Shown: positions 1 through 64,000 of the stretch, in pieces
Layout of the letters: each line of letters opens with the position of its first letter
Numbering within the stretch: position 1 is the stretch's first letter
Source: Antedon mediterranea
Taxonomy: Eukaryota > Animalia > Echinodermata
DNA length: 64,000 nucleotides
NCBI RefSeq assembly: GCF_964355755.1
Contig: NC_092674.1
Span: 434,001-498,000, forward strand
Reading direction: 5' to 3'
Made by a program: the position numbers and the translations under genes
The notes under the pieces: model-generated
Seen by the model: the letters and a program-made list of their open reading frames with translations, nothing else
Told to the model about the DNA's origin: nothing
The model's database searches: none

Positions 1-44
1 TAAATATTTTACAATCTTTTTTTTTAAATAAGTAGAATTTTTAC

Positions 45-818
45 GATATTACATTCTTGACACCCCTCCTTTGAGCTGCTGCATAATTCCAAACAACTGT
101 TTATTTGATAATAGTGATATTACATTCTTGACACCCCTCCTTTGAGCTGCTGCATAATTCCAAACTGTTTATTTGATAATAGTGATATTACATTCTTGAC
201 ACCCCTCCTTTGAGCTGCTGCATAATTCCTAACAACTGTTTATTTGATAATAGTGATATTACATTCTTGACACCCCTCCTTTGAGCTGCTGCATAATTCC
301 TAACAACTGTTTATTTGATAATAGTGATATTACATTCTTGACACCCCTCCTTTGAGCTGCTGCATAATTCCAAACAACTGTTTATTTGATAATAGTGATA
401 TTACATTCTTGACACCCCTCCTTTGAGCTGCTGCATAATTCCTAACAACTGTTTATTTGATAATAGTGATATTACATTCTTGACACCCCTCCTTTGAGCT
501 GCTGCATAATTCCAAACAACTGTTTATTTGATAATAGTGATATTACATTCTTGACACCCCTCCTTTGAGCTGCTGCATAATTCCTAACAACTGTTTATTT
601 GATAATAGTGATATTACATTCTTGACACCCCTCCTTTGAGCTGCTGCATAATTCCAAACAACTGTTTATTTGATAATAGTGATATTACATTCTTGACACC
701 CCTCCTTTGAGCTGCTGCATAATTCCAAACAACTGTTTATTTGATAATAGTGATATTACATTCTTGACACCCCTCCTTTGAGCTGCTGCATAATTCCAAA
801 CTGTTTATTTGATAATAG
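45..818. repeat. Intronic minisatellite, 71-bp unit, ~11 copies
   Basis: Unit gatattacattcttgacacccctcctttgagctgctgcataattcc(a/t)aacaactgtttatttgataatagt; two copies have a 3-bp deletion. Confidence 0.97.
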
Positions 819-1017
819 ATTTTAAAAATTTATATTTCAGTTGTGCTCCCAAAAAACTGTTGTTATTTTGCATTTTGCCTATAAAAGTTATTTTAAATTT
901 GTCCCATTTATGCAGCCAAAAATGAATTAATTTGCTCACAACAAAGAAGAAATAGACAACATTAAATTGTTTATTCAAATTGTTTTCATTTTTGTTTATA
1001 ATATTATTAATTTAAAG

Positions 1018-4000
1018 GTTGGAGATGTGAGGTTGAAATGTTTAGTCGGACTTCAGAATCTCTACCTCGTAAGTGACTTGGCTTTAAAACTTGAACTCTT
1101 CACAAATCGGTTCAAAGACAGAATTGTGGCCATGACACTTGATAAGGAAACTGATGTTGCTGTACAGGCCATCAAGGTTGTCACTCTCATCTTAAAGTAA
1201 GTAACAATACTCAGATTTAAGTAAAGATTTGACACATGATTATGTAATGAGCAGCTAAACATGAATGTCCAATATTAAGTCTTTAAAGATATATTGTCCC
1301 CCTAACATTTTTTTTTTTTACATTTTTTGTTAACTATGCCATTTAAATGTCACATAATAGTTATTCACTTTCACCAAAAAAATGGATTGGAAGAAAAATT
1401 ATTTACCTAAAAAAATGTAATTTAAAGCAAAAAATACTAAAATTGTCTGTCAGACAATGGTTTTTGGTTAAAATTAACCTTTTTTGTTGTCTTACTGCAA
1501 TTGCCTATTTAAAGTATGATTTTATTAATCTTCATTTTTCATGAGGACAATACATCTTTAAGTATTAAGTCATTTCTTAACTAAAACTATAAATTTTAAT
1601 ATTTTTTTAATGTAGGTTTAATGAGGATATCTTATCGGCTGAAGATTGTGAAAATGTTTATCAACTTGTGTACTCAGCAAGTAGAGCTGTAGCACAGGCT
1701 GCAGGAGAGTTTCTCAATGAAAGACTGTTCAAGCGAGATGATACAGAGACAGGAAAATCCAAAAGGGCTGCTAGTAAAAGGCGTAGCGCCAATGCACCAC
1801 TTATCAAGGATCTTGTCCAGTTCTTTATAGAGAGTGAGGTAAGTTCTTGTAATACAGAAGGTCTCATAGTTTAGAGACGAATAAGATTGTTAAAATGAAG
1901 TAGCATTGTTGATATGTTATTGGGCGAGAGTTTAATAGAGTCTTATCAGATAAGGACTATAAACTGTAGGTTCAATGTACACATCTAGCTCATGTGCACT
2001 TTAAAGAACCTACTACATCTTTGGAGATGAGTAGGGGGTTATCCCAGTCTACTAGCTCACACGAGCCACTCTTGTGGACAGACAATCTCTAATTGGCAGC
2101 ACTGACATGACGTGACCCTTGAGGAGAAGTATGTAGTCATCTAAGTCAAAAATACCATGAGCAGTGATCACTGAAATGGTACTATATGAATTATTATTAT
2201 ATATTAATAATCAGTTTTCACACTTTCCGTAGCTTCATGAGCATGCTGCATACCTTGTAGATGCATTATGGGAAGTGAATGAGATGGTGAAAGATTGGGA
2301 TTGTATGACTGAGCTACTTCTAGAGGAACCAGGACGAGGGGAGGAACGTAAGTACACATCTTGATTGTCCTATTTTGTAAGCTTAACCCGACTCGCACTT
2401 TATTGGCAAGATTGATCAAGGTCAACATATAAAGCTCTGTCTACACTATCAAACTCTATGTGACAAAAAATGTGCTGTGCACATGATATGTCATATTTAA
2501 GCATATCACTACCATATTTGGGCACATCACACTTTTTGGTTTTTGTTTATCTCATTAACATAGGAAACAAATTAAAGGTTACAGTAAAATAAATTATTTT
2601 TTACAGCACTTGATGATCGCCAAGAAACAGCGCTGATAGAAATCATGGTTTGCGCTGTCCGACAAGCGGCTCAGGGTCATGCGCCCGTAGGTCGGGGGTC
2701 ATCCAAGAAGATTTTGTCAGCAAAAGAGAAGAAAGCTGTGCAAGACGACAAGATGAAGTTATCAGAGCATTTCATTGTCAAATTGCCCGATCTTCTTTCA
2801 AAAGTATGTTGCATCTTTTTTCTTGAGTCACGTTTACACTTACTTAGTCTGGCACATACCCGAACCTATATGATTAGATTCCTCCATAACTTGCTATCTG
2901 CCATTGTGACAACCAGTTCATCTCTCTGCATACCACCAGTATCCGTCTCTTGTTTTGCAAGCCCATGTTTTGACTGCAATGATTTCTTCTGTGAAGACAG
3001 TGTCCAGCAAATGTCAGTCTTCTTATTGTTTCTGTTTTATTTGTTCATTTACACAGTGCACAGAATATATGAGAACTGTAATCATATTCTATAATCATAA
3101 TCAATATATATATAAATCAATGATGTTGCGTAGCACTGTGTAAATTATATATAAATCATGTAAATTATAGAAACAGTGCTCATATTCGAAACATGATCTC
3201 ATAATCGCGTCGAGCATAGCTCATAGGCGAAAGTTCCGTATTTTTTAGTTGTATGAAAAAACCGTTGCGAATTAAAGTTGGAATTTATTCTGACTTGTTA
3301 AGCCTCCACTGATTGTGAGGCCGTTTGTTGTATGAGAGAATGTATCTGGTGGGTGAAAATCTGTGATAATACCATACATGGCTCTGTGGTCTAGTGGTAT
3401 GATACTCGCCCTGTAAGCGAGAGGTTGCAGGTTCGAATCCCGCCAGAGACATTTTTTCATACAACTAAAAAATACGGAACTTTCGCCAATGAGCTATGCT
3501 CGACGCGATAATAAGATCATGTTCCGAATATGAGCACTGTTTCTATAATTTACATGATTTATATATAAAACAGTGCTCATATTCATATCCAATCGAGTTT
3601 GAACACTACCATGAAAGCCCCAGTGGTCTAATGGTTAGGGCAACTGCATATCAAGCAGACGGTCCGAGTTCAAGTCTCGGTTGGGGCGACTTTTTCTCAT
3701 TCTCACAGATTTTCCTCATCTTTATCGTTTCAAATTAATTAATTAAATTTCAGTATATCACCGGGCGGTTTAGAATTAATGTTCTTTGCCTACTGTGTTT
3801 ATATATATATATATAAATCCAAAGGCAAATTACTGAAAAAATGACAATGCTGTGGGTATCAGTGGCTGGATCTCAATGGAGATACAAAAAAAAAGCAAAA
3901 AGCTAAATCAAAACGATAAAGTAAACAGCCAGAAAAGTTAGCAGAGCTTTCGGGCAACACTAGCCCTTCATCAGTGCAAGTCATATGTGTTTATATATAT

Positions 4001-7000
4001 AAAAGTATCTCTTCGGAGATCCCGCCTCGTGAATAAAAATACTGAAAGATGAGGGCGTATCAATTTGATCTCTGTTGCGCGTGCGTACAACTGAGGACTA
4101 GTGCTGTTCCGCCGTACCACCCGAGAATGTTAAAGAGTCGCTATCCAATCAAGTTTGAACAACCATGAAAGCCCCAGTGGTGTAATGGTTAGGACATCTG
4201 CATATCAAGCAGGCGGTCCGAGTTCGAGTCTCGGTTGGGGCGACTTTTTCTCATTCTCACAGATTTCCTCATCTTCATTGTTCAAATTAATTAATTAAAT
4301 TTCAGTATATCACCGGGCGGTTTCGAATTAATGTTCTTTGCCTACTGTGGTTATATATATATATATATATTATCAAAATATACTGTATAATGATAGCACT
4401 AAAATGATTAATATATTCTTCTTCTTCTCTTGTAGTATGGTATAGATTCCGACAAAGTAGCAAACCTACTGGAGATCCCACAACACTTTGATGTTGAGAT
4501 CTATACAACAAGTAGACTGGAAAAACACTTGGATTCACTCCTACGACAGATGAGAGATATAGTGGAGAAGCATACAGAAACTGAAGTATGTCAATTAATA
4601 TGTGTTCAAAAACAACCTGAGGGGTAGCATCATATGTATAGTAACGGAAGAATGAGATAAACACACGTATATAGTCAATGCAGCATATACAATTTCTTTT
4701 TCATGCACAATTTTGCACACATGACCACCCACTTAATGTCTTACCTGAAAGATACAGTAACAATTTTGCTCAAGTTCTTTTTTGTCTTATGTGGGTTCGT
4801 CCCGCTTTTATTTCATCATCTTTAAAAATATTTAAATACATTGCACATAATAAATAAGATCAACAAATATAAGTCATATTGTATAGTGCCATACAATAGA
4901 ACTAACATATAAGTCATATTGTATAGTGCCATACAATAGAGCTAACATATAAGTCATATTTTATAGTGCCATACAATAGAACTAACATATAAGTCATATT
5001 GTATAGTGCCATACAATAGAACTAACATATAAGTCATATTGTATAGTGCCATACAATAGAAGTAACATATAAGTCATATTGTATAGTGCCATACAATAGA
5101 ACTAACATATTTTTCAACCTATTTTTTGGTACAATTTTTGTAATCTTTAGTTATTTATTTTTCAAATTACCAACATTAGATTATGTTATTACCAACTTAT
5201 TGCAGGTTCTTGATGCTTGTTCTAAGACATATGAGAGCTTGCTTTGTGACCAGTACAACACCACACCTAAGGTTGAGGTCGCTAGAACAACGCTGTTTGA
5301 TAGTCTGGCAGAAAGACTTACCAGAAGCTATGAGAGTTTTGAAGCAGTAAGTGTTTTGAATTTATTTAAGTAATTAGGATTAATGAACCCCTAAGTGCAA
5401 AAAATACTTTATTATTTTAATATGTTATGTAATGTATGTAAGAAATTGTCTTATTTGTTTATGTACTTTCCGTTTTATGCGTAAAGGGTAGCCATAAAAC
5501 GACTTTTGCTTTTTTATTCCCCCCCCCCCCCCCCACCCTTTTTTTTATATTTATTTTAACCATTTATCTCATCAAATAATCTTTGCAATTTGGAAAATAA
5601 ATTGAATCTTGAATATACTAAATTGGATGAGGTGAATTGAGTAATTTACTTTCACTTACAGTAACATTATCATTATGATTCATGTGTATTTTTTTTAGAC
5701 TGACGAACCACATGATAATGTTATCTATGCTTTGTCATCAAGTCTGAAAAGAATTACAACGTTTTATAGGTAACATTATTTACTAATTTGTGAATTTTTT
5801 TAATTTAAGCACTAAGTATTGTAGCTAATGAATGCTTGGTGTAAAATCATCCAGGGTTGTGGCATTACTGTAGTATCACTAATTAGACCTTTAAAATCAT
5901 CCAGGGTTGTGGCATTACTGTAGTATCACTAATTAGACCTTTAAAATCATCCAGGGTTGTGGCATTACTGTAGTATCACTAATTAGACCTTTAAAATCAT
6001 CCAGGGTTGTGGCATTACTGTAGTATCACTAATTAGACCTTTAAAATCATCCAGGGTTGTGGCATTACTGTAGTATCACTAATTAGACCTTTAAAATCAT
6101 CCAGGGTTGTGGCATTACTGTAGTATCACTAATTAGACCTTTAAAATCATCCAGGGTTGTGGTATTACTGTAGTATCACTAATTAGACCTTTAAAATCAT
6201 CCAGGGTTGTGGCATTACTGTAGTATCACTAATTAGACCTTTAAAATCATCCAGGGTTGTGGTATTACTGTAGTATCACTAATTAGACCTTTAAAATCAT
6301 CCAGGGTTGTGGTATTACTGTAGTATCACTAATTAGACCTTTAAAATCATCCAGGGTTGTGGCATTACTGTAGTATCACTAATTAGACCTTTAAAATCAT
6401 CCAGGGTTGTGGCATTACTGTAGTATCACTAATTAGACCTAAAATCATCCAGGGTTGTGGCATTACTGTAGTATCACTAATTAGACCTTTAAAATCATCC
6501 AGGGTTGTGGCATTACTGTAGTATCACTAATTAGACCTTTAAAATCATCCAGGGTTGTGGCATTACTGTAGTATCACTAATTAGACCTTTAAAATCATCC
6601 AGGGTTGTGGCATTACTGTAGTATCACTAATTAGACCTTTAGAATCATCCAGGGTTGTGGCATTACTGTAGTATCACTAATTAGACCTTTAAAATCATCC
6701 AGGGTTGTGGCATTACTGTAGTATCACTAATTAGACCTTTAAAATCATCCAGGGTTGTGGCATTACTGTAGTATCACTAGTCATAGACCTTTAAAATCAT
6801 CCAGGGTTGTGGCATTACTGTAGTATCACTAATTAGACCTTTAAAATCATCCAGGGTTGTGGTATTACTGTAGTATCACTAATTAGACCTTTAAAATCAT
6901 CCAGGGTTGTGGCATTACTGTAGTATCACTAATTAGACCTTTAAAATCATCCAAGGTTGTGGCATTACTGTAGTATCACTAATTAGACCTTTAAAATCAT

Positions 7001-10000
7001 CCAGGGTTGTGGCATTACTGTAGTATCACTAATTAGACCTTTAAAATCATCCAGGGTTGTGGCATTACTGTAGTATCACTAATTAGACCTTTATTGTATT
7101 TTAATTTACTTTCTAAAGTTGTTTTACTTCTAATAATGTAATTGTAATAATTTAATGTTTTTTATACATGTACGTACTGCGCCTATGGACAATCATTGAT
7201 TGGATATATGCTGCTTTATAAATGCTTTTATTATTATTGTAATAATAATTATTTTCGTCTTTGAAGCACTGTTCGTGTACAAGGATAGAAATAAATCAAA
7301 TAATTTTAGAAATTAAAATCCCAATTCCATTTTGTTTGTAGTTCTTATATTATTTTTTTGTATTTGTGTTTAGCTGTCATGACCTCACCGGGTGGAATTT
7401 GTATGAGATGATATTTTTACTGATCAAGCAAGCTCCTAAACGTGGTGACGTACCTGAAGACATTTATGCCTCATCCATTGCGTGTGCACATTATGCTATA
7501 ATGTGGTATGTTAATAAGCTAGAAGACAAGAACCCCGACCAAGTAAGTCCAACATATTTAGTGTGAACTTAATTAATTTTTACATTGTTTCAAGATATGG
7601 AACTACTACAATATATAATATCGTTATTGTCCTAGCTTTCATGCAGGAAGACCACTCATTATTTTTATGTGAATTGTTCCTTTTTATTGTTTGAATGTTT
7701 GCCTGGCGAAATCAAATGGTGATATCAAGTTTACGGTACATCACATATATTTAGTTCTAAGAGAAACTCAACTGTTCTTTTCAACAATTGTTCCTTTATA
7801 TTGTGCTTAATGTATGACAGATGATAAAATCATAATATTTATGATTTTTTTCAGGATGAGATCAACCGACTCAAGAAGCGGGTTACTGAACTGATACACT
7901 TCTGCGCTATTCTTCTTATTGATCGAAATGAGACCATTAAACAGGAGGCTTTCACCACCATTGGTGACCTTCTGGTTGTATTTAGTAAGCAGCTAGGCTC
8001 TGATCTAACTTATAGCTCATTGATCTATGTGGCCAATGAAAACCTTCAACTTAGGATTGCAGATTTCATACAGGAAGAGGTATTTGTAGAAGAAGATGAT
8101 GATGGTAAGCTCTTAAGCATTGTCAACACTATGTGATGTACCCATATATGGACATGATGATGTCATATTGCTACCATATTTGGGAATATCACTACCATAT
8201 TTGGCACATTACTTTTTTTGTCAAACTAGTTTGATAGTGTAGACAGAGCTTAAGATATACAAATTTATTTATTTACTTTAACAACATTAAAAACATCACA
8301 TGAGTGTGCAAGGGAGTGGCAAGAGGTCGGAGGTCACCATACACAAACACTAAAGCATACTAACAAAAACATGAATCAATATATATATAATTTTAAAATT
8401 TTACCCCACAATATCTATGCTATTTTTACATGTGGATTGATGGTTGTAATCTGAATTTGTATTTTACCTGTTGTATTGTTTATGTTTCAAACTTTAAAGT
8501 GGCGGAAATTATCGCTGTTGGTTTTTTTATTTATTTCCACAAGATTTTATGAAGGTATAAAACATGTAACAATAAAATTAAAATAAATATAATGAATAAA
8601 ATATTACTTTCAGATGATGATGACGAAGGTGATGATTCACACAAGATTGAAGTTCTTCATAAACGTAGAAACCTTCTGGCTTCATTCTGTAAACTCATCG
8701 TGTTCAATATCATTGACATGCGAAATGCTGCTGGCATATTTAAACACTACATGAAGGTGTGTACTGTATTGTTTTATATAAACGTAGAAACCTTCTGGCT
8801 TCATTCTGTAAACTCATCGTGTTCAATATCATTGACATGCGAAATGCTGCTGGCATATTTAAACACTATATGAAGATGTGTTGCATCAGTATTGTTTTTA
8901 TTCTCACTCAGACCTTCGGCTAAAGACCCTCTTTTTTACAGAATTTCATTTAGCTTTTAACTTCATAAAACATTCTCAGTTTTTTTAATAGCTCTTTTAA
9001 AAAAGAAAATGTTATTTGCTTATGTATTATGTAAGATGTAATGAAGTGTTTTATATCTAATTTCAGTATTATAATGATTATGGTGACATCATTAAATTAA
9101 CATTGGCCAAATCAAGAGAAATCAACAAAATAAGCTGTGCAAAAACACTAGGACTTAGTCTCAGTCAGGTAATATTTATTTGTTATTGTCTGTTTAAACA
9201 CTAATATGTACCATGAATATTCAAACTATTTACTGTACTATTTTTTTACAAAGTTTTGTTTTTCCTATTTAATTTGATATTAATTATTTATCAGTTATTT
9301 CTTGAAATGAGAGAAATGGAATACGGTCAGGAAGGTAAAGCTGTAAACCAGATGAATGCTATCAAAGAACTGGCACGAAGATTCTCTCTCACATTTGGAC
9401 TTGATCAGATCAAGACAAGAGATGCTGTAGCGGCCTTGCACAAGTAAGTATCAACTCATTAAGTTACTTAGTTAAGTTCCAGTATTTGATTATTTGAAGA
9501 GTCTCTCTACAGGTAACTTTATCGTTTTTGCCAAAATCAATCAGATTCATCACCATCAATATTTGACTATCTGAAATTTTGTTTGCTTTTTTTTATAGAG
9601 AGGGTATAATGTTCAGTTTAACTCCTCTAGAGGACCGCCAAAATCCAGGAGGACCACCCCCTAATATTGGATACCTGGACGTTCTCAGTGAATTTACAAC
9701 CAAGCTTATGAAGCTGGATAAAAAGACGGTGTATGTATAGTAACATCTTGTTTTTATTCAATTTACTATTATTACAAAATATTAGAAACAGTGGATCTTA
9801 AAGTTTATTTATTTCATTATTTCGGCAGACTGGTCTACCTTGACCGCCAGCTCCGTCCAGAAATGTTAGAAAACACAGGTGATGAATGGTCAGCATTGAG
9901 AGCATACCGAAATAGCTTGATGCAGGGTGGGGATACTAGTTCTGATGTAAGTCGTCCACCACGCCCTCCTAAGCGCCCAAAACCTGGTATCAAAAGAAAG

Positions 10001-13000
10001 ATGGCGTTGTCTGGTGGTAAGTCTTGTTAATTTGCTGTCTTTAAATAAGTCAAAGTTGATTTTGTTACAAATGCACTACACACATCTCACTTAAGAACTC
10101 ATTCCTATAACCTTTGTTAATTTGCTGTTAGTGGTCACTTAGTGTAACAACTTATGTTTTTAGTGACTGATGATGCGGAAAGTCGATGGGTTTCAAAAGA
10201 GGACCAGCCTCATGCAACACGTAGTGGATGGAAGCGCAGGAGAACAACAGATGAGGACATTAGTCAAGGGTAAGCATAACATTTATAATAATTGAACACG
10301 AGTTGATGAAACTAATAGAAAGATAAAAGGTAGAGATAAAGGTCCCATATTCAATTCTGAACATAGGGTAATGAGCTCATATTACTAAGGCTCAGAATTA
10401 TGTGGTAGGGTGGCCAGTTCTTGTCCACGCTGCCTTAGTATTTTTTTAAAAGAGCAATGAATTCAGATTCAATTTTGCCAATTAAAATGGAAATAATATG
10501 AGTACATTTTTTAAATTGTAAAATGTATATTAATAAAATTATTACTACTGTCTATTGTACAATATTTATATTCTTTAAACCAATCAATATATTAAAAACA
10601 GACATGAATAAAGGGATAAAAGCAACATGTAAGAACATCAAAAATACGATAAACATTACTTTATACAGGATCTAATAATAGTGTACATTATATATACTGT
10701 ATTGTAAAACAGGACTAGCATGAGTGATGAAGCCACAACCAACTCCTCATCTCAATTGTCATGGATTAGACCTAAAAAGACACAAGTGAAAGCTAGACTT
10801 AGCTATAGTACTAGGACCAGTAGCAGCTTTGGGTACTTAGTGGTTAAATGTTACTTTAACAATGTTTTCTCTTTAGCTAGACATAGCTATAGTACTAGGA
10901 CCAGTAGCAGCTTTGGGTACTTAGTGGTTAAATGTTACTTTAACAATGTTTTCTCTTTTGTATTTTCCAATAATTTGTTATGGAACATTTTTTTTCAACA
11001 GTTGAATTTGTTGGTTGTTTACATTTAATATTCTGTTACAATAAATTGTTTTAGTTTAATCCTTTTTAAGTTTACAACATTTTGTTTACATTTAATTGTA
11101 CAACTTACCTGTTTGCATTCTGCATCATAAAACTCCGATAAGTCCATTTTATGTGAGTGAGTGTTTTTTGTTGATTTTGTCTAGATTTGGAAGTTTTTTA
11201 GGTTTGGATTGCAGATTAGTTTTCCACAACCACCTTGAGTACTTTGATGCATATTTGCGCTTAACAAATATTATTATTATTATCTAGCTGTTATCAGAAT
11301 GTTGTTGTCTTCTTGCACAATACAGTACTCCAGATATTTCTTTTAATTCTTCAGTTTTATTGTTAACCAATATTTATAAAACATTTATTTATCATTGTTT
11401 GATTGGTTAAGTTGTGTTTTTACTAATTTAATTTATTAATAACTGTTTTTGAAACCTAATATTCTTATTTTTCTTTGGATAAGTTTCTAAATTGACTGTA
11501 TGTTATATTTGCAGAAAACAACAACATCAACAAGAAGAAGAGAGTGAGGAAGAAAGTAATGATGAAGAGGAAGAATTCCAAGAAGGTCAAGCCATCCGAG
11601 TATTGGTTAGTGGTCACATATATTAATGAATTTCTAATACTGTAATCATTATATACTTTAGTTACTGAGTACTGTAGATATTAAATAAATCACAAAGTCC
11701 TGGGTTTAAGTCCTGTCATGTCAGAATTTTTTCTAATGACAAATTACAACTCTACTTCCAAAGACTTGTAATAAGACTTCGTTTATGTAGAGCATCTTGT
11801 GTATATGTTTGTTTTGTGAACAGGATTGTCACCTTTAAGAAGGATAGTGAATGAATTCGCTCATTGTTATCCTTGGCAATTTGCTTAAATATATATAAAA
11901 AAAAAATAATAACAAATATTGATTGATAATTAGAATTGGTTTTCCAATCCTCAGAGTGTTAAATACTGACCTAGTGCTGTTAAAATTCCAAAATAACTTA
12001 AAAACAAACATAATGGCACTATTTGTTAACTTGATAGTTGCTTTTAGATAGCAATTTATAATAATCTTTTCAACAGGCACCACAAGCTAGAAGCACACCA
12101 AAATCTCCAGTTGTTGTTAGTAGCCATTATAAGTATTCCAAATGCAGGAGCCAGAGTAGATCAGGCCAGGTAGACCCTGTTAGCCTGTCTGACTTTGCCC
12201 AAGTAATTGAGGCTAGAGACAGCCAGGCTATAGCAGATAGGCTCAATAAGTTTAGAATAGATGAACACAGTCAGGCTAGTAGTAGTGGTTCCAGAAGCAC
12301 AGACTCAGATTTCCAGCCTTTGCAGAAACGTATCAAACATACATCAAGGCAACTTAGGGGAAATCTTAGAAGAAGTAAAAGAAGCATTCTGCCTGAGGCT
12401 TTCCCGGAGGATACACCATTTATTGAAGAAGATACTGACCCCAGTCAGTAGTCAGGTAGCTAGGAGGATAGCTATAATTATGTTATTACTAACAATGTTT
12501 TATTAGCTAGGAGGATAGCTATAATTATGTTATTACTAACAATGTTTTATTAGCTAGGAGGATAGCTATAATTATGTTATTACTAACAATGTTTTATTAG
12601 CTAGGAGGATAGCTATAATTATGTTATATACTGACAATGTTTTATTAGCTAGGAAGATAGCTATAATTATGTTATTACTAACAATGTTTTATTAGCTAGG
12701 AAGATAGCTATAATTATGTTATTACTAACAATGTTTTACCAAAATTATATTTTGTGTTGGTTGGATTAGGAACTGTTGTTGGTTTTTTTTTTGCTATATG
12801 AAATGTGACATTATTGATAAATTACTAACTGTATCCTTTTATTAACAATATTAAGAGATTTGATTTATAGTTGTTATATAGTTGTTATGTTACACATGCA
12901 ATACCTTTTCACAATAATACCATGATCAAGTATAATCCTACTCCAGACCCAATTCAAATCCATTTTTAATTCAATCACACTGAATTTTGTACCTAGGCCC

Positions 13001-13324
13001 CTGGGCTATACTTGGTCATCCATATAGGGTAATTTTGTACCTAGGCCCCTGGGCTATACTTGGTCATATAGGGTAATTTTGTACCTAGGCCCCTGGGCTA
13101 TACTTGGTCATATAGGGTAATGTTTTCATTATAGTACTCCTTTGTTTCAGATTTTTACTCTTGTTTTCTTCGCTTCTGTTTTCACATTAATTACCAATCC
13201 AATATTTGATAACTTTTTTTTTCTGTTTTGTTTTAGAAGAGTTCTTTTGATTCATTTTAATCTTCTTAAAATAAACACTCTTTTAATTTGTTTGTTACAG
13301 GAGGATATGCAGATGGGGTTCTAA
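1018..13324 (+). CDS. STAG1/2: Cohesin subunit SA (stromalin, STAG1/2/3 family), 3' part of a multi-exon gene; 5' exons lie upstream of the window
   Basis: About 19 AG/GT-bounded exons, e.g. ~1018-1196, 1616-1837, 2608-2802, 7855-8104, 8614-8756, 9295-9443, 13301-13324. Peptides match SA proteins: [86 protein letters not shown]. Paralog cannot be assigned. Confidence 0.95.
1967..2205 (+). mobile_element. Degenerate SINE fragment with Deu/Nin-like core
   Basis: gtgcactttaaagaacc...catcttt...ttatccc is shared with the 40625-40860 copy; ends in a (tta)n-like tail. Confidence 0.55.
2431..2540. mobile_element. Harbinger-like MITE, partial copy
   Basis: Left TIR agctctgtctacactatcaaact plus the internal sequence of the 46161-46305 family. 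Confidence 0.8.
3146..3567. mobile_element. Module A: inverted-repeat element with ~115-bp TIRs enclosing a tRNA-like gene, flanked by (TA)n
   Basis: 3146-3261 is the near-perfect reverse complement of 3452-3567. Confidence 0.9.
3380..3451 (+). tRNA. tRNA-like sequence: Pro-type body with TGT anticodon, probably a pseudo-tRNA
   Basis: Cloverleaf with A box TGGTCTAGTGG, anticodon arm CTCGC-CCTGTAA-GCGAG, B box GGTTCGAATCC and a T6 terminator. One mismatch each in the acceptor and T stems; C at position 33. Confidence 0.7.
3617..3688 (+). tRNA. tRNA-like sequence with ATC anticodon (module B, copy 1)
   Basis: GCCCCAG/TTGGGGC acceptor stem, loop ATATCAA, T arm CCGAG-TTCAAGT-CTCGG, then T5. Confidence 0.7.
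3815..3992 (-). mobile_element. Module C: hammerhead-bearing non-autonomous Penelope-like (retrozyme-like) unit between (TA)n runs
   Basis: Sequence recurs at 27465-27570 and 48053-48196; contains a hammerhead core on the minus strand. Confidence 0.7.
3941..3978 (-). ncRNA. Minimal type I hammerhead ribozyme motif
   Basis: Minus strand reads GCA-CTGATGA-A-GGGC-tagtgtt-GCCC-GAAA-GC-TC-TGC: conserved core, stem II GGGC/GCCC, stem I GCA/TGC, palindromic AGCT in place of helix III. Confidence 0.8.
4001..4352 (+). mobile_element. Module B, full unit with internal tRNA-like gene, bounded by (TA)n
   Basis: 3' half duplicated at 3586-3800; both halves recur in reverse at 27570-27797. Confidence 0.85.
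4171..4242 (+). tRNA. tRNA-like sequence with ATC anticodon (module B, copy 2)
   Basis: 7-bp acceptor stem, TCTGC-ATATCAA-GCAGG anticodon arm, 4-nt variable loop, perfect T arm, G73, T5 terminator. Confidence 0.7.
4865..5110. repeat. Minisatellite, 40-bp unit, ~6 copies
   Basis: Unit aacatataagtcatattgtatagtgccatacaatagaact, with internal hairpin tattgtat/atacaata. Confidence 0.95.
5843..7092. repeat. Minisatellite, 50-bp unit, ~25 copies
   Basis: Unit aaaatcatccagggttgtggcattactgtagtatcactaattagaccttt; nearly identical copies. Confidence 0.98.
8125..8250. mobile_element. Harbinger-like MITE copy
   Basis: Right TIR agtttgatagtgtagacagagct and the family's internal sequence. Confidence 0.8.
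8661..8880 (+). repeat. Tandem duplication (~119 bp) of a STAG exon 3' half and its donor site
   Basis: aaacgtagaaaccttctggc...atgaag occurs twice; the second copy is followed by atgtg instead of gtgtg. Confidence 0.95.
10792..10958 (+). repeat. Tandem duplication (~84 bp) spanning a STAG exon donor site
   Basis: gctagac(t/a)tagctatagtactaggaccagtagcagctttgg|gtacttag...ttttctcttt occurs twice. Confidence 0.95.
12458..12738. repeat. Minisatellite, 47-bp unit, ~6 copies, starting at a donor site
   Basis: Unit agctaggaggatagctataattatgttattactaacaatgttttatt begins directly after cag|gt. Confidence 0.95.
12984..13121. repeat. Minisatellite, ~44-bp unit, 3 copies
   Basis: Unit aattttgtacctaggcccctgggctatacttggtcatatagggt. 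Confidence 0.93.
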
Positions 13325-14420
13325 ACACTGCATTTCAAGAGCTTCTTAATGTATGTCAGAGAGTGGTGTCAACCTCAACTCATACATTCACACACAGTGC
13401 AAGTCTTCAGTAAAGTTCTGTTTTTTTATTGAAAACATGTTTATAATACTTTTAGCTTGCTATGAATATATTTGAATTGATCTAACTTTCGTGATAAATC
13501 TTTGGCTGTGTAAAAACACGACTACTCTACAGTATCTCTTGATGTTTAGTAGAAGGTGCCATCGTTTTAAACAAAATGACAGCAATTCACTTCATCTGTG
13601 TCTGAACACACTCTTAAACTGAAAATGGTTTTCTTGTTGATGTTTCTATGTAAGTTAAGTAAGGCATGCTTGATAATGTTGGTCATTTTTTATACTATTT
13701 TCAAGTAATGAATGTACATTATGTGTTTTGTATAGAACTGTTAAACAGCTGTTTTAGCATTTGTTGTAACCCAGTTGTGGGACCTTTTTGATACAGTACC
13801 TGTTTATAATCACAGCCTATATTTGGCATTCACAAAGACCAGTGTATAGTTAATGTATAATTAGATAGTTGATTGTTTCCAGCTCTTGTAGTAATTATTA
13901 TAGAAAAAAAATTGTAAAGTAAGTAAGCTGTTTAAATTATGGAAATGCACGGCTGCCTACAGAAGAAAAAAATTAAATTTTTTATAAGCTGCTTTAAGTT
14001 GTTTACAATTTTGCAAGTTCGTATTTTAAAAATTCTTGATAGATTTCACCTTTTTCTTAAGGTATTTTTAACAGTATTATTCCTCTGCTCTAAAGAAATG
14101 TCTGATAGAGTTAAGAATAGTAATCCACCTGTTATTTTAATTTGCTCCTATTTGTAACTGTACATGTTTTATGTAATGATTTCCAATGTTGTATAATAGA
14201 AATAAACTTTATAAAAGTAATTTATTTTGCATCTCAATTTACCAATCGTTTAATACTATAATAATGCTAATGTACTTTTGCACCTACAGAGATTCTCTTA
14301 TTCAGGTTTCAACCACTGATCAGCATTGCTGTGACTGTGGCCTACAGTATTCAGTATATTTTTTGGCTTATGAAGAAATGTAGAAAGATACCAGAATGTC
14401 AAAATGTTTGTACATAAATC

Positions 14421-16866
14421 TCATAAGTAAACCTTGTCAGACCCGTGTGAAAATTTGTCGTTTAACTTTGCCGATTCCTTGATGAGACGCTTTTTCTTTG
14501 CATCATCAAAACGATTAACTTGTAGATCGACTTCACGATTAAATGGTCTACGTTCATTAGCTTTCCCTTCTTCTTCCTTAAATAATAAGAAATTTAGTTA
14601 ATTCATATTGTGCTCAATTGAGGGAGTTGAGCTAAATTTACTGAACATTAGTATGTAATGCAATGGTATGAGAGCATATGTAATGTAAACCAACCTGTTT
14701 GCGTTTAAGGTCTTTTTGGTGCATATCAACAAGAGATACACCTCTCTTTTGTGAATTGTATGATGAGATTCTGTCCTCAATTTCTAGATCCCTGTTTGAT
14801 TTCTCTTTTAATTTCTCTTTTGCATCTTGTTTTGTTGTAGAATCAGGATGTGCCCTAGAAGCAGCCTTGTTTTGTACTTCCTGTAGGTCAAAGTTCATAA
14901 TTTATTAAAACAACCCACTCAAAGAATAAAAGAAAAAAATATCTGGTCCGGAACGGAACCTATTAGTTTTTACTTACTATCTTTCTGCGCTCACGGTCTG
15001 CTGGAGTCTCAGTCCAGCCGGATCTATCTTGTTTAGAGGGCGCTGCCTTTTTTCTGAATGTACGTGGTCCAAGACCAAAGTTCTTTCCATAGTCTGGAAG
15101 TTCCATCATCCATGTTTCTCTTTCAACTTTTTCTTGAATCTAAAATATAAGAAATACTTAATGGTGAGACAGACCTTGAGAAAGGAAACGGTATTTTTTA
15201 CTACTGTATTTATTAGGACTAAGGGTCATATAACAATTTAGGTTCATCATGTCTTGTATTGTATTTTATTAGGTTCTACAATATGCAGTGGTTTAGTGTC
15301 AAATTGTAACTGTATTACATTCCACATTGTCTGTGTTATGCGCGATTTGAACGATTTGCGCAATTTGAAATTGCGCAAAAAAATCCTTGCGCAATTTGAA
15401 ATTGCGCAAAGAATTCTTGCGCAATTTAAAATTGCGCAAGGATTTTTTTGCGCAATCAACTTGCGCAATTTCAAATTGCGCAAGAAAATCTTTGCGCAAT
15501 TTTAAATTGCGCTGCACAATTTGTAAATTGCGCAAGATAGTTCTTGCGCAATATGACACCTTTGCGCAATTTGAAAACGAACTGTAAATTTTCCCATACA
15601 TGGCTAGGCTAGGCCTAGGCAGAGGAGTTTAAAATGTAGTATTTTATTATATAAATAAGACCATTTCAATGAAGATAATGTTTAATACTCACTTTTTAAG
15701 TTTTTAATATTAGTTTAAGCTAGGCCATGTAACCTAGTCAGTATCAGTAGTCCAGACCCTAGCTAGGCTAGAGTAGTAGGCTATAGCCGGCCGCCCGCGC
15801 CGCGCCCGCCTGGTGGAACACCACCGCTTCATTTTCCTTCGTCGGTTCTTCGACGGTATGCTAACTTATAACAATATTTGCACTACTAAAATAAGGAAAT
15901 GCGATATTTATCTTTAATTTTGAATCATTCTTAGAAATTACTATAAAAATATGGGTGTGCATGATTTCACAATCTGTCGAAAAACCTTGCGCAATTTGCA
16001 GATTACTTGCGCAATTTAATACGTTGCTTGCGCAATTTGAAACACATGTTTCAATTCAAATTGCGCAAGGATTTTTTTTGCGCAATTTCAAATTGCGCAA
16101 ATCGTTCAAATCGCGCATAACATCTGCATGTCAATAAGTCATGCACACTTACATTTCCAGTCAATTTATTTTTCATGGCTTCTGCTCGTGCTTCGATATC
16201 ACTGGCAACAGAGCTCCTGCTGACCTCCAGACCTGTAGCTGGCATTGGGCCAATAATGTCTTCATCATCCTCACCACTATCTTCACTGTCTGCATTAGTA
16301 GTTGCTATAAATCCAGGTGGAAGAGCAGGACCATATGACATATCACTAGATGGCACAGTATTAACAGGTTCTGATGTTTTTATAATTGATGTAGAAGACG
16401 TGATTTCATCCTGCCGTGTACCTTCAATTTCATTGGGAGTTGATTTTCTTATGACATCTGGCAAGACTGGTCCAATAGTGTCTTCATCATTAGTGTTGTC
16501 ATCCTCAAATCTTTCGGGTGAATCTACCAAGGATGAAAACAAATTCTTAATTGGTGTGACATTAACAGATGAGGAATGGGCAAAAACAAGCACAGGTATA
16601 TAGTGTATTTGTAGTAGGACTAGGGCTAGGCCTAACTAGCTAAAACAGCTGCTATATTCAGACTGAATAAATAATAATAACCCGTACTTCTTTGCTAGGC
16701 TTCCCAGCTACTAGGGGAGCTACTAATAACAGTACATAGCATAAGCCTACTTACTAACTAGCTAGGCGCGGCGCCGGCTTGCTTCATAGTAATATTATTA
16801 TTTACCATTACAGACACCACCACCGAAACCAGGTGGTAGTGAAGGCCCGATTATTTGTTCCGACAT
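14421..16866 (-). CDS. GPALPP1: GPALPP motifs-containing protein 1, 5 coding exons
   Basis: Phase-consistent exons 16866-16806, 16523-16153, 15139-14978, 14880-14695, 14576-14421. Motifs IGPSLPPGF, YGPALPPGF, IIGPMP, RETWMMELP, WTETPADRER, RRPFNREVDL. Confidence 0.93.
15332..16126. mobile_element. MITE/foldback element with long TTGCGCAA-rich inverted repeats, in GPALPP1 intron 2
   Basis: tgttatgcgcgatttgaacgatttgcgcaatttgaaattgcgc at the left end is mirrored by gcgcaatttcaaattgcgcaaatcgttcaaatcgcgcataaca at the right end. Confidence 0.88.
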
Positions 16867-17402
16867 TATTCTTAAACACTATTTCTAATTACAAAGTAAT
16901 TATTTTAGTAGATTCTATATAATATAAATAGATGACCGACTTCGACTTTCTTTTGTTTACGTTTTTTTCGTACTTCTGCCCTCTAGAGTTCTCAATCTGC
17001 ACAGCCATTCCATTTTACAACTATTGTTAATAGAGAATTATTTTGATTAATTTTTTTATTTATGACAATAAACGATGTTTATCTGGCCTGATTTGTATTT
17101 CCACTAAAATTTAACACTGTACCAATGACTGAGATTATAATAATAATTATTATATTACCGTCCGCTCCCAATACCGTGCTTCTTACTGTATTTTAATAAT
17201 ATCCCTTGTAACAAATGGTTTCGTCTATATTTAATACCGATCCTCATGGCCCGTTCGTCGTTTGGTCGATGCCACTCTGGATGCCGGTTTGCAGCACACA
17301 ATCTCTATATTCACGAAACGAAGCATATCACACAGCAGATCCTTTACCACCTGGATTACTGAGCCGTCCTGTCCCAAATCTCCAGTATTTAAACCGATCA
17401 AC
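16867..17402. promoter_or_regulatory. Probable bidirectional promoter and 5' leaders of GPALPP1 and the TMEM53-like gene
   Basis: Divergent start codons ~540 bp apart in CpG-retaining DNA. Confidence 0.55.
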
Positions 17403-19081
17403 ATGTTCAAAAGTATTCAGTTTGCAAAAAACGCCATATTCACATTTCCTAAACAGACGGTGTTGATACCAGTCGGTCAGAAACGGGTATGTTTTCAGAC
17501 TGTGTTTATGTAGGCCGCACATCGCGAAGGGTGTGCTGTGTATTGAGACTAGATAGACAGTAAGATCAGTGAGTGGATTAACTTTTAGTCTCCATCCAGG
17601 GAGTTGTTTACAACTCGCCCTGGTCCATCCATCCAGGCAATGTTTATATATAGTGACTCATTTGAGTCAGCAGTAAAATAGGTGTTTTTATGGCAATTTT
17701 ATTTAAATCACATTTAAGTTAGTAAATAGTAAGTAATAGAAAATATCAATAAAAGATCTTGATTTTTGTTTATATTTTTGTAAATCAATTTAGGTCTAGC
17801 ACTGCAGCTGCCTCTATTGTCATTGTATTGTCTATATAATAATTAGTATACTAATTATTAGGCCTCTATGATAACATACTAATAGTATAATATAATACTA
17901 TTATAGTAAAAAGTAAATATATTTTTTAAATAAATAATAAAATTATAAAATACGGTTGCTTTAAATACGATACAATAAGAAGATTTTAATTTATGAAAAA
18001 GTTAGTACATGATTGATACTGTAGTTAATTTAATATTTCTGGTTGTACTCAATTTCTGATGCATTCAGACTGTAAGGATAAAGTTTCTTTGAGTTCCTGG
18101 TACAAAGTGTAGTTGCTGGTACTACAGTCTGTAACCATTATTATTACCATGATTGCATATTATGCCCTCCATTTTCAATAATTTATCAAATATGTACATT
18201 TATAAAAACTGATTTAATCAATTTTAATAAATTTTCCCCTTCAGCTTGCTGTTTGTTATGCATCCACAAAAGCTGATGATAAAATTACAAATACCAGGAT
18301 TGATGATAATCTAGTGCTGCACACGACGTCCTCGTCACAACCGGGGACACCGTTAGTTCTCCTGTACAGTTGGTTGGCTGCTAAACAGCGCCATCTTGAT
18401 CGATTCTCTAAATTGTATCTTAACAAAGGCTGTGATGTCGTATCTGTTCAAATAAAACCGCTGCAGTTGATACAACCTGCAAGTGGTTCCCAAAAAATTG
18501 CGGAAAAGTTGGTAGATTTTGTGCAAGGATCTGAACAAAACCAACGACCACTTCTGGTGCATACCTTTTCAGTTGGAGCATATCTACACAGTGAAACGCT
18601 ATCAAAGATGTCTGAACACGACACGAAGAACAAGACTGTGATAGTTGACAGGATCAAAGGTCAAGTATTTGACAGTGCAGTTGATTTGGATAAAGTACCG
18701 TATGGTACATCGAGGGCGCTTTTCAACAACCGTGTAGCTCAGAATACTGTTGAGGCTATGTTGAATGGTTTCTTCAGAATGACTCACAAACACACAATGT
18801 TGCATTATCAGAATGCACAAAAAGTGTTCTACTCTAACCCTGCTTCTACTCCTTTGCTTTTCTTTTATTCTAAAGTTGACCCAGTTGCTCCCGCCAGCAC
18901 CATCGATAGCTGCATCAACACTCTTAAACATGACCATGGCAAAGAAGTCTACAGTAAAGTCTTTGACAGCTCATCACATGTCAGTCACATGTATAAATAT
19001 CAAAGCGAATACATTGGAGCTCTAGAATCGTTCCTACACAGGTTAGGCTGCTTCAATGCAGATCAAACAACATCATCATAA
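17403..19081 (+). CDS. TMEM53-like (DUF829) alpha/beta-hydrolase-fold protein, 2 exons, ~306 aa
   Basis: Exon 17403-17486 (donor gtatgt) joins in phase 0 to 18245-19081. Motifs PLVLLYSWLAAKQRHL, LLVHTFSVG, GQVFDS, LFFYSKVDPV, SSHVSHM. Confidence 0.82.
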
Positions 19082-20206
19082 AAAACTGGAACTCTCATCA
19101 TGCTGCTTTGTGATCTTCCAGCTAAAACTATTTTTAATTTCTGCTGTCTTTCTACCTTATCTTTATAACTGTTAAACTATTTTGCATCAAATAATGTCAT
19201 AAAGTTATATAATTTATAATGTCTTAACTTTCTTTGTTGTCCAACTCTAAACATGAAACCAAAGAGGTTTAGAAAAATAACAGACTAACTAAAACCACAT
19301 TTATTTTATTAACAATGATTTGTATTCATGGCGTAAAGTGTATTTCTGTTTTTGTTTCTCACTTTCATGTATTTTTCTGAAAACTTAAAAAAAATTAATT
19401 TTACTTCAGTCTGAACTTCCATGTTTGAAAACATGTATTTGAGATTCATGTTTAACTTCCACTAATCAGGAACATTATGTGAGATTCATGTCTGTCTTTG
19501 TCTTGTTTAATAAGTACAAGCTATGTTCTAAAATATATATTTAAAAATATATATTTATAGTTCAAATAATTAATAAACAAATTATATTTCATTGTCATCA
19601 ATACTCTAGATTTCAAGAATATATTTTAAATTCAAATATTTATTTAACAAGAGCAAATTGGTGCCTTAGATATTTTATTTTTTTCTTTTTGTCCACCACT
19701 GCCATTGTGCTTTCTTGCATGGGCCATGTTTTAAATTTTGACTTTAATTAGAAATACTTTTAGAATCATGTAATAGTCTTTACTAAATCTGTATAAATGC
19801 TTATTGTTTGAGTTTTTAATTGTTATACCTTTTAAAATGTATTTTAAATGCTCTTCATTTTTATGATGGACCAGAATATATCACATTAGTGCATAACTAC
19901 ATAGCTTATTCTTTTAAATAGCATACTATAGTATTTAAATAGCATACTATAGTATTTAAATAGTATACTATAGCATACTATAGTATTTAAAGAAATTACA
20001 ACAACAAAACTGCCAAACATTATTTAGTTATTTTGAATGTTAATGATAAAACCAAATCAAAGTTGTTAGAATTTTTTAAATATAAAACTTCAAATAAATA
20101 TTTTAAAAATAATGTATAATGTTTTTTTGTGCTTTAATAATGTATTTAAGATTTCTAAATATATTTTTCAGTGAAAAAAATCTTCTATAGGCCTACTGGT
20201 CATTGG

Positions 20207-21410
20207 ATACTATTTATGATGCGTACCTCAATGTTCAGGTGCTAGTCTCTGAATTCAGTCTGCATCATAATACTATTTATGATGAGTACCTCAATGTTCA
20301 GGTGCTAGTCTCTGAATTCAGTCTGCATCATAATACTATTTATGATGAGTACCTCAATGTTCAGGTGCTAGTCTCTGAATTCAGTCTGCATCATAATACT
20401 ATTTATGATGGTGAGTACCTCAATGTTCAGGTGCTAGTCTCTGAATTCAGTCTGCATCATAATACTATTTAGATGAGTACCTCAATGTTCAGGTGCTAGT
20501 CTCTGAATTCAGTCTGCATCATAATACTATTTATGATGAGTATCTCAATGTTCAGGTGCTAGTCTCTGAATTCAGTCTGCATCATAATACTATTTATGAT
20601 GAGTACCTCAATGTTCAGGTGCTAGTCTCTGAATTCAGTCTGCATCATAATACTATTTATGATGAGTACCTCAATGTTCAGGTGCTAGTCTCTGAATTCA
20701 GTCTGCATCATAATACTATTTATGATGAGTACCTCAATGTTCAGGTGCTAGTCTCTGAATTCAGTCTGCATCATAATACTATTTATGGTGAGTACCTCAA
20801 TGTTCAGGTGCTAGTCTCTGAATTCAGTCTGCATCATAATACTATTTATGATGAGTACCTCAATGTTCAGGTGCTAGTCTCTGAATTCAGTCTGCATCAT
20901 AATACTATTTATGATGAGTACCTCAATGTTCAGGTGCTAGTCTCTGAATTCAGTCTGCATCATAATACTATTTATGATGAGTACCTCAATGTTCAGGTGC
21001 TAGTCTCTGAATTCAGTCTGCATCATAATACTATTTATGATGAGTACCTCAATGTTCAGGTGCTAGTCTCTGAATTCAGTCTGCATCATAATACTATTTA
21101 TGATGAGTACCTCAATGTTCAGGTGCTAGTCTCTGAATTCAGTCTGCATCATAATACTATTTATGATGAGTACCTCAATGTTCAGGTGCTAGTCTCTGAA
21201 TTCAGTCTGCATCATAATACTATTTATGATGAGTACCTCAATGTTCAGGTGCTAGTCTCTGAATTCAGTCTGCATCATAATACTATTTATGATGAGTACC
21301 TCAATGTTCAGGTGCTAGTCTCTGAATTCAGTCTGCATCATAATACTATTTATGATGAGTAGGCCTACCTCAATGTTCAGGTGCTAGTCTCTGAATTCAG
21401 TCTGCATCAT
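20207..21410. repeat. Minisatellite, 60-bp unit, ~20 copies
   Basis: Unit atactatttatgatgagtacctcaatgttcaggtgctagtctctgaattcagtctgcatcata. Confidence 0.98.
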
Positions 21411-21999
21411 ACAGAATAATTACCGTACTGTATATAATTTACACTTATGATACATAAACACTAGTACATAGAATTATTATTTAAATTACCACCAATTGGT
21501 CTTACCACCAGACACATGTTTTTGAAATAAAAATATTTTATTATTTCTACAAAGTACGAATCTATTCTTCCACCATTTTTTAATTCATTTTTTAATTGGT
21601 TATTTTGTAAACCAGACAATAAAATGATATAAAATAACATTTTTTTTTATATTGTTAATGTTAAATTACACATTTTGTACGATATTGTTGCTAATGTTAA
21701 ATTACACATTTTCATAGACTTTTCGAGTGTTACTCTGACAATGACTTGTAACATAATGACGCCCTCAACTTCTGCACAGACGATAACAAGTCTTGTTATC
21801 TATAACAAAACATTAATACAATTTTAATAACTCTACTCTCCTGATAGTGTTTTATGAATGATGTACTTATTAAGGTGTACAGATGATGATGACTTAATTC
21901 ATTACGTTACATTAAGGCATTTCGTTATACTGAATTAGATTGACAAGCTTCATATACTTTTGAAAATAATGAAAGGTAGAAACGCTTTAAAAAAAATTA

Positions 22000-22690
22000 A
22001 GGCCGCGCTTTCTTTTATTTAATTCAAACCTCGACGTTTTTAACATTTGGTTATAAATTTAATGCCACGCGCGTTTCATACTTCTTTTGAAATGTACTCA
22101 AACTTCGACATTTTTAACGTTTTGTTATCAATTTAATTCCACGCGCGCTTTATACTTCTTTTGAAACTACTTAAACCTCGACGTGTTCAACTTTTTGTTA
22201 TCAATTTAATGCCACGCGTGCTTACTGCTTTTGAAACGTACTCAAACCTCGACGTTTTTAACATTTTGTTATCAATTTAATGCCACGCGCGCTTCATACT
22301 TCTTTTGAAATTTACTCAAACTTCGACATTTTTAACGTTTTGTTATCAATTTAATGCCACGCGCGCTTTATACTTCTTTTGAAACTACTTAAACCTCGAC
22401 GAGTTCAAATTTTTGGTATGAATTTGATGCCACGCGCGCTTACTGCTTTTGAAACGTACTCAAACCTCGACGTTTTTAACATTTTGTTATCAATTTAATG
22501 CCACGCGCGCTTTATACTTCTTTTGAAACTACTTAAACCTCGACGTGTTCAACTTTTTGTTATCAATTTAATGCCACGCGCGCTTACTCCTTTTGAAACG
22601 TACTCAAACCTCGACGTTTTTAAGATTTTGTTATCAATTTAATGCCACGCTCGCTTTATACTTCCTTTGAAACTGATCAAAAGTCGAAGA
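22000..22690. repeat. Diverged CpG-rich satellite, ~58-61-bp subunits with higher-order alternation
   Basis: Recurrent aaacctcgacg...ttttgttatcaatttaatgccacgcgcgc...cttttgaaa, ~11 units. Confidence 0.93.
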
Positions 22691-23883
22691 TTTTTAATTA
22701 ACATAATATGTCAACACACAGATCGAGAAGTCAATGTTTTCCGATTTTGTGTAAAGGCACAGTAATAAGATTTTTCCATCACTTTGATTTATGTGTTTTT
22801 CGTCGTTATTGATTGAAGTATTATTACATTTTGGCTATAAGGCCTACAAAGAGTTTTTTCTTCGTATGTTACTTACGTTTCTTTTCTCGACACTTTGCCG
22901 ATTTTGTGTAAGGAGACCTGTAACATGATTTTTTTATCACTTCAATTTTTGTTTCTCATCGTTACCACGTTTTTTCACATGCTGTACCATCGGGCCTACT
23001 TCGCAAATGCCTTTTAATGATCAAATGTTCGTTTTCATCGCTTTGAATTTTCTTTAATCACGTTGAAATGTTTCATTATCGCGTTTCAATTCACATTTTT
23101 CGGAGGCTGGACGATTAATGAAAGTCCTTATAGAAACTAGGCCTACCGTTAAGTCGATTAGGTACAAATTATGTAAGTAATGTTTAGGTGTGTATAGTCC
23201 TACTGGTAAGTTCTATATAATTTATTGCAATTTGGCCTACTTAAATGGCAGGAAGAATATCGGACTATCTCTTGAGAGTGACAAAGTTTATGTATCGTAG
23301 AGGGGGTACGTACTGTTATTAGAATACAATTAAACAATACGCTTGACTTGACAACCATGCAACATACGACGCGGTGGAGTTAAGCAAGTACTTGAGGATT
23401 TAGTGAATGCTTCCGTTCCATATCGAAGATGACGCCTTGCCGCTTACAAAAGACAGTAGGGTTAGCTTTTCTGACACATAGTAATGACTTATATTGTTAA
23501 TTTTGATGTGCTCAGCGGTTTTAAGAACATTTAAATGGAACATATCGTTTTACCTGCTGACGATACCGGTAAGGTGACCCCGTGACGAAGTTTTATGGGC
23601 AGTTCGTCGTCGTCGTCTTTCCCCTGTGTTTACAACTTTTACTAACAATAACAAATCAATTTTGCTACTTTATGTTTGTGTAATCTCTCATGGAGGATTA
23701 TGTATGTTTGAGTATCCATCATCATTCGTTTGCCTACCAAGATAACTCAGCTAGCTCAGCTACCTGTACAAGGAGAAACAAACACTAGTCTATAATCATT
23801 GTTTATTATTAAAAGATTGGAAGAGTCATTTCGGGACGTGTCTGTGCATATTATTTATTAGAACTGGTCAAAGTGAAGTTGAA

Positions 23884-33552
<9,669 letters not shown>

Positions 33553-36500
33553 GCAGCTACTAATTTTATTTTGATAATAAGGGGGTTGCCATTTGGTGGG
33601 TTGCCATTTGGTGGGTTGTCATTTGTGTACAGATATGTACGTGTGATTATTGATTATTTTTCCTTTGTAAAAGTTGCGAACCGAATGACCTTTATAGATC
33701 GTTACAAAGTAACTCAACAAAATATTATTGTTTTGTAAACCCACAAACGAAATCCGTTTTACTGTTGACTGAGCACAGAAAGGCACCTGCAGATGTATTG
33801 ATCTAAGGATGTTGCATCACGTTCTTCTGTAATGTCAATAAAACTTCTGACGAAATTCCAGATATTCTCAGTATTATTAGTTATTTATTTTAAACCCATC
33901 TTAGCATAAGACTATCACTGAATTGGTATAGTTTTTTTCGTACAATATTATTGTATTGGAAAGAAAAGTTTAAACGAATCAGCAATTTAGAAAGAATATT
34001 ATTTCAGGTATCGGCCAAACTGAAACATGGATAATAAAAGAAATAACATTTTGTATTATGAACACCAGGCTAGTGATCTGGAGGTTGTGGGTTCGAGAAT
34101 TACTTGCATATTTTTTCGCAAGTATTTTCTCAATGTACTTAGTATAAAGTAAACCTTACGTCAGAATAGGGCAAAACATCTGACCAATATTATTATTTAT
34201 TATACAGTATATTACAAATAGTATTATTATTTTTCTATCAAATGGTACAACAGATGTACTGGACCAAAGCCAATGTATTGCATCTTAAAGTTGTTCAGTA
34301 TTTAAATTTTCTAAATGTGTTTTTACATTTCACAGCACAACATATATAATATATTTTTTGATATTGGAGTCAGTTAACAATTTATATTGAATTTTAAATT
34401 TGTGTAAACCTTCTTTGTTTTGAAAATTAATGAATAATGAATAACCTATATTATATGTACGTAAAAATATAACATACATTTGTCATCCCCTCTTGGTTTC
34501 AATGCAATTGACCCGTCTTCCTGTATACGTTCTTTCTATAATATGTAGATACTAGAAAACAATACCATGACTTACTTTTCTATAGAGTATTAATTAACCT
34601 TAAATTTAAGAACAAAATATCGTTTTTGTTTATTGGTCTTTCACAGCTCTTAATCAATTTTTGTATGGTTTATTTTTATCCAAGGCTTATTAAACTTATA
34701 TAGTTGTTGTACATTCTTTTTAATTTCTAATTTAATAGAATTATTATAAGTGAACCAAGATTTTATGAAGAGTATACTTTTTAAATTGACATTTAGTCTT
34801 TATTAAGCTTTGTACTGTAGTTTGATGCATAATATTATTGTTTAGTAAACATGATGATTATTTTGTATAGGATTTTAAAGAAGGTATTTCCCTAAACCTA
34901 TTTAGGTACTTAATAAACTTGTGTGCTTAAGAGATAATTGCCAATTACTACCATTTTGATAATCCATTTTATTTATGAAAGTATCAGTTTAAATTCAGTA
35001 AACTGTTAATATGCCTACAGTCGGAATCAATTTATTTACTGAAGTACAGTAGTATTATGACAGTAATATTGTAGATGTTATATTAGATAAATTCACAAAC
35101 AAACATGAATTTCACTGATTATAAATGTTTTTTTTGGTTTGCATTTTATTGTATTTGGTGGTGATTTTTTCAAAAAAAGTACCAAAAAAAATTCAAATAT
35201 TATGCCATAATATGGCTATATATGCGCATGCTTTGTATCATCTTATACAGCCATATTAACTAGTTTTGTCTATAGTACAAGGATATTTTTTCGAAAAATA
35301 CTCAAAATATCGACTTTTTAAAATTCCATTATTATGCGATAATATGGCTATATATGTGCATATATTGCTTTGTATCATCTTATAGAGCCATATTAACCAG
35401 TTTTGTCAAAAAATAAAAAGGTTGAACTTTAGTCAATTTTGGAAAAAATCCCTGTAAAAATGACCATTTTTCGACCCTTTCATTTTTTGATATAATTAGT
35501 TATTATAGCATAATAAACATGCGCAGAGACGAATATTAGTTTCTGCGCATGTCAATTATGGTATATTAACCATTTGAAAATTTTTTTATAATTAGTTACT
35601 ATAGCATAATAAACATGCGCAGAGACGAATATTAGTTTCTGCGCATGTCAATTATGCTATAGTAACCAGTTTTATCAATTTTTTGACATAAATGGTTACT
35701 ATAGCATAATAAACATGCGCAGAGACGAATATTAGGTTCCGCGCATGTCAATTATACTATACTAACCAGTTTTATCGAAAAATAAAAAGGTCGAAAATTT
35801 GTCATTTTTGGAAAAAATCCCTGTACTATATATAGTACAGAGAAAATTTCGAAAAATGACAATTTTTCGACCCTTTCATTTTTAGATATAATTAGTTACT
35901 ATAGCATAATAAACATGCGCAGAGTCGAATATTTGGTTCTCCGCATGTCAATTATAGTATAATAACCAGTTTTATCGAAAAATAAAAAGGTCGAAAATTG
36001 GTCATTTTTTGAAAAAATTCCTGTATTATAGTACAGGGAAAATTTCGAAAAATGACCATTTTTCGACCCTTTCATTTTTTGATATAATTAGTTACTATAG
36101 CATAATAAATATGCGCAGAGATGATATTAGGTTCTGCGCATGTCAATTATGCTATATTAACCATTTGAAAAAATTTTTATATATAATTAGTTACTATAGC
36201 ATAATAAACATGCGCAGAGACGAATATTGGGTTCTGCGCATGTCAATTATACTATAGTAACCAGTTTTATCGAAAATAAAAAGGTCGAAAATTGGTCATA
36301 TTTTGAAAAAATCCCTGTACTATAATACAGGGAAAATTTCCAAAAATGACCATTTTTTGATATTAGTTACTATAGCATAATAAACATGCACAGAGACGAA
36401 TATTAGTTTCTGCGCATGTCAATTATGGTATATTAACCATTTGAAAATTTTTTTATATATAAATAGTTACTACAGCATAATAAACATGCGCAGAGTCGAA

Positions 36501-37638
36501 TATTGGGTTCTGCGCATGTCAATTATACTATAGTAACCAGTTTTATCGAAAAATAAAAAGGTCGAAAATTGGTCATATTTTGAAAAAATCCCTGTACTAT
36601 AGTACAGGGAAAATTTCCAAAAATGACCATTTTTCGACCCTTTTATTTTTTGATATAATTAGTTACTATAGCATAATAAACATGCGCAGAGACGAATATT
36701 AGGTTCTGCGCATGTCAATTATGCTATAGTAACCATTTTTTAAAAATTTTTATATATAATTAGTTACTATAGCATAATAAACATGCGCAGAGACGAATAT
36801 TAGTTTCTGCGCATGTCAATTATGCTATAGTAACCAGTTTTATCAATTTTTTGACATAAATGGTTACTATAGCATAATAAACATGCGCAGAGACGAATAT
36901 TAGGTTCCGCCTATGTTAATTATACTATACTAACCAGTTTTATCGAAAAATAAAAAGGTCGAAAATTTGTCATTTTTGGAAAAAATCCCTGTACTATAGT
37001 ACAGAGAAAATTTCGAAAAATGACAATTTTTCGACCCTTTCATTTTTAGATATAATTAGTTACTATAGCATAATAAACATGCGCAGAGTCGAATATTTGG
37101 TTCTGCGCATGTCAATTATAGTATAATAACCAGTTTTATCGAAAAATAAAAAGGTCGAAAATTGGTCATTTTTTGAAAAAATTCCTGTACTATAGTACAG
37201 GGAAAATTTCGAAAAATGACCATTTTTCGACCCTTTCATTTTTTGATATAATTAGTTACTATAGCATAATAAATATGCGCAGAGATGATATTAGGTTCTG
37301 CGCATGTCAATTATGCTATAGTAACCAGTTTTATCTATTTTTTGACATAAATGGTTACTATAGCAAAATAAACATGCGCAGAGTCTTAAAATTCAATTAT
37401 TTTGTGATAATATGGCTATATATGCACATATTGCTTTGTATCATCTTATAGAGCCATATTAACCAGTTTTGTCGAAAAATAAAAAGGTTGAAATTTAGCC
37501 AATTTTGGAAAAAATTCCTGCACTATAGTATAGGGATTTGGCGCGCCAGGGATTTTCCCGAAAAATGCCCAAAATATAGACTTTTTAAAATTCAATTATT
37601 TTGCGATAATATGGCTATATATGCACATATATTGCTTT

Positions 37639-40290
37639 TTATATAACACCTAAATAAATTCCTGTCATTTGATTGGACGATTGTGGGTCACATGGCGTGC
37701 AATAGTACGCACTATTAAACGATCGTTTAATAGTACTTTTTGAAACATTTTTGTGTATGAAAAAAAAAACGTCTCGCGGATAAAAAAAAACCATAATTAG
37801 CTTAGATAAGTTCCAATTGTCTGTCGAAGTTTTGCCTTTCAGCCAAGCTAGTACTACTAGGCTACTAGGTCTAGCCTAGGCCATGCTAGTATTAGGCTAG
37901 ACCTAGCCTAGGCGTGTTAGCCTTGCTAGGCCTAGGATTGTTTGGTCGTTTGTTGACATAATTAACACAAAAGTAGGTGTGTTTACGAAATCCATATAAA
38001 TATAACATTTAATATAAAATTATTAAAAACCAAATGTTACTGTTTTTAATCAATGTGTGTGAATGAAATGTAGTAAGCTTTGGCTAGGGCTACCTTTTAT
38101 TTGATTCAAATAACTAGAATTTATTTAGATGTTATATAAAACAAATAATGAATGTTTTGTATTCGTGTAATGGTACAAATAATGGCACTTGGTGCATAAA
38201 CTTTTGTATTGATAAATGCGTTCCAGTTAAAAAAGTGAAAATCTACCCTAACAACAAGCCATGGATCACGAAAGGCGTTAAATTACTGTTGTGTGAGAAA
38301 CGTAAAGCCTTTAAGATGGGCGACTCTAATCGTATGAAAATATTGACTAGAGAGATTAAATCTGAAATAATGAAACAGAAGAACATTTATAGGAAAAAAG
38401 TTGAACATAACTTCAGGTCTAATAATATGAAACAAGTTTGGCAGGGTATGAAACTTATGAGTGGTTACACAAACGGTGGTAATACACCCACCTCGATTCC
38501 GAATGTTACTGTGCAATATGTTAATGAGTTAAATGAATTTTATAACCGTTTTAATGTTCATGATTTAAAAAAAGAAAGAGAGGCTCTATTTAGCTTGTCG
38601 GGTGACTGAAGATGATCCCAAATTTAGTATAAGCATTTCTGATGTACATAACGAATTCATGAAACTCAATTCATCGAAGGCTGCTGGGCCGGATAGAATC
38701 CCACCACGAGTACTTAAGGTCTGCTCTCCTCACCTTGATGGTATATTTACATTTATTTTCAATATGTGTCTTTCTTATCATGCGTTCCCGGATATTTGGA
38801 AACTTTCATGCATAATACCGGTACCTAAAAAACCTAAAATTAACAGCATGAATGATTTGAGACCCGTTGCACTCACGTCTGTCGCGATGAAAATATTGGA
38901 ACGTATTATTTTAAAAATTATGCAACCTTATGCTGAAAAAGTGTTAGACCCGTTGCAATTTGCTTACCGATCACTCCGTAGTACCAGTGATGCGATTTAT
39001 TTTAAATTACATAAATTGTATTCACATCTAGATAATGTAAAGAAAGGCCACTCAGCACGTATTATGTATTTTGATTTTCAATCTGCGTTTAATACCATAC
39101 AACCCCATATCTTAGCAGACAAAATGTTGAATATGGAGTTTCCCCGTCCGATTGTTCGTTTAGTTTTAAATTTCATTTGTGATAGAAAACAATTTGTTAA
39201 TATTAATGGTGTTAAGTCAGAAATCGTAACCTCTGACACCGGTGTTCCTCAGGGTACTATCAACGCACCTAAATTATATTCCCTGTATACGGCGGATTAC
39301 AGATCTTTAAATGATGAGCTTTGCCCCGTTGTTAAATTCGCTGATGACACTAGTACTATTGGTCTCATAGTTTCAAACAATGATGAAAATTATCGTAGCG
39401 AAATACAAAGATTTGTTAAATTTTGTGACGATAATTATCTCCAAATAAATGCATCAAAAACAAAGGAGATGATCATTGATTTTAGGACTAAACATAAATT
39501 TAATTTTCAACCAATCACTATCAAAGGTAAAGAAATTGAAATTGTTGACCAGTACAAGTATCTAGGAATTGTTTTCAATGATAAACTGAGTTGGGGAGAC
39601 CATATAGACTTCATCAGCAAAAAATTAAGTCCCAGAATGTATTGTATGAGAACTTTATATAAATTTAACTCCTGTGATTTGATGTTACTTTCGTTCTATA
39701 GATCCGTTATATGTAGTGTTTGGACGTATTGCCTCTCCTGTTGGGCTGGTAATGTTACCGGAGGGAATAAAGGACGCCTTGAAACTTTCATCCGTCGGGC
39801 TGGTAAAATGATTGGTCTGGAACTGCCTTCCTTTACCGATGTGCACCTAGAACACCTCCAGAAAGATTTCGAACGCATTGAGTCGGATGCCTCTCATCCT
39901 CTCCACAAAGTGATCATAGACCAACTTAATCCAAGTGGTAGATTGAGGCTCCTCAGTGTGAAAACAAATCGATTTGCTAAATCCTTTATTCCCTCCGGTA
40001 TCATCCAGTACAACAGGAAGTCAAGAAGATAATTTTATATTGTAATTTTTTAGATGTTTTTATATGAATGGTTTTATGCTATTTTTGTTTTTATAGTGTT
40101 TTCTTTGTTATTATGACGAGCAATGAATTTCCTTTTTGAGGATCAATAAAAGTTATCTTATCTTATCTTATCTTGGTGAATGATGAAAGGTTATATAAAC
40201 TCAGCGTTGCCTCGTTGATATAACCTTTCATCATTCACCTCGTGCCATTATTTGTACCATTACACTCATAAACATTCATTATTTGTATAA
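37639..40290. mobile_element. Non-autonomous double-hairpin element (Crypton-like), split by a LINE
   Basis: Inverted repeat tatataacacctaaataaattc / gaatttatttagatgttatata; a second long hairpin has arms at 38140-38194 + 40179-40198 and 40219-40287. The Crypton assignment is by resemblance only. Confidence 0.65.
38195..40171 (+). mobile_element. 5'-truncated non-LTR retrotransposon (Rex1/Babar-like) with reverse transcriptase
   Basis: ORFs 38148-38609 and 38602-40032 (one frameshift) with PNNKPWIT, KAAGPD, DLRPVALTS, DFQSAFNTI, GVPQG, KFADD, YKYLG; (TCTTA)n tail; TSD CTTGGTG at 38188-38194 and 40172-40178. Confidence 0.93.
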
Positions 40291-40509
40291 TATCATCTTA
40301 TAGAGCCATATTATCCAGTTTTGTCGAAAAATAAAAGGGCCAACATTTTTCATTTTCTGGCATACAGGATTTGGTTGTAAACACAAAAACAATGTATTTT
40401 ATATAAATGTTATGTTTTTATTGGCTTATAATGAAATCAGACTAATAAAATAAGTACTGTACTAAGTGAATTTGAATGTGGATGAATTATTACTGCAGTA
40501 CAGTCATCA

Positions 40510-43500
40510 TTACTGGAGCACACCATGTCTTGACAAAGATTTGACATGAGGGTTGAAATGATCAGGTAACTGTAAAAATAAAAGAAAATTTGATTGCATA
40601 TAATTTTAAAAGAAATACTGCAATACAGCAATGATTTGTAGTTATAGTAGTGCCCAATTCGGATTAGGTCCTCTGTGGACTAACAGCAGGAACAGTGCTG
40701 CGCCTACTACGAACAACAGGAGTTGAGATGGAGCAGTACCACCGGGATAAACCTTTACTGTTCCGAAAGATGAACTGGGTTTTTTAAAGTGCACACAAGC
40801 CAGATGTAAAGACTTATTCTACCATCGGTACGGTCGATGAGCCTTGAACCGCTCGGCCACAAAACTTAAAACAAAGTAATGTTCTAATTTGAATAAAACA
40901 AGTGTGTTTACCTTGGCACCAATACGTGAAAGGTACCGATTTCTAAGAGCAAATGCACTTCTTGGGCGAATAGGTGATGTAATACTATGTGATGGCAGTT
41001 CTTTTTCAAGTCTTGAAAAGAAGGAAAAAGGGAGTAAAATACAGTACAACTCTTAAAGATGCATTGTCTCTCAAACACATTTTTATAAAATCAGACTTTG
41101 AATAGGTTATTTTGCAGTTTTAATAAAGTTATTCACTTTCGTAGAAAAAAACCACCAAACAGATATATTGATTTAACTTAGAAGAAAGACAATTATTTTA
41201 ATCCATCAAGCACTCTGGCTCGAAAATTGTCTTGCTTGTCACTTTGATAAAATGGGTAAAATACAAACAGTACGACACCAAGGGGTAAAATACAAAAGCA
41301 ACAAATGCAAACATTACACAAAAAGGTTAAAACATGGCAGTAGTAAAAAATATCATAAATATGAAGACAAAAAAAACCACAGTGATTGAACATTAATTAT
41401 TATTATGATTTGACATGTTAAATACTTACTCTCGTTTGGCAAGGCTTGCTTTTTGAACTTCTCGTTCTTTTGCAGACATATTTAGAAATCCTCCTTCTGA
41501 TTGGTCGACTAAATATAAAATTAAACTGGCAATCAAGGAAGCTAAAATACAAAACAAAATTGTTTAGAATTTACAAATTATTTACTTTTATGTACGTATA
41601 AAACAAACAAAATAACAGCATTTAAAATTACAAAAAAAAGATTGATTGAAAAAACTAAAAGCCAGGGGCTTAAGCGTTACGCCACTGGGAGTAATGCTAT
41701 TTTGTCTGGGTACTGCTTGATAAATACATGACACATTTTACTCATCATACTGTAGGTATTATGTTGTCAAAGCAAAGAGTCTTACCACAAAGCATGACTG
41801 AGAAGAAAACCTCAAGAATGAGATAACCACTTTCATCTAGAATCTTTCCAGCAATCATAGGTACAACAGCAAGGCCTAGATTTTGAATTGACTGCATGCT
41901 GCAATACACAAAAAACGATACAAAGTCCATTATGATAAGTAAAGCTCAGTCTACACTATCAAACTTGATGATGATGATGATGTCATACCACTTCCATACT
42001 TGAGCATATCACTACCATATTTTGGCACATCACACTTTTTTTGTCAAACTAGTTTGAACCCCTCCTTTGGGACACACCTATTAAAGGGACACTTTCCCAT
42101 CAAACGAACAAGGAGAAATAGATGCTTTTTTTTATTCAATATTTCACCAGAGGCTCTTCACAAGCACAGCCTTAGTCTTGAGGAGCCTTTGCAACATATA
42201 ACAAATATGAGCTTAGCAAATATAAATTCTTTAACACTAGCCAAGGCATATTCAGGGGACAATTTATTTGGCCCAGAAGATGCCTCCTTAATAGAGGTTC
42301 TATTGTAGTATCTGAATGACTCACAATCCATAAGATGTCCCCAACTGATGTTCAGGCATGATGTAAGCTACAATGGGCCACAAGGCACAAGCTAGTAAAG
42401 AATATGCAATACCCATTACACTCTGCAAAGAACGATACATAGTTGGTAATTAACAATATTTATGTTTGCATTTTCTGTAATATGAGAATTTGTTACAGAA
42501 TGATGATACCTACCATTGTGATAAATGGATTGATGAATGTAAATGCTAACATAAAGTGGGCAACAATTGTAAGTACAACGCCAGACACAACCCAGAATAT
42601 GTTTCTACCGGTCTTATCAACAGCAACACCAAATACAGGAGACGCTCCAGCGGAGATGAAATATACCAAACTAAAAAAAAACAAACTAATTACAACAATT
42701 TGCTGTGAAGAGTTGTTTTTGCTCATTCTTGATATTCTGTATGTTTCTCTATGTTTACTTGTTTAACATTTCTATTTTTATTATGCATTTTAATGTAAAT
42801 ATTCTGTAAATCAGCATCGACTGTGATGATGATATGCAATAAAACATTTTTTTTTAAATTAAGTAAAATATTTCACTGTACAGTATTTGTACCATAGAAT
42901 GGTAATGGGAGGTATACTCTAAATGGTTGGTTTGTATTAAGATGTGAGAGGCATGTTTATGACTGCAGGACTCTACATAATATATGTACCTATTATATGT
43001 ATATAATAATGTATAGTATTACACTCACCTATTTACTAAAAGGGCATCTGCTGCTGAAAAGTCCCACTTGTCCTCAAAAAATATACTAAAAATACAAAAA
43101 AATAGATACACAAAATATATTAATACATGTTTTAAACAGTAAATATCAAAATTCAACTACTCTTTTAAGACATTTTGTAACAGTAATTAAATATTTTACT
43201 GAAGAATTTGTTTTTCTCGGAAAAAATAAAGCTGATTTGATTTTGTGTAGCCTCCTCCTCCCATTTGATCTTAAATTCAAATCTTGGTTCTGTCATAATA
43301 CAAGACATAGGGGCACATTGCAAACAATTTTTAATATCTTAATCTCAATATATGTGGAAATCTTTTTAGGTCAAATATATAGACAAATATATAAGGTAAA
43401 TTATTTGGCAGTGATATTTGCTGTGCTAGAATTATACAGTATTTCAACCCTGGTATTGGTACTACCAAGTTAAAATGCTACTATATGTACTAAAATCTAA

Positions 43501-46500
43501 CATGTATACTTACACTCCAAGACCTATGAATGTGACACATATTATGAATATAAGTCAATTTGAACCCAGTACCCTGATATTCATAGACATCAAGTTAAAA
43601 CTCAACTATGTGTACTTAACCTGTATACTTACACTCCAAGACCAATGAATGGAAAAACAGCCACATAGTATGTGACACATATTATGAATATAAGCCATAA
43701 GGTCAATGGGAAATCCTTGACATCACTCAATTTGATCACCTCTCCAGTTTCACCAGAACCTTTCTTAGTAATGCGAGCAGCTCTTGCATCAAAGAACCAC
43801 AAAGCTAAACCACATATCATTGACAGGATACAGAAACCAGAACCTAATGAACAAGAACAAGACTGGTGTGATGGAAGATTAAGGAATCAGTTAGAAAGGA
43901 AGAACAAGACTGGTGTGATGGAAGATTAAGGAATCAGTTAGAAAGGAAGAACAAGACTGGCGTGATGGAAGATTAAGGAATCAGTTAGAAAGGAAGAACA
44001 AGACTGGTGTGATGGAAGATTAAGGAATCAGTTAGAAAGGAAGAACAAGACTGGTGTGATGGAAGATTAAGGAATCAGTTAGAAAGGAAGAACAAGACTG
44101 GCGTGATGGAAGATTAAGGAATCAGTTAGAAAGGAAGAACAAGACTGGTGTGATGGAAGATTAAGGAATCAGTTAGAAAGGAAGAACAAGACTGGTGTGA
44201 TGGAAGATTAAGGAATCAGTTAGAAAGGAAGAACAAGACTGGTGTGATGGAAGATTAAGGAATCAGTTAGAAAGGAAGAACAAGACTGGTGTGATGGAAG
44301 ATTAAGGAATCAGTTAGAAAGGAAGAACAAGACTGGCGTGATGGAAGATTAAAGACCCCTTCCCTGCAATTTTGGACGTTTTTTGGAAAATAATACATAT
44401 ATATCACTTTAAAAACATTAAACCATGTCATTCCTTGTCTTAAATGTACGTTTTATGGTAAATTATGATAAAAAGTGAGAAACAATGCACTACCTAAGTA
44501 GCTCGCGGCGATCGACCTCTCGTGGACGGTCTCAGGCCTAGCCTAGCTAGGCTTAGTTTTGTAGGCCTAGCTGGTAAACATCGGTAACGTACGAACATCG
44601 TACGCTAGCTATATACCTAGCCTGACGTTGTATAGTTGCTGCATTAATTGTCTTTCTATTTTTGCCAGACTCCGTTGATACAAATTGGGGAAAACCCGGT
44701 ATTTTCGCTGAAAAGTTAGGAGTCTTCCATTTGTTTTGGCTTCACGATCGATCGAAAAGTGGGCGAATTACAGGTGAAAAACAACAATATCAATCCGCGC
44801 GCAATGCATTTTGGGATTTATAGCGGGCCGCTATAATTATTAAAATCGATTTATTTTTCACATTTTTAACCGTTTAAAGACGAAAAAAGTTATCGCAATA
44901 GGACCATATAGTATTATTTTTACATTAAATATAGTTTGTGATCTTAAATTAGATCTAAAAAACGTAGGGAATGGGGCTTTAAGGAATCAGTTAGAAAGGA
45001 AGAACAAGACTGGTGTGATGGAAGATTAAGGAATCAGTTAGAAAGGAAGAACAAGACTGGTGTGATGGAAGATTAAGGAATCAGTTAGAAAGGAAGAACA
45101 AGACTGGTGTGATGGAAGATTAAGGAATCAGTTAGAAAGGAAGAACAAGACTGGTGTGATGGAAGATTAAGGAATCAGTTAGAAAGGAAGAACAAGACTG
45201 GTGTGATGGAAGATTAAGGAATCAGTTAGAAAGGAAGAACAAGACTGGCGTGATGGAAGATTAAGGAATCAGTTAGAAAGGAAGAACAAGACTGGTGTGA
45301 TGGAAGATTAAGGAATCAGTTAGAAAGGAAGAACAAGACTGGTGTGATGGAAGATTAAGGAATCAGTTAGAAAGGAAGAACAAGACTGGCGTGATGGAAG
45401 ATTAAGGAATCAGTTAGAAAGGAAGAACAAGACTGGTGTGATGGAAGATTAAGGAATCAGTTAGAAAGGAAGAACAAGACTGGTGTGATGGAAGATTAAG
45501 GAATCAGTTAGAAAGGAAGAACAAGACTGGTGTGATGGAAGATTAAGGAATCAGTTAGAAAGGAAGAACAAGACTGGTGTGATGGAAGATTAAGGAATCA
45601 GTTAGAAAGGAAGAACAAGACTGGCGTGATGGAAGATTAAGGAATCAGTTAGAAAGGAAGAACAAGACTGGTGTGATGGAAGATTAAGGAATCAGTTAGA
45701 AAGGAAGAAGCAGCAACGAATCATAAACACAGTTCACACGAATAATACAAATTAGTTATAATGTTACAAATAATAATAAACAAATAAACATGGTTTTCAA
45801 AATAATAATAACACATGCTGAAAGCAATCATTAATGCATCATTTTGAAATTGGCCAATGCGAGATGAATAAAGAAATTGAATTGAAATTGATGTCATATA
45901 TTTTGTGAATTATTGATATCATTTAATAAAGTGCATAAGTTCATCAAACTTACCAACCCACAGAGCAATTGCTAACTTCTTGTATTCTGGCAAAGCGTCT
46001 GACGTGGCATCATAAATTGGTTTCATAACATTCATGTTAACTGTACTACCCTGTAATCATTTCAAAATAAATGAATATTGAATAAAACATTTAGTAAATT
46101 CAAATAAACATTTATTCTTTCAATTGTATCAAGAAATGTTAACACAAAATTGAATCATAAAGCTCTGTCTACACTATCAAATTAGTTTGAAAAGTTTCAA
46201 AAAGTGTGATGTGACCAAATATGGTAGTGATATGACATCATCATGTCCATATATGGGCACATCACAATTTGTTGTCACATACAGTTTGATAGTATAGACA
46301 GAGCTTTAGAGTCGTTGTGAATGAAATAATTGAAAATGATGGTGGTCAGGGATTTTATTCCAGCAGGAGAACACTATAATGTAGCTTTTAAATTTAAAAA
46401 TGAACTTACAACTCTTGAGAAACTAAGTTGAAGACCAAAGACCATGTTCAGTTCTTTGTTTTTAAACCAACTAACGGCATATGTGTTCTGAGCCACTGCT

Positions 46501-49203
46501 AAATTCTCCCCTCCAAGTCTGTTAATAAAACAAGTATCGTTAGGATTTGGAATCAAAACCAATAGCCCAATGGCCGTGTTCACCAATCACACTTACTGTA
46601 AGTGATATATTTCCCTTAAATATCAAGGGTAAGTATTTCCCTTAGCCCAAGTGTGAATACGGCCAAATTGTCCAGTGAGTGGTAAGTCTCTCATTCTTGT
46701 GAATCACATCTTGGGTTGCTGTAAATTATTTCACACATTTTCCTGTATATATTGATAATAATTGATAATAATTGATTTTTCAGTTCACTTGAGGATATAA
46801 TAATAATTATATAAAGTGGTTTACCACTCCTTTGTAACAATTGAATACTATAATAACAACAAAATGGTAATAAAATTATTAATGGGATGAGTGACAATGA
46901 GTTCTTTGTTTGTCACTTTTGAATAGTATTAGTAAGTATTACATATTGTAACCCTTCGTATCTATTTATAAACTAAAGTTTTATGCTACTTATGCAACAC
47001 TTATACACAGAGTATAACGATTGTGTTTGGTACTGTCTACCTAATCCCTCTCCATCCAACTATTTTAAGTGAATGCATACTGATAACAGATAAGAATAAT
47101 ATACGTTCCAGTCCGATGAAACAGTGTTATGTGCCCTTAGAAGTGTACCGATTACAAACAAGAAGAGGAATTTGGGCATTCAGATGATTCTAGTATTTTT
47201 GGGTCTTTGTGAGTGAGGTCGAAGTGAGACACATTTTTACTTCTATCTATTATGTAGGCTCATGATAATATATGTTAGTTTGATTCATACTTATATACTT
47301 TATAATCGTATGTTTTATTATCAAAATAAATGTACAAGAACATGAATATGGCATGACAAATAAAAACAACACAATAATGGGCGTCATCAGGAATTTGATG
47401 GCGCCATTTGAAATAAAATTTCTTGGAATTGCCTTGATCATCTCTAGTTATTACAGATAAGCCAAAATGTTTGTTTTTTCACATATATAACAGTAAGCCG
47501 AATCAAAAACCCAGACTTAACTTGAGAATTGACTCATTACTGTGTGTGTCTACTTACCCAAAAACAAATCTTCCAATTTCCATAACGGTGTAACTATTTA
47601 ACGACGCACCAAGAGCAAAAATACACTTTAATAAAAAGAAAATTTAAATATATTTGAAGAGATGAAATTAACCTGAACTTTGTTTACAATTTATACTGTA
47701 AATAACTACTACAAAAATTATCCTTATTTGAACAATAACACACACAATAACAGTAAAATTATTAATTTCATTTCAGGTCAGGAAAAACAATTAGTGACCT
47801 AGGTCACTATGACTCAGTAATTCTTTTATACAAGATAAAAATGTTCAGACTTACTTGTCCTATAAGCACGAACATGCCAAAAACAATCGTACCAAATCTA
47901 TAAAAAAAAACTTGAGTAATTGAGTAAGTTCAAATATGTACCTACAGTATAAGTTATAACTTATAGGTCCATGGTTCAAATATATTTGTGAGGGAACACA
48001 AGTAGCCATAAATCTTAATTTAGAGTATAGTTTTGTATATCATTATTATATATAAATCCAAAGGCAAAATACTGAAAAAATGACAATGCTGTGGGTATCA
48101 GTGGCTGGATCTCAATGGAGATAAAAAAAAAAGCGAAAAACTAAATCAGAACGATAAAGTAAAACGGGCAACACTAGCCCTTCACCAGTGCAAGTGAGGG
48201 AATTTGATATATATATTCATTTAGTTTTTTGGCTACAGTATATTTGGAAAAATGCAATTGGCTACTGTATGCTAATGAGAATGTTTCTTGGTGGTATATT
48301 GCGTCATAGCAGATGTACCTGGGTACAATTGGGTGGGGCAACAAGCATAGTATTTTTACATAAAGATTAAGACATTGTAGTTGTTGTTGTTTTTCAATTC
48401 AGCAAACAAAATTTAACCAACCGGATTCCAAACACTCTGTCAATGAGAAATCCACCAAAAAAACACAATATCACATTTGGCCAGGAATACAGTGAATACA
48501 GAAGCATGTATTGACTTGAATTCACTTCCATCGCCTGCAAATAAATGTTCAATAAAAACATTACAATCAATAAGTTTGTGTTGTTTTTTTATTTTAAATT
48601 TATTTTGTGATTGATTGTAAAATTGTTATGTTATTTATGTATTGTTACATTATGTTATGTATTTATTAGGAGAGGCGACAGTGACAGATTTATTTGAGTC
48701 TCTATACTTGGATAACTAGAAGTTTAAAAACTATTTTTTATTACTTACCGATTTGATTTCTGTTTGTAGAGCACCTGGGTTGTCATAGCAGAAATAGCTA
48801 CCTACAAAATTGAATGATAAACTTTATTTATGTGGTTTGGACACAAGAATTTAAGACTACCAAACAGCATGTTTAATTTAGATAAAATTAATTATATTAA
48901 TTAATTAATATAAAATTAGGACAGGGCCAAGTGGCATTTATTATAGGCCTACTAATAGGTAGCTAGGCCTAGCCCTAGGTATAGGCTACACAACCTGCGG
49001 GAGAAAACACGAACAAGTCGGGCGGGCTTACCGAAACTCAGGAAGCATATCAAAATCAAAACAAGAAATCGATGCAAAGTTTGCCTTGGATCACAAGCAG
49101 CAGTTGCTCCACAGCCTGTCAACTTAACATCGTCTTCATATTCATCTATTACTCTATCTGATCTGCCACTTAACAGTGGTTTTGTTTCATCGGTTTCATT
49201 CAT
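40510..49203 (-). CDS. MFSD1: Lysosomal MFS transporter MFSD1, ~15 coding exons
   Basis: Peptides ETKPLL (dileucine-type signal), HRFLVLILICFLSFG, YFCYDNPGAL, LYSWPNVILCFFGGFLIDRVFGIR, GGENLAVAQNTYAVSWFKNKELNMVFGLQLS, YYVAVFPFIGLG, MQSIQNLGLAVV, NRYLSRIGAK; GT-AG boundaries; last exon LPDHFNPHVKSLSRHGVLQ*. Confidence 0.93.
40625..40860 (-). mobile_element. tRNA-derived SINE with Deu/Nin-like core in the last MFSD1 intron
   Basis: Minus strand starts gtggccgagcggttcaagg (A box) and contains gtgcactttaaaaaacccag. Confidence 0.65.
41943..42056. mobile_element. Harbinger-like MITE, partial copy
   Basis: agctcagtctacactatcaaact plus the family's internal sequence. Confidence 0.75.
43849..45710. 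repeat. Minisatellite, 47-bp unit, ~26 copies, abutting an MFSD1 acceptor and split by a MITE
   Basis: Unit gaacaagactgg(t/c)gtgatggaagattaaggaatcagttagaaaggaa. Confidence 0.98.
44353..44978. mobile_element. Non-autonomous DNA transposon with TTAA target duplication (Kolobok-like)
   Basis: TTAA|AGACCCCTTCCCTGC ... GTAGGGAATGGGGCT|TTAA: imperfect TIRs with AG..CT termini, inserted in the TTAA of one repeat unit. Confidence 0.85.
46161..46305. mobile_element. Harbinger-like MITE, most complete copy (145 bp)
   Basis: TIRs agctctgtctacactatcaaa / tttgatagtatagacagagct flanked by taa and tta (TWA-type); five copies in this window. Confidence 0.85.
48053..48196 (-). mobile_element. Module C copy with degraded hammerhead
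   Basis: Matches 3815-3980 after a TA run; the GAAAGCTC segment is deleted and the core reads CTGGTGA. Confidence 0.85.
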
Positions 49204-49829
49204 TATTGTTTAAAAAATCTAGGCCTACCCTCTGGCCCTACAACAACTGAACTACTCTCGCGTGACTCGCGGACCAAAACAAAACAATGCAATCTCGTGA
49301 TCTTCTCGTGTTCGTATGAAGCGCCGATGAAGCATACACAATGATAACATTTTAAAATGACACACAAACCGTACCCATTTATACCGAGAATATATCACAT
49401 TTCATTTTACTGTATTGTTAAAAAGGAAATGTTTTTATCATACAGTATTGCAATTTGGTATAGAATGTAAACAAAATCAGTTAAAAAACGATAATATACC
49501 TGTAGTACCAGACACTTTTGCACGTTTGTGTTAATTCAATGGTGTTGTCACCATCGCTTCAATTTCACTACAGTATATCGATATAACATTCACAACAACA
49601 GGAGTTGTTGATATACATTTTACATCAGAAAAAGATCAGATAAACTATTATTTTGAGAATTTATATTTATTAGCCACTTTTCAAATAATTTTCTAAAGAT
49701 ACATTTTATTAAATTATACTTGCCTCTATAGCCTCTATAGCTACGTGCTAATTCTCTTTTATAGTATTTTCTCAAAAATGGTTCCAGCTCATTCAAGTAC
49801 AATCCATTGTTATATTATTATAAATGCCA

Positions 49830-49969
49830 TTAAGGCAACATTTCAAAACGCAAGAACGTACACGCAGTTTGACCAATAGCAAGTGACAATAGCAATCTGA
49901 ACTGTCGCTTGTGATTAGATCACTTGCGTTACGCGTACGACGTCATTACGTTGCGTCACGTCCTATACT
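49830..49969. mobile_element. Short hairpin MITE-like repeat; relatives at ~55605-55720 and ~58310-58425
   Basis: Shared palindromic core acgcaag..ttgaccaat(c/a)..caag(c/t)ga / tcgcttgtgatt(g/a)g..tca. Confidence 0.6.
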
Positions 49970-50335
49970 AGGTGAGAACTACTAGGTTTAAACAAGGTAA
50001 TCACCTATCTATCCTAAAAGCCCGTACTATGGCAGGTCAATTTAGAATTTCGTTTACTGGCACAACATTTTGGAATAATTTATCACTCGACATAAAAAAT
50101 AATACATCAAAAATTAATTTCGTAAAAAATATAACTGAACTACTATTATCGAGATACTGATTAATGCTGGCCCACCTCTTTCTTTTTGTCATTATTGTGC
50201 TTTTTTTACATTATTGTATAATTATATTATCAAAATCGTTTGCACTGAACAGTATTATATTTGTTAATCAGGTGTAAACCATTGACTAGCGAAAGCTATT
50301 TGTTTATACCGTTTTGCCTTTGGTGAATAAAGAAT
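49970..50335 (+). mobile_element. 3'-terminal LINE remnant (CR1/L2-like)
   Basis: Peptide RTMAGQFRISFTGTTFWNNL...F.K resembles LINE ORF2 C-termini; followed by a T-rich 3' UTR and aataaa. Confidence 0.6.
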
Positions 50336-50452
50336 TACGAAGGAACAAGCAAGCTATAAACATAGAGGATGCAATTTAAATGCGATTCGCAGCTAGGCTA
50401 GCAATAGCTTAATAAGTCGTCAAAGTGTTTCTGTCCATACATTACTCGGTTT

Positions 50453-51448
50453 TTATAACATCGATATAGTTTCATTGCTGTTCGTTTGTTGTCTATGATG
50501 AACTCGTCTGGATACAACTTGCTTCAAACTAGATTTTCGCATTCCGATAGCAATTCTAAAATCATGGTTTCTCAGAGAGAATATACAAGGGTTGATAACT
50601 GTGCCCAGCACACAAAGAGTGTTTGCGACATTTTGAAAAGTGGCACTATTACTATCATATTGATACTCGTCACCTTGCATCGCTACTATTGTCAGACGTA
50701 TTAAGGATGGAATCCAAAAAATAATAAAAGTTAAAAGAATCATAGATGTAGTAAATGTAGCTCTTAGTTCAGCTAGTTCTTTGAATGTGTTCATACATCC
50801 AGCTGCTAATCCACGAAAGGAGGACCCTAAGTGTCTATCATGATCCTCGGCGTTAAATGCATTCGGTATTCCTCGATTTACTCTTACAGCGTGACGTTTT
50901 GCAATCATAAATACCCGTATGTGAATTATAGCGGTAAATAACAGTAATATCCATTCACTTACGCAAATAAACGTAGGAGCAAACGAAAATGCATTCTCCA
51001 CGTATTTGTGCGATTGATATAAAAATCCGCATAGAAAAGATATGATCCACAGGATTGTCATTAAAGCCACAGTACGTCGAAATGTTACAATGTAGGGGTA
51101 CCGAAATGGGTACGTCAATGCGTTGTACCGATCCCACGCAATCACTAATAGTTGAAGGTCCGAAAAGACTCCGTAGGAAAAGCAAAGACCAATTAGGTAT
51201 GCGCGTAAAGTTTGATCAAATGAGCAGGTAATACTATCAATCAAAATAATAATTATGGTTATATCGAATAAAACTCCTGATATAGAAAAATGAATCAGAA
51301 AGTGGTTGTGCATACGTCTGCGAAGCTTGCGATGGCACACGAACGCAGCTATGACCAGAAGGTTTATTATTGTTCCAAATATTGACAGAATTAGTGTTAA
51401 ATATAACGAATAATTTCGCGCATGGCAATTGGTTTCATTTGCAGACAT
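50453..51448 (-). CDS. Intronless rhodopsin-class 7TM GPCR, ~331 aa, orphan/chemoreceptor-like
   Basis: Seven hydrophobic segments, N-terminal NET and NYS sequons, AWDRY..LTYPFRY, FIIFWIP, INPCIFSLRN. Likely ATG at 51448. Confidence 0.9.
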   Translation of the reverse strand: MSANETNCHARNYSLYLTLILSIFGTIINLLVIAAFVCHRKLRRRMHNHFLIHFSISGVLFDITIIIILIDSITCSFDQTLRAYLIGLCFSYGVFSDLQLLVIAWDRYNALTYPFRYPYIVTFRRTVALMTILWIISFLCGFLYQSHKYVENAFSFAPTFICVSEWILLLFTAIIHIRVFMIAKRHAVRVNRGIPNAFNAEDHDRHLGSSFRGLAAGCMNTFKELAELRATFTTSMILLTFIIFWIPSLIRLTIVAMQGDEYQYDSNSATFQNVANTLCVLGTVINPCIFSLRNHDFRIAIGMRKSSLKQVVSRRVHHRQQTNSNETISML

Positions 51449-54400
51449 ATTGGTCAGAATTCTGAATATCGTAAACACTCACCACCACTCTTCCAGTAAA
51501 TACGCACGCTTATATATTGACTGCGCCTTGAAAATGTTACGCGCTGGAACTGCAAAAATGCACACACTGCTGGCTGTGCCTTGAAAACGTTACGTGCTGG
51601 ATTGCAAAAATGTACACACTCCTGCTTACCCTGCCTTGAAAAGGTACCGGTGATACACGCTAAAACTATAAGTAGGCCTACCGAATGGGTTTGGTTTAGA
51701 AATTATAGACTTCTATCAGAGATGACTTATCCCTGCTTCAACTTTCTTCGCCACTCACTACCTCAGTCGTCGGACAATATTCATGACATCCACTTAAATC
51801 TTGGTTTTCGTTTATGCGCAACAAATTAATCATTGTTGTCATTGGTGCTGGACTTCATTATAAATCATTCGTGCTCCGCGTCTTATGTTGAGTTCAAGTC
51901 TGGATTTTAATTCTTTACAGCATTTATTCATAAATCTCAGAGTTATTAACCATGAGTTACTTAAACCGTCTTGATATAAGCCTATATCACACAAATCTAT
52001 TATTAGATATAGTGTCCTCTTGAATAGGCCTAACTAGTGACATCAGATGAAATGATCAACCTGTAATTAAATTAAAATTATTTTGTTAACAAAATATTGA
52101 ATGTGTATGAAAGTGACAAGTTTTGAACATATTGTCTACGAACGAAACCAATATTTCAATTAGCAAGTTGTTATTATACAATCGGCAATCAGCTAGGGGG
52201 CCTAATCGACACAAAATTAATGTCTTCCAAATTCCTGACAAAATGTACCATTATTATTCTGTGTTCTGTGTTGAACTTTCGTAAGGTACTTTTAAGTGTT
52301 CTTCTCTTTGTATAGTCATTTCAGTTTTAAGTTTCGATTTTGAGTAAAAACTACATTTTTGTCATGTAAAATTGTCACATAAATCACATTTAAAACTTAA
52401 TTTAAATCATTAAATTCAATTTATATGACTGAAATGTTGTCACATGGTGACATGTCGCATAAGTGACAACATTTAAACAATATACCCGGTTAACAAATTA
52501 TAAAATGTTCACATTAGTAGGCACATAATTTGTTTATCCAGAAAAAGAAATTAAATATTTCAATTCAAAACAACATTAGTGCTTTAGACCTTTTGGACCC
52601 GCGTCACATTCTTTACGATACATTCACCATGACAAATCCAGCATTCCCGTGAGTCTGTCTATCGAATGCTGGACCAACCATAAGGCAGGTAAGACGAGTT
52701 CAATGAATTTGCTTGTCGTCCTGCTTTCCGGGAATTCTAAACCAAACGTCATAATGTTACCACTGAGTGTTGTTTATTACAACCATACGTGAATTGAGTG
52801 AAAGTTGAACAATACAAACGGAAATTTCGTTTATCACATCTTCCTTTTTTATGCATAAACCTCATTTAAGTATGGAACAATAGCAAATGACATCGGCACA
52901 AATATTCGTTGTTATATTTTAGACCTATAGATTATTAGCAATTAATGGTACGTCTATGCATATGGTCTAGGGCTATTTCTATTTTCCTTGCGAGAAGCAC
53001 ATCTGATATAAATGCATGAAAAACAACATAAAGAGAAAATCATTCAAGTTGTTGGAGTCGGGTAGCTGAGGCAATAGGTTTTTATGTACAGTATTTCTTT
53101 CTTATACAGGAAATAGAATGAATTTAAACTATCTAGCTGCCTAACATGGACTGGAGTGTCTGAATTAAGCCTATTACAATAAAGGCATACTGGTAAATTA
53201 CAATATTATTCAAAAATTGTACAAATATTTGCAAAACCGTACATTAAAAAAAACCTACCATACGATCCACAATTAATTAAATTCAATATATTCGGACGGA
53301 GCTACAAAAGACACTAAATCACACAGACAAGATTAAACAACTTAAAGCTCAGGTACAGGCGTGAATTTAAAATATAATATCTGGTTATTGTACAAAAATC
53401 AAATATTTTTATTAGAAATCAAGACGAAAAAACATGAATGAAACATAAGGGAAACTATCGAAGATCGATAGTTATTGGAATGTATGATCAATAGAATGTT
53501 TTTGCCCGCACTTGGCCTTTAATATTAGTTAATTAGACCATTTTTCCCGACGTGTGCTCGACATCTAATCAACTTGTAGGCTTTCACTCTATAGTATACG
53601 TAATATACAACTATTAAATTAAACATCGTACGATACGTTCAGTTCCCAGAATGGAACCCACTAATCGTTTTATGCAAACCTACCCAATATCAACCTACCT
53701 GGATAAAACAGGCTAACACCATCATCCAGGCTGGTTATTTCTCATGTGTCGGGTTGTTTAATGTCGAGTTTGTATATTAAAATGATAATCTATTAAACAA
53801 TTACTCACTGATTTATTATGACATAATAATACATTGTTTTACGTACCAGTACACTTTGTCTTCTTGTGAATGTCGTAATCCGATTGCCATCCGTTTTAGG
53901 TTCAAAGTCTGTTTGGGAAATTCTGTTACATGTGCAAGCAATGTGTTCGATAAACTAGTAGTCTAGTACACAATAATAAAGCCAGCCTCAGTCAAAACTA
54001 ACCTCTTCATTACCATTACAAGCGATTGACCAATCCAGATACCAGACACGCATACGTAGACATCTTTAATAGAAAGTTAATATTTATTTTGACGACCCAC
54101 CTGAGTGTAAACAACTCACAAACTATACATACGCTTTTATATTATACTTTTCCAACTGTATGATGACGATTTTTCCCGGTAAGTAAATAAAAAAAATCCA
54201 AAGTGCTAAGCCTTTTGTCATTTGGAACCATTCACCCATATAACCATAAAGCAACACAGCCTACAGTTTCAAATGAATAAACGTCAAGAGACCAAAAGTC
54301 ACTGAACTCGATATATTTCCACGGTGAATGAACGACTTTTGGTTTCAAAGTATAAACTTATTACCGCACATTCGACAGAACAACATCCTGCTGGTGGACA

Positions 54401-57400
54401 GGTAGACGACATATTTTTCTAACATTTAACAATCACACAATATGGATGATTTAGTATCGACAACTATAAATACACATTTTTTACGAAGAGTTGAGATCGG
54501 GGTTGAGATACAATATGGACGCTTTACATAAACTTAGTAAAATGAGAAGTTTAATTAGCTGAAAATTGACCACTAAATCGATTCTTTTACATTTGACTGA
54601 ATAACTCAGGAATAGTATGGCAATTCAAATCAGAATGTTTAGATATAATCAATTTTAAATGGTATTTGTATCGTTTTATTGTTGTTATATTTATGTATTA
54701 TGATGCCAATCAATCAATCACAAATCACTACCAATGTTGTGTACTTGGTAATAAATGTATTTCGAAAATAAACAATATCACAAGTAACAAACTACGTACG
54801 TAGGGGTTATTATCGCGACGAGATATATTATACATAATCGTTTTGCAAATAGTTTTTAAATTGATTAATAAAGGTCATGTTGATATTGGGTGACATTTAT
54901 TAAACTCCATTTATTCATCGAGGTTTGTTTAGAAGTATGGAAAGAAAACACTTTGTTTAGGTTTGAAAAATAAATGGTAGGCCCACAACCACGATATCAC
55001 GCATAACAGTAAAAGTAACTGAACTTCAATTCGCATTATCTGCGGAATCATTGATCTGAGAGTGGTTGGATTATCAGGTCTAAACTCTATTGTTCTGTGC
55101 GACTTTGAAATAATTAAAGAAAAATATGTTGTTGAAGATATCCTTTTTAAATTACACCCGTATGTATCTAATGTAGGCCTATATTGTTTTTTTAAACAGT
55201 TTTTGATAATGAAAATACAGAGTCACGTCTCAGTAAATTCCACACACGTACAGTACTTTCAGTACAATAGTTTATTACATAAACGGCACTGGAGAGGGAG
55301 ATAATCATGACAGTTGCTTTAATTAAAACCATAGTCAATGTACTTCCACAATCCAACCTGTATCAGGTGGTGCAAATTGATATTTTAGGATAATAGGTTG
55401 TTTTCCTGGTGAAATTGTTTCTCTGTTTTGTTTCTGTATATGAATCAGAATATCAGAAATAAAGGAAATGAATAATCAAAAGAATTAGGTTTCAAACATA
55501 GTAGTACGCCCTCAAAATAGTGAAACTTATTTCTGCGGGCGGTGCACTGGAAAGTTTCAATTCCAGGAAAACCTTTGAATTCTAGTTTCATGTCATTATT
55601 CAACTTCAACGCAAGCATACCGTAAGTAATTTGACCAATCACAAGCGATTATTCGAACTTTTGTCAATTACTTGGAGTATTGCGCGTACTCCTTTGCGTG
55701 CGTTCCCTATGAGAAACCAAGCTTACAATACCAATTCATAAAACACTAAATATAATGTTGTTCTCAGGGAAACAAAAAAAGTAATAATTTGTAATAATGC
55801 TACAATATCACACACGAGTTCTCATTATTTTTCTTTCAAATCGGATAAATAAAATATCGGATAAAACACAGTCACGAGCAGTATATAAGTTAAGATATGT
55901 GTTTATAGAGATTGTTACGCTTGATATAGGCCTAATAACATAAAATATAGGCCTACCGGTTGGGATATAAAATGACAGTGCTACATTATAACTAAAGACG
56001 TCGCGTACCATACAGCTATACAGTAACTGTTGTCTAAAACATTTTAAACAAAAAATATTTCTTACAAAAAAACGCCTCTCTCTCACACGATAACTACCGT
56101 ATACATGCATCTCAATATTTATCATGAAATGTATTCATAGACTCTCTTTTCCCAGAGTCCAGACGTGCTTTGGGGTGTGCGGATGCCCAGTGCCAAGTTT
56201 CCAAATACCCATTTTTCATCCGTAGAGTAAACTATAAGTTACCGGATGGTAACTGTTTCTTAATGCTTCCGTTCTCTTGAATATAACTGCCTAAAGGAGC
56301 AGCGCGTGTTTGAAACATGTACTATGCTAAAACTAGCAAATTGAATCTGAATTGCGCCCTCTGACATTAGTAAGGTAGCAAACAATAGGAAGGTTCTAAA
56401 CGGATAAAATACAATTTCCTGAGATTCGCAATAATTATCTGCTGCACAAGCAGTGACGAATAGGAGGCGTCTGCAACAACCATTGCTATCACGCGTCGCC
56501 GTGATTCAATTCCATCCTGTCCACGCTCTACGCGCAAATTGTAGTACGCGCACGCAGGAATATTTAACAACATTTACGCGCGCATTATAGGATTTATATT
56601 ATTGTTTTAATTGATGAAAATCTATATAAGGTAAGTAATACTCTTTCTTATATAATTTTGATGGATGTTTTTATGATGGTATATAACGATGGACCACGTA
56701 GTAATTGAATTATGTACAATAGGACACGTTTAGAATGATGCCACTAATGTTAGTTTCCATAGCCCATAATATGCTAATATACTTTTAAACAGGCAGATTA
56801 AATAGACGAACATACACACAAATTTGAATAAATAATACCGGTAATAATGCATTTGTGTTGAATATTTTAAAATGCTATAATATAATATTAAAATGACGCA
56901 CGCATCCTGTCATGATGAAAAAGCGATATTTTCAACATCCTCCTACATAAATCATCATTATAATCAGTATCAACATTATCATTATCAATCAGAACAACCA
57001 CCAGTATATTAGATTAATGAACCGTGAAGATACATATAATAAAACTGATATCGTTGTATCAAATAAAATTGAGAATATTGAGAACAAATCCCATATATAA
57101 ATAATGTAAAAACTGAACATAATATAATATTTGAATATTAATCATACCGACGTTATCATAACTGTTGCTCTAAAATAATAAATGAGATGGCAACGAGATT
57201 AAGACGACAATAATCACCAAAATTGAAGCGAAAAATATAATGTGTTCTATAAAAGTGATTCGTAAGCGTACAGACTGATATTAATATCACCATGGTAACG
57301 TCGGATGAGAGCACTCCTAGTGCAAGCGAGCGACGGTGTGTGTGCATTTGTAATTTGTTTGTATTTGGATAAGAACGATATATTGTAGGCAGATGGCAAA

Positions 57401-57749
57401 GGCGGTGTTTGTCAATACATCGTGGTCAGCTACAATACGTTGACGTTTATTTAATAGATTCCTTTATCAGAAAAAATCGTCATTATCATAATCAAATCAT
57501 ATTGAACATCCTTATCTTCTTTGTAACCATTGTTTTTAAGAAATTAGTGGAAGGGAGGATGGGAATGTTGATCTCTAATAATAAATAAATAAATGTCTTT
57601 AAAAAACTAATTTTATTCTTCGATAAAAATCCTAATTATGTAAATTCCTCTCAATATAGAGTGTTGTCATCTTTGTGAGTTCTGATATGACGGTACCACT
57701 TTATGTAAATATAGTTAATCAGAATTAAGCGTGGCGATAAACAATCACT

Positions 57750-57967
57750 TCACTTTGCTACACATTTTACGAGCGCGTGTGAACATGGGGTATGTGCACA
57801 TGACCTAATGAACTTTGCTACACATTTTACGAGCGCGTGTGAACATGGGGTATGTGCACATGACCTAATGAACTTTGCTACACATTTTACGAGCGCCTGT
57901 GAACATGAGGTATGTGCACATGACACGAGCGCGTGTGAACATGGGGTATGTGCACATGACCTAATGC
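57750..57967. repeat. Minisatellite, 60-bp unit, ~3.5 copies
   Basis: Unit actttgctacacattttacgagcgcgtgtgaacatggggtatgtgcacatgacctaatga. Confidence 0.93.
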
Positions 57968-59102
57968 AAATGATTACTCTTAGCATTGTTGGAGATAAGA
58001 TCAAAATAAAACAGCAGTCATTATGTGTAAAATAATAAAGGTAAAGAACACATTAATATTGCTTCTAGCATAATCACTTACATACACATTTCGAAAACTT
58101 TTACGCTAGTCGCTATACTTCATTTTATCACGAAAGCTAGGCAAGAAGACAGTTGTTCTGAGGCTAATCGTAAAGACAAAGGACAAATAAATTAGTGTTA
58201 AACGGTGTCAAGGAATTATTCTATCATTATTCTTCGGTAGATATATTTTACATACAAATGAATGTCATGAGTTTTTACTTATCTTTATATCTTGTAAGGG
58301 TTTTAGCGTGGGGTACGTACGCGCAACTCAAGTAATTTTGCCAATCACAAGCGTCGAATGATCCGTCACCTGTGATTGGTTCAACTACGTGCGCGTATTG
58401 TTGTGTTCCTGGGGAAACAGAGCTACATAATACAGTATATCAATACACCAACTACAGAGGCCGGCAATATGAAAATGAAAATACATACGTCATTTGCTAT
58501 TTGATATTTACTATTGTACTTGGTTTGGACGTGATGTCAAATGGCGAGTGATTTTAAGAGTTATAACCAAGTATCAGGTTTTACCGATGTTCATCTAGAG
58601 TGTTATTAAAGTTTTATATTACATTATAATTAAGATAGACTCTGTATAGGATACATTTTCATCAATTATGAAAGACATAGCGTACGTTTATTTCAAATGT
58701 ACAGCCTTTGGCATCTAAGTCAGTACTTAAAACGATCCCAAATCTTAAACCTATTGGGGCTTAAACTCCAAAGCGCTTTAAATACGCTCGTTTTTTTTAT
58801 TTAGGTGGTACATCTTTTAAACCTTCTATCTTCTATTGATTTTTATTATTTGTGGTTTCAAACAAATTAGATAAAACACCAGTAACAATAGTAAATATTG
58901 TAAATAGATGGTGGTCTATTGTTAAATCGGGTTCTTTTATTTTACTTACTCTGAACGCACCTTCATTTAAGAATAGTTACACTGTTTCAAAAGTGTAGCT
59001 ACCAAATACATTTATTATAAATAGTAATTTTGCTTTCATACGGAAAATAAAAGTGTGCAAGTAATACAGCCAAATAATTTCTGTGAGAGTAGGCCTAAAA
59101 CC

Positions 59103-59221
59103 AAAACTGATACGGATCCGTAAAACAATATTCAAAATAAAAAAAACTGTACGGATCCGTAAAACAATATCCAAAATAACAAAAACTGTTACGGATCTGT
59201 AAAACAATATCCAAAATAACA
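59103..59221. repeat. Minisatellite, ~39-bp unit, 3 copies
   Basis: Unit aaaactg..acggatccgtaaaacaatatccaaaataac. Confidence 0.88.
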
Positions 59222-60076
59222 GTGGTTGTCAGTAAAGGTCGTAGAACTTTAGCACATAGTTTATAAATGCTATCATTATTACAAAGCAGCAAATTATTGA
59301 TCTGCCCTCAAGCTCAGCTCATGTCACTTCAAATTATGTTGTCACAACAAACGCGGGGTCTTTAGAATTACTGACTCGTTTCAATCATTGACGTTTATCG
59401 GTGGATATATCCATTACAAACGTTCATGACTCAACGAAAGTTCACTGTCTACGTATTTTAAGCGGCGTACAAAGAGTTCACGTTGAGTACGCGCGCGTAA
59501 ACAATATACCGCAGTACATCGCGTTTGCTCAAGAAGATTGAAAGTGTTTAAATGATGTCTAAGAATTAGGTTTATCATCCCTTCGGGAATTACAAACTCG
59601 TGACCATGAAATGGGGAAAATTTAAAGAACAATGTTTACGTAAACAGGCCTAGTGTGTGTCACCTATGTATTCTCTGAAATATTAAGACAACCTCTCATT
59701 TGCGATACAGGTAATCGATTCTCCTCTTCCCAGGTTTTACGTGGCTTGTGCTAATAAAGAATACATTGCAGACTTGTAAATTTGAATTCAATCAAAGATA
59801 GCCTACTTCCACTGAACTGAACCATATTTTACTAGTCGGTGAAAGTTAAATAAAAAGACATATATAATCCAAAACGTGCTGTTTCAATTCAATATATTTA
59901 TTGCACAATAATACGCTTACCGGGATAATCTTAGTAAATTAATTAGTAAAGCCTACTTTATTTATCACTATTTCTATGGGATGCATACATCACAATGACC
60001 AATTGGATCCAACAACATTTTTTAAATTAAATGCGTTTTTAGCGACGGTGGTAAACCGAAAAGGGATAATGTTTTG

Positions 60077-60270
60077 TAAATAGGCCTACCCGCTTGGTAC
60101 ATAGGCCTACCCGCTTGGTACATAGGCCTACCCGCTTGGTAAATAGGCCTACCCGCTTGGTACATAGGCCTACCCGCTTGGTAAATAGGCCTACCCAGTT
60201 GGTACATAGGCCTACCCGCTTGGTAAATAGGCCTACCCAGTTGGTACATAGGCCTACCCGCTTGGTACAT
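60077..60270. repeat. Minisatellite, 21-bp unit, ~9 copies
   Basis: Unit ataggcctacccgcttggta(c/a). Confidence 0.95.
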
Positions 60271-62369
60271 ATTTTAATTCTTTTGCGGTTATGGTATTCC
60301 TTATTTTAATCGGTATCTGTTCAGTGTGTTTCCAACACTTTATGGGGTAGCACCACCATCAACATTTGAACGCGCTATCGCGTCTAATTGTCGTCTTCTA
60401 ATATTATCGACAAAATTGACTTGATGGTAAAACGAATGTGCGTCTTTGAAATCCGTTGAAGCGTTAATCAGATTAAATCCGACGACAAACAGGACGACGT
60501 CTGATCTCTAATATTTGATTTTCCAAAACCAATCGATTACAATAAAGCACAACAGACACTCATAATATTAATATCAAACGTTAGCAATCATTGTAAATTT
60601 AACGTTAAAAACACGTGTAGAGGTCAATCATTAAACAAAGTCACGTTTTACACCGACAATGACATCTCTGCTTTTATCGACAGAAAGGGGCTCAGGGATT
60701 CAATTATCAAATGTGATTCGCTGTTTTCATTAATGGTTAACCAGTATATATATTTATTTTATACATTTTATATATATCAATGTATAAAATACTATACTGT
60801 AAACAATATTATATGCATTTTTATTGTTTTATTATTATAATTGTGAGTATCATACATTCAAGAAAATAATGAAAAAAGGAGAGTATTATGTGAGAAATAT
60901 GTAAATTATGATGAACGAATAAAAGTGGTAGGTTACACCACAAAAGAGAAAAGAAAAGGTTAACCAGTATATAAAGACATGTTTATATTCAATGCTCCTC
61001 TATCTATCCCTCTCGTCGAGTCACTAACTAGGTCAATCAAAAGTTTAATATTAACTAACTACCAGAAATAGACCTAGACAATTCCCTCGCGAATATTAAA
61101 TTTAATTGATAATTAAAACCATACGAATTCTAAGCATTAGAATATAAATGATAGAAACGTATACATGATATGCATAATAAATCTGAAGACTTTTTACACA
61201 AAATATTCAAAATTTGAATTACAGTCAATCAGCATGCAAAAAGTACTTAAATGAATCTGAAAAAGTAGATTTGCCTATTGTTGTTAGTCTACCAGTCGGC
61301 ATTCCGATTTTGTATTGAAACTACTGAAACGCCAAAGGTGCCAAAATAATTCTTTTTTACTAATGTATTAAGTCAAAACACAGGCTAGAACAACATAAAC
61401 TACTGAAAATGGTAGGCCTACATTTACACATCTTTCGTTATGAGACAATATACAATTTATTTCTAAATTAGATATAGTCCCATCTCCTCCCCATTTCTAC
61501 AAAGCTAGCCGTCTAAGTTTCATTACGGTTATGATAGATAAAAAATAGTCAGCTATTCTAAAATTACATCTGAGCCTCCTACAGGAATATTACTGTTGTT
61601 TCTTACGGTTATCATTGCATTTAAGACGGAGTCTGATGCTTATTACCAATTTACTTCTATTCAATTATAGACTTATTATAGTCCCCGATTCCTTCTTCTA
61701 CAAACTTTGTCTTATCTACATCGTTTTTGTGATGGTACTGTCAGTTTTGCTGGATGTTTGAGTAGGCCTCATATTGTTTGTACTGATCAAGTTAATTTGG
61801 ATGCACCTCAGCTTCTGTGGGACTGCATTATTTTTAGATAAACCTTAAATAAGCATGATTATTATTCTTTAAATAAATTAACAAATTCTGATTTTAAACA
61901 GAGTTGAGTAGTTCAGCTATTGGCTGTATGTAAAGTAGCAATCCAACGACTCATTTTAAAAATCCATAGTTAGACTATTTATCATTTCCAATTCTCATTA
62001 AATAAAACCTTCAGTGACGTAAATGATGACTGAGTGTGTTCAAAGAGGTAATATGTACACTCCTAGAAAATCATTTCAACTGGACTTAACTCGAGCAAAC
62101 AAATTGAACGCACACGGTGACTTAATGGACAACGTAAGACTCATGTCTTGATTTAACAACGTACTCAAGCTCCCTAATCGTCATTATAAGAGTATCACGT
62201 GGTTCGCTTTATATCATTCACATAATTTTAATACATCAGCAGTGATAACTAATATCATAATGATGTAATAATGACGAAGAGGATTGAAAATGATGAAGAA
62301 ACGACAGAAATGTAACGATGACAACATCGACAATGTGACGCGCAACGGTATGCGACAGTAATGAGATTA

Positions 62370-62812
62370 TGATAAAGATGATATTGTTAACATCATTATC
62401 ATCATTATATCGAGAAAAATCTGATATGATATTGTTGATATCATTATCCTCATTATATTAAGATAAGATCATACCATATTGTTAATACCATTATCATCAT
62501 AATATCGAGATAAAGATGATACCATATTGTTAATATCATTATCATCATAATATCGAGATAAAGATAATACCATATTGTTAATACCATTATCATCATAATA
62601 TCAAGATAAAGATGATACCATATTGTTAATATCATTATCATCATAATATCAAGATAAAGATGATACCATATTGTTAATATCATTATCATCATAATATCAA
62701 GATAAAGATGATACCATATTGTTAATATCATTATCATCATAATATCGAGATAAAGATGATACCATATTATTGTTAATATCATTATCATCATAATATAAAG
62801 ATAGAGATGATT
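62370..62812. repeat. AT-rich minisatellite, 48-bp unit, ~8 copies
   Basis: Unit gataaagatgataccatattgttaatatcattatcatcataatatc(a/g)a. Confidence 0.93.
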
Positions 62813-63588
62813 TAATTAATACAACTATTATGTTATTACATTTAACTGGAAAAAGAAAATAAAAATAAAATTGAATTCGGTTACTTTAGCCTATATTCAG
62901 GATGTGGGTCAGAGTTCAATATTAAATGTTTAAAATACATTTTTCTACATTTACTTAGCATTGGAAATCAATCCTATTTAGTCGATGTTACAGATTACTA
63001 TTTCTCATTATAGTATTATTATTACATTAGTCAAAGTAATGTTCAAACTATTGCTGTTTATTAATGGAAGAATCAATTTATGAGAGACAAATAGAGATTA
63101 TCAACTGCACGTATTTATCGATTAGGTCTACTTGTTTATCTATACGACGTAATATATAGGTGGTAAAAGCTTGGGTACACGCGATTCCAAGTGTCACAAC
63201 AACCATTCGGAATTATTGATTTTTAATATATCTTTATTTAAAATGTTAATTAATTAGGGCTAATAAAATATTTATGAGCATGCGTACAATGATATTTAAA
63301 TCGATAGGCGCATAGTCGCGTGGCGCATCGTAGAAATAAAACGAGCCACATGTACGCATGGCAACAACCATCTCTCCAATCCAATGTATCAATGTCGATC
63401 AAGTAATCTTCAATACCGTACTCATTTATACATGAACATTAAAATGTCTTTCTTCCTATTTCAGAACATACAGCGATTAGATCGTCAAAAAAAACCCGAC
63501 AAAATCTCACATGACGTAATCAGAGGTAATGAAGGACGCGCGCGTACAAAGCAGAAATGAACTGTTCTATGAATTAACATGAAAGACA

Positions 63589-63766
63589 ATGAAAGAAACC
63601 CCCCTAGTGATCCTGGCTATAATTACGATATATAGTAGTTTATTCAACTATTTCGCACTGTCTCTTCCCGATATACCCAACCCCCAAGTCAACATGTATG
63701 GGTGCGGAAGAGGAGGACAAAAATCGTTGATCTGCGATCCAAGCTTAGTTATATCTGTGCAAGATG
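63589..63766 (+). CDS. First coding exon of a probable secreted/membrane MOLO-1 (TPM-domain)-like protein
   Basis: Signal-peptide-like N-terminus, then PNPQ....CGRGG..S.ICDP; donor g|gtaagc; upstream acceptor ttttcag-like site at ~63464. Confidence 0.65.
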
Positions 63767-64000
63767 GTAAGCATTCGTTATTAATTATTAGTATTTCATA
63801 AATGTAGGCCTATCGATATAATCGTTTGTCAATGCTATTTATCGTACAACATCACCATCATAATGAAATTCATCAATGCAAAGTGTTTATTCAAAATGAG
63901 TACACATTTTGTTAAGATATCAAAATAGACAAGATCATGGATGTAACGGTACTGTGGGCACATAGTGAAATTAATATCATATTATCATCAATATCGGTCA

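Follow-up and report, generated by a model that had tools for sequence, protein, structure and literature searches.

What is the crowd of short repeats, separated by (TA)n runs, that occupies one intron of Antedon mediterranea: a single mobile family built of several modules, or the remains of several families? We analysed a stretch of 64,000 nucleotides that includes it (the window). The nest sits in an intron of the STAG/SA cohesin gene, as the initial annotation had proposed: the flanking exons match positions 32-96 and 97-147 of the Pfam model HEAT_SCC3-SA, and a spliced contig in sequencing run X5 (record 16), owing to which we treat X5 as behaving like RNA, joins 2607-2803 to 4436-4587. 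A repeat also lies at 2869-3036.

Our preferred reading, which we consider probable, is that three distinct families of abundant non-coding repeats have left pieces in this intron, and that the reverse transcriptase-endonuclease of a Penelope-like element (PLE) likely copied them in trans into (TA)n. These are A (about 365 bp, with a tRNA-like cassette), DB (about 360 bp, also with a tRNA-like cassette) and C (about 185 bp, with a minimal hammerhead). In other sequencing runs the monomer of each family closes on itself, head to tail, by way of a TA run. The previously described order of A, an A/B chimera, C and B with (TA)n between them is real in its parts; it lacked D (4002-4141), the 5' half of B's monomer, here called DB. 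The features are as follows.

2804..4435, +, host intron of the STAG/SA cohesin gene
3104..3114, TA run, left end of the nest
3115..3145, -, one-sided 31-bp tail of A, which belongs to the A monomer and has one of its two TA runs on either side there
3146..3261, -, inverted 5'-cut copy of the 3' end of A, 113/117 identical to 3452-3568 (left terminal inverted repeat of the initial annotation)
3256..3567, +, direct copy of A, ending in TA run 3560-3567 (X11 record 1, 375 nt, makes one full turn)
3380..3451, +, tRNA-like cassette of A, ARAGORN Thr (TGT), with A and B boxes and T6 right behind
3568..3584, -, inverted 17-bp stub of the A 3' region, 17/17 identical to 3526-3542, head to head with the cut DB copy (the former A/B chimera)
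3586..3799, +, 5'-cut copy of DB starting 31 nt before tRNA cassette 3617-3688; 201 identities, 10 mismatches and 4 gaps to 4142-4352
3800..3815, TA run between the DB 3' end and the C 3' end
3816..3981, -, retrozyme-like monomer of C, its 5' end short by a few bases (a complete one has about 185 bp)
3862..3930, -, candidate RNA domain in C, similar to the DB junction in its closing stem and AUCUC/GAGAU hairpin
3941..3977, -, minimal type I hammerhead (descriptor match; features as in PMC4209133)
3982..4001, +, 4-nt filler, 6-nt remnant of the DB 3' end and TA run 3992-4001 (in X11 the loose end before 3986 consists of sequence from the B 3' part)
4002..4351, +, whole DB monomer, about 360 bp if the TA run is counted; in order, the head and middle of D, a tRNA-like cassette, T5 and the B 3' part
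4171-4242, +, tRNA-like cassette of DB, ARAGORN Asp (ATC)
4352..4370, TA run, right end of the nest
27464..27570, + (hammerhead sense on +), copy of C cut inside stem II, core lost
27570..27840, -, copy of DB with its cut inside the tRNA, next to a 43-nt TA run; at the other end it crosses the TA junction and finishes in a D-head tail of 49 nt
48047..48216, -, C monomer flanked by TA runs; GAAA and the cut site are lost in a 25-nt gap

Seven of the eight TA runs of at least 10 nt in the window fall at three loci (the nest, 27.5 kb and 48.1 kb), and copies do recur beside (TA)n as first noted, B with C at 27.46-27.80 kb and C at 48.05-48.20 kb. TA lies on both sides of a whole C (48.1 kb) and a whole DB (3992-4370). 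Most pieces are cut on one side, keeping the other end at a TA run; in the window such 5' truncations, with the 3' end retained, are found at 3261, 3584, 3586, 3981, 27464 and 27797, the first five of them with no TA run at the cut. The nest reads as three units, each composed of a TA run, an inverted cut piece, a direct piece and another TA run: A/A, A/DB and C/DB.

The inverted and direct copies of A are joined over an A6 overlap at 3256-3261 and form an inverted repeat of 117 bp (3145-3261 and 3452-3568, 97% identical), which had been taken for terminal inverted repeats bounding A. That view does not hold, since the left arm has a 31-bp tail that is absent from the right arm, and it is the tail that precedes the core of A in X10, X11 and X12; symmetric ends fixed across copies are thus not what we see. 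What looked like a terminal inverted repeat is an inverted 5'-cut copy with a one-sided 31-bp tail, a known PLE signature. The X11 loose end behind 3568 is the reverse complement of this tail, and the joint 3107/3256 is present in both X11 and X12. The head-to-tail junction of A (tail, TA, 13 nt, core start) was found in three of the eight sequencing runs examined: in X10 as record 12, which also supports the tail, in X11 as record 1 and a joint with 36 letters on its short side, and in X12 as a joint with 22 letters. X10 and X11 contain the repeats at low depth, so that these may be relatives or carry-over. X6 likewise has letters other than those of the arm before 3256, and the junction is not among the 15 of 199 joints listed for X1, the richest run. 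Two X1 joints on opposite strands in A (3224/3456 and 3333/3481) were considered as new inversion points and dropped, since they can be plain deletions or duplications within the arm. The tail region of A folds no better than shuffles (z -0.8), and a CUGANGA core is absent from both strands of the direct copy (3256..3567).

The closure of DB is documented by an identity of 63/63 between 3986-4048 and 27632-27570, which is the B-TA-D junction, and by X11 (the loose end before 3986 and a joint 3760-3997); X12 record 16 covers 4046-4343 of the whole monomer. The 49-nt D-head tail at 27570-27618 is counted as a one-sided tail. The B 3' part is not confined to DB and follows other tRNA-like heads as well (X11 joint 3624-4246). 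We considered a permuted (type II or SGC) hammerhead in D and dropped it: its CUGANGA at 4091 lacks a proper stem II and is altered by a C>T change at 4091 in contigs of X20 and X21, the candidate folds no better than shuffles (z +0.4), and its likeness to the hammerhead of C was reached in 230 of 2000 shuffles.

The initial annotation described the tRNA-like units as internal and terminated by T runs, which sets them apart from SINE heads, and this description stands. Cassettes 3380-3451, 3617-3688 and 4171-4242 score 55, 52 and 49 bits against the Rfam tRNA model (cut-off 29) and contain A and B boxes. They begin 124 nt (A) and 169 nt (DB) inside their units and are directly followed by T6 and T5, respectively; a SINE, by comparison, has its tRNA region at the 5' end and transcribed into the body. 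Apart from these runs, neither A nor the whole DB copy has a T4 run on its sense strand, a weak observation as 54 of 221 GC-matched tiles also have none, and the DB copy at 3586 does have one. As the most likely role, on which we lean only slightly, the cassette would serve as a Pol III promoter or as a cut point for host RNases that yields the template RNA; alternatively, it may be a passenger.

The hammerhead on the minus strand of C, its core running from 3974, is of the minimal kind known from PLEs and retrozymes, as had been recognised. It consists of a 3-bp stem I, CUGAUGA (3974-3968), an extra A, a 4-bp stem II with G10.1-C11.1 and GAAA (3951-3948), with a palindromic AGCU in place of stem III. 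Cleavage is predicted between 3944 and 3943 and is predicted to need a dimer. It is the sole descriptor match in the window, compared with none in 200 shuffled windows; an Rfam search of the window did not detect it, and the stretch folds no better than shuffles (z +1.0). The motif is intact in one of the three C copies of the window (the copy at 27.5 kb is without the CUGANGA core). It had been called antisense, which is true relative to the neighbouring tRNA units only; relative to the RNA that C itself would produce it is sense. At 48047-48206, C measures 160 nt plus the 25-nt gap between TA runs, within the retrozyme range of about 170-400 nt. Neither a tandem of two whole C monomers nor a hammerhead in two successive units was found in the window, and contigs of other runs are too broken for this purpose.

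The ending tgtg(t/g)ttatatata, formerly assigned to C as well as B, does not belong to C: the letters tgtgtt are those of B, as the match across the B-TA-D junction at 27.6 kb demonstrates, and other C copies continue differently where the 3.8-kb copy meets them. Beyond 3981, a short stretch and then a TA-like run follow in X21 and at 48.2 kb, with the same continuation in the loose-end majorities of X1 and X6 (72 and 73 contigs, agreement about 0.5). An RNA fold of about 75 nt may be common to C and DB, a suggestive likeness that a MAFFT alignment failed to register. A diverged C variant retains GAAAGCUC despite changed neighbours (loose ends 3887 and 3892).

In X1, the summed contig depth relative to exon depth falls from the presumed 3' end inward, from 2,650 to 1,400 in A, from 12,400 to 4,000 in DB and from 20,600 to 7,600 in C; these ratios are rough, give no copy number and come from depth bins that straddle module borders. 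The slope of DB can be mimicked by the B 3' part behind other tRNA-like heads, and the arm-to-core ratio of about 2 in A fits a two-armed element equally well. Roughly, the abundances of the three families differ about tenfold, and in X12 and X20 (library type unspecified) the depth of C exceeds that of A or DB by a factor of hundreds. The X5-to-X1 depth ratios (A 0.004-0.007, D 0.01-0.02, B 0.03-0.05, C 0.05-0.08, exon 0.16) are not taken as evidence of expression.

In published accounts (PMC8557442, PMC11167929), PLEs insert as partial tandems truncated at the 5' end, accompanied by an inverted 5' copy and by a tail of 30-40 bp on one side only; one-sided 5' truncation, partial tandem or head-to-tail units and an inverted 5'-cut copy with a one-sided tail are all found here. 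Insertion into (TA)n is known for the Naiad clade and for the Hydra clade, in the latter also for families from a sea cucumber (PMC8557442). A PLE protein studied in purified form nicks and extends both strands and begins within the RNA, and hammerhead cleavage is not required. By this route, a tandem or circular RNA would serve as template, in the sense of the tRNA in the case of A and DB and of the hammerhead in the case of C; the partner would nick (TA)n, and reverse transcription would start inside the RNA at a UA run or 30-50 nt past it, producing the tail. Every insertion would supply fresh TA runs, so that further ones would accumulate. The partner would most likely be a Hydra-clade PLE (hammerhead and TA targeting, known in an echinoderm), or else a Naiad. 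The earlier idea of non-autonomous, mobile, (TA)n-associated units with an unseen TA-targeting partner was right. No PLE protein (RT with GIY-YIG) was found in the 52 scanned of the window's 236 ORFs, and neither an empty site nor a target duplication could be made out. The LINE reverse transcriptase at 38.6-40.0 kb is an RVT_1 with PF09004 relatives and not a PLE, and it has no end in common with the modules.

Head-to-tail junctions through TATA would also result from a recombinase circle. A CryptonV-type tyrosine recombinase could move non-autonomous DNA elements as circles that enter (TA)n by recombination at a TATA core, one stacking in the junctions of another. Certain CryptonV families insert specifically in microsatellites (PMC8869645), and our units are joined through TATATA with A-rich and T-rich sides, with circular junctions seen. 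Site-specific recombination should, however, deliver whole units, while five pieces are cut at one end away from any TA run; the inverted cut copy with its one-sided tail and the PLE-type hammerhead are left unexplained, and Cryptons are described as generally low copy. We regard this explanation as unlikely. Quite unlikely, too, is that A is a DNA transposon with terminal inverted repeats (a MITE) that captured a tRNA gene, B a LINE-dependent SINE and only C related to PLEs. The inverted repeat around the A cassette and the arm-to-core depth would suit it, as would the B 3' part behind different heads, in the manner of SINE tails, and a LINE reverse transcriptase in the window. Against it, the tail rather than the arm precedes the A core, the DB tRNA lies 170 nt inside with T5 at once behind, and similarity of A, DB and C to the LINE 3' end is not above shuffles. 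Least convincing, and very unlikely in our judgement, is the single family of the initial annotation, in which tRNA units and an antisense hammerhead unit are co-mobilised as a fixed cassette: B and C are neighbours at two of three window loci, C-B joins occur in X1 and X6 and C and DB may share an RNA domain, yet the reading is unsupported because each family closes on itself, C is alone at 48.1 kb, abundances lie about tenfold apart (with C hundreds-fold deeper in two runs) and B-C junctions differ from place to place in letters and in the ends that meet.

The joins themselves illustrate this last point. At 27.5 kb the B-C join runs through 49 nt of D with the first 46 nt of C missing, unlike the 3.8-kb junction, and other C-to-B joins are 3981-3610 in X6 and 3917-4223 in X1 and X6. 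Two of the inverted/direct pairs in the nest join different families head to head (A/DB and C/DB), with an ATAT 4-mer inside both joints that could be left-over target. We slightly favour separate insertions side by side; priming of both target strands on two different RNAs is a serious, somewhat less probable option. The origin of tandem and inverted PLE insertions is named an open question in PMC8557442, and two-RNA priming by a dimeric PLE protein would explain inverted 5' copies. Taken together, and put forward tentatively, there may be "tRNA retrozymes". These would be monomers that depend on PLEs and obtain or process their template RNA by means of a complete tRNA gene in place of the hammerhead; they would have arisen here on at least two occasions, with different tRNAs, and would share with the hammerhead family a conserved RNA fold as a handle for the PLE protein, a dimer of which would prime two (TA)n strands on two different RNAs and weld unrelated families head to head in one event.

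If the cross-family pairs are single events, two RNA templates were used, and the families are natural labels for counting such events. Hammerhead-less, tRNA-bearing hitchhikers would, if true, widen PLE-mobilised cargo beyond retrozymes. Annotation would mis-file such units as tRNA genes, SINEs or MITEs and, by rough depth, they would have added thousands of tRNA-like cassettes to the A. mediterranea genome.

Our literature search found no description of tRNA-bearing PLE-dependent units or of cross-family inversions; it covered papers, and Repbase and Dfam may hold the families. A metagenome scan with a 23-nt C pattern gave 0 matches, and four viral matches to a 17-mer were rejected as relatives for their unrelated flanks. 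Matches to the shared-hairpin pattern (8 viral, 85 metagenome) were rejected as chance, as none of the 85 has (TA)3 within 150 nt or the upstream block. The architecture had been thought to match no described family; the TA target, one-sided truncation, inverted 5' copy and tail are the described PLE pattern, and the internal tRNA cassette and cross-family joins are the part for which our searches gave no description.

tRNA-derived SINEs have A and B boxes, a tRNA fold, non-autonomy and a 3' microsatellite in common with A and DB. The latter differ in that the tRNA is internal and whole with a T run at once behind, and in that the monomers are circularly closed. CryptonV elements share microsatellite targeting and units joined through a short core (cited in PMC8869645); one-sided truncation, inverted cut copies, a hammerhead and thousands-fold depth do not match them. 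Animal non-LTR retrozymes are non-coding head-to-tail monomers of about 170-400 nt, present in high copy, with a type I hammerhead, and have been proposed as non-autonomous PLE derivatives (PMC7229834; 10.64898/2026.07.22.740005). C shares the short non-coding monomer, head-to-tail arrangement, high copy and type I hammerhead, and by analogy it likely works as they do; its hammerhead is the minimal, presumably dimer-dependent PLE type, whereas theirs is canonical. A and DB, unlike these retrozymes, have an internal tRNA-like cassette and none of the hammerhead that defines them, and all three monomers contain the (TA)n target, which animal retrozymes do not. Minimal hammerheads in PLE pseudo-LTRs have an extra base between 9 and 10.1, G10.1-C11.1, a palindromic 15.2-16.2 and no stem III (PMC4209133). 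The C hammerhead shares all of these, and unlike a pseudo-LTR it sits in a short TA-bounded monomer (48.1 kb) with no ORF seen. According to PMC8557442, hammerheads are found in Hydra families, an echinoderm is among their hosts, and Chlamys has non-autonomous head-to-tail derivatives such as MRC1; the supplement searched makes no mention of tRNA. Hydra-clade and Naiad PLEs parallel A, DB and C in their preference for (TA)n, in being truncated at the 5' end, and in having partial tandems, an inverted 5' copy and a tail of 30-40 bp on one side. They differ in that neither RT nor GIY-YIG was found with A, DB and C, whose inverted and direct pieces can stem from different families.

Contigs assembled from eight of 24 sequencing runs were compared with the window in two sets of four. 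For X1, X5, X6 and X10, the comparison covers 15 of 199 joints (contig breakpoints), 24 of 1,672 loose ends (unmatched contig ends) and 32 of 40,816 pieces; for X11, X12, X20 and X21, it covers six of six, 24 of 116 and 32 of 232, respectively. In place of the single cassette family proposed in the initial annotation, we found three separate monomers, A, DB and C, of which A and DB each close head to tail. In the A junction (X10, X11, X12), the 3' arm leads into a TA run, then the 31-bp piece 3115-3145, another TA run and 13 further letters before the core start at 3256. The first X11 record, 375 nt long, circles A once with an overlap of about 10 nt, giving an A monomer of ~365 bp. In DB (~360 bp), D (4002-4141) continues unbroken into the tRNA-like cassette and the 3' part of B; the B end is joined through TA to the D head at 27.6 kb, with 63 of 63 positions identical to 3986-4048, and X11 contigs show the same closure. 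The copy of C at 48.1 kb is whole, ~185 bp with a 25-nt gap counted, and has a TA run on either side. Past 3981, C extends by a similar short stretch in X1, X6 and X21, among the loose ends listed. The tgtgtt earlier taken as the end of C is a 6-nt DB remnant, because DB closes via the 3986-4048 junction and C copies elsewhere have their own, different continuation. Summed depth over exon depth in X1 was ~1,400-2,700 for A, 4,000-12,000 for DB and 7,600-20,600 for C, with similar orders in X6; these ratios are no copy number and are taken only to mean very abundant and unequal. In two very small libraries, X12 and X20, the depth of C at 3821-3906 exceeded that of A or DB by a factor of hundreds, with diverged variants of C.

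The window, animal DNA, has a GC content of ~33%. The local pile-up of these repeats (3104-4370) lies within a host intron whose flanking exons encode successive parts of Pfam HEAT_SCC3-SA (Pfam scan) and are linked by one X5 contig. We read it as three units, each consisting of TA, an inverted cut piece, a direct piece and TA.

2804-4435: intron of the STAG/SA gene holding the pile-up (from the exons on either side and one contig)
Unit 1: inverted A piece with tail, then direct A
Unit 2: inverted 17-bp A stub, then direct DB
Unit 3: inverted C, then DB remnant and whole DB

The proposed association with (TA)n holds: the three loci (this one, 27.5 kb and 48.1 kb) contain seven of the eight TA runs of at least 10 nt in the window and 10 of the 24 of at least 8 nt. 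One rule covers every piece except the 27.5-kb pair: the 3' end touches TA and the opposite end is cut, the 3' end being defined by the tRNA for A and DB and by the hammerhead for C. At 27.5 kb, we infer that a copy of DB carrying a tail of 49 nt inserted into C near its 3' end, the cut 5' end of DB abutting the old TA run of C.

This anatomy resembles insertions of Penelope-like elements (PLEs), for which Craig et al. (PMC8557442) describe 5'-truncated partial tandems that adjoin an inverted 5' copy and have, on one side, a tail of 30-40 bp, as well as a (TA)n bias in Naiads and almost all Hydra families, hammerheads in Hydra families and a (TA)n preference in two sea-cucumber families. A purified PLE protein, a predicted dimer, is reported by Frangieh et al. 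(PMC11167929) to nick AT-rich DNA, extend both strands and start at two sites inside the RNA that bound the tail. A putative TA-targeting PLE protein thus probably copies the RNAs of all three families in trans, by target-primed reverse transcription into TA sites, and insertions would seed further ones because every monomer carries its own TA run. Movement by CryptonV elements, described as targeting microsatellites (PMC8869645), fits poorly, since they would be expected to shift whole units rather than the cut pieces seen here, and Cryptons are generally low copy (PMC8969392). That A is a MITE is improbable, given its circular junction in X10, X11 and X12.

Of the three inverted/direct pairs in the intron, two unite different families; among the joints listed, C also meets B in this geometry at other breakpoints (3981-3610 in X6; 3917-4223 in X1 and X6). 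Priming both strands on two RNAs would produce such pairs; side-by-side insertion is at least as likely, because both local cross-family joints contain ATAT. The 3' part of B also stands behind a different tRNA-like head in X11, and in X1, among the joints listed, B passes into A within the tRNA (4212-3431); heads and tails are therefore exchanged between families, and only in this sense, not as one fixed cassette, is the system modular as first suggested. Joints and loose ends at 3711, 3777 and 4212 mark subfamilies of this kind: the B 3' part with another ending or behind the other tRNA-like head, and the B/A hybrid in the tRNA.

The hammerhead motif of PLE/retrozyme kind is confirmed in C, where CUGAUGA on the minus strand at 3974 is accompanied by an additional A, a stem II of 4 bp, GAAA, GC, UC and a stem I of 3 bp. 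These are the marks given for minimal PLE hammerheads, thought to act as dimers (PMC4209133). A descriptor composed after the site had been seen matched once in the window and never in 200 shuffled windows. The C copy at 27.5 kb is without the hammerhead core and that at 48.1 kb without GAAA. A permuted hammerhead in D (cf. PMC10085705) was rejected, the motif not being conserved across contigs.

C and the DB junction may have an RNA domain in common, which we regard as a lead: a GGCNG/CNGCC closing stem adjoins an AUCUC/GAGAU hairpin with differing loops, and the N pair is U-A in C, G-C in DB and U-G in the 27.5-kb C copy. In this region, picked after inspection, 17 of 22 hairpin positions match (reached by 6 of 300 shuffles), and the score of a 72-nt alignment was equalled by 4 of 2,000 shuffles. 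Predicted folding is strong for the DB junction (z -3.3, -2.8) and weak for the C version (z -1.5, -1.4); MAFFT alignment of C and DB did not recover the register, and the candidate domain is absent from A.

All three tRNA-like cassettes stand, scoring above the Rfam cut-off (55, 52 and 49 bits), with ARAGORN calls of Thr(TGT), Asp(ATC) and Asp(ATC). Each contains both an A box and a B box, and T6 or T5 begins at most 2 bases past its end. The first resembles eukaryotic tRNA-Pro and the other two tRNA-Gln/Arg, and an AUC anticodon is not known to be in normal use; a role in translation is therefore unlikely. A Pol III promoter with a terminator directly behind the tRNA cannot alone provide an RNA of monomer length, and in summed contig depth D roughly equals the cassette; templates must therefore extend beyond tRNA-to-tail, presumably as transcripts running through tandem units or circles. 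Pol III starts combined with read-through are one possible contribution of the cassette, RNase P/Z cut points another. It may also be a mere passenger, because hammerhead cleavage is itself dispensable in vitro, PLE protein inserting equally well with a dead hammerhead (Frangieh et al., PMC11167929).

Other repeats occur in the window. Just left of the pile-up, a separate repeat (2838-3050; binned depth in X1 ~80-160 times that of the exons) has minus-strand frames that we take to be like the C-terminus of an RTE-type LINE, frameshifted; Pfam and Atlas searches with it gave nothing. A LINE fragment (38118-40032) carries a 487-aa RT frame (RVT_1, weak PF09004) with ~50% identity to many unnamed proteins and has no end in common with A, DB or C. 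A MITE-like repeat of 110-155 bp with inverted ends has five copies, 72-87% similar; minisatellite arrays are very homogeneous (periods 40-71, 97-99% matches); and a complex satellite has ~100/200/296-bp units, an internal hairpin and TATATA runs.

2430-2540, 8121-8255, 29583-29727, 41940-42057, 46157-46310: MITE-like repeat copies
45-818, 4867-5110, 5842-7093, 20207-21411, 43853-45709: minisatellite arrays
35187-37642: complex satellite, with a related piece at 40233-40339

Host genes include a TMEM53-like ORF (18221-19078 in region 18218-19081; 100% identity to Antedon mediterranea TMEM53 over 98% of length, 70% to Anneissia japonica TMEM53), a protein kinase exon (29828-30124) near the 27.5-kb repeat copy, and a rhodopsin-type GPCR gene (50453-51478). 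The TMEM53 match makes a feather star the likely host.

Retrozymes are described as hammerhead monomers of 170-400 nt (PMC7229834), since linked to PLE pseudo-LTRs (10.64898/2026.07.22.740005), and C is a new member-like case among such PLE-derived retrozymes. A and DB fall outside animal retrozymes by the hammerhead test and outside SINEs by the SINE test; literature titles and abstracts yielded no tRNA-bearing, hammerhead-less PLE-like units (Repbase and Dfam lay outside this search). A and DB work like non-autonomous PLEs, and the cross-family pairs and the candidate C/DB domain reach past the PLE literature compared.

What the first reader, a model, noticed from the sequence alone, without database searches (positions are those of the whole stretch)
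3941..3978. Minimal hammerhead ribozyme with a loopless palindromic helix III
Seen on the minus strand: CUGAUGA core, GGGC/GCCC stem II, then GAAAGCUC and a 3-bp stem I. Helix III is reduced to AGCU, which cannot fold back on itself. Known: Penelope-type minimal hammerheads cleave as dimers through such palindromes. Inference: cleavage would need tandem or trans copies. This intact copy is antisense to STAG. The two copies lying sense to a host gene (PRKX 27465, MFSD1 48165) are both broken, consistent with selection against pre-mRNA cleavage, though three copies is a very small sample.
Basis: partly seen in the sequence, partly recalled or inferred. Interest (0 to 1): 0.7.

Follow-up and report, generated by a model that had tools for sequence, protein, structure and literature searches.

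The report
Minimal hammerhead heading a Penelope-type repeat
This is an ordinary find: a complete miniature hammerhead ribozyme sequence of a known type heads a short, very abundant repeat that is likely the end-piece of a Penelope-type jumping gene, and a lone copy like this one is predicted not to cut itself.

Summary
The motif is real. Minus strand 3977-3941 carries every sequence feature of the published minimal type I hammerhead of Penelope-like elements (PLEs), including the AGCU palindrome that cannot fold alone. A full descriptor with palindrome hit 1 of 100 shuffled windows. The motif heads a 166-bp repeat (3816-3981) that ends in (TA)n and sits between 16-bp direct repeats in a STAG intron. 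Sequencing-run contigs put the family at roughly 7,500-9,000 dispersed copies (rough). Many copies begin just ahead of the ribozyme, and this copy matches the majority sequence. Best reading: a solo end-piece (pLTR) or non-autonomous derivative of a PLE, likely pasted from uncut RNA. No PLE reading frame was found near the three copies, no genome was held, and cleavage is untested. The scan reported this kind of motif before (54 findings, at least 18 genomes). One odd side note: two of three copies abut a tRNA-carrying repeat with PLE-like insertion patterns.

The parts
3941..3977 (-). Minimal type I hammerhead motif (stem I 3 bp, CUGAUGA, unpaired A, stem II 4 bp, GAAA, AGCU palindrome, C17)
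   Evidence: Sequence; descriptor scan; fold
3945..3948 (-). Helix III reduced to palindrome A15.1-G15.2-C16.2-U16.1; predicted to pair only with a second copy
   Evidence: Monomer helix disallowed, double-hammerhead structure -19.5 kcal/mol
3944..3944 (-). C17; predicted cut is 3' of this base (between 3944 and 3943)
   Evidence: Standard hammerhead numbering (established knowledge); cleavage not tested
3816..3981 (-). Repeat X, 166 bp: hammerhead at its 5' end, U-rich spacer, small hairpin, 3' end at (TA)n; likely a PLE pLTR piece
   Evidence: Shared with 48047-48195 end to end; 12,841 contigs of run X1 laid on 3822-3990; loose ends pile behind 3981
3794..3809 (.). Left copy of a 16-bp direct repeat ending in (TA)5; likely target-site duplication
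   Evidence: the uninterrupted junction of the neighbour repeat is seen near 27620-27640
3986..4001 (.). Right copy of the 16-bp direct repeat; 4 extra bases (3982-3985) lie between it and X
3832..3893 (-). 3' subunit of X that is tandemly repeated in other copies (partial tandem)
   Evidence: Joint 3893 to 3832, 11 contigs in X1, 2 in X5, 1 in X11, plus similar rows in table 5c
3867..3885 (-). Small hairpin in X, similar to a hairpin at 4005-4022 of the tRNA-bearing repeat Y
   Evidence: Alignment score reached by 3 of 300 shuffles; motif list
2804..4435 (+). Intron of the STAG/SCC3 cohesin gene; the hammerhead is antisense to it
   Evidence: PF24571 profile 32-96 then 97-149; GT/AG ends
27464..27570 (+). 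5'-truncated copy of X (equivalent to 3967-3862), no CUGAUGA, fused to repeat Y; sense in the kinase intron
48047..48195 (-). Full-length but broken copy of X (A6G, 24-nt deletion); sense in the MFS gene intron
4002..4370 (+). Neighbour repeat Y: leader, tRNA-Asp(ATC)-like gene 4171-4242, tail, (TA)n; no hammerhead
3586..3815 (+). Partial upstream copy of Y with tRNA-Asp(ATC)-like gene 3617-3688; X sits in the (TA)n junction between the two Y copies
   Evidence: 93.6% identity over 233 bp

Best explanation
The motif is a complete minimal type I hammerhead sequence at the front of a 166-base dispersed repeat, which is likely the end-piece (pseudo-LTR) or a non-autonomous derivative of a Penelope-like retrotransposon, was likely pasted into an AT-rich site from uncut RNA, and is predicted to be inactive as a lone copy. 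Shown: the motif, the repeat and its ends, the 16-bp flanking duplication, the high abundance, no PLE reading frame nearby. Inferred: (1) an RNA starting a few bases ahead of the ribozyme is made from master copies; (2) a PLE RT-endonuclease from elsewhere in the genome nicks (TA)n or AT-rich DNA and copies the uncut RNA from a point about 150 nt behind stem II; (3) cutting happens only when two AGCU palindromes pair, in tandem transcripts or in trans, probably with protein help; (4) this intronic copy is antisense and is a passenger without effect on STAG.
For: All four family marks listed by Cervera and De la Pena that can be read from one sequence or are catalytic are met: core boxes, unpaired base after A9, G10.1-C11.1, palindromic 15.2-16.2. 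Descriptor with palindrome: 1 of 100 shuffles. Abundance: 12,841 contigs of run X1 laid on 169 bases; summed depth 2.1-2.5 million over the ribozyme against 266-317 for the 8 listed single-locus contigs, about 7,500-9,000 copies (the tool warns that depth is no copy number). The repeat is also held by organisms B and C and, thinly, D (52 contigs) and E (3 contigs). No majority change is listed in 3941-3977, so this copy is the family's usual form. Flanks diverge within about 10 bases beyond 3981: loose ends in 89, 77 and 5 contigs of X1, X6, X10 with consensus agreement 0.49-0.63. The 3' end lies at (TA)n in both full-length window copies. 3' partial tandems exist. PLE traits in print: hammerhead near the 3' end, (TA)n targets, partial tandems (PMC8557442); uncut RNA is the main insertion substrate and copying starts 111-118 nt behind the ORF start, which is the start of stem II (PMC11167929).
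Against: No RT or GIY-YIG frame among 67 of the frames scanned, 64 of them in or beside the three host introns; no genome was held, so the autonomous partner was never seen and PLE membership is inferred. The 3' part of X has no ORF start, unlike the Poseidon element. The ribozyme is not more conserved among copies than its flank (2 to 4 variable places of 37 against 16 to 18 of 119, Fisher p 0.16-0.79). The catalytic dimer (-19.5) is not favoured over two monomers (-20.2) or the best cofold (-24.2). A clean 16-bp duplication is seen at one copy of three. Rfam gives no hammerhead match.
Confidence: 0.75

Rival explanations
1. X is a monomer of a non-LTR retrozyme: tandem arrays are transcribed, cut by paired hammerheads, circularised and re-inserted by a PLE enzyme.
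For: Size near the 150-450 bp range, low GC and a duplication longer than 4 bp fit PMC7229834. A 2026 preprint derives retrozymes from PLE pLTRs and counts monomers. One full-unit go-back joint, 3988 to 3837, is listed.
Against: That joint has single-locus depth (313 against millions) and no abundant full-unit joint is among the 15 of 35 joints and 12 of 113 rows of table 5c shown. Copies start ahead of the ribozyme at a fixed place, not at the cut site or at scattered phases. The ribozyme is minimal, not canonical. The whole unit folds no better than shuffles (z 0.39).
Confidence: 0.12
2. One reading: intact copies lying sense in introns cut host pre-mRNA and are purged, so sense copies survive only when broken.
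For: The pattern is as described: 1 of 1 antisense copy intact, 2 of 2 sense copies broken. 5 of 11 lesions fall in the ribozyme, 23% of the length (p=0.08). Retrozymes are depleted from Xenopus introns (preprint passage; orientation not examined there).
Against: p=0.06-0.125 by chance. Monomers did not cleave in vitro and a PLE ribozyme needed protein. The kinase-intron copy looks truncated at insertion. Antisense bias of intronic elements is known without ribozymes (start of abstract of PMC3517506).
Confidence: 0.15
3. X travels with, or targets, the tRNA-bearing repeat Y as part of a composite element moved by PLE enzymes.
For: 2 of 3 X copies abut Y with the same relative orientation. Joints 3981 to 3610 (X6) and 3917 to 4223 (X1, X6) link X and Y elsewhere. 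X and Y share a hairpin (3 of 300 shuffles). Y forms partial tandems at (TA)n.
Against: Most loose ends behind 3981 lie on nothing in 3100-4450, so most X copies do not continue into Y. A shared taste for (TA)n explains the locus at 3816-3981. The hairpin test was one of three comparisons. Y holds no hammerhead.
Confidence: 0.1
4. A chance motif, or a host-domesticated intronic ribozyme that regulates STAG like the amniote RECK hammerhead.
For: The loose pattern is chance level and the 38-mer folds no better than shuffles (31 of 200).
Against: It is the majority form of a family with thousands of copies, it is antisense to STAG, and it lacks helix III. The RECK-type motifs are conserved in orthologous introns (passage of PMC6155905).
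Confidence: 0.03

Closest known systems
[quoted passage not shown]
   Same: Core boxes, unpaired base after A9, G10.1-C11.1, palindromic 15.2-16.2 with no loop 3, short helix I, thousands of mostly single dispersed copies.
   Different: Helix II is 4 bp (7-8 bp in Schistosoma, 6 bp in Drosophila virilis) and helix I 3 bp. No linked ORF was seen here.
Short-stem-III PLE hammerheads that cleave as dimers (Lunse et al., PMC5785218; not held, known only from review passages in PMC6765202)
   Same: Palindromic, extremely short stem III in a type I fold.
   Different: Consensus not compared; activity not tested here.
Poseidon PLE of Anolis carolinensis (Frangieh et al. 2024, PMC11167929; parts 1-2 of 4 read)
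   Same: AT-rich targets; 3' end of insertions 110-150 nt behind stem II; copies carry the whole, uncut ribozyme.
   Different: There the ORF starts at stem II; here the frame from the core AUG stops after three codons and the 3' part is non-coding.
Neptune and Hydra clade PLEs (Craig et al. 2021, PMC8557442; passages read)
   Same: Hammerhead near the 3' end, (TA)n insertion, partial tandems; Hydra is reported from echinoderms.
   Different: Clade cannot be assigned without the protein.
Metazoan non-LTR retrozymes (Cervera and de la Pena 2020, PMC7229834, part 2 of 6 and passages; Li et al. preprint 10.64898/2026.07.22.740005, part 1 of 5 and passages)
   Same: Short protein-free type I hammerhead repeat, low GC, duplication longer than 4 bp.
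   Different: No abundant full-unit tandems seen; minimal rather than canonical ribozyme; fixed 5' start ahead of the ribozyme.

Membership tests
Minimal type I hammerhead (min-HHR) | CUGANGA and GAAA boxes, U16.1 and H17 | tested here: met
   CUGAUGA 3974-3968, GAAA 3951-3948, UC 3945-3944
Minimal type I hammerhead (min-HHR) | G10.1-C11.1 pair and one unpaired base between 9 and 10.1 | tested here: met
   G3966-C3952 and A3967; features
Minimal type I hammerhead (min-HHR) | Palindromic 15.2-16.2, no foldable helix III in the monomer | tested here: met
   AGCU; monomer helix disallowed
Minimal type I hammerhead (min-HHR) | Large genomic family with compensatory changes | tested here: inconclusive
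   Large family met. No compensatory change listed in organism A. A 2-contig loose end in organism D suggests a wobble palindrome and H17=A, too thin to count.
Minimal type I hammerhead (min-HHR) | Self-cleavage at H17 as a dimer | not testable with these tools
   Only contigs were available; dimer energy -19.5 against -20.2 for two monomers
Penelope-like element pLTR or non-autonomous derivative | Sense hammerhead near the element's 3' end | tested here: met
   Stem II starts 150 nt before the (TA)n end at 3816; element polarity is inferred from the ribozyme
Penelope-like element pLTR or non-autonomous derivative | Insertion in (TA)n or AT-rich DNA | tested here: met
   Both full-length window copies end in TA repeats
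Penelope-like element pLTR or non-autonomous derivative | Partial tandem or inverted structures | tested here: met
   3' subunit tandem 3893 to 3832 in 11 contigs of X1; no inverted X copy seen
Penelope-like element pLTR or non-autonomous derivative | Linked or cognate RT plus GIY-YIG frame | tested here: inconclusive
   None in or beside the three host introns; no genome held. The RT at 38569-40029 shares no DNA with the STAG intron.
Penelope-like element pLTR or non-autonomous derivative | Optional 30-40 bp 3' tail | tested here: inconclusive
   The kinase-intron copy stops 46 nt short of the 3' end but is fused to Y; no clear second end
Non-LTR retrozyme | Tandem full units, at least two intact hammerheads | tested here: not met
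   Single unit at all three window loci; only a single-locus-depth full-unit joint among those shown
Non-LTR retrozyme | Expressed as linear and circular monomers | not testable with these tools
   No raw RNA reads were available
Domesticated intronic hammerhead (RECK type) | Low-copy, sense-strand motif with full helices | tested here: not met
   Antisense, high-copy, no helix III

The most novel reading that the evidence does not exclude
Penelope-type enzymes in this animal mobilise tRNA-gene-carrying units (Y with a tRNA-Asp-like gene, Z with a tRNA-Thr-like gene), a PLE counterpart of SINEs, and the hammerhead unit X fuses with or homes into them through a shared terminal hairpin.
Probability: 0.12. 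Interest if true: 0.55.

Novelty: new member of a known kind. Interest (0 to 1): 0.17.

Why it matters
As a ribozyme it matters little: thousands of such motifs per animal genome are in print (PMC4209133), and this scan has noted the kind in at least 18 genomes. Its value is as a test set. One young, uniform family of several thousand copies would allow a clean genome-wide test of whether minimal hammerheads ever cut host pre-mRNA, with the sharper prediction that pairs of intact sense copies in one transcript, not single copies, should be depleted. My searches (10-20 papers listed each) listed no such orientation test. If the tRNA-carrying neighbours prove PLE-driven, that would be a new kind of non-autonomous element; one search listed only LTR-type examples (Helenus, Ajax).

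Tried and rejected
Rfam scan at E<=10: no hammerhead family among 65 matches. Whole genome: none held. Exact 31-base ribozyme pattern in viral contigs: 0. Flank pattern in metagenome contigs: 1 locus, L001, a 27-base match inside an unrelated coding gene, rejected as chance. Phage collection, blastn of X: no match. Earlier scan notes by sequence: none for X or Y. Expression: no RNA holder listed. Run X5 is only guessed to be RNA; it shows lower shares than X1 at 15 of 15 minor variants compared (G12A 0.5% against 9.5%), but it is another sample at far lower depth where rare variants drop out, so I do not use it as evidence. The depth slope across X looked like 5' truncation but is explained by the tandem 3' subunit and edge effects. 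A second, degenerate hammerhead on the + strand near 4092-4115: rejected, 104 of 500 shuffles score as well; a relaxed scan of 3100-4400 found only the known motif and one poor match. X+ against Y+ homology: 12 of 300 shuffles, not significant. Rod-like fold of the whole unit that hides the core: z 0.39, rejected as evidence. An initiator-like start at 3981: seen by eye against a recalled consensus, untested. Lunse et al. could not be read. No paper joining hammerheads and crinoids was among the 15 listed. Host lineage (feather star) comes from earlier scan notes and was not tested.

Full report
Observation. The minus strand at 3977-3941 reads, in order, stem I 5' (GCA), CUGAUGA, one unpaired A, stem II (GGGC, 7-nt loop, GCCC), GAA, the palindrome AGCU (15.1-16.1), C17 and stem I 3' (UGC). 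The minimum-energy fold forms stems I and II, though no more stably than shuffles (31 of 200). The two core boxes alone are chance level (2 hits, 1.09 expected). A descriptor with both stems and the NUH site gives 1 hit in the window; 5 of 100 shuffles reach 1 hit, and 1 of 100 with a palindromic helix III. I wrote that descriptor after seeing the motif. Rfam has no hammerhead among 65 matches at E<=10.

Host genes. PF24571 (SCC3/STAG) runs to profile position 96 in the exon ending at 2803 and resumes at 97 in the exon starting at 4436, on +, so the motif is antisense in intron 2804-4435. A PKA-family kinase lies on + with an intron at 26909-29856, and an MFS transporter lies on -. The copy at 27464-27570 covers only 3967-3862 of the repeat and has three further private substitutions, two in the ribozyme remnant. 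The copy at 48047-48195 is full length with A6G and a 24-nt deletion. The names PRKX and MFSD1 were not tested. The host is an animal; earlier scan notes call it likely a feather star, which I did not test.

The carrier repeat. The motif is the front of a 166-bp unit X (3816-3981) whose other end is (TA)n. X sits in the junction between two copies of a neighbour repeat Y and is flanked by a 16-bp direct repeat (3794-3809, 3986-4001). The uninterrupted Y junction is present in the kinase intron, so the repeat is best read as a target-site duplication. The other two copies show no clean duplication. No genome was held, so I used public runs: 24 runs of 10 studies hold part of 2500-4700, and I laid 6 of them. 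In run X1, 12,841 contigs lie on 3822-3990. Summed depth over the ribozyme is 2.1-2.5 million, against 266-317 for the 8 listed single-locus contigs, which gives about 7,500-9,000 copies. The tool warns that depth is no copy number, so this is an order of magnitude. X is abundant in organism B, present in C and thin in D and E (52 and 3 contigs). Loose ends pile up behind 3981 (89, 77, 5 contigs in X1, X6, X10) with consensus agreement of only 0.49-0.63 over 30 letters. The first 7-10 letters agree between runs, so many copies start within about 10 bases ahead of stem I and then enter unrelated flanks. The 3' subunit 3832-3893 is tandemly repeated in some copies (11 contigs in X1). A full-unit tandem joint appears once, at single-locus depth, among the 15 of 35 joints shown.

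Variation. X1 has 28 places with a change of 2% or more, 26 of them shown. Two lie in the ribozyme: G12A at a CpG (9.5%) and G15.2A (2.4%); the two hidden ones could add to that. No majority change is listed there, so the window copy is the usual form. The ribozyme is not better conserved than its flank (Fisher p 0.16-0.79 after dropping 8 rows at an A run and an indel). That is expected for young copies that decay after insertion, but it gives no independent sign of function.

How it likely works. A monomer cannot close helix III. Two copies can pair AGCU with AGCU and swap stem I strands; this structure scores -19.5 kcal/mol, slightly worse than two monomers (-20.2) and worse than the best cofold (-24.2). 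That fits reports that single minimal hammerheads do not cleave and dimers cleave weakly (PMC4209133) and that the Anolis Poseidon ribozyme cleaves only with the element's protein, while uncut RNA is the main insertion substrate (PMC11167929). The geometry of X matches a PLE 3' end: sense ribozyme 150 nt before an end in (TA)n, with partial tandems (PMC8557442). I therefore read X as a solo pLTR piece or non-autonomous PLE derivative copied from uncut RNA that starts just ahead of the ribozyme (confidence 0.75). The partner enzyme was not seen: of 71 frames of 40 residues or more in or beside the three introns I scanned 65, leaving out 6 that overlap host exons, plus 2 from elsewhere; hits were two kinase exons, one MFS exon and a distant RT at 38569-40029.

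The selection idea. The pattern is real but weak. Orientation alone has p=0.125; with assumed broken fractions of 0.3-0.5 the pattern has p=0.06-0.125. Against it, one lesion would suffice, lone motifs should not cut, and antisense bias of intronic elements occurs without ribozymes (start of abstract, PMC3517506). A preprint reports retrozyme depletion from Xenopus introns but the words orientation and antisense do not occur in its main text. A sharper test is depletion of genes with two intact sense copies.

Neighbours. Y is a roughly 370-bp unit with a leader, a tRNA-Asp(ATC)-like gene and a tail, bounded by (TA)n and found in partial tandems. Z holds a tRNA-Thr(TGT)-like gene (3380-3451) and an inverted copy of its tail (3145-3261 / 3452-3568, 96.6%); other copies show inversion joints at other places (3224/3456, 3333/3481; one contig each). 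Partial tandems, inverted truncated copies and (TA)n ends are the insertion patterns described for PLEs. Two of three X copies abut Y in the same relative orientation, and X and Y share a small hairpin (3 of 300 shuffles). Neither Y nor Z holds a hammerhead. PLE-driven tRNA-carrying units are the most novel reading left open (probability 0.12); MITE-like or SINE-like origins and a shared taste for (TA)n are the plainer alternatives.

Papers seen. PMC4209133: parts 1-2 of 4. PMC11167929: parts 1-2 of 4. PMC7229834: part 2 of 6 and passages. Preprint 10.64898/2026.07.22.740005: part 1 of 5 and passages; its supplements are closed and may bear on intronic counts. PMC8557442, PMC6765202, PMC6155905, PMC10886601: passages only. 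PMC3517506: search listing only. Lunse et al. (PMC5785218): not held. No supplements were opened; alignments in those of PMC4209133 and PMC8557442 may hold closer relatives of this motif. Hammerhead numbering is established knowledge; G12 as general base is from a passage.

Verdict. A real motif and a new member of a well-described kind, noted by this scan in at least 18 genomes (54 findings). Interest 0.17.

Noticed in passing
window 4002-4370, 3586-3815 and 27570-27798: High-copy repeat Y: about 170-nt leader, tRNA-Asp-like gene with the unusual anticodon ATC and 7/7 acceptor pairs, T-run, tail, (TA)n at both ends, partial tandems. The leader is shared between copies, so it is not a plain SINE.
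   Followed up: partly
window 3128-3585: High-copy repeat Z: tRNA-Thr(TGT)-like gene 3380-3451 between inverted repeats of about 130 bp that end in TA runs; inversion joints differ between copies.
   Followed up: partly
window 3867-3885 (-) and 4005-4022 (+): X and Y share a short hairpin with different four-base loops; Y's loop is UUCG on one strand.
   Followed up: partly
window 38569-40029 (+): Uninterrupted 486-residue reverse transcriptase frame (RVT_1, E 2.8e-29), a non-LTR retrotransposon piece; clade not determined.
   Followed up: partly
window 18218-19078 (+): Intronless DUF829 frame of 287 residues (E 3.1e-34).
   Followed up: no
window 35150-37640: Array of palindromic units of about 100-200 bp in alternating orientation.
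   Followed up: no
window 15348-15592 and 15979-16129: Short palindromic repeats built on TTGCGCAA that give spurious miRNA-family matches.
   Followed up: no
window 21-940, 4830-5110, 5840-7190, 20350-21500, 43850-45800, 57750-57970, 60070-60270, 62420-62850: Many homogeneous intronic minisatellites with units of 21-71 bp.
   Followed up: no
run X11 (organism D), loose end behind 3923: Two contigs suggest a relative whose helix III is a wobble palindrome with A at position 17; too thin to count.
   Followed up: partly
L001 110-5008: Three tandem glycine-rich paralogous frames of 524-552 residues in an AT-rich contig; unrelated to the finding.
   Followed up: no
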